64,000 nucleotides of DNA from Candidatus Peregrinibacteria bacterium CG1_02_54_53 (GCA_001872575.1 MNWP01000020.1:8747-72746); one strand, 5' to 3'. Shown: positions 1 through 64,000, numbered from the stretch's first letter. Numbers and translations are program-made. The notes: generated from the sequence alone by a model not told the origin.

Positions 1-1039
1 CATTCGCTTTGCCGGAGAGCAGGAGTGCCTCGCGGCGGTTAGGCGTGATGAGCGTCACGCCGCGCGCCGATGCGACGTACGAACTATCGAAAGGCTTGGG
101 GTCGAGAATCACGGGTTTCTTCTTACGGCGAGCGAGAGCGATACACGCACGCAGAGTCGTCGGCGAAAATACACCCTTTGCATAGTCCGAGAGCAGCAGA
201 ACATCGTGTTTGGGCAGCTCTCGCTCAATACTGCGCAGGAGAGCGCGCGACTGCGCAGGAGAGGGTGAAGACTGTTCTTCGAAATCCAGACGAACGATCT
301 GATGCGAAGAACCTGCCACCACTCGCTGCTTCTGCGTGGTGAAGCGCTGCGGATCAGTCAAAAGCCGCGTACGAACTTTGTCTCTTTTCAGGAGGGCATC
401 AAGCTCGGCTCCGGGCGCATCTTTGCCTCGTAAACCGATAAGCGTGACCTTGGCGCCGAGTGCGGCAATATTGCGTGCGGCATTTGCAGCCCCGCCGGGA
501 AAAGACATCTTCTCTTTGAAATGCAAAACGGGAATGGGCGCTTCCGGCGAGATGCGATTCACGGAACCCGACAGGTACGTATCAAGCATCACATCACCCA
601 CCACGAGAACCGAGCACTTCTTAAAGGATCGAATGAGTGCGGCCTGCCGATCGTAGCGTTGCTGCTCCACATGACCAGAATACTCCGTTCGGAAACTATC
701 GTCCTCCCGGTGGGTAGTCGAGAACTCAAAAATTTCACTGTCTTCAATCCCTGTAAAACGATGAGGTGTTTTAGCTGAGATATGAACAAAATCTCCAGGC
801 GTGAGCTGGCGACGTTCCTTGCCAAGCTCTAGAAGTACACGCCCCTTCTGAATATAGAAGACTTCATCCTTCTCCTTATGCGTATGCAGGCTACAGTGAT
901 GGTTTTTCTTGAGGAGAAGTTTTTTACCACAGTATTCCTTGTTTACGATCCAGTGCTCCTCACCCCACTTCTTCTTCTCCTTATGAATGGAGGAGCCAGA
1001 GAAGAACGATTGCCGTGACCGGGGATGGACGTAAGACAT
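1..1039 (-). CDS. Fusion of an N-terminal PMI-type cupin domain to a D-glycero-beta-D-manno-heptose-7-phosphate kinase-like pfkB sugar kinase (RfaE/HldE domain I). The 3' end lies beyond the window edge.
   Basis: Not in the supplied ORF track because it has no stop inside the window. I translated it by hand from the ATG at 1039-1037 and saw no in-frame stop. The N-terminus is MSYVHPRSRQSFFSGSSIHKEKKKWGEEHWIVNKEYCGKKLLLKKNHHCSLHTHKEKDEVFYIQKGRV...GDFVHISAKTPHRF, a cupin pattern as in mannose-6-P isomerase domains. It continues ...CSVLVVGDVMLDTYLSGSVNRISPEAPIPVL...FPGGAANAARNIAALGAKV, the RfaE domain I signature. Confidence 0.7.
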   Translation of the reverse strand, partial: MSYVHPRSRQSFFSGSSIHKEKKKWGEEHWIVNKEYCGKKLLLKKNHHCSLHTHKEKDEVFYIQKGRVLLELGKERRQLTPGDFVHISAKTPHRFTGIEDSEIFEFSTTHREDDSFRTEYSGHVEQQRYDRQAALIRSFKKCSVLVVGDVMLDTYLSGSVNRISPEAPIPVLHFKEKMSFPGGAANAARNIAALGAKVTLIGLRGKDAPGAELDALLKRDKVRTRLLTDPQRFTTQKQRVVAGSSHQIVRLDFEEQSSPSPAQSRALLRSIERELPKHDVLLLSDYAKGVFSPTTLRACIALARRKKKPVILDPKPFDSSYVASARGVTLITPNRREALLLSGKAN

Positions 1040-1110
1040 ACCAATCGTACGGGGCATTCTGCCACGAAATACGGTAAGGATCCACAAAAACCGGAAAGGA
1101 TTCCTTGCGC

Positions 1111-2151
1111 CTATTGCACCCCCTGAGCCGCCAAATCCGCCCGGACCATGAGCGCCACAAGATCGGGGAGGGTGGTTTTCGGCTGCCAACCCAATTTCTC
1201 GCGTGCTTTGGAAGCATCACCCAACAGGCAATCCACCTCCGCGGGGCGATAGTAGTGAGGATCCACGCGCACGATGATCTTGCCGCTCCGAGTGTCCGTA
1301 TAGACTTCATTGTTGTCCGCTCCGGAGCGCCCGAACGAAATGCCCGCCTCGGTGAGCGCCAGTTCCAGGAACTCGCGCACGGTTGCCGTCCTGCCTGTAG
1401 CAAGCACAAAATCTTCCGGCTCAGGTTGCTGCAACATCATCCACATGCCTTCGACAAATTCTTTGGCATAACCCCAGTCACGCTTGGCCTCCAGATTACC
1501 GAGGTAGAGACATTCCTGCTTGCCCGCGAGAATATTGGCGATACTCAGCGTGATTTTGCGTGTCACGAAGTTTTCACTGCGACGGGGCGATTCATGGTTG
1601 AAGAGAATGCCGTTCACCGCATACATGTTGTAGCTCTCACGGTAATTGCGGGTAAGATAGAAGGCGTACGCCTTGGCACATCCGTAGGGACTGCGCGGAT
1701 AAAACGGCGTGTCTTCATTCTGGGGGTTGGTAACCGCTTTGCCATACAGCTCGCTGGAGCTCGCCTGATAGAACCGGGACTGAAGGCCGCTCGTGCGCAG
1801 CGCCTCGAGCAGACGCGTCGTACCGATCGCGGTGATGTCTCCCGTGTATTCCGGCATGTCGAAGCTCACCCCAACATGGCTCTGGGCAGCCAGATTGTAG
1901 ATTTCATCCGGCTTCACTTTCATCAGAATCCTGAGGAGTGAGTTACTGTCGCCCAAGTCACCGTAGTGCAGCTGAAAATTCGGCGCATCCCGCGAGATAT
2001 CCTTGAAAATATGTTCGATGCGGCCGCGGTTGAATGTGGAAGCACGGCGAACGATCCCGTGTACTTCATACCCTTTCGCCAGAAGAAACTCCGCAAGATA
2101 CGAACCGTCCTGCCCCGTGATCCCGGTAATCAATGCTCTCTTCTTTGACAT
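1111..2151 (-). CDS. gmd: GDP-mannose 4,6-dehydratase
   Basis: 346 aa. [41 protein letters not shown]...LYGKAV...[15 protein letters not shown] is the full-length Gmd signature. Confidence 0.95.
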
Positions 2152-2169
2152 AACAACGACAGTGAAATT

Positions 2170-3246
2170 TTAGGAATGCATTTTGGATGCACGGAAATAC
2201 TCCGAGAGAACATCCGAGAGCATGGTGCGGATTTGATCCTTTGAGAGCGGTTGCACATGAGCGGCATCGCCATTTCGTATCGTTCCTTTCTTGTCAGCTT
2301 CGCTCCATTCGCCGTTTGCAAGCAGGATTGGAGGACGCACGACGAACATATCGTTCTCTTCGACGGCATACTGTGACTCTTCCCTGGTCATGAGAATCTC
2401 TTCTGTCTTTTCGCCGGGCCGCGCACCGATCACCTGTCGCTTGATCGCATGGGGATCATGGCCGAAACGAGGCGCCAGTTCCTCCACCAGCACATCAATC
2501 ATGTCGCCCAGGCGCAATACCGGCATCTTGAGGATAAACAGTTCCCCACCTTCCATTCGTTCCATGGCACGAAAGAGGAGTGAGACCGCCTGGGGAATGG
2601 ACATGAAAAAACGAATCATGTCCGGATCCGTGACGGTGATGGGCCCCCCGCGTTCGATCTGTTTGCAGAAGAGAGGCAGAACGGACCCCCGCGAAGCAAG
2701 CACGTTGCCGAAACGGACGCTTGCAAAACGAATGGGCTTGGATCCGGCAAAGTGCATGGCCGAGGTCATCATTTTCTCGGCAAGGAGCTTGGTCGCCCCC
2801 ATGACATTGGAGGGGCTGGCCGCCTTGTCGGTCGAGATGAGCAACACACGACTCACGCCCTGCGTGATTGCCGCATCGACAAGGTTCTGCGTTCCGATGA
2901 CATTCGTTTTCACCGCTTCAAAGGAGTTGTACTCACAGAAAGGCACATGCTTGTACGCCGCACAGTGAAAAACGAAGTCGACGCCCTCGAGCGCGCGCAG
3001 CAATCGCGGGTAATCACGGATATCGCCCAACAGATAACGCACAACGGGCTGCGCATCCGGCCCCAATTCCTGCTGAAACAAGTACTGCTTGTGCTCATCG
3101 CGCGAGAGCACGCGAATCGCCTTGGGCTTCAGTGAAAGGAGCTGGCGCACCACCTCCGATCCGATGGACCCGGTGCCGCCGGTAACAAGGATGGTCTTGT
3201 CACGAAAGAAAGACATACGCTTACGAGGGGAAGTGCAAGAGTCCAT
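2170..3246 (-). CDS. Nucleotide-sugar (UDP-GlcNAc-type) 4,6-dehydratase of the Polysacc_synt_2 / CapD-PglF-PseB family. First enzyme of the legionaminic-type set.
   Basis: FFRDKTILVTGGTGSIGSEVVRQLL, CAAYKHVPFCEYN, STDKAASPSNVMGATKLLAEK and RFGNVLASRGSV are present. The start may be the internal M at 3216 (MSFFRDK). Confidence 0.85.
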   Translation of the reverse strand: MDSCTSPRKRMSFFRDKTILVTGGTGSIGSEVVRQLLSLKPKAIRVLSRDEHKQYLFQQELGPDAQPVVRYLLGDIRDYPRLLRALEGVDFVFHCAAYKHVPFCEYNSFEAVKTNVIGTQNLVDAAITQGVSRVLLISTDKAASPSNVMGATKLLAEKMMTSAMHFAGSKPIRFASVRFGNVLASRGSVLPLFCKQIERGGPITVTDPDMIRFFMSIPQAVSLLFRAMERMEGGELFILKMPVLRLGDMIDVLVEELAPRFGHDPHAIKRQVIGARPGEKTEEILMTREESQYAVEENDMFVVRPPILLANGEWSEADKKGTIRNGDAAHVQPLSKDQIRTMLSDVLSEYFRASKMHS

Positions 3247-4357
3247 CTTTCAACGTTTCGCAGACTTTCGCAACATCCTTCTGCGACATTCGTGAGAAAA
3301 ACGGCAAAGCAATCGTGTGGTCTGCGACGGATTCCGTTATGGGGAAATCCCCTTTCTTGTAACCAAAGTCCCGCCGGTAGAAGGGCTGAAGGTGGATGCA
3401 GGGAAAGTAGATGTTGCAGCCGATACCATGCTCTTTCAGATACTGACACAACTGATTACGGTTCTCTGCACTGAAGCGATCTGCAAGATGAACAACATAG
3501 ACGAACCAACTCACGTCTACCCCTTCCTGTTCCATGGGGACATGTACGTCCGCAGCCAGACCTGCCAAACCCTCCTTGTACCACTGCACGACCTGCTGCC
3601 GTTGCCGGATCATGTCTGGCAAACGTGAAAGCTGACTCAAGCCCAACGCGCAATTGATATCGCTGATGCGGTAATTGAATCCCAGACGATGGTGGACGAG
3701 AAACTTATCCTCTTCGTCGCGCCCCTGATTGCGAAGTGAGCGGACCATGCGGGCAAGGTCGGCGTTGTCCGTGACGAACATCCCCCCCTCGCCGGTGGTC
3801 ATCTGCTTGTTGGGATAGAACGCAAATACGGCACAGTCGGCAAACGTTCCTGCTCGTTGTTTTCCGCATATTGAACCCAATGCCTCACAGCTATCTTCAA
3901 TCAGAAGGAGAGAATGCTTCTTCGCCAGCGCACGCAGCTGCTCCCACTGAGCCAGATAACCGAAAACATCAACCGCCAGAATAGCCTTCGTGCGGGGAGT
4001 GATAGCCGCCTCGATTTTAGAAGGATCCAGACAGAGAGTGTCGGGCAGAATATCGACGAACACGGGTTTCGCACGCTCGAAGAGAATACAGTTTGCCGAA
4101 GAGATGAAACTGAACGGTGTTGTAATCACTTCGTCGTCGTCGCGAATATCAAGAGCACACATCGCCAGATGAAGTGCACATGTGCCGTTGCTCACCGCCA
4201 CCGCCTCCTTCGTACCTACAAAAGCGGCAAATTTCTGCTCAAATTCCGGCAGTTTGGGTCCAAGGGAAAGCTGCGGTGTGCGCAGAACTGCCACCACCGC
4301 CTGGATATCCTCCTCATTGAGATCGGGCATGGAGAGCGGAATAGTCTGCTGCATCAC
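3221..4357 (-). CDS. DegT/DnrJ/EryC1-family PLP sugar aminotransferase (PglE/LegC-like)
   Basis: 378 aa. LGPKLPEFEQKFAAFVGTKEAVAVSNGTCALHLAM...FYPNKQMTTGEGGM...GFNYRISDINCALGLSQL. Confidence 0.9.
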   Translation of the reverse strand: MMQQTIPLSMPDLNEEDIQAVVAVLRTPQLSLGPKLPEFEQKFAAFVGTKEAVAVSNGTCALHLAMCALDIRDDDEVITTPFSFISSANCILFERAKPVFVDILPDTLCLDPSKIEAAITPRTKAILAVDVFGYLAQWEQLRALAKKHSLLLIEDSCEALGSICGKQRAGTFADCAVFAFYPNKQMTTGEGGMFVTDNADLARMVRSLRNQGRDEEDKFLVHHRLGFNYRISDINCALGLSQLSRLPDMIRQRQQVVQWYKEGLAGLAADVHVPMEQEGVDVSWFVYVVHLADRFSAENRNQLCQYLKEHGIGCNIYFPCIHLQPFYRRDFGYKKGDFPITESVADHTIALPFFSRMSQKDVAKVCETLKDGLLHFPS

Positions 4358-4407
4358 CGGATACGATAGCCCAAATCCACATGCAGACGCGAACGTTTAC
4401 CGCTGTT

Positions 4408-5037
4408 TCAAGAGGCCTTGCGCGCGACAGCCGGCACGCCCAGAGCCGTAATACCATCGCCAAAATCCGTAACTACAGCAGCCCCTGCGCCAATGACAAC
4501 ATGGTTCCCGATGGAAGACAATTCTCTCACGCTGCTTCCGATGCCGATGAATGTCTGCGTCCCGATTTTTACGCCGCCTGCAATATGTGCTCCCGGTGCG
4601 ATGTGTGTGTAGTCCCCCACCGAGCAATCATGATCAACAGAAGCACTCGTATTCACAATGCATCCTTTGCCCAGTACGGCATCCGGACCGACGACCGTCT
4701 GTGCAAGAATGGCACTGCCCGCTCCGATGCGCGCGCTTTGAGAAATCGCCGCGGAAGGATGGATGACAATTGCCATGGGGAACCCCATATCTTCGAGCAT
4801 CTGTTGCACCTTCGCCCGTGCCGCGCAACCACCGATTGAGACAATGCAGTGCACTCCTTCCTCCTTCAGTTTTTCCAGTGCTTTCTGGTTGCCGAGAATC
4901 GGGTAACCCCCATGTTCCCCCGTGCGCGCGTCATCGATGAACCCAAATACACGCCAGTTGCCGGCTGCGGCATCGGCGACGACTTTGCCATGACCTCCGG
5001 CGCCGAACAGAATGAGAGGAAGAGATGCCATAGTCAT
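4408..5037 (-). CDS. NeuD/PglD-family sugar N-acetyltransferase (left-handed beta-helix)
   Basis: The N-terminus LILFGAGGHGKVVADAA...GFIDD is followed by hexapeptide-repeat sequence (IGAGSAILAQTVVGPDAVLGKGCIVNTSASVDHDCSVGDYTHIAPGAHIAGGVKIG). Confidence 0.85.
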   Translation of the reverse strand: MTMASLPLILFGAGGHGKVVADAAAGNWRVFGFIDDARTGEHGGYPILGNQKALEKLKEEGVHCIVSIGGCAARAKVQQMLEDMGFPMAIVIHPSAAISQSARIGAGSAILAQTVVGPDAVLGKGCIVNTSASVDHDCSVGDYTHIAPGAHIAGGVKIGTQTFIGIGSSVRELSSIGNHVVIGAGAAVVTDFGDGITALGVPAVARKAS

Positions 5038-6182
5038 GCAGTGTAGCCGGAAGCCACCGATCCCTCCATGAGGAAGGTGCGAAGAATACCGGCAATCCGT
5101 TCGCTCGCCTTTCCGTCACCATAGAGATTCTTGCACTGCTTAAGCTTCGCGCGAAACGTGACATCGCTCATTGCGGTCTGAATGGCGGTGCGGATGCGTT
5201 CGGCATCGTACGGCGCGTCGAGGACATTCCCCGAACGTGTCCGCCCCTTCTGGCGTCCGCCAATGTTCACAACGGGAAGACGGAAGGACGCCGCCTCGAT
5301 GATGCCACTCGAACTATTGCCGACAAGTATGTCCGCCGCCGCCATCCACGAAAGGAATATAGTGTGCGGGACGCTTTGCATAAAACGCACGTTTTTTCTT
5401 TTCTGCGCAAATTCCTGAAGCGCCTTGTTCATGGCCATACCGCCGGCATCGGCATTCGATCCGAAGATCACGATAGTACCATCAAACGACTCCAGTGCCT
5501 TGAGTGAGGACTCCAATTGTGCCGAAGGAGAAAATGCCTCAAGCGTGTCGGGGTGCTGCAGAAAGAGGAGAAGAGAACCGACGATCGGCAACCCGGCTTC
5601 CGTGAGTAATTTTTCTTTGGAAGTAAGTTTGACCGAGGCGATCGTATCGAGCGCCGGAGCGCCTGTGCGATGCACTTGTCTCCCACGATCACCAAGCATG
5701 CGGCGCACGCGCTCTGCATCCTCTTCCGTCGAGGTACAGTGAACGGAAGCCAATTGTGAAATGGTATGCCGTGCCGCGTCATCCACGGAACCGGAAAGCT
5801 CGCCCGCATGCAATTGCGCGACGGGAATACCGCAGTAAGTAGCCGCAACGGTCGCTGCTAATTGCTCGCCGCGATCCCCCAGCACCAGCACGAGGGAAGG
5901 TTTGCGCTCAGCAAAAACACGCGCGCACTCGACTGTCGTCTTTCCCACAAATTCCGCCATGGACGCAGGCGTGTCTTTAAGGGAAAGCGTATCCATTTCG
6001 GCGACAATTTGGAATCCGTCACGGCGGATCTCTTCGATCGTCGAGCCGAATTCCTTCTTCAGGTGCATCCCCACTGCCAGTACTTCCAGCTTCAGATCTT
6101 TCGTGCGCTCGATCGCCCGGAAGACCGGGACGTAGATCCCATAATCCGCGCGCGTGCCGGTGATGGCGAGAATGGTTTTCAT
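5034..6182 (-). CDS. neuC: Hydrolysing UDP-N-acetylglucosamine (or 2,4-diacetamido sugar) 2-epimerase, NeuC/LegG type
   Basis: MKTILAITGTRADYGIYVPVFRAI...VLGDRGEQLAATVAATYCGIPVAQLHAGE...GNSSSGIIEAASFRLPVVNIGGRQKGR. The ATG at 6182 forms an ATGA overlap with the upstream synthase stop. The track's alternative start is 6197. Confidence 0.9.
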   Translation of the reverse strand: MKTILAITGTRADYGIYVPVFRAIERTKDLKLEVLAVGMHLKKEFGSTIEEIRRDGFQIVAEMDTLSLKDTPASMAEFVGKTTVECARVFAERKPSLVLVLGDRGEQLAATVAATYCGIPVAQLHAGELSGSVDDAARHTISQLASVHCTSTEEDAERVRRMLGDRGRQVHRTGAPALDTIASVKLTSKEKLLTEAGLPIVGSLLLFLQHPDTLEAFSPSAQLESSLKALESFDGTIVIFGSNADAGGMAMNKALQEFAQKRKNVRFMQSVPHTIFLSWMAAADILVGNSSSGIIEAASFRLPVVNIGGRQKGRTRSGNVLDAPYDAERIRTAIQTAMSDVTFRAKLKQCKNLYGDGKASERIAGILRTFLMEGSVASGYTA

Positions 6183-7228
6183 TGAAACATGTCCCATGTG
6201 AGTGGTGTTCCTGCCGTGATGTCCATCATCAGCTTCCTTCCGATGACATCCTGCACAAATTTCGGCGCGATGCCCGTGCCCGGCCTGCGGATGGCGATCA
6301 TCTCAGTCACGAGTATCTCCCCTTTTTGAAGATCACGACAGGCAACAACGCTCCGGCGCGCAACCGAGCGCACGTTCTCTTCGCACGGCTGGCATTTTTT
6401 CTCGCCCGTCCCGAGGGCTTCCTTCAGCATAGGAACATTCTTCAGGGCCTCTGCATCTCTGATGATACGAATCATCTGCGTGAGTTCCCCAGGTTCCAGT
6501 GATGCCGCGTGATCGGGGCCGGGCAGGGTTCGGTCAAGAGTGAAATGCTTTTCGAGGACCTGTGCGCCCAGCGCTGCTGCAGTCAAGGCCACATCAATGC
6601 CTTCTGTGTGGTCGGAAAAGCCGACGGGAACATGGAATGCCTGACGCAGAGTTTCCATGGCCCGCAGATTGATTTGGTCGACAGGTGCCGGATAGGCGCT
6701 GACGCAGTGAAGCAGGGTAAGCGGAACGTTCGCGGACGTAAAAATTTCCACGGCTTCGCGCACCTCTTCGAGGGAACACATGCCCGTGGAAAGAATGACA
6801 TCGGCACCGAGAGCAGCGACATTTTGTAAGAATGGAAGATTCGTGGTTTCGCCCGAAGGGATTTTCAGCGTCTTGAGTTTGAGAGAGAGCAAAAATTTGG
6901 CAGAGACGATATCGAACGGGGTCACGATGAGTTCGATACTCCGCTCTTTCGCATGATCGGCGAGCCGCCGGTACGCCTCTTTCGGCAACATGAGGGAAGT
7001 GAACATCTCTTTCTGGTCGCGCCAGACATTTTTTTCTTTCTGATAAGAGGCCAGAGGTGCCGCACCGGCCAACTCGTCCGGATCGAAGAGCTGGAATTTG
7101 ACGGCATCCGCCCCGGCATCACTGGCGGCATCCACCAGACGCATGGCCATATCCTCTTTGCCGTTATGGTTCACGCCGGCCTCGGCAATGATGAACACCG
7201 ATGAAGAAGAAGATGGATTTCTCTGCAT
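6179..7228 (-). CDS. neuB: NeuB-family nonulosonic acid synthase (N-acetylneuraminate / legionaminic acid synthase type)
   Basis: VFIIAEAGVNHNGKEDMAMRLVDAASDAGADAVKFQLF...LHCVSAYPAP...GFSDHTEG, followed by a C-terminal SAF-like domain. Confidence 0.9.
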   Translation of the reverse strand: MQRNPSSSSSVFIIAEAGVNHNGKEDMAMRLVDAASDAGADAVKFQLFDPDELAGAAPLASYQKEKNVWRDQKEMFTSLMLPKEAYRRLADHAKERSIELIVTPFDIVSAKFLLSLKLKTLKIPSGETTNLPFLQNVAALGADVILSTGMCSLEEVREAVEIFTSANVPLTLLHCVSAYPAPVDQINLRAMETLRQAFHVPVGFSDHTEGIDVALTAAALGAQVLEKHFTLDRTLPGPDHAASLEPGELTQMIRIIRDAEALKNVPMLKEALGTGEKKCQPCEENVRSVARRSVVACRDLQKGEILVTEMIAIRRPGTGIAPKFVQDVIGRKLMMDITAGTPLTWDMFQ

Positions 7229-7296
7229 AAAAACGGCAATACGACCAGAGGCTCAATCTATAACCCTTTTGACGTCTTTTCAATACACTATCCCCG

Positions 7297-8058
7297 ATGC
7301 ATAGCGTTCGCGTGATCCCCCGGCTCGACATCAAGGGGCCCAATGTGGTGAAGGGTATTCACATGGAAGGGCTGCGCGTGATCGGCACACCAGCAGAACT
7401 TGCGCGCAAGTACTACGAACAAGGTGCAGACGAGCTCATTGCCATGGATATCGTCGCCTCGCTCTATCAGAGAAACCCTGACTTTGATCTGATGCGCTCG
7501 ATCGCCGATGAGCTCTTTATTCCACTCACCATGGGCGGGGGAATTCAATCCCTCCACGACATCAACAATTTTCTTCGCGCCGGGGCCGATAAAGTCGCCA
7601 TAAACTCCCATGCCATCCGCAACCCGAATCTGCTGCCTGAAGCAGTACGCCAGTTCGGCTCACAGTGCATCGTGCTCTCGATCGAAGCCAAACGTCGTCC
7701 GGGCGGCGGATGGGAGGCATACACAGACGGCGGGCGTGAACATTCGGGGCTGGACGCTATCGAATGGATCAAGCGCGCACTAGCCGAGGGCATAGGTGAA
7801 ATATTGCTCACATCCGTAGACTTCGATGGGACAAAGAAAGGATATGACCGGGAACTTCTTGCTGCTGTGACGGCGTTCGCCGATGTACCCGTAGTCATCC
7901 ATGGCGGTGCGAAGGATGCCGCGTCACTGACGGAGGCAATCCAAAAAGGTCACGCCGATGCCGTGAGCATGGCCTCTATTCTTCACTACAACGAATGGAC
8001 CATTGGAAAATTAAAAGAGGAACTCAGTGCGCAATTTATTCCCATTCGCATCTTCTGA
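7297..8058 (+). CDS. HisF-like cyclase subunit of a glycosyl-amidation imidazole-glycerol-phosphate-synthase-like pair (WbuZ type), copy 1
   Basis: VIPRLDIKGPNVVKGIHMEGLRVIGTPAELARKYYEQGADELIAMDI...GGGI...LLTSVDFDGTKKGYD. It sits in a glycan cluster rather than a his operon. Confidence 0.9.
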   Translation: MHSVRVIPRLDIKGPNVVKGIHMEGLRVIGTPAELARKYYEQGADELIAMDIVASLYQRNPDFDLMRSIADELFIPLTMGGGIQSLHDINNFLRAGADKVAINSHAIRNPNLLPEAVRQFGSQCIVLSIEAKRRPGGGWEAYTDGGREHSGLDAIEWIKRALAEGIGEILLTSVDFDGTKKGYDRELLAAVTAFADVPVVIHGGAKDAASLTEAIQKGHADAVSMASILHYNEWTIGKLKEELSAQFIPIRIF

Positions 8059-8059
8059 T

Positions 8060-8788
8060 ATGCCAAAAATTTGTGTTATCGACTACGGCATCGGAAACAT
8101 TCACAGTGCACTCAAGGGGCTGCGCTGTTTCGCGGAAAATGTCGTGCTGAGTGAGGACCTCAAAGAAATTCATGACGCCGATGCGCTCGTGCTGCCGGGG
8201 CAGGGGGCGTTTGAGGCGGGGATGGAAGGGCTTCGCGTCCGCGGGCTGCTTGATGAAGTGAAAACTGCAGCGGCCGAAGGCAAACCTATCCTCGGTATCT
8301 GTTTAGGCGCTCAGCTACTGCTCGAAAAGGGATACGAATTCGGCGAGTGGGAGGGGCTCGGGCTCATCCCGGGAGAAGTGGTGCACTTTCCGTCGCTTGA
8401 AGGCGGGGCAAAAACACCCCACATGGGCTGGAATTCCATCGATCCAAAAAATAGCGCCCTCCTTGTTCCCTCTCCCCTTGGGAGAGGGTGGCGCGAAGCG
8501 CCAGGAGAGGGGCAAACGGGGGCCAAAGCATGGAATGGAACGGTTCTCGAAGGGATAACCGCTGGCACAGACATGTACTTCATCCATTCTTTCATCCTTC
8601 AGCCGAAAGACGAAGCGCACATACTGGCCGAAACAACATATGGCGGCCTGACATTCTCTTCCGTTGTCGGAAAGGGTTCAATCATCGGTTGCCAGTTTCA
8701 CCCTGAGAAAAGCGGAAAAATGGGTCTCCGCATCATTGAAAATTTCATCCATCTGGCAGAAGATGCCTCCCGTCGGTCCCCTTCATAA
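8060..8788 (+). CDS. HisH-like class-I glutamine amidotransferase subunit (WbuY type), copy 1, carrying an in-frame ~25-aa insertion
   Basis: MPKICVIDYGIGNIHSA...LPGQGAF...ILGICLGAQLL...HMGWN...FIHSF...GCQFHPEKS. The start at 8060 directly follows the HisF-like stop (TGATATG). Confidence 0.9.
   Translation: MPKICVIDYGIGNIHSALKGLRCFAENVVLSEDLKEIHDADALVLPGQGAFEAGMEGLRVRGLLDEVKTAAAEGKPILGICLGAQLLLEKGYEFGEWEGLGLIPGEVVHFPSLEGGAKTPHMGWNSIDPKNSALLVPSPLGRGWREAPGEGQTGAKAWNGTVLEGITAGTDMYFIHSFILQPKDEAHILAETTYGGLTFSSVVGKGSIIGCQFHPEKSGKMGLRIIENFIHLAEDASRRSPS
8468..8512. repeat. Polypyrimidine/polypurine hairpin element inside the HisH-like coding sequence
   Basis: CCCTCTCCC(8468-8476)-ctt-GGGAGAGGG(8480-8488), then TGGCGC-gaa-GCGCCA (8489-8503), then GGAGAGGGG. 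It encodes ...PSPLGRGWREAPGEG... Confidence 0.7.
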
Positions 8789-10082
8789 CCCGACACACTC
8801 CATGGAAGGCCCTTCCGCTGCCACCGCTTGCCAATCCATCGCGGAAGAGAATAAACACGAGCGCCAATACGGTCTGCCGGACACGGTGAAGTTCTGCCGA
8901 AAGTGTGTCATGCCCAATACCCGACCGTCTTCCTGCAACGAATATCAACACAGTATCCGCCTCAAGCACCGGTACATCGACTTCGATGAAGAGGGCGTGT
9001 GCAGCGCCTGCCGGTTCTGCGAAGCCAAATACGATGGAACGATCGATTGGAATGAGCGTGAAAAGGAGCTATTTGATCTCCTTGCGCAGTACAGGAGCAA
9101 AGACGGTTCGTACGATGTGCTCGTGCCGGGGAGTGGCGGCAAGGACAGCTGTTTCGCCTCCCATGTCCTCAAGTACAAGTACGGCATGCATCCGCTCACC
9201 GTCACATGGGCACCTCACCTGTACACGGATATCGGCTTCCGCAATTTCCAGAACTGGATCCATGTCGGCGGGTTCGACAATTACCTCTTCACCCCCAACG
9301 GCAAGACACACCGCCTCCTCACCCGTAATGCCTTCCTCCATCTGCTGCATCCGTTTCAGCCGTTCATCCTGGGGCAGAAGACATTCGCTGTGAAAATGGC
9401 CATCAAGTACAATATCCCTCTGATCTTCTACGGCGAGAGCCCGGGAGAATACGGCGCCAACGTGTCGATCCACCAGAAGAAGTTTTCCAGTGACGACAAG
9501 AACAATGCCGGCTTCCGTTTCGATTTTCTGCTGGGGAAAAGCCTCGACGAGATTTATCTGGGCGGCGTTTCGGTTACCGAGTATCTGGAAAAAGGAGTTC
9601 CGAAAGGGGATCTGGCCCCCTACTTCCCGGCAGATCCGTTCGAAATCGAAAGGCAGAAGATTGAATTCCACTATCTGGGCTACTACTTAAACTGGCACCC
9701 GCAGGAAACCTTCTACTACGCCGTAAAGCACTGCGGGTTCGAGCCCGCTCCCGAACGCACGCCGGGAACCTATAGCAAATATAACAGCCTGGATGACCGC
9801 ACGGACGACTTCTTCTACTACACGACACTCATCAAATTCGGCTACGGCAGGGCGACGCAGGATGCCGCGCAGGAAATCCGGAACAAAGAGATCACACGCA
9901 AAGAAGGCGTTGCACTGGTTCAACGGTTTGGGCGCGAGTTCCCACACCGCTACTTTAAGGATTTTCTCGAATACATCGATATCGACGAAAAGAAATTCTG
10001 GGAGACCGTTGATGCGTACCGCGATCCCAGCCTGTGGAAAAAAACCACAGAGGGCTGGAAGCTTAAGCACGTGGTGCAGTGA
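8763..10082 (+). CDS. N-acetyl sugar amidotransferase (WbuX/WbpG/PseA-type PP-loop ATPase), copy 1
   Basis: FCRKCVMPNTRPSS...DEEGVCSACR (N-terminal Cys cluster), VLVPGSGGKDSCF (PP-loop SGGKDS) and FGYGRATQDAAQEIR. The start is uncertain: ATG at 8763 or 8802. The track ORF begins at 8664, inside the HisH-like gene. Confidence 0.85.
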   Translation: MPPVGPLHNPTHSMEGPSAATACQSIAEENKHERQYGLPDTVKFCRKCVMPNTRPSSCNEYQHSIRLKHRYIDFDEEGVCSACRFCEAKYDGTIDWNEREKELFDLLAQYRSKDGSYDVLVPGSGGKDSCFASHVLKYKYGMHPLTVTWAPHLYTDIGFRNFQNWIHVGGFDNYLFTPNGKTHRLLTRNAFLHLLHPFQPFILGQKTFAVKMAIKYNIPLIFYGESPGEYGANVSIHQKKFSSDDKNNAGFRFDFLLGKSLDEIYLGGVSVTEYLEKGVPKGDLAPYFPADPFEIERQKIEFHYLGYYLNWHPQETFYYAVKHCGFEPAPERTPGTYSKYNSLDDRTDDFFYYTTLIKFGYGRATQDAAQEIRNKEITRKEGVALVQRFGREFPHRYFKDFLEYIDIDEKKFWETVDAYRDPSLWKKTTEGWKLKHVVQ

Positions 10083-10086
10083 TCAA

Positions 10087-10845
10087 TCAGAGTGACCATC
10101 CTCCGTCCACGACCAGATTATGCCCCGTGATGTAACAAGCATCTTCAGAAAGTAGGAACGCTGCTGCCGGAGCAATATCTTTTGGAATGGCCATGCGCCG
10201 TAGTGGAGTGTGTGCTTCGTAGCGCTTCACAAAAGTGTCAATCTGGTCATCGAAAATTCCTCCCGGAGAAATGGCATTCACCCGCACGCCATGCGACCCA
10301 TAGTAGGCCGCCAGATATCGAGTGAGATTGATGATACCTCCCTTGATCGCGCTGTACGCGGCGGGCATCGTCATGGTCGTACCTTCATAGAGAGAGAAAT
10401 CCGGCGCCTCGAATCCGTAAATCGATCCGATGTTGATAAGTGATCCCGTCTTCGCTTGCTTCATATGTTCCAGCACGACCTGGCAACAGCGGAAGTACCC
10501 ACCCAGATGCATTTGCACGTTTTGATCCCATGAAGCGGGAGGAATCTTTTCAAACGGCAAACCCCAGTCTGCCGTACGAGGATAAGCGTTATTGATCCAG
10601 CCATGCAGAGCACCGAATTTCTTTTGAACTTCCTGCACGCAGGAGCGGATAGAATCGCTATTCGTGATATCCATATGCACGGTGCCTTTATCAAGATCGG
10701 TCTTGCAATGAATATCGGCGGAAATCGCCGTTGCGCCCGCCTGACGACAATGAGAAACAAACTCTTTGCCGAGGAGCCCCTCCCCTCCGGTCACGACGAT
10801 GATGCGATCGGTCAGATTACTCATGGAGAGTGAGGTGTAAGACAT
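10087..10845 (-). CDS. Short-chain dehydrogenase/reductase (flagellin-modification PtmA-like SDR)
   Basis: RIIVVTGGEGLLGKEF...NNAY...YSAIKGG...PGGI. An alternative start is at 10824. Confidence 0.85.
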   Translation of the reverse strand: MSYTSLSMSNLTDRIIVVTGGEGLLGKEFVSHCRQAGATAISADIHCKTDLDKGTVHMDITNSDSIRSCVQEVQKKFGALHGWINNAYPRTADWGLPFEKIPPASWDQNVQMHLGGYFRCCQVVLEHMKQAKTGSLINIGSIYGFEAPDFSLYEGTTMTMPAAYSAIKGGIINLTRYLAAYYGSHGVRVNAISPGGIFDDQIDTFVKRYEAHTPLRRMAIPKDIAPAAAFLLSEDACYITGHNLVVDGGWSL

Positions 10846-11728
10846 CGCAGGCTTCCTGTGCGGAGTTTATCGGCTTCTCGCCTGTCTCTAGGCAATGCAG
10901 GAAATAGCGCATCTGCGAGGAGTATAGATCCGTCATGGTGAGGGACGAGGAGAAAAGCTCCTTTTCACCTGCTTTAATGGAGGACTGCAGTAGATCCACT
11001 ATCCATGTCTCATCCTCAAAGAGGATTTCCACCGTTCGTTTGGAATCCTTGCGGTAGTAGTTCAGGGTGATCGTGGCGGAGAATGCGTCGTAGGTGAGGA
11101 CAGAATGCGCGTAGTCCACAGCCGGCATACGCAGGGAAGAAACATTGCGCAATGTATGTGAAACCGCAGAGGGCTTACCAAAGAGCCAGAAAAGATAATC
11201 CATTTCATGAATGAGCTCCATGTGTACGCCTCCACTCTGCGCAGGATCAAAACGAAAACTCTTCTGCCAGTCTTTATCCGGAATCCAATCAGGAAGGTAC
11301 GATCCACAGTAACTATTCACTTCGTTGATCTGTTTCTTGGTCTCTGCGAGGTGTTCGCGGACGAATTGAAGACAGGGATGATGTCGCAAAACACAAGCCA
11401 CGTAGGTCACGGCATCACCACGAAGCAGCATCATGATCTTCTCCGCCTCTTCTTCCGTTCGCACCACCGGCTTCTCGATAAAAAGAGGACACTTAAGCGG
11501 TAGCACCTTCTCAATGGAGGAAAAGTGGAGGTGCGTTGGGTTGGAGATGATAACAAAATCCGGAGTAACGGGGAGCTCATCTAAAGAACGGATATTCCGG
11601 ACATCTTCGAACTCCTCCGCATCAGACGAAGAGCGCAGAGCATAGATCGTCGCATCTGCACCGATCGTCTTGAGTGCAGCAATGTGTTTCTTTGCGATGG
11701 AGCCGAGACCGATGATGAGAATGTTCAT
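10817..11728 (-). CDS. Gfo/Idh/MocA-family NAD(P)-dependent oxidoreductase
   Basis: MNILIIGLGSIAKKHIAAL...FIEKPV is the N-terminal Rossmann plus EKP motif. Confidence 0.85.
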   Translation of the reverse strand: MNILIIGLGSIAKKHIAALKTIGADATIYALRSSSDAEEFEDVRNIRSLDELPVTPDFVIISNPTHLHFSSIEKVLPLKCPLFIEKPVVRTEEEAEKIMMLLRGDAVTYVACVLRHHPCLQFVREHLAETKKQINEVNSYCGSYLPDWIPDKDWQKSFRFDPAQSGGVHMELIHEMDYLFWLFGKPSAVSHTLRNVSSLRMPAVDYAHSVLTYDAFSATITLNYYRKDSKRTVEILFEDETWIVDLLQSSIKAGEKELFSSSLTMTDLYSSQMRYFLHCLETGEKPINSAQEACDVLHLTLHE

Positions 11729-12444
11729 GAGAAGAAACCGAGCTGATGGTTTACAAGGAGATATTCAAGAAATGCAAAGTCCTCCGATGTATCAAGATCA
11801 AAACACGGGTGAGACATTTCATAAATGAGCGAACGCTCCGTAACGGCACTCTGAGGATCTGCATCGAAGAATGCGCGACGATAGAAGTAGAAGGACGCGT
11901 TCATATCGTAGACCTTCGGTGCCCTCTGACGTGACAGAACGGTATCCGCAGAGCGCTTGCAGACATGCACGTATCCGTCTTCCCCCTTCTCCACCATATT
12001 GAAGTAGGGATTTCTGCGTGCAGGACTGACAGAGAAGAGATTGAGCGCATCAGGATCTTTTTGGAGTAGAGCGAATCCCTGCTGCAAATCATCCATCGTG
12101 CGTAGAGGTGAGGTGACATCGAGATCAAGCAGATAGTCATAGCGCTTCTGACTACGCTCTTCCTCGTGAAGAAGTAGATGCTGCAGAACAGGAATCTTGC
12201 CTGCCGTATCCAAAGCAAGTTCTGCGGGGCGCATATAATCGCTCTCGAGCCCGACTTGTGCCGCAGCGGACCGGATCTCATTGTTGTCTGTAGAGAGCGC
12301 AATATCCGCCTCGGTCTGTTTGGCAAATTGCTGCGCATGACGAATGCTGTAGGCGATGAGCGGTGTGCCGTTTACCTCACGGATATTCTTGCCGGGAACT
12401 CCTTTAGAGCCGCCGCGGGCGCAAATGGTGATAAGAAGGGACAT
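11725..12444 (-). CDS. Acylneuraminate cytidylyltransferase family (CMP-NulO synthetase, NeuA/LegF/PtmB-like)
   Basis: MSLLITICARGGSKGVPGKNIREVNGTPLIAYSI...DVTSPLR. Confidence 0.85.
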   Translation of the reverse strand: MSLLITICARGGSKGVPGKNIREVNGTPLIAYSIRHAQQFAKQTEADIALSTDNNEIRSAAAQVGLESDYMRPAELALDTAGKIPVLQHLLLHEEERSQKRYDYLLDLDVTSPLRTMDDLQQGFALLQKDPDALNLFSVSPARRNPYFNMVEKGEDGYVHVCKRSADTVLSRQRAPKVYDMNASFYFYRRAFFDADPQSAVTERSLIYEMSHPCFDLDTSEDFAFLEYLLVNHQLGFFS

Positions 12445-12458
12445 GCGATAAGGGGGAA

Positions 12459-13640
12459 TCAGGACGACTTCTTCTCATACTTGACCCACGACTCTTTCGG
12501 CAAGTGTACAGGTCCGTAGGACGACGGTTCACCCCATGGGTTGTCTTTCCACCATTCGCCATTTTCAATCCACCACACACGAGGATCGTGGAACGTATCT
12601 GCTATACGGAAAAATTCCTCCTCTTTCATTCCGGTCATCGAGAGGAAGTACTCAAGCGACTTTCGGGGAACCACATGGTCATATTTTCGCACCAGCTCAA
12701 TACCCTGCTCCCGTGTCATCACTCCCAAACGAATGTCTTTGGACGTGTGATCGGTACACCGACCGTACCCGAATTTCACGAACTTCAACCAGTCCTTGAT
12801 ACCGTTCTCGTGAATATCATCCACATTGGAAATGGTGCGATAGGTGCGTTCGCTCACCTCGTTGCTCGGCTTGAACCCGAACTCCTGCATATGTTTGGCG
12901 TTCGCATTGCCATCCCAATAGGTGTAAACGCCTAAATGAATACCGCGTACGCCCACACGTGCGATCTCTTCATCCGGAGGAAACTTCGCCCACAACAGAT
13001 CTTGCTCGGTGAGCCCCTCGTCGCCCACGAAGTCATTCCAGTCGTATCCGCGCAGATAACTCTCTTTGCGGTCACGTACGGTGAACTCGGGACGATCGGA
13101 CAAACTATACTGTCCGGCGAGATCCAGGAATCCGTGCTCGCCGTAGATCACAAGCGGGATGTTGAACCGCACTGCCACCTGAAAGGGCAGTGTCCACACG
13201 CCACAGTGGAAATGCCAGCTCATGTCGCCCATTTTCCTGAATCCGGCGATATTCATTTTACTGACCATTTTGAGGCTCGGCGTGAAGATGTAGTGATCCA
13301 CGCCAAATGCCCTGCTGATGTTGCGCAGATTCTGCTCCGCTGTCTCGGTGTAGTTGTGCGTGTAGTAGGTGACGAGCAGGGGCTTCAAACCAAGCTTTTT
13401 GGTGATGTACCACACCTGGAAGTGACTGTCCTTTCCGCCGCTCACGGGAATGATGCAATCATAATTGCTGCCGTCTTTGCTTCTATGCTCCTCGAGCAGT
13501 CGGCGGAATTCCTCCTCCCGGGCTTTCCAGTCGATACTCGACTTCTCATCGGTAACGTCACACCCACTGCAAACACCATCATCCCGCATGGCAAGGTTTA
13601 CCGCGATGATGGGGTATGTGCAACGCTTGCAATACTGCAT
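12459..13640 (-). CDS. N-acetyl sugar amidotransferase (WbuX/WbpG/PseA type), copy 2
   Basis: MQYCKRCTYP...DGVCSGCDV, IIPVSGGKDSHF (PP-loop) and FGYGRCTDHTSKDIR. It is a paralog of the 8763-10082 gene. Confidence 0.85.
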   Translation of the reverse strand: MQYCKRCTYPIIAVNLAMRDDGVCSGCDVTDEKSSIDWKAREEEFRRLLEEHRSKDGSNYDCIIPVSGGKDSHFQVWYITKKLGLKPLLVTYYTHNYTETAEQNLRNISRAFGVDHYIFTPSLKMVSKMNIAGFRKMGDMSWHFHCGVWTLPFQVAVRFNIPLVIYGEHGFLDLAGQYSLSDRPEFTVRDRKESYLRGYDWNDFVGDEGLTEQDLLWAKFPPDEEIARVGVRGIHLGVYTYWDGNANAKHMQEFGFKPSNEVSERTYRTISNVDDIHENGIKDWLKFVKFGYGRCTDHTSKDIRLGVMTREQGIELVRKYDHVVPRKSLEYFLSMTGMKEEEFFRIADTFHDPRVWWIENGEWWKDNPWGEPSSYGPVHLPKESWVKYEKKSS

Positions 13641-13678
13641 GGAAGAAGCGGAAAGAATGAGATTTCCAGTCTATCGCC

Positions 13679-14506
13679 CTACAGACGCACGTCAATTCCG
13701 GCAGCCCGAATTTCCTGCTTGGCGTGGATGACGCTCTGTTCCGAAAAATGGAAGATGTTTGCCGCCGCAACGGCCGATGCCCTGCCTTCCTTCAGCCCCG
13801 CCACGAAATCGGAGAATTTTCCAACCCCTCCGAGCGCGATCACGGGAATGGAAACGCTTTCTGCGACTTCGCGGACCAGCGCCAGATCGTAACCCGTCCC
13901 GGTGCCGTCACGATCGATGGACTGCAGCAGAATTTCCCCTGCTCCACGCCGCTCAGCCTCTTGGGCCCATTCAACAGGCGTCATGCCAGTCGGCTCACGG
14001 CCGAAGTGCTTGTATACCTCGCAAGTACCGGTGGCAGGATCGCGCTTCACATCAATGCATACGACAATGCACTGGTTGCCGAATGCCTGCGACGCCTTCT
14101 CGATGAAAATCGGGTCGTCGAGCGCCTGCGTATTAATACTGACTTTGTCCGCCCCATTCCTGAGACGAATGCGTATGTCGTCGAGGGTGCGGATCTTGCC
14201 GCCGAAGGTGAGCGGGATCATGCACTTCTCCGAAACGTAACGGATCATCGCGATGATATCGTTCGTCATCGTGGCGGGGATGTTCTTATTGGAACTGGTG
14301 GAACCAATCACGCTCATGGTCTCACGAAAATCGTGTGTGTCATCGCGGTTAATATCGAGGTAGATGAGCTCATCGGCCTTCCAGGCGGTGTAGCGCTCCA
14401 CTTGGCCCAGCGGATCACCCGTATGCTGATGGAACGTAAAGGTGCGGCTGCGCACGAGAATGCCGTTCTTGAGGAGGAGCACGGGAATGAGGCGCGGCTT
14501 GAGCAT
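13679..14506 (-). CDS. HisF-like cyclase subunit (WbuZ type), copy 2
   Basis: MLKPRLIPVLLLKNGILVRSRTF...ADELIYLDI...GGKI...ILLQSIDRDGTGTGYD. Confidence 0.9.
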   Translation of the reverse strand: MLKPRLIPVLLLKNGILVRSRTFTFHQHTGDPLGQVERYTAWKADELIYLDINRDDTHDFRETMSVIGSTSSNKNIPATMTNDIIAMIRYVSEKCMIPLTFGGKIRTLDDIRIRLRNGADKVSINTQALDDPIFIEKASQAFGNQCIVVCIDVKRDPATGTCEVYKHFGREPTGMTPVEWAQEAERRGAGEILLQSIDRDGTGTGYDLALVREVAESVSIPVIALGGVGKFSDFVAGLKEGRASAVAAANIFHFSEQSVIHAKQEIRAAGIDVRL

Positions 14507-15192
14507 TACGCGAGTGAAAGGAAATTGCGGAAGATCTGCAGCCCATCGTCATGACTTTTCTCGGGATGGAATTGGGCTCCACAAATATTGTCGGATTCGA
14601 CCAGCGCCGTGACGGCCTGTCCATATTCGCACGTGCCGGCGATGACCTGCGGATCCTCCGGAATGAATTGGTAGCTGTGTACAAAGTAGAACGCAGGACG
14701 GTGCGTGAATCCGGCTGCAATCGGATGTTGTCCTGAGAGGTTTACATCGTTCCACCCGATATGGGGCAACCTGCACTCCGACTGTGCAGTATCGATGAGT
14801 CGCACGGCCCCTGGAATGAAACCAAGCCCTTGATTTCGCCCGTGCTCGAATCCCTCCGTCGCAAGCAATTGCATGCCCAGGCAAATGCCAAGCATCGGTT
14901 TTTTCTTCTCTAGCGCTTCCTCCCGGAGCACAGAGATGAACCCCCGCTCTGTGAGCCCCTTCATTCCTTCACTAAAACTCCCCACCCCCGGAAGGATGAT
15001 ATGCGTGGCATCGACGAGAGCTGCGAGGTCGGCGGTGACATGCACCGGCACCTGCAGACGCAAGACGGCGTTACGCACGGAGGTAAGGTTTCCAACGCCG
15101 TAATCGATGATGGCAACGGACAAGGCCACAGAATGAGAGAAAAATTCTCTGCGCCACAATACAGACAATTGACCGAGAAAACAGCCGTCCAT
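14506..15192 (-). CDS. HisH-like glutamine amidotransferase subunit (WbuY type), copy 2
   Basis: VAIIDYGVGNLTSV...LPGVGSF...MLGICLGMQLL...HIGWN...FYFVHSY...GAQFHPEKS. The track ORF (to 15909) extends antisense into pseB. I place the start at the ATG at 15192; an in-frame GTG further downstream is also possible. Confidence 0.85.
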   Translation of the reverse strand: MDGCFLGQLSVLWRREFFSHSVALSVAIIDYGVGNLTSVRNAVLRLQVPVHVTADLAALVDATHIILPGVGSFSEGMKGLTERGFISVLREEALEKKKPMLGICLGMQLLATEGFEHGRNQGLGFIPGAVRLIDTAQSECRLPHIGWNDVNLSGQHPIAAGFTHRPAFYFVHSYQFIPEDPQVIAGTCEYGQAVTALVESDNICGAQFHPEKSHDDGLQIFRNFLSLA

Positions 15193-15249
15193 CACCTGTA
15201 AAACCCGTGATTTTCGCTGAAAAAACGTCTGATATGGTACGATTGGCTC

Positions 15250-16230
15250 GTGAGTATCGATAGCAACCTCTCTGTTCTCATCACCGGCGGCACGGGATCC
15301 TTCGGCAAGAAATTCGTCGAGATGGCCTTGAAAGGGCCACATCCTCGTAAGCTCATCGTCTTCAGTCGTGATGAACTTAAGCAGCATGAAATGCGTGTGG
15401 AGGGCTTCAACGACAAGTGCATGCGCTACTTCATCGGGGATGTACGTGACCGCGAGAGGCTTAAGCGCGCCATGAACGGGGTGGATATCGTTATTCATGC
15501 AGCTGCGCTGAAACATGTTTCTGCATGCGAGTACAACCCCATCGAAGCGATACAGACGAATATTATCGGTGCGCAGAACATCATCAACGCGGCGATCGAC
15601 GCCGGAGTGAAGAAAGTGATCGCACTCTCGACCGACAAGGCGGTGAATCCGGTGAACCTGTATGGTGCCTCCAAGCTCTGCGCGGAGAAGCTGTTCGTGC
15701 AGGGCAACGCCTACTCGGGCACGGGAGGCACGCTCTTCAGCTGTGTGCGGTACGGTAACGTAATCGGAAGCCGCGGCAGTGTCGTTCCATTGTTCAGGGA
15801 ACAGTGCAAAACCGGAACCGTTACGATCACCGACGAGCGCATGACCCGCTTCTGGCTCACAGTCGAGCAGGGGGTGAATTTCGTTCTCCGCTGCCTCAAA
15901 GACATGCACGGCGGCGAGATCTTCGTCCCCAAGATCCCCAGTGCCAGGCTTACCGATCTAGTGGAAGCACTGGCCCCCGGCTGTAAGAAAAATATCACAG
16001 GTATCCGTGCCAGCGAGAAACTGCACGAGTGCCTGCTCTCGGGAGACGAGGCCCGTCACACAGTGGAGCTCCCCGATATGTTCGTTGTCGAGCCTGAAGA
16101 TGACTCGTGGGGCTTTGACTACTGGAAAGGATCTCACCCGCCGGAAAACTGGCAGTACAGCAGCGATGCGAATACGCAGTGGCTCACACAGAGTGAATTG
16201 CTCTCTCTTCTGTCAGCCGACGCCCACTGA
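15250..16230 (+). CDS. pseB: UDP-N-acetylglucosamine 4,6-dehydratase (inverting), PseB/FlaA1 type
   Basis: 326 aa, GTG start. VLITGGTGSFGKKFVE...AAALKHVSACEYNPIEAIQTNIIGAQN...STDKAVNPVNLYGASKLCAEK...RYGNVIGSRGSVVPLF. Confidence 0.9.
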   Translation: MSIDSNLSVLITGGTGSFGKKFVEMALKGPHPRKLIVFSRDELKQHEMRVEGFNDKCMRYFIGDVRDRERLKRAMNGVDIVIHAAALKHVSACEYNPIEAIQTNIIGAQNIINAAIDAGVKKVIALSTDKAVNPVNLYGASKLCAEKLFVQGNAYSGTGGTLFSCVRYGNVIGSRGSVVPLFREQCKTGTVTITDERMTRFWLTVEQGVNFVLRCLKDMHGGEIFVPKIPSARLTDLVEALAPGCKKNITGIRASEKLHECLLSGDEARHTVELPDMFVVEPEDDSWGFDYWKGSHPPENWQYSSDANTQWLTQSELLSLLSADAH

Positions 16231-16238
16231 GCAAGCCC

Positions 16239-17435
16239 ATGTCAAAACTCGCCCTCCACGGCGGCTCCCCCGTACGCACAACACTCCTCCCCTACGCACA
16301 TCAATCTGTGAACGAAGATGATATTGCAGCGGTAACCGCCGTACTGCGATCGGACTGGTGGACAACGGGGCCCGCGATCGGGGAATTTGAAAAAGCGTTC
16401 GCCGCATTTGCGAAAACCAAGGAAGCAGTGGCTGTGAGCAACGGAACCGCCGCCCTTCATTCCGCATTCTACGCGGCAGACATCGGGCCGGGCGACGAGG
16501 TGATCGTGCCGCCCATGACCTTTGCGGCAACTGCCAACGCTGCGGTCTTTCTGGGAGCAACACCCGTGTTCGCCGATTGCGATGCTCAAACGCTTCTCAT
16601 TGATCCCGCGCAGGTGGAAAAAGCTGTTACGAAGAAAACAAAAGCCGTCGTCGCTGTGGATTACGCGGGCCAGCCATGTGATTACGATGCCTTGCATGCC
16701 ATTGTGAAGGAACATAAGCTCCCGCTCATCGCCGATGCCTGCCACGCACTCGGAGGCAGCGAGCATGATCGACCGGTAGGTTCCCTCGCCGATGCCAGTA
16801 CCTTCAGCTTTCATCCTGTTAAACCTCTCGCAACGGGTGAAGGTGGCATGATCACCACCGATAACACCGCAATGGCCGAGCGTATGCGCCGGTTTCGGAA
16901 CCACTGCATGACCACCGATCACCGCGAACGACAGGAGAAGGGATCGTGGTATTACGAGGTGACAGATCTGGGGTACAACTACAGACTGACGGATATCCAG
17001 TGCGCACTTGGCAGAAGCCAGCTCAAACGTGTGCCCGAGTGGACGCAGCGCCGGCAGGAGATTGCGCAAAAATATGACGAGGCGTTTCAGACGATAGTGG
17101 GGGCGAAACCGTTGAACATACGAAAAAATGTGGAGCACGCCTACCATCTGTATGTCATTGAGCTGGAGCCGGAGCACCTTTCGGCGGACCGCAATGAAAT
17201 TTTTCAGGCAATCCGCGCCGAGAACATCGGTGTGAACGTGCACTATATTCCTGTGCATCTGCATCCCTTCTACCGAAAGAAATTTGGAACCAAAGAAGGG
17301 CTCTGCCCGGTGGCCGAGCGCGCTTTCGAACGCATCATTTCCCTCCCGGTCTTCGCGGCCATGCAGGAACAGGACGTCGCAGATGTCATTCATGCGGTCA
17401 AAAAAGTTCTCACCCACTACGCCGTACGAAAGTGA
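16239..17435 (+). CDS. pseC: UDP-4-amino-4,6-dideoxy-N-acetyl-beta-L-altrosamine transaminase (DegT family, PseC type)
   Basis: Y..QSVNEDDIAAVTAVLRSDWWTTGPAIGEFEKAFA...SFHPVKPLATGEGGM...GYNYRLTDIQCALGRSQL. Confidence 0.9.
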   Translation: MSKLALHGGSPVRTTLLPYAHQSVNEDDIAAVTAVLRSDWWTTGPAIGEFEKAFAAFAKTKEAVAVSNGTAALHSAFYAADIGPGDEVIVPPMTFAATANAAVFLGATPVFADCDAQTLLIDPAQVEKAVTKKTKAVVAVDYAGQPCDYDALHAIVKEHKLPLIADACHALGGSEHDRPVGSLADASTFSFHPVKPLATGEGGMITTDNTAMAERMRRFRNHCMTTDHRERQEKGSWYYEVTDLGYNYRLTDIQCALGRSQLKRVPEWTQRRQEIAQKYDEAFQTIVGAKPLNIRKNVEHAYHLYVIELEPEHLSADRNEIFQAIRAENIGVNVHYIPVHLHPFYRKKFGTKEGLCPVAERAFERIISLPVFAAMQEQDVADVIHAVKKVLTHYAVRK

Positions 17436-17445
17436 CTGTGAAGCT

Positions 17446-18213
17446 ATGAAAACCGTTGCCATCATTCAGGGGCGTATGAGCTCGCGGCGACTGCCGGGAA
17501 AGATTTTGGAAGACATAGCCGGATCGCCCCTTCTTGCGCATGTCATTCGGCGCACCAAAGCCGCAGACCGGTTTGATGAAGTGATCGTCGCCACCTCTGC
17601 CGATTCCTCCGATGATCGTGTACAGGACTTCTGCAAAATGGAAAATGTCCCCTGCTTCCGTGGAAGTCTCAACGACGTGCTGGATCGCTACTATCAGGCA
17701 GCAAAATCCTCCGGCGCGGATCGTATCGTGCGTCTGACTGCCGATTGTCCCCTGCTGGATCCCGTCGTCATCCGCATGGTGATCGATGCGCTCGATGAGC
17801 ACTATGACTATGTGAGCAATGCGTTGCACAGAACGTATCCTAAGGGTCTCGATACCGAAGCCTTTTCTCTGCAAACCCTCGCCCGCGTGTGGGAGCAGGC
17901 TCGTCTTCCTTCGGAACGTGAGCACGTCACGCCCTTCATCTACAAAAACCCCACTCTTTTCCGTATCAAAGAAATTACACAGCAGACAGATCGCTCCACT
18001 CTGCGCTGGACAGTGGATGAACAGCGTGACTTGGATTTCGTCCGGGCGGTATATAAGGAACTCGGCGACGGTGTTTTCCATCAGGAGGAGATTCTGTCTT
18101 TGCTCAAAGCTCATCCGGAGATACAAAAGCTGAACGAAGGCATCGATCCCAATGAAGGATACCGCCAGTCACTGGAGGAAGATGCGGCATTCCTTCCTCC
18201 TGCGCAGTTATGA
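17446..18213 (+). CDS. pseF: Cytidylyltransferase of the SpsF/PseF type (CMP-pseudaminic acid synthetase candidate)
   Basis: MKTVAIIQGRMSSRRLPGKILEDIAGSPLLAHVIRR...RLTADCPLLDP. The ATG at 17446 follows the pseC stop. The track ORF start at 17284 lies inside pseC. Confidence 0.85.
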   Translation: MKTVAIIQGRMSSRRLPGKILEDIAGSPLLAHVIRRTKAADRFDEVIVATSADSSDDRVQDFCKMENVPCFRGSLNDVLDRYYQAAKSSGADRIVRLTADCPLLDPVVIRMVIDALDEHYDYVSNALHRTYPKGLDTEAFSLQTLARVWEQARLPSEREHVTPFIYKNPTLFRIKEITQQTDRSTLRWTVDEQRDLDFVRAVYKELGDGVFHQEEILSLLKAHPEIQKLNEGIDPNEGYRQSLEEDAAFLPPAQL

Positions 18214-19244
18214 AACTTCTCTTTCGCACCGACGGCAATGCCACAATCGGCCTCGGGCACGTAATGCGTTGTCTGGCACTGGCGCAAGCGGCGCGTGAAG
18301 CCGGGCACTCATCAATATTCGTCATGACACCGAACGAAGAAAAAATCTCAGACCGTTTACAAGAGGAACATTGCACGGTGATCTCGATGAAGGCGAGGCC
18401 GGGAAGCAGAGAGGATGCGACTGAAACAGCAAACCTCGCCCGCGAGCACGGGGCGGACTGGATTATCGTGGACGGCTACCAATTCGACGGCGATTATCAA
18501 AAAGCTATTCGGGAAGGAGACGTCCCCCTTCTGTTTATCGATGACTATGGACATGCTAAGCAATACGCAGCCGACATCATCCTGAACCAGAATTTTTATG
18601 CCGAAGAAATGGAGTATCAAAGCGACGGAATATCGCCACAACTGTTACTCGGACCGCAATATGCGCTGCTGCGCCAGGAATTCGTGCAATGGAAGAGGCA
18701 CGACCGACTTATTACCGAAGAAGCCACCAAGATCCTGATCAGTATGGGTGGAGCCGATGCCGAAAATACAACGGGAAGGATACTGCAGTGTCTGCAGAAC
18801 CTTGACCGGACAGGGCTGGAAATCACCATAGTCAGTGGCGCCGCCAACCCGCACAAGAAACTGCTGGAAAAAGCTGCAGTAATATCGCGTCACCCCACAC
18901 ATCTGCTTTTCAATGTCACGAATATGGCTGCTCTGATGGCAGAAGCTGATATTGGCATCTCGGCGGGAGGCTCAACGTGCTATGAACTGCTGTATATGGG
19001 ACTACCGGCCATCGTGTTCATCACGGCTGATAATCAGGAACGTAATGTGCACGCCCTTGAACGGGGGCATGCGATCGTCGGTGCGGGAAGAAATGCCGAT
19101 ACGCTGACACATCTGCTCAAATCGCTTCTATCGGACCAATCGAAACGCGGCGCCCTGAGTATGAAAGGCCGTGGAATAGTGGATGGGCTGGGATGCTCTC
19201 GTGTACTCTCGGCCATGCAACTCACGCATGGAAAATGCCAATGA
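18210..19244 (+). CDS. pseG: UDP-2,4-diacetamido-2,4,6-trideoxy-beta-L-altropyranose hydrolase (PseG type, GT28-like fold)
   Basis: MKLLFRTDGNATIGLGHVMRCLALAQA...ISAGGSTCYELLYMGLPAI. The start overlaps the pseF stop. Confidence 0.85.
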   Translation: MKLLFRTDGNATIGLGHVMRCLALAQAAREAGHSSIFVMTPNEEKISDRLQEEHCTVISMKARPGSREDATETANLAREHGADWIIVDGYQFDGDYQKAIREGDVPLLFIDDYGHAKQYAADIILNQNFYAEEMEYQSDGISPQLLLGPQYALLRQEFVQWKRHDRLITEEATKILISMGGADAENTTGRILQCLQNLDRTGLEITIVSGAANPHKKLLEKAAVISRHPTHLLFNVTNMAALMAEADIGISAGGSTCYELLYMGLPAIVFITADNQERNVHALERGHAIVGAGRNADTLTHLLKSLLSDQSKRGALSMKGRGIVDGLGCSRVLSAMQLTHGKCQ

Positions 19245-20004
19245 CCCGCAGGCCCGCAAAGAGTTTTGGAACAGTCGAGCGCACCTGGGCCTGCAGGCAG
19301 GTTCGCAGGATATCACGGCCAAGAAATTGGAAATTGAGGCTATTGCCTCACATGTGAACGACGGCATGGCCGTACTGGATATCGGATGTGGCAACGGCAT
19401 TACCGCCATCGAACTAGCCCGCCGGTTTTCCGTAACCGTGACAGGAATCGACAATGCGGAAAAGATGGTCTCGGCCGCAGAAGAATTGGCGGCAAAAGAG
19501 ACACGGAAAGGGAAAACTTCGTTCCGCGTGGGAGATGCCACACGATTGCCAGTGGATGCCGGAATATTCGATGTTATCTACACCGAGCGCACGCTGATCA
19601 ATCTCTCAGATGGACAAATGCAGGAAAAAGCGATTGCGAACATCACGCGCCTGCTCGCGCCAGGCGGGAAGTACCTGATGTGCGAGAACAGTACGCAGGG
19701 TCTCAAACGTATTAATGATCTGCGTATCCAGCTCGGCCTAAAGGAAATCCAGCCTCCTTGGCACAACTGCTACATCGACGATGAGGCCATGAGGAAACTT
19801 GTTCTACCCGGCATTACTCTCGAGTGTGTTGAAGACTTCAGTGGCACGTACTATTTTTTAAGTCGCATTGTAAATGCGTATCTTGCTGCCCGGCGCGGAG
19901 AAGAACCAAAGTACGACGATCCCATCAATACACTTGCCCTCAGGCTGCCATCTCTCATTGAAGGCTTTGGGCAGACAAAGTTGTGGGTCTGGCGTGCATC
20001 ATGA
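19228..20004 (+). CDS. Class I SAM-dependent methyltransferase
   Basis: VLDIGCGNGITAIELARRF (motif I), FDVIYTERTLINL and LLAPGGKYLMCE. I prefer the ATG at 19228; the track start is 19183. Confidence 0.75.
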   Translation: MENANDPQARKEFWNSRAHLGLQAGSQDITAKKLEIEAIASHVNDGMAVLDIGCGNGITAIELARRFSVTVTGIDNAEKMVSAAEELAAKETRKGKTSFRVGDATRLPVDAGIFDVIYTERTLINLSDGQMQEKAIANITRLLAPGGKYLMCENSTQGLKRINDLRIQLGLKEIQPPWHNCYIDDEAMRKLVLPGITLECVEDFSGTYYFLSRIVNAYLAARRGEEPKYDDPINTLALRLPSLIEGFGQTKLWVWRAS

Positions 20005-21074
20005 AAGAGACTGTTGTCATCAACGGCCGAACTGTAGGAACAGGACATCCTGTCTACATCATCGCAGAACTCTCGGCGAACCATGGGGGAAATTTCGATC
20101 GCGCCATCGAAACAATCCGCGCAATGAAGGAATCAGGGGCGGATGCCGTGAAGCTGCAAACCTACACCGCTGATACAATGACGATTGAGAGTGATCGTGA
20201 AGAATTCAGAATCAAAGGAACGATGTGGGAGGGAAAAACACTGCACCAGCTCTACAGCGAAGCCATGACACCATGGGAGTGGCAGCCAAAGCTCAAGGCG
20301 GAAGCAGAACGTCTGGGGCTCGACTGCTTTTCAAGTCCTTTCGACGCCACGGCCATCGAATTTCTGGAAAAGATGAACGTGCCCGCTTACAAGATCGCCT
20401 CGTTTGAGATCACCGATCTCCCTCTCATCGCGTTTGCGGCGCGCAAAGGCAAGCCAATGATCATTTCAACGGGCATGGCAAGCGAGCAGGAGATTCAGGA
20501 AGCCGTTGCGTGCTCACAATCGGTCGGTAATGACCAGATCATTCTACTCAAATGCACGAGCGCCTACCCCGCACCGCCTGAGGAGATGAACCTGCGCACG
20601 ATTCCGGATATGCGCGAACGCTTCAAGGTTCCTATCGGCCTCTCGGATCACTCACTCGAACTCGCCATTCCCATAGCCGCAGTGGCATTGGGTGCTTGCG
20701 CCATTGAAAAACACTTCTGCCTTTCGAGAAAGGAACCAGGACCCGATACTGCTTTCTCACTGGAGCCGCAGGAATTCCGTGTCATGGTGGATACCGTGCG
20801 CATAACGGAACGCGCCCTTGGCACAGTGTCATACGAACCGAGTGAGAAAGAGAAAACGAGCAAAAAATTCAGGCGTTCGCTCTATGCCGTTGAGCCGATC
20901 GCGAAAGGAGAAGTCTTCACAGAGAAAAATATCCGCTCCATCCGCCCTGCAAACGGTTTGCCGCCAAAAGAACTCCCGAATGTTCTGGGCAAGCACGCCA
21001 AAAGCGACATTGAGCGGGGAACGCCCCTTACGTGGAATCTCATCGAGACAAAGAACACCGCCAAAGAAGATTGA
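20001..21074 (+). CDS. pseI: Pseudaminic acid synthase
   Basis: MKETVVINGRTVGTGHPVYIIAELSANHGGNFDRAIETIRAMKESGADAVKLQTYT...MWEGKTLHQLYSEAMTPWEW...YKIASFE...LKCTSAYPAP...GLSDHS aligns along its whole length with the PseI I remember from Campylobacter. The start forms an ATGA overlap with the methyltransferase stop. Confidence 0.9.
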   Translation: MKETVVINGRTVGTGHPVYIIAELSANHGGNFDRAIETIRAMKESGADAVKLQTYTADTMTIESDREEFRIKGTMWEGKTLHQLYSEAMTPWEWQPKLKAEAERLGLDCFSSPFDATAIEFLEKMNVPAYKIASFEITDLPLIAFAARKGKPMIISTGMASEQEIQEAVACSQSVGNDQIILLKCTSAYPAPPEEMNLRTIPDMRERFKVPIGLSDHSLELAIPIAAVALGACAIEKHFCLSRKEPGPDTAFSLEPQEFRVMVDTVRITERALGTVSYEPSEKEKTSKKFRRSLYAVEPIAKGEVFTEKNIRSIRPANGLPPKELPNVLGKHAKSDIERGTPLTWNLIETKNTAKED

Positions 21075-21093
21075 ATGACGGGGCCCCTTCGGT

Positions 21094-22590
21094 ATGATCG
21101 CGTCAATGGATCGGCTGAACGTCATTCTGAAGGCTTTTGACGGTGACCCGTTGGATAAGAAGTATGTGCTTGAGCGCGCATTCAAAAATATTCCATTGGG
21201 GACGTACGTTTCGATTTGTGACAAGAAGGAGGGATCACCTGTCCTGCAGGCGGATGAGGAAATTTGGCTTGAGGCGGCTCTGTTTCGGGAAGGGCGATAC
21301 AGTGAAGAGGAACTGAATGCGTGCGCCCCGATTGACGAAGCACTTATTGAGAGCATGCGGCACTACGAAGCGGTCTTCATGGATATGGTGGACCGGTATG
21401 CGAACAAAATGGAAGAATTTCTCATATCGGGCGACGTGCCCTACGCCGAGCGTAAGCGGATCTACTACGCCAATCTGCGGTACTGGAACCACATGCTCGA
21501 ATCAAAGAAAATCGACGTGGTCCTCATGAACCATGAACCGCATCAGTGCTACGACTACGTGCTCTACGGGCTCTGCAAAGTAAAGAACATCCCCATCCTC
21601 TACCTCGCCAGAGTATTCACGATCGATACGTGCTTCGTCGTGGCAGACTGGGAAAATCCTGCACCGGAACTGCGCGAAGCGCTCTTGAGGCTTCACGAGG
21701 AGGAGCCTGACCCGAACAAACCCGTGGAGCTCTCGAAAAATTACGAGGCATACTTCGATCTCTTCCGGAACAAACAACCGGCTCCATGGTACAAACCAAA
21801 GGGCGTGAAGCTGAAGCCACAGAGATTCGTTTCGCGGTGGTGGAGGCAGGCAATCAAGATCCTCAAGCGGGATCCGAAACGCTTTGTCGTCTCCCTGTTC
21901 TCAGGACAGTTCTGGTCGCGCAAACTCCACCAGCACAAGGCCATTCAATTCTACGACCAGCACATCAGGGTGCCGAACCTCAACAAGCCATTCATCTACA
22001 TCGCTTTACACTACCAGCCCGAAGCCACGACGCTGCCGTTAGCCGGCGCGTATGTGGAGCAGGACCGCATCATCCAGCTGCTGGCCGCCCATCTCCCCCC
22101 GCACGTGGGCATCTACGTCAAAGAGCATCCCGCGCAGAGCGAACGATGCCGCAGCGAGGCCTTTTATCAATCTCTCCTCGCCATCCCCTCCGTGACATTC
22201 ATCCCACGGGAAACAGATACGTATGAGCTTGTCGATCGCTGCCTGGCGGTCGCCACGGCCACGGGGACCGTCGGCTTCGAGGCGATGATGCGCCAAAAAC
22301 CTGTGCTCATGTTCGGCCATTTCGTCTATCAGTACGCTCCTGGCATCTACCAAATCCGCACCGTCGAAGATTGTAAATCTGCCATTCAAGAAATCATGAG
22401 TCAAAAGGAGCCACATACGGTGCGTGATGTGCGCATGTTCCTCAAGGCGCTTGAGCAATGCGCCACCCCCTTCCCCGGCCCACCCGATAGCCCTTTCGAG
22501 GAATACACTCAGAGGGAGAAATCTGAGCTGGTTGGTGCACTCATTGAGCAAAAAATACGCTCCGTCGTCAGCGGCTTACCCGCCATTTAA
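21094..22590 (+). CDS. Capsule_synth (KpsS/KpsC)-like putative ulosonic-acid glycosyltransferase, paralog A
   Basis: FIYIALHYQPEATTLPLAG...GIYVKEHPAQ...AVATATGTVGFEAMMRQKPVLMFG matches the KpsS layout as I recall it (LQV.NDSQI ... IKHHP ... TINSTAG.SALI..KPL). The family assignment is by recollection only. Confidence 0.5.
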   Translation: MIASMDRLNVILKAFDGDPLDKKYVLERAFKNIPLGTYVSICDKKEGSPVLQADEEIWLEAALFREGRYSEEELNACAPIDEALIESMRHYEAVFMDMVDRYANKMEEFLISGDVPYAERKRIYYANLRYWNHMLESKKIDVVLMNHEPHQCYDYVLYGLCKVKNIPILYLARVFTIDTCFVVADWENPAPELREALLRLHEEEPDPNKPVELSKNYEAYFDLFRNKQPAPWYKPKGVKLKPQRFVSRWWRQAIKILKRDPKRFVVSLFSGQFWSRKLHQHKAIQFYDQHIRVPNLNKPFIYIALHYQPEATTLPLAGAYVEQDRIIQLLAAHLPPHVGIYVKEHPAQSERCRSEAFYQSLLAIPSVTFIPRETDTYELVDRCLAVATATGTVGFEAMMRQKPVLMFGHFVYQYAPGIYQIRTVEDCKSAIQEIMSQKEPHTVRDVRMFLKALEQCATPFPGPPDSPFEEYTQREKSELVGALIEQKIRSVVSGLPAI

Positions 22591-24119
22591 GCCTTAACAC
22601 CAAAGCACGTATCCAGCTCCTCGATGATCGCTGCGCTGCAAGATTGAGCATTCTCATCTTTACTCAAACGAGACACGTTGAAGCAGAAAGGATCGGTAAC
22701 ACCGTGCACACAGGTTTCCTCCATTGCTTTCAAAAGCAGCCGGCATTCAAGGAGGGTCGGCACCTTGCCTTCGGCAAAAATGGAATGGATCGCCTGACGG
22801 CAATCTTCACGCGTGTGAATACGATACGCACCAGACGCATATTGGTAGTAGCAATGACCGAAAAGAAGAACCGGCTTGCCGCGAAAGAGCCCTTCGAATC
22901 CTGCCGTCCCCGCCGCCGTGACCGTGGCCCTGCAGTGTTCACGCAGCATAAACGTATCAAATCCCCTCGGCACAAACCGCACCTTGGAAAGATTTGCAAA
23001 CCTACGGTAGAAATCCGCATCGCGCTTCTGCGTACCGCTCGGTCGTGGGTGTTCCTTCACATAGATGAGAACATCATCCGGAAGCAGGGCATTGAGCATT
23101 TGCGCAACCAGAATCTGATCTGCATATCCTCCGGCCTGCGGTACGGTGGTCGCCTCCGGTTGATAGTGAAGAGGCATATAGACAAACGGGTGGCTCAAAT
23201 CGGGCGAAGCTGCATGTGTGTTGTAGAACGCATTTGCCTTTCGCCGAACTCGCCACCGTCTCCATGCACCGAAAGCGCGGTTGATGCCTGAGGGCGTGAG
23301 GTAGCGCAGAGCGTAGAGAAGAAAAAAGAATGGCTTATGCACAAATAAACGATAGGCGGTTTTTCTGAACGGCACGTACACTTCTTGTTCCTCAAGAGGT
23401 GGCGTTTGGCCGGCACTGCGGGTGAGCGCGCAGTAACGCTGCTCAAACCGCTCCTGTAGCGGTATGGAAAGAGGGTCACTCTCCGGGGCATACTGCACAC
23501 GGAGCTCCTCAAAGCGCTTGCCGGTCTGGAGGTTAGATTCCTCCCAGTCATATTCGATAAATGACGTATCACGAATGGCGGATACGCCGAAGAACACCAC
23601 CGGTATCTTCTTCAGCTTGCAGAGATAATAAATAACGATGTCCGGAATCTCATGCGGGATCCATGCCGAAAGATACAGATTGATGCGCTGACGTGTCAGA
23701 TAATCATTCCAGAATCTCAGGTGACGAAAGTACCACTGCTTGCGTATGTCGTACGAAACACGTTTTTTCCATTCAAGCCGCGACACAATCTCCATGAAAA
23801 TCGCTTCGCACTCCCGCATATTCTCAATAAGTTCCTCATCGAGCGGCTGAAGCTTGGTCCAATCCACATCGGAATACTGGCCCCCTCGTATCTGACTCGA
23901 GATGAACCATTCCTGTTGCTCCGCAGGAATCGTTTGAAAGTATCTCGGCTGAACCCCGCTCGAAATAATTCCGCAAAACTCAAAGGGATGCTGTGCGAGC
24001 ACCCGTTCTATAATCCGGACAGAGAAGTCAGCGGAGAACCGCCCCACGATCGCACGAATGGGTTTCTGCATCGAAAAAAGTATGGCGCGAATCATCCTCA
24101 GCAACAAGGTGGCCCTCAA
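22587..24119 (-). CDS. Capsule_synth (KpsS/KpsC)-like putative ulosonic-acid glycosyltransferase, paralog B
   Basis: FVYMPLHYQPEATTVPQAG...LIYVKEHPRP...ATVTAAGTAGFEGLFRGKPVLLFG. It is clearly paralogous to 21094-22590 along its length. The start may be internal (M at 24071). Confidence 0.5.
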   Translation of the reverse strand: MRATLLLRMIRAILFSMQKPIRAIVGRFSADFSVRIIERVLAQHPFEFCGIISSGVQPRYFQTIPAEQQEWFISSQIRGGQYSDVDWTKLQPLDEELIENMRECEAIFMEIVSRLEWKKRVSYDIRKQWYFRHLRFWNDYLTRQRINLYLSAWIPHEIPDIVIYYLCKLKKIPVVFFGVSAIRDTSFIEYDWEESNLQTGKRFEELRVQYAPESDPLSIPLQERFEQRYCALTRSAGQTPPLEEQEVYVPFRKTAYRLFVHKPFFFLLYALRYLTPSGINRAFGAWRRWRVRRKANAFYNTHAASPDLSHPFVYMPLHYQPEATTVPQAGGYADQILVAQMLNALLPDDVLIYVKEHPRPSGTQKRDADFYRRFANLSKVRFVPRGFDTFMLREHCRATVTAAGTAGFEGLFRGKPVLLFGHCYYQYASGAYRIHTREDCRQAIHSIFAEGKVPTLLECRLLLKAMEETCVHGVTDPFCFNVSRLSKDENAQSCSAAIIEELDTCFGVKA

Positions 24120-24140
24120 GAAAATCCGGCTTCTGCACCC

Positions 24141-25955
24141 TTAAAACCTCTGCTGCTCCCACAGAGCGAAGAATGCTCCCTCCTTCTCTAAAAGTTCCTG
24201 CAGCATTCCCTGTTCCACAATGCGTCCTTCATCAACAACAATGATCTTGTCGGCATGCTTGATCGTACTCAGGCGGTGCGCGATGACGATGGAAGTTCTG
24301 CCCGAAACGGCATCGTCGATCGCTTCCTGAATGAGCGCCTCCGTCTTACTATCAAGAGAACTGGTTGCTTCGTCCAAGATGAGAATCTCTGCATTTTTGA
24401 GTAACGCCCGGGCAATAGAAACGCGCTGCTTCTCGCCGCCCGAGAGCCGCACCCCGCGATCCCCGATAAGTGTATCGAGCCCCTGCGGAAGCTTGCCGAT
24501 GAAATCCTGCAGACGTGCGCGCTTCAGCGCCTCCTGCAGACGATCTTCCGACACATCATGCAAGCCATAAGTGATGTTATAGCGGAGCGTATCGTGCAGA
24601 AGGAGCGTTTCCTGGCTCACGAGGGCCACGCGACCCAGATAAGACTCAAGGGTGAATTCGCGGATATCGGTACTATCAATAAACAACGTGCCGGGAGGGC
24701 AGTCGTAGTACCGCATGAGCAGACTGATGAGCGTCGATTTGCCGCCGCCCGTGGGGCCGACAATGGCAGTCATCTTTCCTTTCTGAATATCGAAAGAGAC
24801 GCCCTGCAGCACCTGCCGATCATCAAAGTAGCTGAATGTCAGATTCTTGAAATCGATGGAATGTTGAAGGCCGGGAAATACCGTGTCTCCTCCACGAACG
24901 AAGTATTTGCCTTCTTTGTCGAAGATTTCGAGTACGGCATCCATCGGACCGCTGGCATTCGCGATTACACCGCGAAAACCCGAGACAGTGCCGAACTTAC
25001 TTGAGGCATTGATGATGATGTAAAAATAGACGAGCAACGAAGGGGCCGAGGCGATTTGTTCGCGCCCGAAAACGTAGAATGATCCCACGATGATCACCGA
25101 CACCACAAGGAGTGTGATGATCTCCTGCATGGGCAGAAGCATCCCCAGGAGCAATCGCACGCGGAAATCGAGTGATGCTTTTTGATTGCTGATACGTCTG
25201 TAATTTTCCTGTTCCTTTTTTTCCGTCTGGTAGGACTTTACGAGAGAAATCGTCGAGAGGATTTCGATGGATTTCTTGCCGAGCGCACTTCCTTGTGCCG
25301 CAATGGAACGCGAGAGATGCTTGATCCGCGTGATCATGAACTTGATTGCAAGATGGAGAACAACGAAGAGCGGCAACGCCACGAGCGTGAGCTTCCAGGA
25401 AATACCGATCAGCACGATCAGGTAAACGATGAGCGAGAGCAGTGCACCGGCAAAGCCGTCCACCGCCGTCAGGGGATAGAGGGCGTTCTGTGAAAATTGC
25501 AGGAGCAGCGTGGAGTGATGACCCACATTCGTCGTATCGAAGAAGAGTTTGCCGAAACTTAAATACTTGGCAAAAAGCGCCTTGCGCAGATGGTGCAGGC
25601 ACCGCTCCGAGAAATATCCCATTGTGGCATTCGCAAGAAAACGAAGGAAATTCTTGAGCGTATAGACGCCGATGAATCCTCCCAGGAAGGTCATAAAAAC
25701 CAGACGGTCATTCGCAAGTAGAGTAGAGGGCAGCATCTGCAGAAGCTTTCCCAGAATCGGAATGTCCGTGGCGAAGGCAAAACTCTTGTTGAGGAATCCG
25801 TTGAGAATGGGAATGAGCAATCCCATACCCATACCCTCAAAGGCCGCCGCAAGCAGCGTGAACGAGAGCGGGATCAGAAGAAAGGCCGGGTGAATGCGAA
25901 TCTCCCGGAGCAGTAAGAGTGTCTTCCCCACGTTCGAGCGTTCGCTCTTTGGCAT
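24141..25955 (-). CDS. ABC exporter, fused permease and ATPase (MsbA/ABCB-like type I exporter)
   Basis: 604 aa. The N-terminal half has 6 predicted TM segments. GPTGGGKST (Walker A), LSGGEKQRVSIARAL (signature) and ILILDEATSSLD (Walker B). Confidence 0.9.
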   Translation of the reverse strand: MPKSERSNVGKTLLLLREIRIHPAFLLIPLSFTLLAAAFEGMGMGLLIPILNGFLNKSFAFATDIPILGKLLQMLPSTLLANDRLVFMTFLGGFIGVYTLKNFLRFLANATMGYFSERCLHHLRKALFAKYLSFGKLFFDTTNVGHHSTLLLQFSQNALYPLTAVDGFAGALLSLIVYLIVLIGISWKLTLVALPLFVVLHLAIKFMITRIKHLSRSIAAQGSALGKKSIEILSTISLVKSYQTEKKEQENYRRISNQKASLDFRVRLLLGMLLPMQEIITLLVVSVIIVGSFYVFGREQIASAPSLLVYFYIIINASSKFGTVSGFRGVIANASGPMDAVLEIFDKEGKYFVRGGDTVFPGLQHSIDFKNLTFSYFDDRQVLQGVSFDIQKGKMTAIVGPTGGGKSTLISLLMRYYDCPPGTLFIDSTDIREFTLESYLGRVALVSQETLLLHDTLRYNITYGLHDVSEDRLQEALKRARLQDFIGKLPQGLDTLIGDRGVRLSGGEKQRVSIARALLKNAEILILDEATSSLDSKTEALIQEAIDDAVSGRTSIVIAHRLSTIKHADKIIVVDEGRIVEQGMLQELLEKEGAFFALWEQQRF

Positions 25956-26031
25956 CCTCTCAACGCTACCGTAAGCGCGGTATGATCACAAGAAGCGTAG
26001 AGGAGAAAGGGAAAGTTCCTCCATCTCCCGA

Positions 26032-26102
26032 CCCCTTCCTCCACGAAAGGAAGGGGGGACAACTACAAACACACACATTCCCCTCCTCCTGTGGAGGAGG
26101 GG
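26032..26102. repeat. Two polypyrimidine/polypurine hairpins separated by an A/C-rich spacer
   Basis: CCCCTTCC(26032-26039)-N9-GGAAGGGG(26049-26056); spacer acaactacaaacacacacatt; CCCCTCCTCC(26080-26089)-tgt-GGAGGAGGGG(26093-26102). The element spans the stop codon and last codons of the GT4 gene. Confidence 0.65.
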
Positions 26103-27286
26103 TAAGGGGTGGAGGAAATCCGTTCGTACACCGCCCGCAGCGCGCGTGCCGAAGCGACGAGGGAATACCGCTCCAGCACCTGTGTGCGATATCGCCGCCC
26201 TTCTTCCATGCGTGCCGGAAGAGGCAGCGCGAGGAACTCCTGCACACGTTGCACGAGAGCATCACTATCACGAAGCGGAACAACAAGAGAGGGGTCTATC
26301 GGTGTAAGTACTTCGCGAACCGCTCCCGCATCGAATGCGAATGCCGGTCGCCCGCAGGCGAGCGCCTCGATGAGCGAGAGCCCGAATCCCTCATACAGCG
26401 ATGTGGAAATCAGCACAGCAGAGCGCTGAATGAGAGAAACGATTTCGGTATCGCTCACCGTACCGAAGATCGTGACTCCTGATATGTTCTCAAGCACGGA
26501 ACGTTGCGCGGGTGAGCGCTTCCCCACATCGGCAATGCGGACACCTTCTTTTGTGAGTGCTGCGTAAGTATCGAGCAGGTATCGAAACCCTTTGCGTGGA
26601 TGAAGGAATGATCCAACAGCAATGATATCAAACTCCGGTTCTCGGTCGGCAGCGGATGTGAATCGTTCACCATCTACTCCATTCGACACAATGGAAATTT
26701 TTTCAGACGGAATGTCGTAGTCGCTTGATAGTCTCTCTTGCACGGTACGCGACACCGTCATGACATGAGGGAGCGTGCGGCAGAGATACCGTTGCCAGCG
26801 AACCAAGAAGAAGTACTTCATCCTCCATGCAAGTGTCTGAAAGCCGGAAGTTTCTGCACACGCCACCTCGCGATCTGCCGTGACGGGATGGTGAACAGCG
26901 TAGAGCACAGGGACCCCCGTCTGCGTGAGACATGTGAATTGCGGACCCAACGTCTGATTGAGGTGGAGAATGTCGAACTGTTTCCAGAAAGAATGACTGA
27001 CTGGATAGGTTTTGAGCACCGCATGTGCAAAGCGCCAGTCGGCGAAACCATAGTAGTAGGACCCAAGCCGCGCTTTCAGCTCGACCACTCGCACGTTCGG
27101 CGGGAGTGGAGCGTTATGGGGACGCACGCTGCTCGTGAGAATCGTAAACCCGACATCGGGCAACGCGCGAAAGAGCGGGAGGTGATTACCACCCTTGAAG
27201 ACATCGAGAAACGGCATCAGTACACAGACACGCACGAGGCTATCGTAGTACCATACGCAACGCATGCTAAGCATTCTCTCACGCAT
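26063..27286 (-). CDS. Glycosyltransferase family 4 (GT-B, Glycos_transf_1)
   Basis: ...FDIIAVGSFLHPRKGFRYLL...STSLYEGFGLSLIEALACGRPAFAFDAGAVREV is the EX7E region. The true start is probably internal (GTG at 27235 or ATG at 27217), because the track start overlaps the divergent gene at 27264. Confidence 0.85.
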   Translation of the reverse strand: MRERMLSMRCVWYYDSLVRVCVLMPFLDVFKGGNHLPLFRALPDVGFTILTSSVRPHNAPLPPNVRVVELKARLGSYYYGFADWRFAHAVLKTYPVSHSFWKQFDILHLNQTLGPQFTCLTQTGVPVLYAVHHPVTADREVACAETSGFQTLAWRMKYFFLVRWQRYLCRTLPHVMTVSRTVQERLSSDYDIPSEKISIVSNGVDGERFTSAADREPEFDIIAVGSFLHPRKGFRYLLDTYAALTKEGVRIADVGKRSPAQRSVLENISGVTIFGTVSDTEIVSLIQRSAVLISTSLYEGFGLSLIEALACGRPAFAFDAGAVREVLTPIDPSLVVPLRDSDALVQRVQEFLALPLPARMEEGRRYRTQVLERYSLVASARALRAVYERISSTPYPSSTGGGECVCL

Positions 27287-28334
27287 TCAAAAGCGTTGGC
27301 GCAAGTCATGGGCATGGTTCCGAGGATGGTACCGGGCACACATCGTGCTGACGTGGCTCTGCTGGACTAAGAAACCCATCCGCAATCTCTCCGTCTTCGC
27401 CCGCCGAATTCCCTTCATCGAGCGGCGTGAGTACTCCCAGAACGGAGAGGATGGGATCATCGCGGCGATCTTTGCGAAAATAGGAACGACGAATAAGTAC
27501 TGTGTCGAATTCGGTGTGGAGGACGGCCTGCAGTGTAACTGCCGCTACCTGCTCAAACACAAGAGCTGGAAAGGATTGCTTATGGACGGAGGCGAATGGC
27601 CGACAACCGTACAAACACAACAACAAGACAATCAACAACAAACAGAAACAAACAGCACACAACATACGGAGTGGGAGCGCGCCGCGGGGGGTGAAGAGGA
27701 AGGCCCTGTCCCCCGCCCATGCGCGGAACGGGCGGGGCCGACGAGACGAGCCGAAGCCTTGGATGCGAGACGAGGAGGCACAGGGCCGGGCGGAGCGGGC
27801 GTCGGCGCGCCAGTCTTTTCGCTCCACCTTTGTAACGACAAAGGTGGAAAAAATCATTGTCTGGGCGTCCATCGCGAATTCATCACCGCCGAGAATATCG
27901 AACCGCTCTTCCAAAAGTACGGCGTCCCGCCAGAATTCGATCTGCTCTCGATCGACATCGACGGCAACGACTACTGGGTATGGAAAGCGATCGAACAATT
28001 CCGTCCGCGCGTAGTCGTGATCGAGTACAACGCGAACAAAGGGCCGGATGCGAGTGTGACGATTCCATACGACCCAGCTTTTCGGTGGGATAAGTCGGAC
28101 TATCAGGGCGCCAGTCTGCGGGCGCTTGAGAAACTCGGAAAAGAAAAGGGCTACACCCTCGTCGCCACGGACCCTTGCGGCGTGAATGCGTTCTTCGTGC
28201 TGAACTCCCTCGTACCGGGAAATTTCGCTCCCCCTCCTTTTGCACAAATCTTCCATTCTCCCGCATATAAGGGCATTCCCGGTAAAGGGCACCCTGCCGA
28301 TTCGCTGGCACGACCATGGGTGACGATCTCCTGA
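27264..28334 (+). CDS. Uncharacterised FkbM-like (putative methyltransferase) protein common in surface-glycan clusters, with a ~70-85 aa low-complexity insertion
   Basis: YSQNGEDGIIAAIFAKIGTTNKYCVEFGVEDG...WKGLLMDG [insertion] FITAENIEPLFQKYGVPPEFDLLSIDIDGNDYWVWKAIEQFRPRVVVIEYN. The family name is from memory and the function is uncertain. Confidence 0.6.
   Translation: MLSILSRIQKRWRKSWAWFRGWYRAHIVLTWLCWTKKPIRNLSVFARRIPFIERREYSQNGEDGIIAAIFAKIGTTNKYCVEFGVEDGLQCNCRYLLKHKSWKGLLMDGGEWPTTVQTQQQDNQQQTETNSTQHTEWERAAGGEEEGPVPRPCAERAGPTRRAEALDARRGGTGPGGAGVGAPVFSLHLCNDKGGKNHCLGVHREFITAENIEPLFQKYGVPPEFDLLSIDIDGNDYWVWKAIEQFRPRVVVIEYNANKGPDASVTIPYDPAFRWDKSDYQGASLRALEKLGKEKGYTLVATDPCGVNAFFVLNSLVPGNFAPPPFAQIFHSPAYKGIPGKGHPADSLARPWVTIS
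27601..27853. other. Composite insertion inside the FkbM-like CDS: an A/C-only tract, a GC-rich structured block and a perfect hairpin
   Basis: 27601-27668 is almost exclusively A and C. GGCCCTGT(27702-27709) pairs with ACAGGGCC(27780-27787), and CCCCGCCC(27711-27718) with GGGCGGGG(27730-27737). CCACCTTTGT(27824-27833)-aacg-ACAAAGGTGG(27838-27847) is followed by AAAAAA. Confidence 0.6.
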
Positions 28335-28369
28335 AGAGAAGATTTTTCAAGAGACGTGCCAAAACTCCT

Positions 28370-28397
28370 TGACGGCATCTTGTGTTCTCCTATGATG
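28370..28397 (+). promoter_or_regulatory. Candidate sigma70-type promoter for the 16S rRNA gene
   Basis: TTGACG (28370-28375), a 16-nt spacer, then TATGAT (28392-28397). It lies ~250 nt upstream of the mature 16S 5' end and just after the preceding CDS stop. Confidence 0.55.
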
Positions 28398-28529
28398 GCT
28401 TGGCTCCGATTCCGTCGGGAATCGAGAAATTTTGCGGCTCCCCTTCGCACACAAGAATCACGAAGGAGCGGCCGGCATGGTTCGGTCATTCACCCTTCGA
28501 CTTACGCTCAGGGTGAAGCAGTGGCTCCT

Positions 28530-28554
28530 TCACACCATCGCAGAGTAGAGAAGT
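28530..28554 (+). other. 5' arm of the 16S precursor processing stem
   Basis: TCACACCATCGCAGAGTAGAGAAGT is complementary in 24 of 25 positions (one C-A mismatch) to 30225-30249 downstream of the 16S. Confidence 0.7.
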
Positions 28555-28649
28555 ACTCTCCATCATCTCCCCGTCCCCGGGGACGATGCATGGAATACAT
28601 TTAGAAACTAGTTGTTTTTCTTTGAACAACCAGGTCATAAATTTCTTCT

Positions 28650-30112
<1,463 letters not shown>

Positions 30113-30224
30113 ACCAGGGAATTTTCTCTGTTAAAACCATGCTCTGGCCGTGCTAATTGGCCACCATGGTATTCGATTGCCCGGGATAGCACCGATGAAT
30201 CCTATCGGGTTCATGGACCGGAAG

Positions 30225-30249
30225 ACTTCTCTACTCTGCAATGGTGTGA
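30225..30249 (+). other. 3' arm of the 16S precursor processing stem
   Basis: ACTTCTCTACTCTGCAATGGTGTGA is the reverse complement of 28530-28554, apart from one mismatch. Confidence 0.7.
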
Positions 30250-30252
30250 TTT

Positions 30253-30299
30253 CGTGAGGGACAAAACCTACGGTTTTTTCCCTCACGGACACCCTTTTT
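30253..30299 (+). terminator. Possible terminator of the 16S transcription unit
   Basis: The extended hairpin CGTGAGGGAcAAAACC-tac-GGTTTTttCCCTCACG (30253-30287) is followed 7 nt later by TTTTT (30295-30299). The spacing is non-canonical. Confidence 0.35.
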
Positions 30300-30355
30300 C
30301 CCTAAAAGGTGTCGCTCCAGCGCGGGAACCCGCGAGACCCGCGCTTCGCGACAAA

Positions 30356-30586
30356 TTATTTCAATAGTGTAGTAGTCAATGCTATAGCTACCGTAACAGT
30401 GGCAAGTACCCAAGTAGCAATAACGAGATTTCTTGTTTGGTCGACGAGTTGTTTTTGTTGTCGATAGGCAAGGAGGCAAGAAAGCATTATTCGTTCCGGT
30501 GATTGGGCACCATTTCTCAACATCTCTTGTGCAATCTCCTTTATGGATGCATCCCTCTCAAATAATTCCTGAGGAAGTGTTGGCAT
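30356..30586 (-). CDS. Hypothetical small protein with a C-terminal hydrophobic anchor
   Basis: 76 aa ending ...NLVIATWVLATVTVAIALTTTLLK. A perfect TATAAT sits 6 nt upstream of its ATG. The region is visibly more AT-rich than its neighbours. No homology recognised. Confidence 0.45.
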   Translation of the reverse strand: MPTLPQELFERDASIKEIAQEMLRNGAQSPERIMLSCLLAYRQQKQLVDQTRNLVIATWVLATVTVAIALTTTLLK

Positions 30587-30592
30587 GCGAGG

Positions 30593-30598
30593 ATTATA
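30593..30598 (-). promoter_or_regulatory. -10 box (TATAAT on the minus strand) positioned for a leaderless transcript of the 30356-30586 gene
   Basis: The minus strand reads ...ggccgTATAATcctcgcATGcc. Confidence 0.5.
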
Positions 30599-30673
30599 CG
30601 GCCAATACCAGAACAGTACACAAACAAAACCGATTGGAGGAGTTCGCCACCGCCCGCCTTCGTCCCCTTGTTA

Positions 30674-30772
30674 CTTAACCTCTCCCCCTTTATCCCCCTC
30701 TCCATAGAGAGGGGGAACTTTAGCGATCTCCCCTTTCTCTATGGAGAAAGGGGTTGGGGGATAGAGGTTAAG
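30674..30772. repeat. 99-nt composite palindromic element: an outer stem enclosing two hairpins
   Basis: Outer stem: CTTAACCTCT(30674-30683) plus ATCCCCC(30692-30698) pair with GGGGGAT(30756-30762) plus AGAGGTTAAG(30763-30772). Inner hairpins: TCCCCCTCTC-cata-GAGAGGGGGA (30693-30716) and CCCCTTTCTC-tatg-GAGAAAGGGG (30730-30753). Confidence 0.75.
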
Positions 30773-30853
30773 CAACCAACGTGGCCTGACAAAGAAAGAA
30801 TAAATTCCCCAAGGAGTATTGACCTTTTAGCCACCCCCTCCTATAAGTCCCCT

Positions 30854-31231
30854 ATGTCAGCCATAGATGAACTGCCGGATGGCGACGGAGAAAACCTCCC
30901 CTCGGGAAATTGTGTTCCGAACTTGCCGACACTCAAAAAATTCACAAGCGATCTGCATGAAACAATCGTCTCTCAGATACTCGATGGACGAACGCAATAC
31001 TGCGAAATCCTCGATGGCAGACGGGTTATCTTCCGGTTACCGCGAAAAGAACAGCTCTATGATTTTATCTCTGTCCAAAGCGAAGCAAACAACGCCCTTG
31101 GCATCGTGTTGATGATCCCGAGCACACAATCTCATCATGATGGGGAATACGAATACCACACAAGAACGTTTGAGTATCTACCGCCACAAATACCCGACAC
31201 ATCCTACCTGCCCTCTTTTTCCCAAAACTGA
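30854..31231 (+). CDS. Hypothetical protein
   Basis: 125 aa from the ATG at 30854 (MSAIDELPDGDGENLPSGNC...). The track ORF start at 30668 runs through the palindromic element, so I prefer the internal start. No homology recognised. Its 3' end overlaps the sufD 3' end by 28 nt. Confidence 0.35.
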   Translation: MSAIDELPDGDGENLPSGNCVPNLPTLKKFTSDLHETIVSQILDGRTQYCEILDGRRVIFRLPRKEQLYDFISVQSEANNALGIVLMIPSTQSHHDGEYEYHTRTFEYLPPQIPDTSYLPSFSQN

Positions 31232-32019
31232 GAGAGATGCGTACGTAATGAAGCATTGTGGATATTCCCGAGCAAATCACCCAGGAACCCATCGATAAAA
31301 AGTTTGCGTGCCTTCTTCGCCATGATCCCTCTGCTCGCGAAGTAGAAAAGGTCTTCGGGATGGATACGCGAAATAGCGGCAGAGTGACTCGCCTGCACAT
31401 CGTGCGTTCCGACATCCAGTGAAGGGATCGCATCGGCACGCGCAGTGGGATCGAGAATGAGAATCTTCTCGGTGAGGTGCGCTTGCGTACCCGATGCCTT
31501 CGGGCCGATCTCGACGGACCCGTTGCAGGTGATAGTCGCTTTCTCCTCGGCAACGCCACGCATCGTCACATCACCCCGACCATCTTTCGCAGAAAAAATA
31601 TTCCGCGCCGAGAGCAGGCACTTCATCGTTCCTCGGCCATGGATGATCCAATCAATAGAGCTTTCACCGCCTACGCCTTTCACTTCCGAAACAGTGTCGT
31701 GTATGCAGGACCCATGTGTGACATTGAGCAGATGAAGTTGTGCTCCTGTAGCCACGGCGATGTGTTGAGAAATTTTCGTACTCTTCTTTCCTTTCCATAC
31801 GAAAACAACGGCGAGAGAGGCCTGTGGCTCCAGTGCTATCTTCAAAGAAAGGCGAGAGCCTGGGGTGGCGCAGGTAACGAAAAGCACATTTTCACTTCCG
31901 CGCTTAGCCATAACCTGCAAGGACGGATGACGACGCGAAAATGTGAAGAAGAAGGGCTCTTTGGCCTTCCCTTTCACAATCATCTTCTGCGCCGTACCTG
32001 AAGATTTGGCCTTCTGCAT
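31204..32019 (-). CDS. sufD: Fe-S cluster assembly protein SufD (short form)
   Basis: Beta-helix-like repeats, and the C-terminus ...HDVQASHSAAISRIHPEDLFYFASRGIMAKKARKLFIDGFL is typical of SufB/SufD. Confidence 0.8.
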   Translation of the reverse strand: MQKAKSSGTAQKMIVKGKAKEPFFFTFSRRHPSLQVMAKRGSENVLFVTCATPGSRLSLKIALEPQASLAVVFVWKGKKSTKISQHIAVATGAQLHLLNVTHGSCIHDTVSEVKGVGGESSIDWIIHGRGTMKCLLSARNIFSAKDGRGDVTMRGVAEEKATITCNGSVEIGPKASGTQAHLTEKILILDPTARADAIPSLDVGTHDVQASHSAAISRIHPEDLFYFASRGIMAKKARKLFIDGFLGDLLGNIHNASLRTHLSQFWEKEGR

Positions 32020-32091
32020 GTCTATACACGGAATACTTGCTAAGTATAAAGAATAGTCTACAATCTCCTTTGTTCCCTACCCCACCATAGC

Positions 32092-32421
32092 ATGGTCGCC
32101 CCTGTTCCTCCTGAAAAAAACGATCACGACGCATTCGTAAAGCGCAGACGTCGGGAAGACGGCCAGACGCCGGATATCGAAAGCAGTCGCACTTTGACCG
32201 GACCGGAAGCGATTGAGCGGGAATCGAATAAAATGCACACATTGCTTACGCAGTTACGCGGGCAACCACATGTCCGGCGCCGCGTTTATGAGTTGTTTCA
32301 AGATGAGGCTGCAGGTCTTCAGCGCGAAGTCAAAGGGGCAACGGAACACAACACGCAATTCGTGCTCGCAGAGAACATGCGCTCATTGAACCACCGCATC
32401 GAAGATCTGCTCGCCCCCTGA
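32092..32421 (+). CDS. Hypothetical protein
   Basis: 109 aa, charged/helical (…LTQLRGQPHVRRRVYELFQDEAAGLQREVK…). No homology recognised. The stop lies 2 nt before the next ATG. Confidence 0.4.
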   Translation: MVAPVPPEKNDHDAFVKRRRREDGQTPDIESSRTLTGPEAIERESNKMHTLLTQLRGQPHVRRRVYELFQDEAAGLQREVKGATEHNTQFVLAENMRSLNHRIEDLLAP

Positions 32422-32423
32422 CC

Positions 32424-32813
32424 ATGCACCGCCCTCGTCAACATACGAGTCCCGAGCAGCAACTACTTTTCCCCGTTAAGCCGCATACGCACTACACCCG
32501 TGCTGTAGAGCGGCTGATCGAGAAGATGCGCCATGGATTTCTTGAGCTTCCGGACCTTGAAAGACGGCTCACTGAGCTTGGAATCTTTGAAGGACCGGAG
32601 GAAATCGACATGCTCTGGTCACACATGATCTACGGCAATAGTCCGATGCCGGACCGCGATCATGTGATGGGCCATCTCTGGCATCCAATCCTACGCATGC
32701 TTGACACGCTCAATAGGGAAGGCCCGCGTGCTCTGTCTTCAGAACAAAAACTCTTGTTCAGACACATCATTCACCACCATCAGCAAGTAGCTGAAGTGGT
32801 AGATAAGCGATAG
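32424..32813 (+). CDS. Hypothetical protein (His-rich C-terminus)
   Basis: 129 aa (…LFRHIIHHHQQVAEVVDKR). No homology recognised. Confidence 0.4.
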   Translation: MHRPRQHTSPEQQLLFPVKPHTHYTRAVERLIEKMRHGFLELPDLERRLTELGIFEGPEEIDMLWSHMIYGNSPMPDRDHVMGHLWHPILRMLDTLNREGPRALSSEQKLLFRHIIHHHQQVAEVVDKR

Positions 32814-32816
32814 AAA

Positions 32817-34205
32817 TTATCCCACGCTCCCTTCCATCTCCATCTCGATGAGGCGATTCATCTCGACGGCGTATTCCAGCGGAATCTGCTGCATGATCGG
32901 TTCCACGAATCCACGCACGATCATCGTCTTCGCCTCGGGCTCACTCAACCCGCGCGACATGGCATAAAAGAGATCTTCTTCCGAAAGCTTGCCCACCGTC
33001 GCTTCGTGCGCGATCGTCGCGTCATCGGTGCCGATCTGCAGATCGGGAACGGTGGCGGTACTGCTCTTTGCGTCGAGCAGAAGCGCATCGCACTGAATAC
33101 TTGCCGTGGTGTCTTTCGCCTCGGGTGCGACTTTTAGAAGCCCTCTGTATACCGTCCTTCCTCCATCTCTGCTGACAGATTTACTTATCACGACGCTCGA
33201 CGTGTGCGGAGCCAGGTGAATGACTTTGGCGCCCGTATCCTGCCACTGGTTTTTGCCGGCCATGGCCAGCCCCAGATGTTCGCAACTCGCAGCCTCGCCC
33301 GTGAGCACGGAACATGGATACAGCATGGTTACACCGCTTCCCAGATTTCCGCCCACCCATTCCATTGTTGCTTCACGCTCCACAATCGCTCGCTTCGTAT
33401 TCAGGTTGTATGTGTCTTGGCTCCAGTTCTCGACGGAGGAGTAGCGCATACGGGCTCCGGGTTTCACGAATATCTCGACGCATCCTGCATGTAACGACGG
33501 ACTGCCGTACTTCGGAGCAGAGCACCCTTCGATGTAGTGCGCCTGCGCCCCTTCTTCAATGATGATCATCGTATGTTCGAACTGGCCCATACCACGTGCG
33601 TTCATGCGGAAGTACGATTGCAGCGGTTCGAACACCGTTACCCCAGAAGGCACGTAGAGGAATGTCCCTCCGCTCCACACGGCACCGTGCAACGCGGCGA
33701 ACGCATGGTCCGTCGGACGTACGCAGCGCATGAAGTGTTCGCGCACAAGATCGGGATACGTGCGAAGTGCCTCATCCATGTCGAGGAACAATACGCCGCG
33801 CTCCTCCCACTCCTCCTTGAGACGATGGTAGATCACGTCACTCTCGTACTGCGCACCGGCACCTCCCAACATCTGGTACTCGGCCTGAGGTATTCCCAAT
33901 CGTTCGTAGACGCGACGAATATCTTCGGGAACCTCGGCCCAATCATCGGTCTGAGCGACTCCGGGGCTGGCGTAGAAGAGAATGCGATCAAAATCGAGTG
34001 CCGAGAGATCCGGCCCCCACGTAGGAAGAGTGAATTTTCGAAAAAGACGCAGGCACTGCAGCCGATGCTCAATCATCCACAACGGTTCGCCCTTCTCCGC
34101 ACTCATCCGTCGCACCAGCTCTTCACTGAGTCCGCGCTTAAGTCCCTTCGCATAGGGCGTGGGGTTGGGATTTGCGAGCCCATCGTGCGTCGTTGAACGA
34201 GTCAT
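32817..34205 (-). CDS. sufB: Fe-S cluster assembly protein SufB
   Basis: ...WMIEHRLQCLRLF...PTWGPDL...GGTFLYVPSGV...YIEGCSAPKY...HEATVGKLSEEDLFYAMSRGLSEPEAKTMIVRGF. The start is placed at the ATG at 34205 (MTRSTTHDG...); the track start is 34349. Confidence 0.93.
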   Translation of the reverse strand: MTRSTTHDGLANPNPTPYAKGLKRGLSEELVRRMSAEKGEPLWMIEHRLQCLRLFRKFTLPTWGPDLSALDFDRILFYASPGVAQTDDWAEVPEDIRRVYERLGIPQAEYQMLGGAGAQYESDVIYHRLKEEWEERGVLFLDMDEALRTYPDLVREHFMRCVRPTDHAFAALHGAVWSGGTFLYVPSGVTVFEPLQSYFRMNARGMGQFEHTMIIIEEGAQAHYIEGCSAPKYGSPSLHAGCVEIFVKPGARMRYSSVENWSQDTYNLNTKRAIVEREATMEWVGGNLGSGVTMLYPCSVLTGEAASCEHLGLAMAGKNQWQDTGAKVIHLAPHTSSVVISKSVSRDGGRTVYRGLLKVAPEAKDTTASIQCDALLLDAKSSTATVPDLQIGTDDATIAHEATVGKLSEEDLFYAMSRGLSEPEAKTMIVRGFVEPIMQQIPLEYAVEMNRLIEMEMEGSVG

Positions 34206-34366
34206 GCGCTCCGTGCAGTCTACGGGATCATCCAAGGCGAGAGAACCCCCCTGCGCGATGGTGAAATGTGGTATTTTTTGCCAGAATTGCCAATACATGA
34301 AAAGGATGAAAAGTCCTCTTTCCATACAAAATTCCCATGAAAATGCCAAACAAACATTTTATGATG

Positions 34367-34375
34367 TGGTATAAT
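34367..34375 (+). promoter_or_regulatory. Extended -10 promoter (TGgTATAAT) for the efflux operon
   Basis: TG at 34367-34368 and TATAAT at 34370-34375, 14 nt upstream of the ATG at 34390. This implies a 5' UTR of only a few nt. Confidence 0.55.
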
Positions 34376-34389
34376 AGTAGAACTATCCT

Positions 34390-36171
34390 ATGTGGACCCC
34401 TTTTCCCCTTCTGCGGCGCGTGGCATCGGCCCTCAAATCGTTCATTTGGCGACATCCCATTTGGTCTGTCGTACTCGGAATCATCGGTCTGCTTTTTTCG
34501 CTGTTGATGTGGTACATCTTCTCGCCGGTACGTCCCGAGATGATTACGGAAACTGTGCGACGCGGTGATCTTGTGCAAAAAGTGGAGGCCGTGGGAATCA
34601 TTACCTCCGATCGTGATGTGAACCTCAAGTTCCCGATCACGGGCATCGTTGCCAACGTTGCCGCAAAGGAAGGAGACACCGTAACCATGGGCCAGGAACT
34701 CGCCAGACTGCGCAATGAATCGTACTCGGCAGACCTTGCGGCAGCTTCGGCCCAGTACCGCCAGGCACAGGCCGGTTACCAAGAACTTGTTGAAGGCACG
34801 CGGCCCGAAGACATTGTGATTGCCGAGGCAGAAGTCGCCAACAAGCGAGCGGCCCTCGAGGCTGCCCGCGCAGATCTGCTGAGCGCCGAAGAGAAACTGC
34901 GCACTTCAGGAGAGAAACTGCAAGCCATTCGCTCAGGGGCCGACACGAACCTTTCCGGATATATTACGACATCCTCAAGTGCCTGTTCGCAGCAGATTTC
35001 GCTGGCGAAAACTTCTCTGAAAACACTCGACGACATTTTCATCAATTCGGTTATGACTGATATGGCCAAGCAGTACCGCACCACAGCCTACAGTATCTTT
35101 CGATCCAACTGGACCGCGGCACAGACCGCGCATGATGCCTTCTCATGTGCAGGAGGCTTCGGAACGTATTCCGATGCGCTCGCCACGATGGAACGTGCAA
35201 CGGCGGTGATCGCACAGACGACAAATGCACTCCAAGAGGCCTATGGCTTGATTGCCGATTTGCCAATCACAACGGCTTACGATTCTTCGGCTCGCGAAAC
35301 CGACAAGACATCGATCGCCACCGAGAAAGCAAGCACACAGGCGGCGCTGAGCGCCATCAATACCGCCATGAGCAATTTGCGCGATGCTTCTGCAAGTTAT
35401 GACACAAGCATTGCGACTGAAGAGAACACCTATGCGGCTGCGAAGGCCGCCAAACAGTCAGCCGAATCGGCAATTTTCACCTACGAAACCGCCCTGCGCA
35501 CACAGGAGGCGCAACTGGCTCTTAAAAAAGCCGGCCCTCGCGATACGCAGCTGGCCGCTTCGCGAGCCAACATGAACTCGGCTGCCGCAAATATTTCCCG
35601 TGCTCGGGCAAAACTCGAAGACACCATTATTCGCGCACCGGCGGACGGCGTCATCACGAAAATCGACTTCAAGGAAGGGGAATTCACCGGTGACCCGGAT
35701 AACGCCAATCACTCCATCAATATGCTCGGCGCCTCACCCTTCCGTGTCGAGATGTTCCTCTCGGAAGTGGATATCCCCAAGGTCCTGCTCACGCAGAGCG
35801 GCTCTATTGAGCTCGATGCGTTCCCGGGGGTGAACTACGCGCTTAAGGTCACCTCCATCGAGCCTGGACCCACCAAGATTGATGGCGTTTCGAAATACCG
35901 CGTCAGCTTGAACTTCGTTTATCCGCATGATGAATTCAAGATCGGCATGACCGGCGATACAGAAATCATCACAGGAGAGCGCAAAGACGTTCTCCTGGCA
36001 CCGGTGCGATCGGTCATTCAGAAAAACGGTGAAGGGAAAGTCATCCGAGTTCTTGAAAACGGAGAAGTTGTCGACAAACCGGTAACCACCGGCATGGAAT
36101 CCGATACGGATGCAGAAGTTGTCAGTGGGCTCACCGAAGGAGAGACTGTGGTCGTCCTCATCAAACAATAG
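34390..36171 (+). CDS. HlyD/MacA-family periplasmic adaptor with an unusually long Ala-rich coiled-coil
   Basis: N-terminal TM segment, then VEAVGIITSDRDVNLKFPITGIVANVAAKEGDTV (lipoyl-like) and IRAPADGVITKIDFKEGEF (second lipoyl half), then a C-terminal beta-barrel. 593 aa. Confidence 0.8.
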   Translation: MWTPFPLLRRVASALKSFIWRHPIWSVVLGIIGLLFSLLMWYIFSPVRPEMITETVRRGDLVQKVEAVGIITSDRDVNLKFPITGIVANVAAKEGDTVTMGQELARLRNESYSADLAAASAQYRQAQAGYQELVEGTRPEDIVIAEAEVANKRAALEAARADLLSAEEKLRTSGEKLQAIRSGADTNLSGYITTSSSACSQQISLAKTSLKTLDDIFINSVMTDMAKQYRTTAYSIFRSNWTAAQTAHDAFSCAGGFGTYSDALATMERATAVIAQTTNALQEAYGLIADLPITTAYDSSARETDKTSIATEKASTQAALSAINTAMSNLRDASASYDTSIATEENTYAAAKAAKQSAESAIFTYETALRTQEAQLALKKAGPRDTQLAASRANMNSAAANISRARAKLEDTIIRAPADGVITKIDFKEGEFTGDPDNANHSINMLGASPFRVEMFLSEVDIPKVLLTQSGSIELDAFPGVNYALKVTSIEPGPTKIDGVSKYRVSLNFVYPHDEFKIGMTGDTEIITGERKDVLLAPVRSVIQKNGEGKVIRVLENGEVVDKPVTTGMESDTDAEVVSGLTEGETVVVLIKQ

Positions 36172-36173
36172 TC

Positions 36174-36914
36174 ATGCCAAAAAAGGAATCCTCATCATTG
36201 ATTGAAGTAAAAAATCTGTACAAGTCGTACTTCAATGAAATGATTGAAACGCCTGTGCTCTTCGATATCAACTTGAAAATCAATGCCGGGGAATTCGTAG
36301 CGATTATGGGGCCGTCAGGCTCGGGCAAATCCACGCTCATGCACATCTTGGGCTTTCTGGATGTCCCGACGAAAGGCCATTACCACTTCAAGGGGGAATC
36401 GACGGAGGAGAAACAGGAAGATGAGCTGGCGCTGATCCGATCCTCAAGCGTGAGCTTCGTATTCCAGTCGTTCAATCTGCTTCCGCGCACCAGTGTCATC
36501 GACAACGTTTTACTCCCGCTCCTTTACCACAGCGCCACTCGCCCGGCGGATCGTCGTGCCCGTGCCATGAAAGCTATTAAGGCGGTCGGCCTTACGGATC
36601 GTGCCACATACCTCAGCAATCAGCTCTCGGGCGGGCAGCAGCAGCGTGTGGCTATCGCACGCTCCCTCGTTACGGAACCGGAGGTGATCTTCGCCGATGA
36701 ACCGACGGGCAACCTCGACTCGGCATCGGGAAAGCACGTCATGGAAATCCTTCAAAATCTCCATAAAGAGGGACACACGATCATTCTCGTTACTCATGAA
36801 AAAGCCACTGCCGAACATGCCGAACGCATCATCCAGATTATGGATGGTCACATCGTTTCAGACCGCAAAGAATTCTCGCGGCGCATTGCCAGCCAGATAA
36901 AAGAATTCAAATAA
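36174..36914 (+). CDS. MacB/LolD-type ABC transporter ATP-binding protein
   Basis: [37 protein letters not shown] and [11 protein letters not shown]. Confidence 0.93.
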
Positions 36915-36924
36915 CGCCATTTTC

Positions 36925-38163
36925 ATGCAGCTCCGTGATACCGTCACCACCGCGCTCAGGGCAGTGAGAGGCAACGGACCCCGATCGCTCCTCACGATGC
37001 TCGGCATCATCATCGGTGTCGGAGCCGTTGTTCTCATGACGAGTGTAGGCGAGAGTATGCAGAGCGTGATTCTGGGGCAGATCAGCGCACTCGGGCCCAA
37101 GACCATTGCCATGTGGCCGGGCAAGAACGGGCCGGAGCAGGGAGCCGCCACGCTCAATCCCGATTTCGACAGTTTCACTCTCAGCGATGTCGAAGCGCTC
37201 AGGCGGCTGCAGACTATTTCAAACGTGGCCCCCATCATCTTCGTTCAGGGCAAGACGACCTACGGCACAGAGCAGACCGATACGCGTGTTGTGGGTACCA
37301 CGCCCGACTACTTCTTAAACCAAGTCGTCGACGTTGCCGAAGGGCGACTGCATGATGGGCAGGATGAGCTGGAAGGGCGCGCAGTAGCCGTGCTCGGGCC
37401 CGATACGGCAAAAGATCTCTTCTTCAATCAGAGTCCGCTGGGCAAGCGAATTGAGATCGGCAACAAGAAGTACACGGTGATCGGCGTACTGGAATCGGTA
37501 GGGTCGCAGTTTTTTCAGAACATGGATGAACGCATCGTCATTCCCTTCGAGACGGCCCACATTGTTGCACAGCGCTCGTACGTCGACATGATTACGGCGA
37601 TGTCAACGGGCGATACGGCAGATGCCGTTGCCGATATTCAGTTCTTGCTGCGTCGACGTCACAATATCATTCCTCCTGAGACCGGATCCGAAACCGATAA
37701 CGACGATTTTCTCGTGCGCACGGCGGAACAGGCACAGGAAATTTTGGGCACGGTATCGGTTAGTCTTACTGCTTTCATTACGATGATCGCCACGATTTCA
37801 CTGCTTGTTGGGGGCATCGGCATTATGAATATCATGCTTGTCGCCGTAACGGAACGCACTCGTGAGATCGGCCTGCGCAAAGCCCTTGGAGCGCGTCGCA
37901 ATGACATCCTGCTGCAGTTTCTCATCGAAGCCGTAATCCTCACCGTGCTCGGCGGGCTCATCGGCCTGCTGCTGGGAGTAAGCCTGAATGCGATCATTGT
38001 GGGAATTGCCCGAAAGTTTCTCGATCGCTACATCTTCGCCCTCAACCCCATAGCAATGGTCGCCGCGCTAATCATGGCTGCTGGAACCGGTCTCATTTTC
38101 GGTATCTATCCGGCTCGTAAAGCCGCAGAACTTAATCCTATAGAAGCTCTTCGCTACGAATAA
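36925..38163 (+). CDS. MacB-type ABC permease (MacB_PCD plus FtsX domains), subunit 1
   Basis: ...LLTMLGIIIGVGAVVLM...GGIGIMNIMLVAVTERTREIGLRKALGARRNDILLQFLIEA...YPARKAAELNPIEALRYE. Confidence 0.9.
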   Translation: MQLRDTVTTALRAVRGNGPRSLLTMLGIIIGVGAVVLMTSVGESMQSVILGQISALGPKTIAMWPGKNGPEQGAATLNPDFDSFTLSDVEALRRLQTISNVAPIIFVQGKTTYGTEQTDTRVVGTTPDYFLNQVVDVAEGRLHDGQDELEGRAVAVLGPDTAKDLFFNQSPLGKRIEIGNKKYTVIGVLESVGSQFFQNMDERIVIPFETAHIVAQRSYVDMITAMSTGDTADAVADIQFLLRRRHNIIPPETGSETDNDDFLVRTAEQAQEILGTVSVSLTAFITMIATISLLVGGIGIMNIMLVAVTERTREIGLRKALGARRNDILLQFLIEAVILTVLGGLIGLLLGVSLNAIIVGIARKFLDRYIFALNPIAMVAALIMAAGTGLIFGIYPARKAAELNPIEALRYE

Positions 38164-38194
38164 CCCGTCTTCGCTCCGCTTCGCCGCGGTACCT

Positions 38195-39412
38195 ATGCGC
38201 ATACAAGATACTCTCCGGTCGGCACTCGAAGGACTCACCCGCAATATCTCGCGATCGCTGCTCACAACACTTGGCATCATCATTGGCGTGGGTTCTGTGG
38301 TGCTGATGGTTTCGGTTGGTGCAACCTTTCAGAATTTCATCTTAGACCAGGTAAGCGACTTTAGCGGCAACACCTTCGAAATCCATTCCAAAGGACTACA
38401 GGAATTCGGTAAAGAAACGAATACGCTCACCGAGAGCGATGCAGAGGCACTTGCCAAGCTCTCGACAGTCAGGAATGTCGTTCCCGTGATCTTCGTCGCA
38501 CAGAAAGTGAAATTCGGTACAGAAGAAGTAAGCCCCATGATTTTGGGATCAACCAAAGATATCTTCGAAAACTGGTCCATGAAGATTGCCAATGGACGTC
38601 TGCTCGGTGATGGAGACTTGAAGGGGGGCCAGAGTGTTGTGGTATTGGGCGGCAAAACTGCTGAAGATCTCTTTGGGAACTCAGATCCTCTTGGCAATCG
38701 TATCAGTGTCGGGGAACGTAAATTCACTGTCGTCGGTGTTCTTAAGACTCTTGGAGGGGCAATGGGGGCGCAGATGGATACGCCTATCTACATTCCATTT
38801 ACTGTCGCACAGATCCTGACAAGCAAGGGGCGCTATATCGATTATATTTCCCTGCAGGCTGTAGGAGATGTTGATCTCGCGACCGAAGATATTAAGTCGT
38901 TGCTTCGTCAGCGCCACAACATCGATAATCCGAATGATGATCCTGATAAGGATGACTTCATTGCCCGTTCATTCGCACAGGCGACAGAGATCATCGGCAC
39001 GGTCACGCTCTCGATCACCGTCTTTCTCGGCCTTATCGCAGGAATCTCACTTGTGGTCGGCGGCATCGGCATCATGAACATCATGTTGGTTTCGGTATCG
39101 GAACGTACGAAAGAGATCGGCCTGCGAAAGGCAGTGGGCGCACGCCGACACGACATTCTGCTGCAATTCCTCATCGAGGCCGTCGCACTTACGGTGCTTG
39201 GCGGACTCATCGGTATCGCAGGAGGGGGCTTTCTTGGATTCGTCATCACGAAACTTGCGTCGAAATTCCTTGGAGATCTGTCGTTCGCACTCACGATCAG
39301 TTCGGTTCTGCTTGCGCTTGGCATGGCCGTGGGAACCGGGTTGATCTTCGGGCTCTATCCCGCCCGGCGCGCAGCCAGGCTGCACCCCATCGAGGCAATG
39401 CGCTTCGAATAG
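38195..39412 (+). CDS. MacB-type ABC permease (MacB_PCD plus FtsX domains), subunit 2
   Basis: ...LLTTLGIIIGVGSVVLM...GGIGIMNIMLVSVSERTKEIGLRKAVGARRHDILLQFLIEA...YPARRAARLHPIEAMRFE. It is a paralog of the preceding gene. Confidence 0.9.
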   Translation: MRIQDTLRSALEGLTRNISRSLLTTLGIIIGVGSVVLMVSVGATFQNFILDQVSDFSGNTFEIHSKGLQEFGKETNTLTESDAEALAKLSTVRNVVPVIFVAQKVKFGTEEVSPMILGSTKDIFENWSMKIANGRLLGDGDLKGGQSVVVLGGKTAEDLFGNSDPLGNRISVGERKFTVVGVLKTLGGAMGAQMDTPIYIPFTVAQILTSKGRYIDYISLQAVGDVDLATEDIKSLLRQRHNIDNPNDDPDKDDFIARSFAQATEIIGTVTLSITVFLGLIAGISLVVGGIGIMNIMLVSVSERTKEIGLRKAVGARRHDILLQFLIEAVALTVLGGLIGIAGGGFLGFVITKLASKFLGDLSFALTISSVLLALGMAVGTGLIFGLYPARRAARLHPIEAMRFE

Positions 39413-39483
39413 CCAAAAATCGCCCTCTTGCACTTACAACCATGGTCAGGAGACAATGTGCTTCCTTTTCCCCCTTTCTGTCC

Positions 39484-39606
39484 ATGGACGAATCCACATG
39501 TGATCTCTGCGGTCAGCCGGTCTGCGAATTATGCGGCGGATGTGAATGCGAAGAGAATGCCTGCACATGCGACGCCACGGAGGAACAGGACGAAGACGAA
39601 GCGTAG
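39484..39606 (+). CDS. Candidate 40-aa Cys-rich acidic peptide
   Basis: My own translation (below the track's length cut-off): MDESTCDLCGQPVCELCGGCECEENACTCDATEEQDEDEA. It has 8 Cys at positions 6, 9, 14, 17, 20, 22, 27 and 29. No SD, but SDs are absent genome-wide here. Confidence 0.4.
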   Translation: MDESTCDLCGQPVCELCGGCECEENACTCDATEEQDEDEA

Positions 39607-39624
39607 ACGTGATACACTGCAGCC

Positions 39625-40026
39625 ATGCTGAAGTTATTTGTCTTGCTCGCGTTTCTCGCCGCGCAATTCATCATCACCTGGTTCGGCGCTTTTCTCGGAA
39701 AAATCCCTTCACGGGGTACGGTTTTCGGATGGTCTTACACGTCGCCGCTCTTCGGGCTCTTCGTGACGCTCATCGCATTCATTTGGATTCCCGTCATCAT
39801 CAACCTTCTCTATGGACTGGGCTTTCAGTTGGGCAATCGAGCATTTGGCAGCTTTCTCGTGGTGATTTCTCTGTGGATTGCCGCCGCGCCTGTCGCCGCA
39901 CTGCTCTTCAATTTTTTTGTGGTGCGCGAAAAAGTTGATCTCCCGCTTATTCTGGGCCTCCTTTGTATCACTGTCGGAAGTATTATTGTTGCTGCTCATA
40001 AAGAAATCTCGGCATGGTTTTTGTAG
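39625..40026 (+). CDS. Small integral membrane protein (about 4 TM segments), function unknown
   Basis: MLKLFVLLAFLAAQFIITWFGAFL...LILGLLCITVGSIIVAA. It is hydrophobic throughout. Confidence 0.6.
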   Translation: MLKLFVLLAFLAAQFIITWFGAFLGKIPSRGTVFGWSYTSPLFGLFVTLIAFIWIPVIINLLYGLGFQLGNRAFGSFLVVISLWIAAAPVAALLFNFFVVREKVDLPLILGLLCITVGSIIVAAHKEISAWFL

Positions 40027-40032
40027 ACCGGC

Positions 40033-40066
40033 TAACAAAAACGCCGGAGAATCCGAAGATTCTCCG
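40033..40066 (-). terminator. Rho-independent terminator downstream of the SIMPL gene, in a convergent gap
   Basis: The minus strand reads CGGAGAATC-ttcg-GATTCTCCG followed by gcgTTTTTgTT. The stem is 9 bp with a UUCG loop. Confidence 0.65.
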
Positions 40067-40083
40067 ACGCATATGATATCGCA

Positions 40084-40839
40084 TTACTCCAATTCGTAGA
40101 TCAGCGATACTGAGACGTTTATTTCCTGCTCGCCTGCCGGAACGGCAACGGACGGAAGCGGGGCTCCGCCGCCACCGACACTCTCCATCATCACATTCGC
40201 CTTGCGGTAATCCATCGCGGGCAAGTAACCACCACCCTCAGAAAAACCTTTCAGTCGCTTGATATTTCTGCCCAGCTGATCCGCAAGAAGCTTCGCCTTG
40301 GCCTCGGCCTTCTGAATGGCCTTTTCTCGAGCGGCGGCCTGCAGCATTTCGGGGTCATCCATGGTGAAATCGACTCCGCCGACCTGATTCACGCCTTCGC
40401 TGGTCACTCCGGAAAGCAGGTCACCGATTTTATCGAGATCGCGCACCTTCACGTGCAGTGATTGCATGGCCTGAAATCCACGAGGAATCTGTTGCCCCTC
40501 TTTCCAATCATATTCCGGCTGAAGTGAAAATGAGTCCGTGGAGATATCTTTGTCTTCTATGCCTTGCAACTTCACGGCAGCGATGATGCCGTCCATTTTT
40601 TCGCCCAGCAGCTTCATGGCTTGCTGTGCAGTGGATTGCCTGCCGGTCTGAACCCCGAAGCTGACAACGGCAATATCGGGCGCAGCAGCAGCTTTGCCCG
40701 TCGCCTCAACAGCAATCGTCATTGGCGAAAAATCTCGCTGCTCAATCACCTTGCCGGTCAGATAGAAGCCGCCGGCAATTATGATCAGCAGAAGTCCGAA
40801 CCAGCAGTGAGGTTTGCAGGAGGAACATGTGTTATCCAT
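40084..40839 (-). CDS. SIMPL-domain (DUF541) secreted/membrane-anchored protein
   Basis: N-terminal TM segment, then TIAVEATGKAAAAPDIAVVSFGVQT...STAQQAMKLLGEKMDGIIAAVKLQGIEDKDISTDSFSLQPEYDW... Confidence 0.75.
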   Translation of the reverse strand: MDNTCSSCKPHCWFGLLLIIIAGGFYLTGKVIEQRDFSPMTIAVEATGKAAAAPDIAVVSFGVQTGRQSTAQQAMKLLGEKMDGIIAAVKLQGIEDKDISTDSFSLQPEYDWKEGQQIPRGFQAMQSLHVKVRDLDKIGDLLSGVTSEGVNQVGGVDFTMDDPEMLQAAAREKAIQKAEAKAKLLADQLGRNIKRLKGFSEGGGYLPAMDYRKANVMMESVGGGGAPLPSVAVPAGEQEINVSVSLIYELE

Positions 40840-40929
40840 AGGGGAATAAGGGGAAAATGCGGCGCCATGATAGCAGGTGGCTCCGACGTGAAAAAGATGC
40901 GTTAAACGCCTGCAATAACCGTAAACGGC

Positions 40930-41685
40930 TTAAGTATACGATGCGATATGCTTTTGAAATCCCTGCTTTTCCAGGGTCCGAACAAGTGAAGCCCCTCCAC
41001 TCTCGACAATTTGTCCATGCAACATGACATGGACATGATCCGGTTTGAGAACGCGCAAAAAACGAACATTGTGCGTTACCAAGATTGCCGCAAACGAGGG
41101 CTGCCGCTTGCGCAGGTGTTTCAGACCTTCGGCAACAACGGTAAGTGCATCGAGATCAAGCCCGGAGTCTGTTTCATCAAGCAAGGCGAGCTTCGGTTTC
41201 AATACGAGCAACTGCAGGATCTCGAGTTTCTTTTTCTCTCCGCCGGAAAACCCGCGATGTACCGCTCGATCCTCCCAGGCGTTGTCGATATGTAAAAGAT
41301 TCATTTCTCGCGTCAGTCGATCGTGAAACTCCAGGGGCGCAAGAGGCTTTTTCTGCGCAGTAAGAGCGGAATAAAGAAAGTCCCGCACTCGTACGCCCGC
41401 AATCTCGCGAGGATGTTGAAATGCGAGAAAGAGCCCAAGCTTCGCCCGTTCATGAGGTGCGAGATCAAGCAGATCCTTGCCACAGAACCTAACGATTCCC
41501 TGGGTGATCCTCGTCATTGGATGCCCCATCAGCGAATGGACGAGTGAAGACTTTCCGGCTCCGTTCGGACCCATGATGACGTGCAGCTCACCCGGAAGCA
41601 CAGAGAGTGAACATCCGCATATCACCTCCTTTTCCGCAACGGAGACGTGAAGATCTTTGATGGAAAGAAGTGGATGACGAACCAT
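40930..41685 (-). CDS. sufC: Fe-S cluster assembly ATPase SufC
   Basis: MVRHPLLSIKDLHVSV...GELHVIMGPNGAGKSSL...FSGGEKKKLEILQLLVLKPKLALLDETDSGLD. The start is placed at 41685; the track start is 41937. Confidence 0.9.
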   Translation of the reverse strand: MVRHPLLSIKDLHVSVAEKEVICGCSLSVLPGELHVIMGPNGAGKSSLVHSLMGHPMTRITQGIVRFCGKDLLDLAPHERAKLGLFLAFQHPREIAGVRVRDFLYSALTAQKKPLAPLEFHDRLTREMNLLHIDNAWEDRAVHRGFSGGEKKKLEILQLLVLKPKLALLDETDSGLDLDALTVVAEGLKHLRKRQPSFAAILVTHNVRFLRVLKPDHVHVMLHGQIVESGGASLVRTLEKQGFQKHIASYT

Positions 41686-41787
41686 GGGAGAATGGCAAAC
41701 GTGGTCACCAGTATGCAGGATGCAGGAAGAAAAAGCAGAAATTTCGCTGTATACTGGATACCGCATATTGAATACTCCCCATCCTCC

Positions 41788-42069
41788 ATGCCGAAAATCA
41801 CTTTCATCCTCAACGGCCGGGAAAAATCTGTCGATGCCGAGCCGGATCAGACAATTCTTGAAGTCGCACAAGCCAACGATATCCCCATGGAAAACGCCTG
41901 CGGCGGAAATGGGTTCTGTATGACGTGCAAGTGCCACATACGCAAGGGTGCCGAGAACCTGAGTCCTCTCAATGAGCGCGAAGAAGCCATGGGCGTGGGT
42001 GGCGACGAGCGGCTCGGCTGCCAGGCAACCCTGAAAGGAGATGTTACTGTCGAACCTGAAGCCGCCTAA
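41788..42069 (+). CDS. 2Fe-2S ferredoxin
   Basis: MPKITFILNGREKSVDAEPDQTILEVAQANDIPMENACGGNGFCMTCKCHI...RLGCQATL has the plant/adrenodoxin-like Cys pattern. The start is placed at 41788. Confidence 0.8.
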   Translation: MPKITFILNGREKSVDAEPDQTILEVAQANDIPMENACGGNGFCMTCKCHIRKGAENLSPLNEREEAMGVGGDERLGCQATLKGDVTVEPEAA

Positions 42070-42875
42070 ACGCGTGCAAGTGCAGAAATCTTCTTCTTAA
42101 CGGACTCGTCATAGGGTTCGAGCCGGTTGATGCGACGATAGACATCTTCGGCCCTCTCTGTATGGCCCAGTTGCAAGTAACACTCGGCCAACAGGTGAAG
42201 GAGTGATGTGTCTCGGTTCAGTCGCACAACGGCTTTCTTGAGCAGCGGTGCGGCTTCTTCAAAACGCTGAGCCGCGATACAGGCGCGCCCCAAAGCCGCA
42301 CTGCGTTCGGGGGACTTAGGATCGCGATTCAAAGCCTCTTGATAGGCATGGCAAGCTTCGACGTATTTGCCCTGACGGTAATAGGCAAGGCCGAGGTTGG
42401 CAAAGTACGACACATCATCCCTGTGCTGCAAAAGCTCACGATACATCGCCTCGGCCTTGTGATCGCGATCAGTCAACAGATAGAGCTTTGCAAGTTGCGC
42501 CTGCACATCGAATGCTTTGGGATTGATCGTGAGCGCCTGAATGAATGAGCGCTCTGCTTCTTCAAACTTCATCTGTGCAGCAGCCTTCTCCGCCTCACGC
42601 GTAAGGGAACGTACTTGTTGCATTTCGATCGCTGATACGCGGGGGCTCTTGCGTGGTTTTGCAATCTTTGTTTCTTCGAGAATCACCGCCCCGCGACCTT
42701 CGGCAGACTCGGTGCGCTGGTAGATACCTCGAACGAAGCGCCGGACGGCATGATGCCGTACAAGCACGCGTCCGCCTAAGATGAGGCAGATCCCGAAGAG
42801 CGAGCCGAAGAGGACGTAAACGTAGATCAAGTGGCGAAAGAGGCTAGCATTTGGCTCCCTTCCAGAGCAAGACAA
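42066..42875 (-). CDS. Membrane-anchored tetratricopeptide (TPR) repeat protein
   Basis: N-terminal TM segment, then repeated A..Y...L...P....A...LA..Y units (FEEAERSFIQALTINPKAFDV..., YVEACHAYQEALNRDPKSPE...). Confidence 0.75.
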   Translation of the reverse strand: MSCSGREPNASLFRHLIYVYVLFGSLFGICLILGGRVLVRHHAVRRFVRGIYQRTESAEGRGAVILEETKIAKPRKSPRVSAIEMQQVRSLTREAEKAAAQMKFEEAERSFIQALTINPKAFDVQAQLAKLYLLTDRDHKAEAMYRELLQHRDDVSYFANLGLAYYRQGKYVEACHAYQEALNRDPKSPERSAALGRACIAAQRFEEAAPLLKKAVVRLNRDTSLLHLLAECYLQLGHTERAEDVYRRINRLEPYDESVKKKISALARV

Positions 42876-42890
42876 AGGGAGGGGAAACCG

Positions 42891-43853
42891 TTACGAAACC
42901 CGCATTCCGAAACGCTGAACCATGAGCCCACGATGGGCATTGGTATGAAGGCCCGCTGAAAGCTCGCATAGGGCACGTATCGAAACGGGTGAAGGTGACG
43001 ACTGTTCACGAAGGGCAAGAGCAAGATGCAGGAGCATTTGGTCGGCCTCCGTTCCGCGTCCGAGAAGCGGAGTAAGAATCTGCAGACGCTCCTTGAGTGA
43101 ACGGGTACGCCAGAACGAGACGGCTTTCGAGTGAATGAGCCGATGGGCACGCAGAACCTCGGGGTCTTCTTTCAGTTCCCACACGATGCCGGGGGCGCCC
43201 TGTGCAAGATGAAGAATGAATTGGCGATCCTCATCCTCCACGCCCTGCAGTAGGGGCAGTAATTCTGGATGAGAAAGTGAATGAAGACGTAACACGCGCA
43301 TGCGCGACACAATCGTGGAAGGCAACGAGGAGAGAGACTGTGCGGTAAAAAGAAAGACGAGCGATGTCGGAGGCTCTTCGAGAATTTTGAGCAGAGCATT
43401 CGCGGCTTCGGTCTGCAGGCGCTCCGCCGATCGAATGATGCAGCAACGATAACGTCCCGACGCGGTTTCCTGCAGACGCTCCTGCAGAGAGCGGATATCA
43501 TCGATGCCGATCGTATCGGTCTTCACTTTTTTCTTCTCGCGTTCCTGCTGCGGCGCATTGGAAGTCTGTGCAATGACAGACCAATCTTCACATTGATCGG
43601 CAATCCAGAGTTGATCGAGCACGAAGAGATCGGAATGCATCATGCGCTCACAATCATGCTGAATTCTTTCCAGCTCATCCGATGTATGACCGACGGAAAG
43701 AAGTTCTGTTGCAAACCAACGTGCAAGCGTCATTTTGCCCAGATGCCGCGGACCAGTGAAGAGGTAGGCGTGACTGACGTTGCCGGTCTCAAGATCGCGT
43801 TCCAGTTCCGTAACGACAGTATGATGGCCGATGAAATCCTCGGGGCGTGGCAT
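42891..43853 (-). CDS. holB: DNA polymerase III delta-prime subunit
   Basis: FIGHHTVVTELERDLETGNVSHAYLFTGPRHLGKMTLARWFA...AANALLKILEEPP. The start is placed at 43853. Confidence 0.85.
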   Translation of the reverse strand: MPRPEDFIGHHTVVTELERDLETGNVSHAYLFTGPRHLGKMTLARWFATELLSVGHTSDELERIQHDCERMMHSDLFVLDQLWIADQCEDWSVIAQTSNAPQQEREKKKVKTDTIGIDDIRSLQERLQETASGRYRCCIIRSAERLQTEAANALLKILEEPPTSLVFLFTAQSLSSLPSTIVSRMRVLRLHSLSHPELLPLLQGVEDEDRQFILHLAQGAPGIVWELKEDPEVLRAHRLIHSKAVSFWRTRSLKERLQILTPLLGRGTEADQMLLHLALALREQSSPSPVSIRALCELSAGLHTNAHRGLMVQRFGMRVS

Positions 43854-44030
43854 GAGTGAATCATGGTAGCACGCACCGGCACAGAACAAACAAAATGAAA
43901 AAACCACACCCACGACGAAATCCTATTGACCCTTTCCGTGGCATTTCTTGTACTTTTTGCCGCTTCCGCCCATTCGACTCGTCTTTGCTGTGCCCAGACT
44001 CGCTCAGGGCTCCGCTTTCCCTGGGGGGAA

Positions 44031-46760
44031 TCAGGCATTTTTCCCATGACAGTGTTTATATTTGATAGGAGTGCCATCCGGCTTTCTCGCTCCGCACGGA
44101 CAGGAATCATTGCGACCGACTTTGGCAACCGCCATGGGATGCGCAGAGGGGGTGGCAACAGGCATTCGGGCAATGGGGGAATCTTTGGAGGCGGCTGCAG
44201 CCGCTGAAGCCACTCCGGTCTGCGTGAGTTCCGCGGCAATCTGGTCTTCGTTCGTCTGCAGGTTCTGTAATTCCTCCTGACGCTCTTCCAGCATGACGCG
44301 TGCCGAAAACTGCGCGAAATCGATTTGCACGAGCGTGCGGACGATTGTGGAGTCAATGGTGGCAATGAGCTGCTGAAAACGTCGAAAGCCCTGATCTTTG
44401 TACTCGATGAGAGGATCGCGCTGGGCATACCCGGCAAACGCCACCTGCTCGCGCAGATGCGACATGTCATCAATGTGGTCCATCCAGTGTGTATCGATTG
44501 AGCGCAGAGTGATAATGCGTTCGGCTTGCGCAACAGTGGCAGGTTGCTCTTCCCGGCACTTGGCCTGATAGAAATCCTGAACCAGCTTCACCAGAGCATC
44601 CGCAATTTCATCGGGGGAAGAGAATGACCGCAATTTTTTCTCGGTCGCCACTTCGGCAAGAGCCGGATGAAGAGCGGTAAGGCTTTCGGCGATTTCTTTC
44701 ACGTTCCATTCGCTCGGGTCGATATTCGATGCATGTACTGCTGAAAGCAAGCGCATCTCCGATTTAATAGCGGCGAGAATATCTTTGTGAAGAGGCTGGG
44801 CCTCCACTGCTTCTTCGGGGACTTTATCGGCCTCGGCAAGCCGTTCGAGAATCTTCTGTCGCCGCGCATAGATGATTTGGCGGTGCTTGTTCATGACATC
44901 GTCGTACCGCACCACATGACGACGGATATCGAAGTTATGTCCTTCGACTTTCTTCTGCGCACCCTCGATGGAGCGTGACACCATTCCGTTTTCCAGAGGA
45001 ACGTCATCGGGAACTTTGAGTCGCTCCATGAGGCCCTTCAGGCGATCTCCGCCGAAAAGTCGCATAAGGTCATCCTCCATGGAAACGAAAAATTGACTCT
45101 CGCCATGATCGCCCTGGCGTCCGGATCGGCCGCGCAACTGATTGTCGATACGTCGTGCCTCATGACGCTCGGTTCCGAGGATGCAGAGTCCGCCCGTATC
45201 TGCGACACCCTCACCCAGCTTAATATCTGTTCCACGACCGGCCATGTTCGTCGCAATGGTCACCGATCCCTTCTGCCCTGCATGGGCCACGATCTCCGCC
45301 TCTTTTTCGTGATGCTTGGCATTGAGCACTTGATGTGGAACTTTTTCCTGCTCCAAAAGAGCGCTCATGGTCTCGGATTTCTCGATCGATGTGGTGCCTA
45401 TGAGCACGGGCTGCCCCTTGGCATACTTTTCTTTGGCAATCGCGGCTACCGCTTTGAACTTCGCCTCCACCGTGCGATAGATCGCATCGGCCTTGTCATC
45501 GCGGACCATGGGTTTGTTGGTCGGGATGATGATGACCTTCAGTTTGTAGATCGTCTCGAACTCCTCCTCCTCCGTCTTGGCTGTACCGGTCATGCCGGCG
45601 AGCTTGTCGAAGATGCGGAAGTAATTCTGAAAGGTGATGGTGGCGAGTGTTTTCGATTCGCGCTGCACCTCTACGTTCTCTTTCGCCTCGATTGCCTGGT
45701 GCAACCCGTGACTGTAGCGACGCCCCTCCATGAGACGACCGGTGAATTCGTCAACAATGATGATTTCGCCATCCTTCACCACGTAATCAACATCCCGTTG
45801 GTACATGGCGTGTGCGCGAAGCGCCTGCTCGATGTGGTGCACTTCGGCAAAGCCCTTCTCGGTGTAGATGTTGTCGAGCCCGAGCAATTGCTCCATCTTC
45901 TTTACACCATCTTCGGTAAGGACAGCGGTCTTCTGCTTCTCATCTTTATTGAAATCCACATTCTCAACGAGTTGTCCGACCAACAGCGCATATTGACGGT
46001 ATTTGTCGGTGGATTCGCCGGCGGGCTGACTGATGATGAGTGGTGTACGCGCCTCATCGATAAGGATCGAGTCCACTTCGTCCACGATGGCGTAGTGGAG
46101 TCCACGTTGTACCTGGCGACTGAGAGACGTCACCATGTTGTCGCGCAGGTAATCGAACCCGAATTCATTGTTCGTACCGTAGGTCACGTCGCAGGCGTAG
46201 GCCTCTTTGCGCTCATCATTCGATTTCTCGTGAACGATGATACCCACGGTAAGGCCCAGAGCCTCGTACAACATGCCCATCCATGTGGCGTCACGCTTGG
46301 CGAGGTAATCGTTCACCGTCACCACATGTACGCCTTTACCCTCGAGAGCATTGAGATAGACCGGCATGGTACAGACGAGAGTTTTTCCTTCTCCGGTTTT
46401 CATTTCGGAGATATTGCCCTGATGCAGCACGATGCCACCCAGCACCTGCACATCAAAAGGCACCATGTCCCACATGAACGTCTGCTTTCCAAGTGACGTC
46501 GTCTTGCCCGATTCCTTCAGAAGTTCACAGGCGCGAATCACGGCGGCAAACGCCTCGGGAAGGAGCGCATCGAGCGTTTCGCCCTTGACAATGCGGTCCC
46601 GGAATTCCTGCGTTTTGCCCGGAAGTGACTCAAGTGTGAGAGATTTGATTGTTTCGGTCTCGCACTGCTTTTTTACGAGCGCAACGATCGGCCAGAGCTT
46701 TTTCAGCTCTTTCTCGTTGGGATCGCCGAGAAACTTGTTGAGAAAATCGATGACACCCAT
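44031..46760 (-). CDS. secA: Preprotein translocase ATPase SecA
   Basis: 909 aa. MKTGEGKTLV, VTVNDYLAKRD, TGMTGTAKTEEEEF, ATNMAGRGTDIKLG and the C-terminal zinc finger CPCG...KYKHCHG. Confidence 0.97.
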   Translation of the reverse strand: MGVIDFLNKFLGDPNEKELKKLWPIVALVKKQCETETIKSLTLESLPGKTQEFRDRIVKGETLDALLPEAFAAVIRACELLKESGKTTSLGKQTFMWDMVPFDVQVLGGIVLHQGNISEMKTGEGKTLVCTMPVYLNALEGKGVHVVTVNDYLAKRDATWMGMLYEALGLTVGIIVHEKSNDERKEAYACDVTYGTNNEFGFDYLRDNMVTSLSRQVQRGLHYAIVDEVDSILIDEARTPLIISQPAGESTDKYRQYALLVGQLVENVDFNKDEKQKTAVLTEDGVKKMEQLLGLDNIYTEKGFAEVHHIEQALRAHAMYQRDVDYVVKDGEIIIVDEFTGRLMEGRRYSHGLHQAIEAKENVEVQRESKTLATITFQNYFRIFDKLAGMTGTAKTEEEEFETIYKLKVIIIPTNKPMVRDDKADAIYRTVEAKFKAVAAIAKEKYAKGQPVLIGTTSIEKSETMSALLEQEKVPHQVLNAKHHEKEAEIVAHAGQKGSVTIATNMAGRGTDIKLGEGVADTGGLCILGTERHEARRIDNQLRGRSGRQGDHGESQFFVSMEDDLMRLFGGDRLKGLMERLKVPDDVPLENGMVSRSIEGAQKKVEGHNFDIRRHVVRYDDVMNKHRQIIYARRQKILERLAEADKVPEEAVEAQPLHKDILAAIKSEMRLLSAVHASNIDPSEWNVKEIAESLTALHPALAEVATEKKLRSFSSPDEIADALVKLVQDFYQAKCREEQPATVAQAERIITLRSIDTHWMDHIDDMSHLREQVAFAGYAQRDPLIEYKDQGFRRFQQLIATIDSTIVRTLVQIDFAQFSARVMLEERQEELQNLQTNEDQIAAELTQTGVASAAAAASKDSPIARMPVATPSAHPMAVAKVGRNDSCPCGARKPDGTPIKYKHCHGKNA

Positions 46761-46850
46761 GTTCGGAAACTGAGGATAGCAGACGAAACGCGATCTTCTA
46801 AAGGAAAGGGTAGCTTTCTATGCCACGGCGAAGCTGTAAGTGAAGTCGGG

Positions 46851-47477
46851 CTACCACTCTCTTCCGTACCACGGCTCGAGAAGGTTCTGCGAAAACTTCT
46901 GATGACCGAGGAATACAGGCAGAACATCTGCAAGCGGCTGAAGTGTGACAGGAGCCGGTTGTTTGGCCCGAAAGAGATCTGCGTGTTCGGGAATGAGCTC
47001 ACCTGCCCAAGCTGTATTCCTTGGCATTTGCTCCAGAAGCACATCCGTCGAGAGATTCGTTGCCTCCGGCCAAAGCGCAGCGAATAAACCGAATCCCCGT
47101 ACGAAGAGTTCGTGTTTCTTTGTTGAATGGAGCCACACAAAATCCTGATTGGACGCACGGATCTGAAAGAGATCGCTTAGATGAATTCCTCCGCCAAAAA
47201 TCCTGAGTCGATGTATGAGCGTATTTGCGAACGCCACGGCAACCCGAAGACTCATAAACCCGCCGGGGCCCGTGACACAGGCGACATGAGTGAGATCCTG
47301 CGTCTTCCACCCTGCCACATCGAGCGTCTTTTTAAGGAGCGGGATCAACTCCTGATCCCCGATACGGTGATTAATCGGCTCTGAGGCGACGACAGATTGA
47401 GAGTCGCTGCAGGCAAGCAGTCCATCATGACTGGCTAAGTTGATAAAGAGGCACCGCACAGCGACAGTATGAGGCAT
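46851..47477 (-). CDS. tsaB: tRNA t6A37 biosynthesis protein TsaB (YeaZ)-like
   Basis: ...DLTHVACVTGPGGFMSLRVAVAFANTL... is the TsaB/YeaZ core motif. 208 aa. Confidence 0.65.
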   Translation of the reverse strand: MPHTVAVRCLFINLASHDGLLACSDSQSVVASEPINHRIGDQELIPLLKKTLDVAGWKTQDLTHVACVTGPGGFMSLRVAVAFANTLIHRLRIFGGGIHLSDLFQIRASNQDFVWLHSTKKHELFVRGFGLFAALWPEATNLSTDVLLEQMPRNTAWAGELIPEHADLFRAKQPAPVTLQPLADVLPVFLGHQKFSQNLLEPWYGREW

Positions 47478-47563
47478 TACCTATTTTGTATCACGTATTT
47501 CGGGAAAAGCTTCTTTAAGGAGGCCATACGATATGCGCAATACGTGATACGGTATACGCAGCA

Positions 47564-48433
47564 ATGCCCTCCCTTTCCGTCGTTATTCCCACCCACCGGC
47601 GAGCAAATATCCTGAAGCTGTGCCTGAAGTATCTCGAGATGCAAACCATGGCCGACGAACTGGAAGTGATCGTCGTGAGTGACGGACCGGATGCCGAAAC
47701 CGCTGCTCTTTTTCATGGGTCTGCGCCTCTCGCTTTACCCCCTGTCACCTACCTCGAGATCCCCAAGTCTCAGCAGGGCGTGGCGCGGAATGCAGGGGTG
47801 AAACGCGCAACGGCTCCATTTGTTCTCTTTATCGGTGACGATATTTTGCTCGAACAAAATGCTTGCGAGAGGCATCTCGCTGCGCATCGGTCTCAAACAT
47901 ATTCATCGCCCACCGCCGTACTCGGATTTACGACATGGGATCCGGTCGTTGAAATCACGCCCGTCATGCGCTGGCTCGAAAAGAGCGGCTGGCAGTTCGG
48001 CTATCTTCAAATACGAAAGTACTCGCACACGTTTCTCCCGAAAAAGATTCAAGAGCGCTTCACCTACACCAGCAATATCAGTGTCCCCACTGATGAGGCC
48101 CGGAAATTCAAATTTCGCGAAGACATGACGCTCTACGGCTGGGAGGACATTGAGTGGGGAATGCGTATGAAACAGGCAGGTATTCGCCTGTACTACGAAC
48201 CGGATGCCACGGCACTCCATCATCATCATATGAGGCTGGAAGATTCCCTCATACGTGCAGAAGAGCTTGGACGCTCGCTGACAAAACTCGCACAAGTGAA
48301 TTCGGATTTCCGACGGAAGCTTGCCGGGTGGAGATTGGTCATCCGACGCTTTCGTATGATGCTCCCAACTATGGAGGGAAAACACCATCGCGCCTTACTG
48401 CATGGAATACAATCGGCGACTAAAAACTCCTAG
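47564..48433 (+). CDS. Glycosyltransferase family 2
   Basis: MPSLSVVIPTHRRANILKLCLKYL...VIVVSDGPD...FIGDDIL (DXD-like). Confidence 0.85.
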   Translation: MPSLSVVIPTHRRANILKLCLKYLEMQTMADELEVIVVSDGPDAETAALFHGSAPLALPPVTYLEIPKSQQGVARNAGVKRATAPFVLFIGDDILLEQNACERHLAAHRSQTYSSPTAVLGFTTWDPVVEITPVMRWLEKSGWQFGYLQIRKYSHTFLPKKIQERFTYTSNISVPTDEARKFKFREDMTLYGWEDIEWGMRMKQAGIRLYYEPDATALHHHHMRLEDSLIRAEELGRSLTKLAQVNSDFRRKLAGWRLVIRRFRMMLPTMEGKHHRALLHGIQSATKNS

Positions 48434-48598
48434 AACAGGAAATACAATAATGATCCGTCGCGAAGCGGTGGATGGCTTCGCCGGGCCCCATCGCTGCCCG
48501 CCCGGCCGAGCCGTTCGGACGGGGAGCGACACCTTAAGAGGAAGGGTGGGCCCATGGGAGGGACACCAGGGGTGGCCATCCCATGCTATTCTCTCCTC

Positions 48599-49780
48599 AT
48601 GTTCCGTCGAACGGATTTTCTCCTGCTCGGCATTACGGTCGTTCTGACGCTCTTCGGGCTCGCCATGATTTCGAGCGTGAGTGTCTTCGAGAGCTACCAG
48701 ATCACACAGCGGCTTGTTGCGCAGGGGGTACGTGACGCGCCGAGTAATTCCTTCTACCTGTGGCGCAGTTTTCGGCATGTGGTCTTCGGATTCGGTGCAA
48801 TGGGCATCACCATGCTCATTCCTTACCGCCTGTGGCAGAAGTTGGCCTTTCCGATGTTCGGCGCCACGCTGCTTTTGCTCTTTGCCGTCTTTGTGCCGGG
48901 CCTGCGCGCGGAGTACGGAACCGCGCAGAGTTGGCTGCGACTTGGATTTTTCTCGATGCAACCTTCGGAGCTGTTGAAGTTCACTCTCATTTTCTATCTC
49001 GCACTGTGGTTGCAGAAGCGTGAACAGCTGGTCGGCACATGGAAGGAGGGATTCATCCCGTTCGCAACTCTCTTGAGTCTGAGCACCGTGCTCGTGGCTT
49101 TTCAACCGGACTTGGGATCGTTTCTCGTGCTCTCATCGATTGCGGTCGTCATGTTTTTCATTGCAGGAGGAAACATCGGTCACGTCATTCTGGGAGGAAC
49201 CATGGCCGGCATCCTCGGTTTGCCACTCATCCTCCAGAAAGAATATATTCGCAATCGATTCCGCGCATTTCTCTCGCCCGAAGATCCTTCGATCTCCGAA
49301 ACGATCGGCTTTCAGATCAAACAGGCATTGATCGCCATCGGCAGCGGAGGAGCCTTTGGTGTGGGATACGGAAAATCCGTTCAGAAGTTCGGGTACCTGC
49401 CCGAGGTACAGGCCGATACCATCTTCGCCGCCATGGCCGAGGAGTTGGGGTTCTTTCGGCTGCTTATCATTCTCGCCATGTTCGGCATTTTCATCTGGCG
49501 CGGATACCGCATCGCGCGTGAAGCGCCGGACCGTTTCGGCTTTCTTGTCGCCACGGGAATCACCACATGGATCGCATTCCAGACAATACTGAATATCGCG
49601 GTGAATCTGGCCCTGTTCCCGCTCACAGGAATTACATTGCCCTTCATCAGCTACGGTGGTTCGTCGCTCATTTCGCTCCTCCTTGCCGTCGGTGTTCTGC
49701 TCAATATTTCCATGCACTCCACACAGGCGGCCACGGTGGCACGGCGAACGGAGAAAAGGATGTCTTTCTCGCGCGCATGA
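48599..49780 (+). CDS. ftsW: SEDS-family peptidoglycan polymerase FtsW/RodA
   Basis: ...MQPSELLKF...IKQALIAIGSGGAFGVGYGKSVQKFGYLPEVQADTIFAAMAEELGF...PFISYGGSS. The start is placed at 48599 (the track start is 48554). Confidence 0.9.
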   Translation: MFRRTDFLLLGITVVLTLFGLAMISSVSVFESYQITQRLVAQGVRDAPSNSFYLWRSFRHVVFGFGAMGITMLIPYRLWQKLAFPMFGATLLLLFAVFVPGLRAEYGTAQSWLRLGFFSMQPSELLKFTLIFYLALWLQKREQLVGTWKEGFIPFATLLSLSTVLVAFQPDLGSFLVLSSIAVVMFFIAGGNIGHVILGGTMAGILGLPLILQKEYIRNRFRAFLSPEDPSISETIGFQIKQALIAIGSGGAFGVGYGKSVQKFGYLPEVQADTIFAAMAEELGFFRLLIILAMFGIFIWRGYRIAREAPDRFGFLVATGITTWIAFQTILNIAVNLALFPLTGITLPFISYGGSSLISLLLAVGVLLNISMHSTQAATVARRTEKRMSFSRA

Positions 49781-49817
49781 AAACGTGATATCTGTATGAT
49801 GAAGTACTGCAAGACCT

Positions 49818-50864
49818 ATGTCTCCCCAGTGCATTCTGTTCGTCGGCGGCGGCTCTCTCGGACACATCGCGCCCTCCATTGCCATTGCAAAAGAACTTCA
49901 ACAACAGAAGCCGGATTTGGACGTGCGATTCGTTGTGGGTGATCGACCCGAAGAGGTGGAATTCGTGAGTCGGCAGGGCTTCAGTGCCGTTTCATTCAGT
50001 GCACCACGTCTCGGGTGGAACTTTCTCTGGGCATTCTGGAGGGCAACACGCAGAGCGCACACGCTTCTGCGAGAAACGCAGCCAAGCGTCATCTTTGATA
50101 AGGGAGGATTCGTCAGTGTGCCGATTTGTTTCGTGGCGAGAAAGAAACGCATTCCAATTGTGCTGCATGAATCGGATGCAGTGAGTGGTTGGGCCAATTG
50201 GCTGGTCGGCAAATGGGCACGTGCCATCTGCCTGGGATTTGAAGGCAGCATGTCGGGAACCAAGACGCGCTTCACCGGCAACCCGATTCGCCCTTCGGTC
50301 ATGGAGGGATCTCGCCAGAAGGGTATGGCTCTCACAGGTCTCTCGCGCATGCGACCGATTCTGCTTGTTCTTGGGGGCAGCCAGGGCGCGCTGGCACTCA
50401 ATCGTGCCATTGCGGCACACCTGTCATCCCTTCTGGAATTTTGTGACATTATTCACCTCACGGGACACGGCAAGAGTGTCGTTGCACAGAATCCTCCGGG
50501 CTACTGGCAGTGTCAGTTCGCGGGAGAGGATTATCCGCATCTCCTTGCCGCTGCAGATCTCGCCTTGAGCAGAGCCGGGGCAGGAACTATCGCCGAGCTT
50601 GCCGCCATCGGACTGCCAACGATTCTCGTTCCGCTTGAAGGCGTGGCACACAATCATCAACGAAGAAATGCCGAAAATGCCGTTCGATCGGGGGGCTGTA
50701 TTCTTATGGAACAGAATCGACTCAGTACGTCGCTCGTTCCTACGATTCGCCACCTAATCGAGGCAGTTGAATCGCGCCAAATGATGGGCTCCGCAATTCA
50801 TACGCTGTATCGATCCGATGCCGCTCGACAGATTGCCGAAGTCATTGTACAGAAACTTGCCTGA
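49818..50864 (+). CDS. murG: UDP-GlcNAc:lipid I N-acetylglucosaminyltransferase MurG
   Basis: [22 protein letters not shown]...LVLGGSQGA...[23 protein letters not shown]. Confidence 0.9.
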
Positions 50865-50899
50865 TCCCCGCATGGCGGGTAGCCTGCCGCGGTCACATT

Positions 50900-51586
50900 A
50901 TGAATAAGTACTACGTCTTCCTTATTCCGCTTTTTGCGCTTGCGCTCCTCGTTGGATGCGGACAGCAGGCTCCTTCTGCAGAGAACCTGCCTCCTGAGGC
51001 CGAAAATCCCAGCGAGCCCACTGCTGAAGAGCCGGCTCCTGAAGAAGAATCCCCCTCCGCAGCCATGCCCGAGCCCGCCCCCATCGGTTTTGACGGAAAT
51101 CTGCTCTCCGGCATGCACACCGTCGTGCTGCATACGAGCATGGGAGACATCACACTCGAGATGGACGCTGACAGCGCTCCGCAGACCGTGACGAATTTCG
51201 TCGCACTGGGACGCAGCGGCTACTACAACGGTCTCACCTTCCATCGGGTGATTAAGGACTTCATGATCCAGGGAGGCGACCCCAACGGGGACGGTACAGG
51301 AGGTGAAAGTATTTACGGCCCCACATTCGAAGACGAAGTGGAAAACAATCCGATTCCTCTCGTCCGCGGCGTCATTGCCATGGCAAATCGCGGTCCGAAT
51401 ACGAACGGAAGCCAATTCTTCATCATCACGCGTGCGGATGGCACACCGTGGCTCGTGGGTAAGCACACGGGATTCGGTCACGTTACAGAAGGGATGGACG
51501 TTGTCGATGCCATCAGCGAAGTGGTGACCGGTCAGATGGAAATGCCGTTGGAACCCATTACATTCACCGTGGAGGTGATCAACTAG
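50900..51586 (+). CDS. Cyclophilin-type peptidyl-prolyl isomerase, lipoprotein with a Pro/Glu-rich linker
   Basis: Lipobox LLVGC, then [27 protein letters not shown]...[15 protein letters not shown]. Confidence 0.9.
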
Positions 51587-51634
51587 GTACGTAAAATCGT
51601 AAGCAAGGTGATCGTGTCCTGCTATGCTGACGGT

Positions 51635-53104
51635 ATGCGAACGCGTTTTGCGCCTTCCCCCACCGGCTTTCTGCATGTGGGAGGCCTGCGAACCGCTCTC
51701 TTCGCCTATCTGATCGCCAGGCAATCGAAGGGCCGTTTTCTTCTGCGCATTGAAGACACCGACCAGCAACGAAGTGTGGAAGGGGCGGTTGAGAACATTC
51801 TGCGAACCCTGCACTGGGCGGGGCTTGATCCCGATGAAGGTGTAATGATGAGTAAAGGTATGGTGAAGCAGGAGGGAACGAAGGGGCCTTATGTCCAATC
51901 GGAACGATTGGAGCTATACCAAAAATACGCCGGGCAGCTTCTGAAAGACGGTCATGCCTACGTCTGTTTCTGCTCCCCCGAACGACTGACAAAAATGCGT
52001 GAAGGTCAGATGGCGCGCAAGCAAGCACCAATGTATGACCGACATTGTGTTCACCTGCCAAAGAAAGAAGTCGAGCAGCGCCTTGCGCAAGGAGAACCTC
52101 ACGTCATTCGCCTTTTGGTTCCACATGACCATGTCTTCACGTACGTCGACGAGATCCGTGGCGAAGTGAGCTTTCAAGGACACACGGTCGATGATCAAGT
52201 GATACTCAAGAGTGACGGTTTCCCCACTTACCATCTTGCGCACGTAGTGGATGATCACCTTATGGAAATTGATCTCGTCATTCGCGGAGAGGAGTGGCTC
52301 AGCTCCACCCCCAAGCACTTGCTTCTCTTTGAGCGTCTGGGCTGGGAACCTCCGAAGTATGCCCACGTCCCGCTTCTGCTCAACAAAGACCGTACGAAGC
52401 TGAGTAAACGCCAACAGGACGTTGCCGCTGAGGACTACATTCAAAAAGGCTACCTGCCGGAAGCGCTCATCAATTTTTTGGCGCTCCTCGGCTGGAATCC
52501 CGGTTCGAAACAAGAGATGTTCTCGCTCGCAGAGCTCACCGAAGTCTTCTCGCTCGACCGCGTACAGAAGGCCGGAGCGATCTTTGATCTGACCAAGCTC
52601 GACTGGTTGCAGGGGCAGTGGATCCGCAAACTGCCGATCGCCGAATTTGCCGATCGGCTGCAGGAACTCACGGCGAAACGATTCCCCGGGGCTGCGCACG
52701 ACCCCCACTTCAAAGAACGCGCAGATCTCATCCATGAGCGCGTCACCTTTTTAAAAGACGGACCGGACATGCTCGCATTCTTTTATGCGGAGCCAAAGAT
52801 TTCGGTTGAACTTCTCGCCAATACCAAACAGAAAGTTTCGAAAGACCTCCTTCCCAAGATCCTGAAAACGCTAGTGGAAACACTCGAGAGCATTTCTGAA
52901 AAGGAATGGGTAATCGAGAACCTTAAAGAGCAACTACTCGCTTGCGCTAAAGAAGAGGATCTCTCGCAGGGGCAGCTTCTCTGGCCGCTTCGTGCCGCTC
53001 TCACAGGCCTGCCTTACAGCCCTGGAGCGTTTGAGGTGACTGTCGCCCTCGGACGCCCAACAACACTTAAGCGACTTGAAAATGCTCAAAAGATACTCCG
53101 TTAA
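51635..53104 (+). CDS. gltX: Glutamyl-tRNA synthetase
   Basis: MRTRFAPSPTGFLHVGGLRTALFAY...RIEDTD...KLSKRQ. The ATG at 51635 is preferred because TATGCT lies 6 nt upstream. The track start is 51608. Confidence 0.93.
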   Translation: MRTRFAPSPTGFLHVGGLRTALFAYLIARQSKGRFLLRIEDTDQQRSVEGAVENILRTLHWAGLDPDEGVMMSKGMVKQEGTKGPYVQSERLELYQKYAGQLLKDGHAYVCFCSPERLTKMREGQMARKQAPMYDRHCVHLPKKEVEQRLAQGEPHVIRLLVPHDHVFTYVDEIRGEVSFQGHTVDDQVILKSDGFPTYHLAHVVDDHLMEIDLVIRGEEWLSSTPKHLLLFERLGWEPPKYAHVPLLLNKDRTKLSKRQQDVAAEDYIQKGYLPEALINFLALLGWNPGSKQEMFSLAELTEVFSLDRVQKAGAIFDLTKLDWLQGQWIRKLPIAEFADRLQELTAKRFPGAAHDPHFKERADLIHERVTFLKDGPDMLAFFYAEPKISVELLANTKQKVSKDLLPKILKTLVETLESISEKEWVIENLKEQLLACAKEEDLSQGQLLWPLRAALTGLPYSPGAFEVTVALGRPTTLKRLENAQKILR

Positions 53105-53322
53105 CAAAAACACATACGTCCGTGAGAACAAGTGAGTGTCTCGTGACAAAATATTTGTCAGATTGATGAAGTTTACTGTTAGGAGGGTAAGGGGGGTGCC
53201 GGGGGGCATAGGGAACCGAATCTCGCCCGGATGGCCTTCGGTCGGACGGGCAAGATTCCCCGGTCCCCTGACAAAGAAAAACAAATTCATGCTAAGATCT
53301 CTCCGAACTTCCCCTCCTTGTC

Positions 53323-53787
53323 ATGCCCGAAACCGCCGACCTCGAAATCGAACTGAAAACCGAAAGCAGCAGGGCTGTGATTACTGGCAAAACCTCTGTT
53401 CCCTTTCGCACATTCGTCGGCCTCGTGCTGCAACGTAAAGTATTTCAGCTCTTCAAACAGTGGGATAAGGAGCCGGTGATTCTCTCGAGTGAGCTTCTCA
53501 CGCAGCTCGCCTCAGCCCCGCAAGACAGTCAGGAGAACCGCACGCATCTCGTGGTTGTGACATTGGGCATGGGAACACTGTTTGGAATCTTCATCTTCGC
53601 GTTGGGGCAAGCAGTGCTTTCTGCCCTCGGATTTGAGATTGGATCATCCGAGTTGATGCTCATTGACGGAGGATTGGTGGGGCTTGCGATTCTTGCAGTT
53701 GTCCTCGCCCGATTGCAGAGAATCACACGAGGCCAGCGTATTGCAGATACCATGGAACGCGCGGCGCAGTTTCTCTCGAAGAAATAG
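53323..53787 (+). CDS. Hypothetical membrane protein (2 predicted TM segments)
   Basis: 154 aa. LVVVTLGMGTLFGIFIFALGQAVL and LIDGGLVGLAILAVVLA. No homology recognised. Confidence 0.45.
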   Translation: MPETADLEIELKTESSRAVITGKTSVPFRTFVGLVLQRKVFQLFKQWDKEPVILSSELLTQLASAPQDSQENRTHLVVVTLGMGTLFGIFIFALGQAVLSALGFEIGSSELMLIDGGLVGLAILAVVLARLQRITRGQRIADTMERAAQFLSKK

Positions 53788-53840
53788 TGTAAAAAGCGGG
53801 TGGGCGAATAGAATGAAATAGTGGAGAATGATGCCCTTCC

Positions 53841-54704
53841 ATGCAAATTCAGGAACGCGTCCCTCTCGCACCCAAGACCACCATGCGCATTGGCGGCTGC
53901 GCCCGCTACTACGCGGAACTTTCGAGGCAGAGTGACGTGGAAATAGCGTGGAAATTTGCACAAGAGAAAGGTGTGCCAATGATTGCTTTGGGATCCGGTT
54001 CCAACACCGTCTTCGCTGACGGAACTATCGATGCTCTTGTCGTGCGCGTGGTCGCAAACGGCATCGATGTGAGCGGCAATATCGTACGAGCGGAGGCAGG
54101 TGCCCCACTTGCCACGGTCATAACACAACTTGCCAAACGCGGACTGGATTTTTCGGCGCTTACGGGCATTCCGGGGACTGTGGGCGGAGCCATCTTCGGT
54201 AATGCCGGACAGGGGCCGCAGGGCACATGGCTCGATCATTACGTGCAGACGGTATCGGCATTTGTCGAAGGCGAATGGAAAATATTCTCCCGGAAAGAGT
54301 GTGATTTTCGCTATCGGGATAGTGTGTTTAAGCGGTTACTGAATCCTCTGCTTTGGAAAGTGACACTGACCGTTCCGTCGCGTCCGGCGCAGGCCATTGA
54401 ACGGGAGATCACCATGCTTTTGAAAAAGCGCGCCGTTGCCCAGCCATTCACACGCACGGCCGGCTCTTGTTTCAAGGCGTTCAATGGAACCCCGGCATGG
54501 AAAATCATCGACGCGGCAGGCCTGAAAGGTCTGACCATCGGCGACCTGCAGGTAAGCGAAAAGCACGCAAACTTCCTCGTCAATAAAGAACGGGCAACAT
54601 TCGCCGATGTCCGTGCATTGATCAAAACAATCCGGGAACGCACCAACCAGCCGCTCGAACTCGAAATGCGCCTTATCGAGGAATCCGGCTCACTGCTGAG
54701 CTAA
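53841..54704 (+). CDS. murB: UDP-N-acetylenolpyruvoylglucosamine reductase MurB
   Basis: PLAPKTTMRIGGCARYYAE...LGSGSNTVF...GIPGTVGGAIFGNAG...AGSCFK...VSEKHANFLVN. Confidence 0.9.
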   Translation: MQIQERVPLAPKTTMRIGGCARYYAELSRQSDVEIAWKFAQEKGVPMIALGSGSNTVFADGTIDALVVRVVANGIDVSGNIVRAEAGAPLATVITQLAKRGLDFSALTGIPGTVGGAIFGNAGQGPQGTWLDHYVQTVSAFVEGEWKIFSRKECDFRYRDSVFKRLLNPLLWKVTLTVPSRPAQAIEREITMLLKKRAVAQPFTRTAGSCFKAFNGTPAWKIIDAAGLKGLTIGDLQVSEKHANFLVNKERATFADVRALIKTIRERTNQPLELEMRLIEESGSLLS

Positions 54705-54957
54705 AAACATGGTAACGAAGGTTGCTTTGTGGGATTGCAAAACAAGAGTACAGATTGTTCGATGATGCGCTCGATTCTTTCGCAGGAACCTATGCTCCTT
54801 CGGGCAAGTCGCTGCGTTGCTTACGGAGGGGAAAAACACGATATCGCCTCGCAAATCGAGGAGGCTCTCAACCGTCGCCATGAGCTGATTCGACAAATGT
54901 TTTCACAGCGCGTTCCCTACGAGAAGAGGAATTTTGATCCGCCTCGATGAAGAAAAT

Positions 54958-55812
54958 CTAGAAAGGCAGATCTTCCACTTTCACCTCCGAGGCATATTGA
55001 ATCTCGGGGATGTCGGCCGATGCCGGGGCGTCTGCTGCAGGCGGCGTTGCGCGGGGCGCTGCCCGTCGTTGAGCACTGGTCTCAACGGCTTCGAGAGCGG
55101 AGGCATTGCGCACACCGAGTAGAGAGCATTGATCGGCAATGATCTCGGTTGTCGTACGTTTTTGGCCTTGCTGCGTCTCCCAGCTCCTTGTCTGCACACG
55201 TCCCGAAACAAAGACGCGGCTGCCCTTATGTACCACCTTACCCACTTCTTCCGCCAATGCGCCCCAAATGACAACATTATGAAATTCTGCACGCTTCTTG
55301 GCCTCACCGGTCGATCGCTCTTTCCAACGATCGTTCGTTGCCACACCCAGTGTAAGCACTTGCTTGCCACCGGATGTCGTTCGAATCTCGGGATCGCGGG
55401 TGACATTACCGACGACATCGGCACGATTCACGGCGCTGAGCGTAAGTTTGGCTGCCTCTGGCATGGGAACCTGGCCATCCTTCGGATCAAGGAGAATCAT
55501 ATCGAGTGCGACGACTTTGGTTTTGCTGCGCTTTTCGTGGGTAGTCTGATCTTCCCATGAATCCGTCTGCAACCGCCCGCCGATGAAGATTTGTGAGCCG
55601 GGCCGCACGTATTGGCCGGCAAAATCGGCCATAGAGCCCCAAAGTGTTACGGTCTGAAAGGCTTTGCCCTGTAAGGTTTCTCCTTGCTCGGATTGAAATG
55701 CATACGGAACAACGAGATTTAAATCCACTACGCTCGTGCCACCCGGGGTTTGGCGGATCTCTACTGGTTGAGTTTGGTAACCGATCATGTGAACGCGATT
55801 AAGGGAAAACAT
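54958..55812 (-). CDS. ssb: Single-stranded DNA-binding protein with two tandem OB folds
   Basis: OB fold 1: LNRVHMIGYQTQPVEIRQTPGGTSVV...VTLWGSMADFAGQYVRPGSQIFIGGRLQTDSWED. OB fold 2: NRADVVGNVTRDPEIRTTSGGKQVLTLGVATNDRW...FHNVVIWGALAEEVGKVVHKGSRVFVSGRVQTRSWE. A Pro/Ala-rich tail ends in the acidic tip ...EVKVEDLPF. The start is placed at 55812. Confidence 0.88.
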   Translation of the reverse strand: MFSLNRVHMIGYQTQPVEIRQTPGGTSVVDLNLVVPYAFQSEQGETLQGKAFQTVTLWGSMADFAGQYVRPGSQIFIGGRLQTDSWEDQTTHEKRSKTKVVALDMILLDPKDGQVPMPEAAKLTLSAVNRADVVGNVTRDPEIRTTSGGKQVLTLGVATNDRWKERSTGEAKKRAEFHNVVIWGALAEEVGKVVHKGSRVFVSGRVQTRSWETQQGQKRTTTEIIADQCSLLGVRNASALEAVETSAQRRAAPRATPPAADAPASADIPEIQYASEVKVEDLPF

Positions 55813-56005
55813 GTCAGGAAGAGGAATGGAAATAGAGGAGGCCACAAAGGCGCGGAAGGGCACCGTACACCGGCAAAAAATTCGTGCAAACGAATAGCCT
55901 TGAGCACCCAACGCAATATGCCATGGTTATAGGTGCCGCCTATGTTGCCGTGCAACGTCTTTCTGTGGCGCAAAAGCAGAAAAAAACGGTACGATACCCC
56001 CCACG

Positions 56006-59000
56006 ATGAAAGCACTCGTGAAATCCGGCGTCCTGATCGTGGCGGCCCTGCTGATGGCAGTCGTTCTTCGCGCACTTCCTGCCAAGGCACTGCAGCTCGA
56101 TGAACCGGCAGACTTTAAGGCCGTGCAAGAAAATGTGAGCAAGGTTCGGGGAGACCTCGAGGCCGCCCAGTGTGGCGGTTGGGATTTCTACGATACCGTC
56201 GACAATAAGATCCCCTATGTGAGCGGCGCCCCCGGTCGTAGAAGCACATTTCTCGGCCCGGACGGCAAGCTGTTGTCTGAAGTGGCGGCGGCCGGTCTCG
56301 GCAATCGCGAGGAATCAACGGGCGCCCTCGAAGACGGCTTCGTTTTTCCTGACTCCGGTCGCACGAGCGGCTGGTCCACCGTGTGCAATGTCAATGAATG
56401 TGAAAACAGTTATCCGTATATTCGCGAATGTCCGGATGATCCCCCTTGTCGTAACCCCGAAGATTGCCGGCAAATGTGTCATGATCTGAACGCGTGGGTG
56501 CGACGCCACCAAGACTGTACTGCAGAGTGGACGGAGTGGGATGCCTTTGGCAATCCCTTTCGCGTATATGATACTTTTGCCGATACGAGCCCCTGCTATA
56601 ACACCGATAACGGTGACTGGTGCCACCCGGGAGAAGATTGGGTGAGTGTTGATGCTCAATTGTGGGACATGTGGGGCAACATGGCAGAGCTGGATATCTG
56701 GTGCGATATCGATGAATTGCTGTACTGCTGCTCCAATGCAAAAGTGGTTGATCGCGACAGAGATCCCGATGGCAATTGCATTGTCTGCCACGGAGACGGC
56801 CTCGAGGACCGCAACAATCCGGGGTTTGATTTCAACGGCGAGCGACCTCAGGATCTTGAATTCACCGGATGTCGTGATGGCAAATATGCTCCAAATGATC
56901 GGAAGTACGTATCGATCTATCGACGCCACACAGTGACGTACACGCGCGATCCCGTGTGGATTATCCCGCGCGATGACACGTCACGTTTCGACGTACCGGT
57001 TGATTGCTACTGTCGCTACGAAGAATTCGACCCCAAAATCCGTCGCACCGACCGGCCGGACTACCGTTGCGTCATTAATTTGGAAGATCCCGACAAGCGT
57101 TTCAATGCCATGAAAGAAACCCAGCGCGGCAAAGGGGAATACGGTCAGAATTCCAATCTTCCCGATCCGGCCTACCAACATGCGGCGGCTCGTGACACAC
57201 GCAAAGACCTGTGGGTGAATGATTTCAGTGATACGTTTTCGCTCTTAAACAGCGATAAATTCAAGGAATCACCAAAAGATAATCTGTTTCCGTTGATGCA
57301 GCTCGATAACACCGACATCATGCCGACTGCGCAGCTGGATGTGCAACGCCCTTTCTCGAGTGGCAGCCTGATTCGATCCACCGATGACACCGTTCACACC
57401 GATGACCCGGGTCGTCGCACGATCACCGAGTGGTGGCAGGAACAAGAAACGCAAGCGCATAAGCTCTTCAGCTCTCCACTGCTCCGGCTCGTACTCCCGA
57501 CACCCGCTTCAATCGGGCTGGATCTTTCTGATCCGTTCCTCACTCCGCGGGGCAGCAGCTCCAGTAACGGCAAGAAGATCAATCAACAGATTATCGATAT
57601 TCAGATCAACGCTCTGCCCGAAGATCTGCTGTCAGAAGTCAGTGCCTACCTCGAAAATGGCCTCCTCCTCCACGTGCGTGAGGAACCCGTGCCTTTGGTT
57701 GTTCCGATGGCCTCGTCTGTTGAGCTGCGTGCGCTGGCTCAGGGCTGGAAACGCTGGGGTGAAGAACACCTCGATGGAAAGTCGCGTGCCGAAGAAGCGG
57801 CACGGAAATTGGAAGATTATGCCGACCGCATTGATCGTGTTCGGGCATTGCGCGGTGAATTATCGCAGTACATAGGGCGCCTGCTCACGTATCAAGGAAC
57901 AATGATGCGTGCCATCGGTGAGTGGCTCACAGCCAACATGCAAACATGGGAACGGTATTCCGCCGTGCATCATCAGGGTCTTGACCTCAAGCCGCTGTGG
58001 CAGGAAATCCAACAGAAGTACCGTGTCTTCCACGATCAGACGAATATGCCATGGTGCCGCAACGATCGTTTCACGACACCGATTTATTCTTTTTTGGATA
58101 ACTGGATGCCAGGCCCGCAAGAGCCGCGCGATTTGATGCTCAACATCGATAGTCAGCCCGCAAACGACATCACTCCCTACAGTCTGCCTCGTCTGTCGAT
58201 CGAAATGCTGCCCGATCTCGTCTACGACTTCACGGTCCTGCGCGTTTCGACGGGAACGGTGATCTTGCCCGTCATCACGCCCATTCAAATTCGGCTTCAA
58301 CAGTCGCTATTTGATCCTCCCACCGCCAATGATGACTTCGCCAGTGTTTCGGCTCGGCTCGATAAGATCATCGAATCACCGGATCTTCCGCCGGTGCCGA
58401 CAATCTATGAAGAAGTGCTTGGCAGACTGTTCCCGACCGAGGTTCAGCATCTCTCTTCGCCATCAATGGTGGAAACGGCTATCGCGGACGTGCCGCCTGA
58501 AGTCGAGCAAACCATGAGACGTATGCTGCAGATGATCACCGGTATGGATGAGACATACCGCAAGTTCTGGGAGAGCATTACGGATTTCCCCGAAAGGAAC
58601 TTCTATCGCATGTGGTCGTGTGAGCATCTCAACGAAATGCCGTGCGTACATGTAGAGATGGATCTGCTCGAACGTTTCACCCGCATCGGAGCACGACCTG
58701 CGGTGCAAATTCGGGAAGATTTCTCATCATATGGCCCTTTCCGAACGGATGTGATTCGTGATTCCAATGTTGCAGGAGTACTGCGCAGCATGGACTTAGA
58801 CCCTCCGACAGCCGTGCCTCCGTGTCCGCGCGAAGATTGGGCCTGCCAGATCTACAATGTGGAGAAGACATACGCTCGAGAAGGATGGCGCGTCGAAGGA
58901 ATACAAGAGGGAGAGGGAAAGCAGGATTTGGCGAATTTGCGCAACAGACTTTGGAAGCAGACCATCCCCATCGGAAGCAGCAGTTCTTTCCCGTACATCG

Positions 59001-59095
59001 TTACTCCGGATGAAATGCTGCCATCATTCAACGTTCCCTCACCCATTATCCTGCCCACGACCCGATTTGGTCAGAGTAGTTCCTCTTACCGATGA
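56006..59095 (+). CDS. Large secreted Cys-rich protein of unknown family (operon gene 1 of 5)
   Basis: 1029 aa with signal-like N-terminus MKALVKSGVLIVAALLMAVVLRALPAKA. I count about 24 Cys, mostly in the first ~400 residues (CNVNECENSYPYIRECPDDPPCRNPEDCRQMC...). No domain recognised. Confidence 0.7.
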   Translation: MKALVKSGVLIVAALLMAVVLRALPAKALQLDEPADFKAVQENVSKVRGDLEAAQCGGWDFYDTVDNKIPYVSGAPGRRSTFLGPDGKLLSEVAAAGLGNREESTGALEDGFVFPDSGRTSGWSTVCNVNECENSYPYIRECPDDPPCRNPEDCRQMCHDLNAWVRRHQDCTAEWTEWDAFGNPFRVYDTFADTSPCYNTDNGDWCHPGEDWVSVDAQLWDMWGNMAELDIWCDIDELLYCCSNAKVVDRDRDPDGNCIVCHGDGLEDRNNPGFDFNGERPQDLEFTGCRDGKYAPNDRKYVSIYRRHTVTYTRDPVWIIPRDDTSRFDVPVDCYCRYEEFDPKIRRTDRPDYRCVINLEDPDKRFNAMKETQRGKGEYGQNSNLPDPAYQHAAARDTRKDLWVNDFSDTFSLLNSDKFKESPKDNLFPLMQLDNTDIMPTAQLDVQRPFSSGSLIRSTDDTVHTDDPGRRTITEWWQEQETQAHKLFSSPLLRLVLPTPASIGLDLSDPFLTPRGSSSSNGKKINQQIIDIQINALPEDLLSEVSAYLENGLLLHVREEPVPLVVPMASSVELRALAQGWKRWGEEHLDGKSRAEEAARKLEDYADRIDRVRALRGELSQYIGRLLTYQGTMMRAIGEWLTANMQTWERYSAVHHQGLDLKPLWQEIQQKYRVFHDQTNMPWCRNDRFTTPIYSFLDNWMPGPQEPRDLMLNIDSQPANDITPYSLPRLSIEMLPDLVYDFTVLRVSTGTVILPVITPIQIRLQQSLFDPPTANDDFASVSARLDKIIESPDLPPVPTIYEEVLGRLFPTEVQHLSSPSMVETAIADVPPEVEQTMRRMLQMITGMDETYRKFWESITDFPERNFYRMWSCEHLNEMPCVHVEMDLLERFTRIGARPAVQIREDFSSYGPFRTDVIRDSNVAGVLRSMDLDPPTAVPPCPREDWACQIYNVEKTYAREGWRVEGIQEGEGKQDLANLRNRLWKQTIPIGSSSSFPYIVTPDEMLPSFNVPSPIILPTTRFGQSSSSYR

Positions 59096-59907
59096 AGCGC
59101 CGCCTCTCCATTCTCTGGCTCACCGCTCTCCTGCTGACGATCGTGCCGCTGCAAGGGCAGGCGCAGGATATAGGCACATGCCAGACTCTCATGACGCAAC
59201 AGCTCTCACGGGAGCAACGTCTATACCGCAGCGTTCTCTTCGGCCACAAAAAAGCGAAAGATGCCGCGCTGAACGAAGTGTATTTCGACGACGAGGGAAT
59301 CCCCTGGATCAAAGAGAAAGAGAATGTGTGGCGCTCGGTTTCGCCGGGTAAAGAAGATGAGGAACGCAGTAATGACGAAGTGGATGGCAACGATGAATTG
59401 GAACCTCGTAAAGGCATTTTCGAAACGCGCAAAGTGATGACATCGGATTTGGTGCCCTATCTCACACAAGCCTATCGCTCACTCAAATGCCGTTCGACGA
59501 TCATCTGCAAGGTCGTCGAGAATTCTTTGGAGCTGGAGAGCACAAGTCCGCAAGAATTGACCGTTGTGGTGCCGGGATGCATTGAAGACAAAAGACCTTC
59601 GATTCTCGGTTGCCATCTTGCGGCCGCCGAAGGAAGCAAAGTAGAGCAGGGGGACTTGCTGACCTACTGCAGGTTGGTACGGGATGATCTGGTATCACGC
59701 GAGAAGGATTTGCTTAAGCAGGCTACGGAATACGACGCGGCTTATCGTTCGCTCTTGCAACTTGCAGGGCAGATGGATGCCTTTTTGCAGGAATTCCGCT
59801 GGCCCCTCATCAATTCACTGCGCAAGGCGGCACAACTCGTCGGATCGCTCTACCGCATCCCCTGCTTTATCGGAAGCTGCGATGAAAGCCCTCCATCAAA
59901 CCAGTAA
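59092..59907 (+). CDS. Secreted protein of unknown family (operon gene 2 of 5)
   Basis: 271 aa with signal peptide MKRRLSILWLTALLLTIVPLQGQAQD. ATGA overlap with the gene 1 stop. No domain recognised. Confidence 0.65.
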   Translation: MKRRLSILWLTALLLTIVPLQGQAQDIGTCQTLMTQQLSREQRLYRSVLFGHKKAKDAALNEVYFDDEGIPWIKEKENVWRSVSPGKEDEERSNDEVDGNDELEPRKGIFETRKVMTSDLVPYLTQAYRSLKCRSTIICKVVENSLELESTSPQELTVVVPGCIEDKRPSILGCHLAAAEGSKVEQGDLLTYCRLVRDDLVSREKDLLKQATEYDAAYRSLLQLAGQMDAFLQEFRWPLINSLRKAAQLVGSLYRIPCFIGSCDESPPSNQ

Positions 59908-60702
59908 ATGACACGCCATTCCCTCTTCATCGGTCTGATAAGCATCCTGCTTGTGGCGGGCCTCGGTGCCGCAGTTTATGTAAGCAAAAACCCCGAGAGA
60001 TTTACTGCCACGAATGTGAATTTGCTCATCAAACAAGAAGAGCAGAATTCCATTCTTACGCCCTGCTCACGCTTTGCAGAGGGCTACGCGTATGCACAAC
60101 TGCCCTTCAGGGATGGAAACTTTTCGGCGTGGCCGGCCGAATATCACCGCATTGTAGGCACTGTCGTCGACGAGCATCTGCAATCATTCATGCGTCCTCC
60201 CAACTGCAGTGCACTGACGGGGGATGGGGTGTTGCCCGGAGGTGCACAACTCAGCGCACTGGCAAAAATGCTCCCCAGTTGGAAGAGCGCATCCGTCAGC
60301 CAGTGGGAAGCCGGTTCCGTCCTCCTTGAGTTTTTGCGGGCCTACGAGTGCGCCTTGGAAGAGAGGCTCTATTTTTTGCATCCTGATGCGCTTCTCGAAT
60401 TGGAGATGAAAATGCAAGAGCGCGAAGATGATTCTGATATTTATCTCTCGCTGCTCAATACAGAAGTTTCAGAAGAAGATCAAACGATCACAACGGAATT
60501 GGCCACGGCCCGTCCGTCACTTAACCGAACACTTTCTGTTCTCGCCGGCCTCAGCCGTCTGCTGCCGCTCCACTCAGAACTCCAGTGCATTGAGCGCTCT
60601 TCTCTCGACATCCGCAATGCACTTGCTCTGGCAGCCGAGACCAGTGCCTGTCTGCCCCGTATTTGGAACGCAAAAGATCCGCTTCGCGACCTGCCACAGT
60701 GA
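59908..60702 (+). CDS. N-terminally membrane-anchored protein of unknown family (operon gene 3 of 5)
   Basis: 264 aa. MTRHSLFIGLISILLVAGLGAAVYV. The ATG immediately follows the gene 2 TAA. Confidence 0.65.
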   Translation: MTRHSLFIGLISILLVAGLGAAVYVSKNPERFTATNVNLLIKQEEQNSILTPCSRFAEGYAYAQLPFRDGNFSAWPAEYHRIVGTVVDEHLQSFMRPPNCSALTGDGVLPGGAQLSALAKMLPSWKSASVSQWEAGSVLLEFLRAYECALEERLYFLHPDALLELEMKMQEREDDSDIYLSLLNTEVSEEDQTITTELATARPSLNRTLSVLAGLSRLLPLHSELQCIERSSLDIRNALALAAETSACLPRIWNAKDPLRDLPQ

Positions 60703-63194
60703 GATATGCCTCCGCCATTTTCGGCATTGTCGGTTCACTGTTCTGCATAACGCACGTCCATGCGCAACAGGGGCTTGGCGGCCTGCAGCTCTATGAAAGA
60801 ATGCATAATCTGACCACTCAGGGGATAACGCTGGCAAATACGAATGATGGGGCATTGGTCAAAGGGGATAATGGACTAGCGGAATACATTACGAGCATAT
60901 TTCTGCAGGAAAACTCCAATACATTGGAAAAAACGTCTGCCGAAATGCGCCCCATTGTGCAGGCAGCAATTGAAGGACAGCTGGATGAATTCTGCAAGTT
61001 ATACAACAACACGTTTGATGGATGCCCACAGGTGTACCAAATGATTCGGGATCTGGCACTCGATGCGATGGATACAGGCGAACTTTTAGTCGACCTGAAT
61101 AATATTGTCGTAGGCTACGAAACAGGCGTAAGTGGAAAAATGGGAGAAATCTTCGATGTCACGGAGCGCACGCTTACGATTCGCAATCTCTGGCGCAGCC
61201 AGGATGATGTTCTGCTCACGCCTGAGGTTTTCCCCCTTATACGAGCGGTTCCCCGACCCGACAGTGTCGCAGATGGAATGTTCGACGAACTCGGCAAAGA
61301 AATAAAACAAGGCGGTGTCTGGCGTTATCACTACGGCCTTGCCCAATTTGACACAATAGCCTGTTCCGACTTCGACGAGAGCCACGATGACAACACTGAA
61401 CTCTACAGAGCTATCCACATGCGCTTTTGTAAATTAGAAGACAAGTTGCGCGCCATCAGGGACGCTCTTCCTAGCTCTGCACTCGATTTTACTCCCCCCT
61501 TACAGCGTGGAGAAATTGCTATCTTTCCCCTACGCAGACTTGACGATCCCCCACACGTCATCGTCTGGATGATGGCAGAGAATGTTGACGGCACGGTTAA
61601 ACGGGATGTGGGACTTGGCTGGGACCTAATGCTCGCTACCGGCCCGCTTGTTATTGCCGGCTATAACCCTCCATGCGATAGCGAAAAGCTTAATAGCGCC
61701 TACTGCTCCGTTGTAGAACGTTTTGCAGTCCGCCCTGGCGGGCGATATGAAGATCCTCCAGAGGAACCTAGTGAAGAAGCCGGAATATGCCATCTTCCTT
61801 TTGCGCGCGACGGTTACATGTGTCGTCCCATGCGCCATGATCGTTGCAATGCAGAAATAGACGAGAAAGATCCGCGCGCGATCGTCCTCACCGAGTGCAA
61901 GCCGACACAGGCCAAGCAGCCCGTTGCACTCACGGAATCCGGCCCCGATATCTGTCGTACGGGCTGGTGGCGAATCCCCACCAATAACGAGGAATTGGCA
62001 AAAGACACATCTGAAGAAAACCCCGATCTCCGACCGGGGGCCTGCAGTAATTGTGCGGTAGACATCGTCTGCTCTGAACACTGTGGCGGGATTGATGGAT
62101 TTGACTCTCAGACCATGCCAAAGGATGAAAACGGCGTCATTAAAATCTGTCTTTCACGAAGAAATCCTCCACCTTTGATGGCCTCGGGGCTCATCCACGA
62201 GCTCACGCACGCGCAACAACTTTGCCCGTTACAACCAGAGGATGCACCGACCGATGCAGAGACCTGTTGCGCTCTCGAAGCAGAAGCGTATCGGGCCAGT
62301 TGTCGTATCCTTGCCACTAACGGGCTGCTCGACAGCGCAGGTATCTCTCTTGAGGAGTGTATTGGAGTAGGAGCAAATATGAGTTGCACCCATCTCGGCG
62401 AAGCTACTTGTTCCTCTTTGGACACAGAGAGTGTTTGGGACAAGTTGATGCTTGCCGCACGGAAAGATACCTCTTCGTACCCATCCTGCGATGAGTTGGT
62501 GAATGATATGATCAATAAAGAACCGCTCGCCGTGGCGATGAAAGAAGGAATGAACGGCGCGTGCTCCCCCGGCTGCCCGACGAAGTACGAGAACACCATC
62601 GGCAATAATCTCTGCTACATCGGACAGTGTGTGGAGCAATCCATCGAACAATCGCGCGTCATCCCCGGCCGAATGGGATTCGTCGTCGAGGACGAGGCAT
62701 TCCCGTGGGATTCCTGTGCGGTGGAAAACACAGAAGCAGGCGGCCTCATCGCCCTGCCAGCCATTTCGCCTCCGCTCATTCCCGCCTACAACCCACGTTT
62801 ATTGATTGAATCACTCGATCGTGCGCTGTGTCAGATCAATGGCCTTCCTGCCGCCACACCACCCATTCTCTGCCAGTTCAACTACGAGCGCAGACTGAAT
62901 ATCCCCACGGAAAGTTACGTCACAACGGCGTTCAGTTTTGCAGGGCAGATTGAAGAAAATTTGGAACCGGCTGTCTTGCTCGAGCGCATGACCCAGAGTA
63001 TTGCGACGCGTATTGGCACCTCACTTCTGGCGCGATATCTTGAATGGTCGGCGGGTGCACTCTCCGACACGCTGCGCGCAGGCAATCAGCTGCTTGGCGC
63101 CATGGCAAAGACCGAATTCCCTCGCGAAACATGCCCGCGCAATGCGGCAGAAATACCTGATTTCTGCAATGCATCTCCGTACGTTCCCGAATGA
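60699..63194 (+). CDS. Large secreted Cys-rich protein with an HExxH motif (operon gene 4 of 5)
   Basis: About 831 aa from the GTG at 60699, which forms a GTGA overlap with the gene 3 stop. The track's ATG alternative is 60663. Signal-like RYASAIFGIVGSLFCITHVHAQQ. GLIHELTHAQQLCP, with HELTH encoded at 62196-62210. Confidence 0.7.
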   Translation: MRYASAIFGIVGSLFCITHVHAQQGLGGLQLYERMHNLTTQGITLANTNDGALVKGDNGLAEYITSIFLQENSNTLEKTSAEMRPIVQAAIEGQLDEFCKLYNNTFDGCPQVYQMIRDLALDAMDTGELLVDLNNIVVGYETGVSGKMGEIFDVTERTLTIRNLWRSQDDVLLTPEVFPLIRAVPRPDSVADGMFDELGKEIKQGGVWRYHYGLAQFDTIACSDFDESHDDNTELYRAIHMRFCKLEDKLRAIRDALPSSALDFTPPLQRGEIAIFPLRRLDDPPHVIVWMMAENVDGTVKRDVGLGWDLMLATGPLVIAGYNPPCDSEKLNSAYCSVVERFAVRPGGRYEDPPEEPSEEAGICHLPFARDGYMCRPMRHDRCNAEIDEKDPRAIVLTECKPTQAKQPVALTESGPDICRTGWWRIPTNNEELAKDTSEENPDLRPGACSNCAVDIVCSEHCGGIDGFDSQTMPKDENGVIKICLSRRNPPPLMASGLIHELTHAQQLCPLQPEDAPTDAETCCALEAEAYRASCRILATNGLLDSAGISLEECIGVGANMSCTHLGEATCSSLDTESVWDKLMLAARKDTSSYPSCDELVNDMINKEPLAVAMKEGMNGACSPGCPTKYENTIGNNLCYIGQCVEQSIEQSRVIPGRMGFVVEDEAFPWDSCAVENTEAGGLIALPAISPPLIPAYNPRLLIESLDRALCQINGLPAATPPILCQFNYERRLNIPTESYVTTAFSFAGQIEENLEPAVLLERMTQSIATRIGTSLLARYLEWSAGALSDTLRAGNQLLGAMAKTEFPRETCPRNAAEIPDFCNASPYVPE

Positions 63195-64000
63195 GAATAG
63201 CCCCTCTGTTGCTCACTGGCATATTTACTCTCTCCGTTGTCTCTCCGGTATCCGCGGCAGGTGATCAGTACGCGGATATTCCTCCGGTTTCTCCGTACAT
63301 GGAACGTGTGGTTCGTCGCGCGAGAGAAGGATTGAACAACGGCAGCGGAGGCGGCTCGACGGCAGACGAACTCTTGAAACTCTTCTGGCTTGATCAGGTT
63401 ACAGGGGCGATTCTCCTCTTGATCGACACGGACTTACGTATTGTCGAACAGGAGCGCGATCTGCGCGAGAATACGGCATGCTTACGGGTTGATACGCTCA
63501 TACTCGAGGGCTGGATGGAGCGGGCACGCATCAGAAAGAATGATGCGATTGAACAAGGGCGTCTCAGTGAAGCCGCCCGTCTCATTTCAATGCAGCGGTA
63601 CTTGAATAACCGCTACAAAGCCCTTCTTGTGGGGGCGAGGGACCCCACCTATGTCGATGAAGAAGAAGGTTCGCTCTATGTCTTCGATGCTCCTCCTTAC
63701 TGGTGCTGCCCCGGAAAAGACGAAGAAGCCCAGGAGAGAACTGCCGAGTGTAAACAGATTGGCGATGGCCCGGAGTACTCTGAATGTATCAACGCGCAAG
63801 GGCTCGCATTTAAAAGGCAGTATGCCTGCGTGAATGCCGGCTGCACTGCGGGGGGAGGGGGGGGAGAAGATGAAGACGAACCCTGTCCATTCAGCACGGA
63901 TTACCTGCCTCCAACGGGCGCAGGATACGGGTGTGATCTCTCGGTTCTCGGCAGTCGAAGTGCACCGGAGGGAATCCAAAAAGAAACCGCGGCCCTGCAA
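63191..64000 (+). CDS. Secreted Cys-containing protein of unknown family (operon gene 5, 3' end beyond window)
   Basis: Not in the track because it has no stop in the window. My translation from the ATG at 63191 (ATGA overlap): MRIAPLLLTGIFTLSVVSPVSAAGDQYADIPPVSPYMERVVRRAREGLNNGSGGGS...PYWCCPGKDEEAQERTAECKQIG...CVNAGCTAGGGGGEDEDEPCPF..., open to position 64000. Confidence 0.6.
   Translation, partial: MRIAPLLLTGIFTLSVVSPVSAAGDQYADIPPVSPYMERVVRRAREGLNNGSGGGSTADELLKLFWLDQVTGAILLLIDTDLRIVEQERDLRENTACLRVDTLILEGWMERARIRKNDAIEQGRLSEAARLISMQRYLNNRYKALLVGARDPTYVDEEEGSLYVFDAPPYWCCPGKDEEAQERTAECKQIGDGPEYSECINAQGLAFKRQYACVNAGCTAGGGGGEDEDEPCPFSTDYLPPTGAGYGCDLSVLGSRSAPEGIQKETAALQ

Follow-up and report, generated by a model that had tools for sequence, protein, structure and literature searches.

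The P1–P40/P90 surface adhesion complex 'Nap' of Mycoplasma, a host-dependent bacterium with a small genome, is a large, membrane-tethered extracellular hetero-complex with a variable distal head, encoded by a few co-transcribed genes; its proteins, which are not disulfide-rich, use their own transmembrane (TM) helices as anchors. Atp23 is Cys-rich, as is one module of the locus described here, and its assembly role is independent of catalysis. Peribacteria are uncultivated, presumed symbionts with small genomes (about 1.25 Mb). From this clade, a set of Cys-rich extracellular proteins has been published for Ca. Peribacter riflensis, mostly with 5–11% Cys and typically longer than 1000 aa, averaging about 1,650 aa (PMC4736985, Table S4). 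The set varies between strains, with weak similarity to pappalysin or Myxococcus repeats; the clade also encodes a disulfide-forming protein, and the Peribacteria proteome averages 1.67% Cys (PMC4736985).

Here, we analyze five genes (g1–g5) at the end of a 64,000-nt stretch of DNA, the window, from Candidatus Peregrinibacteria bacterium CG1_02_54_53, a Candidatus Peribacteria MAG (GCA_001872575.1 MNWP01000020.1:8747-72746). A sequence-only reading of the window had described them as a translationally coupled operon of secreted, Cys-rich proteins. We find that they make up a real operon, present in single copy, inherited vertically and restricted to Peribacteria (Peregrinibacteria, CPR), and that its products define five new protein families.

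Gene layout and conservation

The five plus-strand ORFs are present at the sizes previously claimed, with g5 open to the window edge after 270 codons (Table 1); g4 would measure 843 aa with an alternative upstream TTG at 60663. Direct reading reproduced exactly the four stop/start junctions, ATGA at 59092-59095, TAAATG at 59905-59910, GTGA at 60699-60702 and ATGA at 63191-63194. Across about 70 species, the median intergenic distances from g1 to g5 are 1, 14, -1 and -1 nt, as expected of the compact co-translated unit that had been proposed, and none of the five starts is preceded by a Shine-Dalgarno-like motif. Because stops and starts overlap or abut, spacers are short clade-wide and Shine-Dalgarno-like motifs are missing, the gene arrangement marks g1–g5 as a single, translationally coupled unit. 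The unit had been thought to continue past the window edge, which holds for g5 and for no further gene: extending the locus on contig GCA_002322595.1 DCPB01000018.1 (locus L001) showed that g5 runs on for 750 nt and closes at 519 aa (L001 13284-14843), and that dnaE begins 62 nt later, so that the unit comprises exactly five genes, about 8.75 kb. A scan between g5 and dnaE found no terminator. At the other end, the called neighbours confirmed the divergent ssb and the core genes on the flanks. The promoter is presumed, from position, to lie in the spacer between ssb and g1, where a sigma-70 consensus scan found no site.

Table 1. Features of the operon (window coordinates; a slash marks the end of a predicted signal peptide)
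Feature	Position (nt)	Strand	Extent (aa)	Description
ssb(-)/g1(+) spacer	55864..56005	.		142 bp, divergent; bounded by called genes
g1	56006..59095	+	1029	ORF; 24 Cys (2.33%)
g1 predicted signal peptide			1-28	…LPAKA/LQ
g1 head	56171-57133		56-376	Cys-rich, beta; variable in length and sequence
g1 linker			377-460	conserved; no confident AF2 model
g1 base	57386-59092		461-1029	alpha/beta, near-constant length; helix of about 70 residues
g2	59092..59907	+	271	ORF; 8 Cys (2.95%)
g2 predicted signal peptide				…LQGQA/QD
g3	59908..60702	+	264	ORF; 5 Cys (1.89%)
g4	60699..63194	+	831	GTG start overlaps g3 stop; 34 Cys (4.09%)
g4 predicted signal peptide				…HVHA/QQ
g4 zincin-like module (putative)	62019..62558	+	441-620	HExxH and sub-threshold Pfam matches
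g4 core segment	62559..62903	+	621-735	YENTIGNNLCYIGQCVEQSIE, CQINGLP; most conserved and most length-invariant part of g4
g5	63191..64000	+	first 270 of 519 codons	ORF open at window edge; 14 Cys (2.70%)
g5 predicted signal peptide				…PVSA/AG

Conservation of gene order in relatives had been named as a check. The block murB–ssb(−)–g1-g2-g3-g4-g5–dnaE is kept in identical order and strand at every informative locus, that is, in all of the about 66–73 species-level genomes with sufficient contig reach, and the closed Ca. Peribacter riflensis genome has the same layout (genes 963-967). Relatives of g1 occur in 94 species genomes, and an exhaustive HMM search returned only 247 of them among 1.84 billion proteins. 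At 73 loci g2 directly follows g1, no gain, loss or duplication of a single member was seen across loci, and the window holds no paralogue of any of the five genes. Order is invariant and coupling tight over order- or class-level divergence. The operon genes evolve three to four times faster than their neighbours, with sequence identities of 25-45% as compared to 60-80%. They are nonetheless under strong purifying selection, with dN/dS values (0.045-0.073 for g1, g2, g3 and g5) similar to those of the neighbours. Fixed order alone is insufficient as proof of functional linkage because the whole neighbourhood is syntenic in the clade: murB, gltX and the genes downstream of dnaE show synteny equal to that of the operon. 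The flanking core region contains murB and a murG-like gene.

Export signals and cysteines

All five products carry Sec-type export signals and are predicted to be extracytoplasmic. As quoted in the sequence-only reading, each opens with a hydrophobic segment: 15-residue hydropathy maxima reach 2.0-2.8 within the first 35 residues, and hydropathy revealed no further TM-like segment beyond the N-termini. Hydrophobic, signal-like N-termini recur in 65-72 orthologues per family, with orthologue start codons chosen with preference for such N-termini; starts called independently in loci L001 and L085 agree with those chosen. SecA is encoded within the window. Among the 353 sequences of the five orthologue sets, a class III prepilin signal (G/F-T-L-I-E) occurs in none, LPxT[GAS] in one and a C-terminal TM-like segment in two, in keeping with the earlier failure to recognize a pilin or a sortase signal. 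We consequently rejected sortase-anchored surface proteins and, as Pfam also gave no pilin, ATPase or secretin matches, a type IV pilus or type II secretion (T2SS) pseudopilus.

Cysteines number exactly 24 in g1, where about 24 had been counted, and the motifs quoted for this protein map to residues 127-158, 240-246 and 257-265. The label 'Cys-rich' stands when the five proteins are compared with the neighbours ssb, dnaE and murB (0.33-1.05% Cys), whereas the enrichment is only moderate against the clade mean and the published Cys-rich set. Structural disulfides, as argued before, are consistent with the 16, 8, 5, 22 and 8 Cys columns that are kept in at least 85% of g1 to g5 orthologues, respectively; the cysteines of g2 include a C-terminal P-C-F-x3-C motif. 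Since each product combines an export signal with invariant cysteines, we predict all five to be disulfide-bonded extracytoplasmic proteins.

Domain anatomy and search for known families

The view that the operon has no recognizable family was upheld by profile and structure searches alike. Pfam, NCBIfam, PHROGs, PADLOC and PDB sequence profiles placed none of the five proteins, with no Pfam or NCBIfam match above threshold and no Pfam or PDB match for g2. The AF2 structures, which cover g1 and g4, were likewise not placed by Foldseek against PDB and BFVD. ATPase, secretin and S-layer domains, which the first reading had failed to recognize, are absent from the Pfam/NCBIfam matches. As the g4 model is poor and models are limited to g1 and g4, the proteins may be very divergent members of known folds.

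The g1 model (mean pLDDT 70.6) divides into a head and a base (Table 1). The head is modelled mostly at pLDDT 80-94 and thus presents a confidently modelled domain without counterpart in PDB or BFVD. Among orthologues, its length varies with an sd of 54-59 aa, compared to 9 aa for the base. In the window copy of g3, a hydrophobic segment of about 20 residues occupies the N-terminus and a lipobox is missing; we rejected this copy as a lipoprotein, there being no Cys before residue 53. However, 18 of 72 g3 orthologues carry a canonical lipobox, L-[AST]-[GA]-C, ahead of the conserved domain, where the other four families yield one to three loose matches. The g3 family thus appears to alternate between a lipid anchor and an N-terminal signal-anchor, making it a predicted membrane tether. 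Its invariant cysteines (53, 100, 148, 227 and 248) are odd in number.

The homologues of g4 are unnamed, including PeribacterA2_1005 of Ca. Peribacter riflensis. The single HExxH of g4, noticed before as a lone motif, is indeed present as HELTH at residues 500-504 (nt 62196-62210); it is, however, not isolated, being part of a divergent zincin-like module with a co-conserved putative third ligand, Glu527, about 23 residues on. Of 67 orthologues, 50 have the motif at the aligned position and 17 a degenerate version of it, and Glu527 is kept in 50/50 HExxH-positive versus 8/17 HExxH-negative orthologues (Fisher p = 6e-7, without correction for phylogeny). Sub-threshold Pfam matches over 62 g4 orthologues were dominated by HExxH metallopeptidase families, M76 (12), DUF6782 (8), M91 (7) and eCIS_core (4), none of which reached its gathering threshold (M76 at best 23.4 vs 25.2 bits; DUF6782 20.4 vs 27); full-length window g4 scored 17.7 bits against DUF6782 (E 0.0022). 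AF2 modelled the module mostly at pLDDT 80-87 within a poor whole-chain model (55.6), for which Foldseek returned nothing below E 0.7 and an M61 aminopeptidase at E 1.7. According to motif and profile evidence, residues 441-620 of g4 form a divergent zincin-like HExxH…E module, the only recognizable piece of the operon, which is probably catalytic in most species. The module is absent in L039 and L062, and with the motif missing from 25% of species, the conserved role of the operon cannot be that of a protease. The following segment, residues 621-735, is 113-121 aa long in all orthologues (sd 1) with 51% mean identity. Its conservation is 0.55-0.80, yet the AF2 monomer pLDDT is only 25-42, making it a candidate inter-subunit interface.

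A possible surface complex and its alternatives

We consider it about an even call that the operon encodes a core cell-surface apparatus, in which the five products would join in one membrane-tethered, disulfide-locked, Peribacteria-specific complex. We infer a multi-protein assembly from the coupling, the g3 tether, the rate covariation and the conserved segments that resist modelling: the stretches that AF2 cannot fold as monomers (g1 371-460 and 501-540; g4 621-730) are the most conserved ones. The odd count of invariant cysteines in g3 is a further point in favour of a complex. Evolutionary distances co-vary among the five proteins with partial r of 0.40-0.63, compared to 0.07-0.34 with ssb, 0.24-0.30 with murB and 0.40-0.55 with dnaE. 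This covariation offers weak evidence for a complex, because fast-evolving proteins share saturation effects and the values for dnaE are nearly as high. In the proposed assembly, the five products, which together comprise about 2,900 residues, would combine in fixed proportions on the external side of the cytoplasmic membrane. The tether would be g3, which would be a lipoprotein in one species out of four and use an N-terminal signal-anchor in the rest, the window species included; g1 would contribute a conserved base and a variable, Cys-knotted, beta-rich head pointing outward, and g4 its invariant core segment together with a zincin-like module dispensable for assembly. Guessing from this anatomy, the complex may contact or process a partner outside the cell, which could be the surface of a host cell or the bacterium's own surface layer. 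A metabolic or cytoplasmic role is, as a guess, not favoured.

Universal conservation and low dN/dS suit a housekeeping role in the envelope no less well than host attachment, and a possible, though clearly less probable, alternative is an envelope-biogenesis machine, a tethered complex that folds, processes or anchors the clade's Cys-rich surface proteins or S-layer, with g4 as an Atp23-like (M76) protease and chaperone. The operon is universal and single-copy, its core region holds murB and the murG-like gene, M76 is the commonest sub-threshold match of the g4 module, and the loss of HExxH from otherwise conserved g4 fits a catalysis-independent function; moreover, exported Cys-rich proteins are a major investment of Peribacteria (PMC4736985). 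Against this, M76 stays below threshold, no link to any client protein was found, and the variable, insertion-prone head of g1 looks more like an exposed surface for ligand binding. That the genes encode co-expressed but independent secreted proteins, for instance effectors, toxins or scavenging enzymes, we judge unlikely. Four of the five lack a membrane anchor, the families are mutually unrelated (hhalign probabilities at most 1.3%) and secreted effector peptidases such as M91 resemble the g4 module, but independent proteins would hardly keep an invariant order and tight coupling over such divergence without gain, loss or duplication of a single member. In addition, g3 is always predicted to be tethered, conserved segments fail to fold alone in AF2, and effector sets are usually strain-variable.

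The constant position of the operon between ssb and dnaE in all informative loci, with no terminator found before dnaE, could suggest an extracellular device for DNA uptake or processing tied functionally to both genes. We consider this very improbable: ssb is transcribed divergently, no nuclease, ComEA/ComEC or pilin features were found, and the equal synteny of murB, gltX and the genes past dnaE indicates that the adjacency reflects general genome stability. Least credible of all is cargo of a mobile element, prophage or defence system, or a set of non-functional ORFs, despite the orphan status and fast divergence of the genes. The chromosomal locus is fixed in every species, with uniform GC and no integrase or repeats, PHROGs and PADLOC gave no matches, and 2.9 million viral contigs (IMG/VR) hold no relatives, which effectively refutes a phage, mobile or defence identity and agrees with the earlier remark that the flanks are not mobile-element genes. 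The 'fast-evolving junk ORFs' that the sequence-only reading had raised as an alternative fail on the presence of the operon in 66-73 other species at dN/dS of about 0.05-0.07; a value of about 0.05 and dozens of invariant residues do not befit decaying genes.

Returning to the surface complex, the operon takes up about 0.7% of the genome and is present in all species of the lineage that were examined. Being kept at this cost under strong purifying selection, it is a prime candidate for lineage-defining envelope or contact machinery. Its strongest form, a lineage-defining, five-subunit extracellular nanomachine with novel folds that serves host contact or nutrient acquisition (possibly membrane contact), its g1 head recognizing the partner, is a tentative reading that we hold to be rather doubtful; if true, this would be the apparatus underlying the symbiotic lifestyle of Peribacteria. 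The families also offer peptides to seek in groundwater metaproteomes, antigens to label and sort Peribacteria cells, and subunits for expression and structure determination.

Comparison with known systems

By exclusion, the operon is new as a system, fitting no known kind. With type IV pili/T2SS, T4SS, T7SS, sortase adhesins and S-layers it shares an extracytoplasmic, multi-gene, operonic character, and it contains none of the hallmarks searched for (ATPase, secretin, prepilin signal, LPxTG, SLH, WXG100). The Cys-rich set of Ca. Peribacter riflensis comes from the same clade and shares with the operon signal peptides, a predicted extracellular location, elevated Cys and hypothetical annotation (PMC4736985); cell-surface action or attachment is the role proposed for both. 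In contrast to that set, the operon proteins have 1.9-4.1% Cys, lengths of 264-1029 aa, no repeats and an invariant order, and no homology between the two was found; we rejected the giant Cys-rich set as their identity, as riflensis genes 963-967 are not in Table S4 and their Cys content is too low. Like minimal zincins (M76/Atp23, DUF6782, M91 effectors, eCIS_core/DUF4157), g4 has an HExxH followed by a Glu about 23 residues downstream. Unlike them, it matches no PDB sequence or fold, its motif is degenerate in 17/67 orthologues and its module deleted in two, and this module belongs to a larger exported protein of 831 aa that is best conserved outside it. Finally, no sequence or fold similarity to Mycoplasma Nap was detected, and the likeness is one of analogy only: a few co-transcribed genes of a small genome, proposed to encode a tethered complex with a variable head.

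Organization of the five-gene unit

The sequence-only reading had proposed five consecutive forward-strand genes, coupled at their junctions and running out of the window. The ORF read-out of the window agreed with it on all five (g1 to g5) and, to the nucleotide, on the junctions ATGA, TAAATG, GTGA and ATGA. What continues past the edge is g5 itself and not, as had been thought possible, further members of the unit: on the 108-kb contig DCPB01000018.1 (GCA_002322595.1; locus L001), which an exact protein match showed to carry the same operon, g5 is complete at 519 aa and lies 62 nt ahead of dnaE, so that the unit comprises exactly five genes and ~8.75 kb. On this contig, Sua5, nrdR and aspS lie 3' of dnaE, and the 5' side of the operon holds a GT28 (murG-like) gene, a PPIase gene, gltX, two small ORFs, murB and the divergent ssb. 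A 23S_rRNA_IVP-domain gene sits between nrdR and aspS, ~5.1 kb downstream of g5; Ca. Peribacter riflensis carries none at the equivalent position.

GC content is uniform over the window, and no paralogues of the operon genes were found within it. A Shine-Dalgarno-like motif is absent from the ≤20 nt upstream of all five starts, that of g1 included, and translation may be initiated independently of such motifs or via termination-reinitiation. A promoter consensus scan gave no site in the ssb-g1 spacer, promoter-like sites being rarer than in shuffled sequence, and a terminator scan found none 3' of g5.

Features of the operon and its surroundings. Positions refer to the window unless a locus is named; matches are tblastn results for 80 loci.
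Feature	Position	Strand	Description	Loci matched	Stretch checked for Shine-Dalgarno motif
g1	56006-59095	+	ORF, 1029 aa	80	55986-56005
g2	59092-59907	+	ORF, 271 aa	73	59072-59091
g3	59908-60702	+	ORF, 264 aa	71	59888-59907
g4	60699-63194	+	ORF, 831 aa from GTG; 843 aa from upstream TTG	70	60679-60698
g5	63191 to window edge	+	ORF, open at edge	66	63171-63190
ssb	54958-55863	-	upstream; opposite strand except in one locus	72	
dnaE			downstream	59	
16S rRNA gene	28649-30113	+	complete, solitary		
HlyD-like membrane-fusion protein, then two MacB/FtsX-type permeases	34390-39412	+			
SecA	44031-46760	-	~10 kb upstream of operon		
23S_rRNA_IVP-domain gene (PF05635)	L001: 19978-20340				
g4 of L039	L039: 13891-15786		632 aa, zincin-like segment deleted		
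g4 of L062	L062: 14617-16512		632 aa, zincin-like segment deleted		

Elsewhere in the window, the 16S gene stands without a 23S or 5S match and without any tRNA gene detected by ARAGORN in the 64 kb, suggesting that the rRNA genes are unlinked. The 301-aa SSB consists of two tandem OB-fold repeats, its halves being 35% identical (E = 1e-19), and is likewise long (~285-301 aa) in the other Peribacteria loci; it is reminiscent of the SSBs of Deinococcus-Thermus, which have two OB folds.

The operon is conserved across the Peribacteria genomes examined

Scanning one genome per GTDB species revealed g1 relatives in 94 genomes, from which 80 loci were retained and searched by tblastn with the five proteins and three neighbours. 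Nearly all are labelled Peribacteria or Peregrinibacteria, the exceptions being Kiritimatiellales (locus L044, JAIPIN010000018.1), Gracilibacteria (L074, CAVOCY010000019.1) and 'bacterium'. Because ssb and dnaE on the oddly labelled contigs are 68-79% identical to those of the window, these contigs probably belong to Peribacteria and were mis-binned or mislabelled. L044 and L074 both hold the entire ssb-g1..g5-dnaE block, with ORFs open under code 11. The order g1-g2-g3-g4-g5 is kept on a single strand without exception among the 80 loci, and absent members fall nearly all at contig ends. Spacing also remains tight across the clade, with intergenic medians of 1, 14, -1 and -1 nt. The closed genome of Ca. 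Peribacter riflensis has the operon in matching form (1029/278/262/820/520 aa, overlapping junctions) as genes RIFOXYC2_FULL_PER-ii_58_32_963-967, each annotated 'hypothetical'.

A g1 profile run exhaustively with hmmsearch against 1.84 billion representative proteins gave only 247 matches at E ≤ 1e-3, 199 of them below 1e-30; the family has a sharp boundary without a remote tail. Where the source is named, g1 homologues are 'hypothetical protein' entries of Candidatus Peregrinibacteria, Peribacteria or Peribacteraceae, and their identity to the window copy ranges from 85% down to 29%. The operon is a core, clade-restricted and co-translated unit whose five products are predicted to be exported and disulfide-bonded, with one tethered to the membrane.

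Export signals, cysteines and the g3 tether

At the N-terminus of all five window proteins, a hydrophobic core follows a short and mostly basic n-region, and plausible signal-peptidase I sites can be read in the sequence (AKA|L, GQA|Q, VHA|Q, VSA|A). Hydrophobic N-termini recur in 65-72 orthologues per family; the choice of starts favoured such N-termini, and independently called starts agree with it. Past the N-terminus, the five families are essentially devoid of TM-like segments and C-terminal anchors, and LPxTG motifs and prepilin signals are likewise all but absent. Tat export of g2 was rejected, as the 'KRR' of the window copy is not conserved across orthologues.

Of all residue types, cysteine is the best conserved in the five families, with 16, 8, 5, 22 and 8 Cys columns (g1 to g5) present in at least 85% of orthologues. 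The proposed Cys-richness holds relative to the neighbours (1.9-4.1% vs 0.3-1.05%) but is moderate, given a clade proteome mean of 1.67% and published Cys-rich proteins of mostly 5-11% Cys (PMC4736985).

In g3, a canonical lipobox (...LLAGC, ...LLSGC) precedes the conserved domain in 18 of 72 orthologues, and the others, including the window copy, have an N-terminal segment that is long and hydrophobic. Outside g3, the families yield just 1-3 loose lipobox matches. From these features, g3 is the predicted membrane tether. Its invariant cysteines number exactly five, an odd count, and therefore one would be free for an intermolecular bond.

Anatomy of g1 and g4

The AF2 model of g1 (32 sequences; mean pLDDT 70.6, pTM 0.60) shows a β-rich, Cys-knotted head (aa ~60-375, pLDDT mostly 80-94), an unmodelled stretch (aa 377-454) and an α/β base with a ~70-residue helix (aa 592-660). 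Head sequences differ between orthologues, as do head lengths (sd 54-59 aa, insertions to ~240 aa), and the base is near constant in length (aa 461-700, sd 9). Segments 371-460 and 501-540 are conserved yet not folded alone in the model. Lineage-specific insertions in g1 and g5 are occasional: the g1 homologue P0150 has a collagen-like repeat (E 3.8e-5, under the Pfam cutoff) and one g5 orthologue (alignment A6) a DUF4215 domain (E 4.6e-7). No informative 'Rosetta stone' domain turned up in the 1,300-1,800-aa g1 variants, one collagen-like repeat excepted. Paralogy among the five families was likewise rejected, since all-against-all hhalign aligned signal peptides only, with probabilities ≤1.3%.

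For g4, the AF2 model (23 close sequences) is poor, with a pLDDT of 55.6 overall, except at aa 445-615, where values are mostly 80-87. The HExxH motif pointed out by the sequence-only reading is HELTH, located within aa 441-620, and is retained in 50 of 67 orthologues. Glu527 (CCxxExEAY), 23 residues past it, occurs in 50/50 HExxH-positive and 8/17 HExxH-negative orthologues (Fisher p = 6e-7, uncorrected for phylogeny). When the module was scanned alone against Pfam in 62 orthologues, HExxH metallopeptidase families were foremost among recurrent matches: M76/Atp23 (12 orthologues, best 23.4 bits vs cutoff 25.2), DUF6782 (8; 20.4 vs 27), M91 (7), eCIS_core/DUF4157 (4) and PhageMetallopep, YgjP-like and Tox-MPTase5 (1-2 each). 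All scores were below cutoff, which leaves the module formally outside these families; judged by its motifs and these matches, aa 441-620 is a divergent zincin-like module. A quarter of species have it in degenerate form, and in loci L039 and L062 it is deleted, the other g4 parts and the operon being intact; proteolysis therefore cannot account for the retention of the operon. Conservation in g4 is highest at aa 621-735, a part that contains YENTIGNNLCYIGQC, measures 113-121 aa in every species at a mean identity of 51% and is modelled at pLDDT 25-42. This part and g1 segments 371-460 and 501-540, all conserved but not folding alone, would be the expected sites of inter-subunit contact.

Selection and proposed role

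The five genes are genuine and under constraint. Dozens of columns are invariant or near-invariant in each of the families. Comparison with the closest species gave dN/dS values of 0.045-0.073 for g1, g2, g3 and g5, 0.09 for murB and 0.05 for ssb, which are rough because dS is near saturation. Divergence of the five families is 3-4x that of ssb and dnaE (Kimura distances averaging 1.15-1.44 vs 0.36-0.43), as is usual in extracytoplasmic proteins. Once housekeeping neighbours are regressed out, pairwise distances among g1-g5 correlate at partial r = 0.40-0.63, compared with 0.07-0.34 for ssb, 0.24-0.30 for murB and 0.40-0.55 for dnaE, values that saturation can inflate; this co-variation weakly favours a joint complex.

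We propose that the five proteins assemble in fixed proportions as a complex at the membrane's outer face. In it, g3 would be the anchor and the core would be built from what is conserved in g1 and g4; the variable head of g1 would be exposed, and the zincin-like module would be an accessory, usually catalytic part. Our guess is that such a complex contacts or processes an external partner. The main alternative is envelope biogenesis, with the operon's products acting on the many Cys-rich surface proteins of the clade as protease and chaperone; its universal conservation and low dN/dS agree with this role at least as well as with partner contact.

The entire region is syntenic, which makes a functional link to the flanking ssb and dnaE improbable. 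Origin from a mobile element or as junk is excluded, and a phage or defence origin was rejected, as PHROGs and PADLOC returned zero matches to the operon proteins and no relatives occur among 2.9 million viral contigs.

Comparison with known systems

That the proteins, apart from the zincin-like module, have no recognisable family was borne out by the searches. Pfam and NCBIfam gave nothing significant for the window proteins, Pfam no recurring family on 32 g1, 66 g2, 66 g3 and 54 g5 orthologues, PDB sequence profiles nothing below E 0.3 for the five families and the g4 module, and Foldseek nothing below E 0.1 for the g1 and g4 models against PDB or g1 against BFVD, long alignments having TM < 0.1. 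Glycoprotein G of rhabdoviruses, which is a class III fusion protein, turns up repeatedly for the g1 model in PDB and BFVD (E 0.1-2); this and the recurrent arrestin and jelly-roll matches were treated as noise because TM was < 0.1 and rmsd > 20 Å. In CPR genomes, conserved hypothetical operons restricted to one lineage are common. None of the defining features tested is matched by a known kind of system, and the operon is therefore new by exclusion, with structure models covering g1 and g4 and a putative function. We found no description of it in the published literature. Exported Cys-rich proteins in Peribacteria are already published as a phenomenon (PMC4736985), and none of riflensis genes 963-967 is in Table S4 of that study. 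The operon differs from the Cys-rich cluster published there, and its five families, universal synteny and anatomy are, like the operon itself, unpublished.
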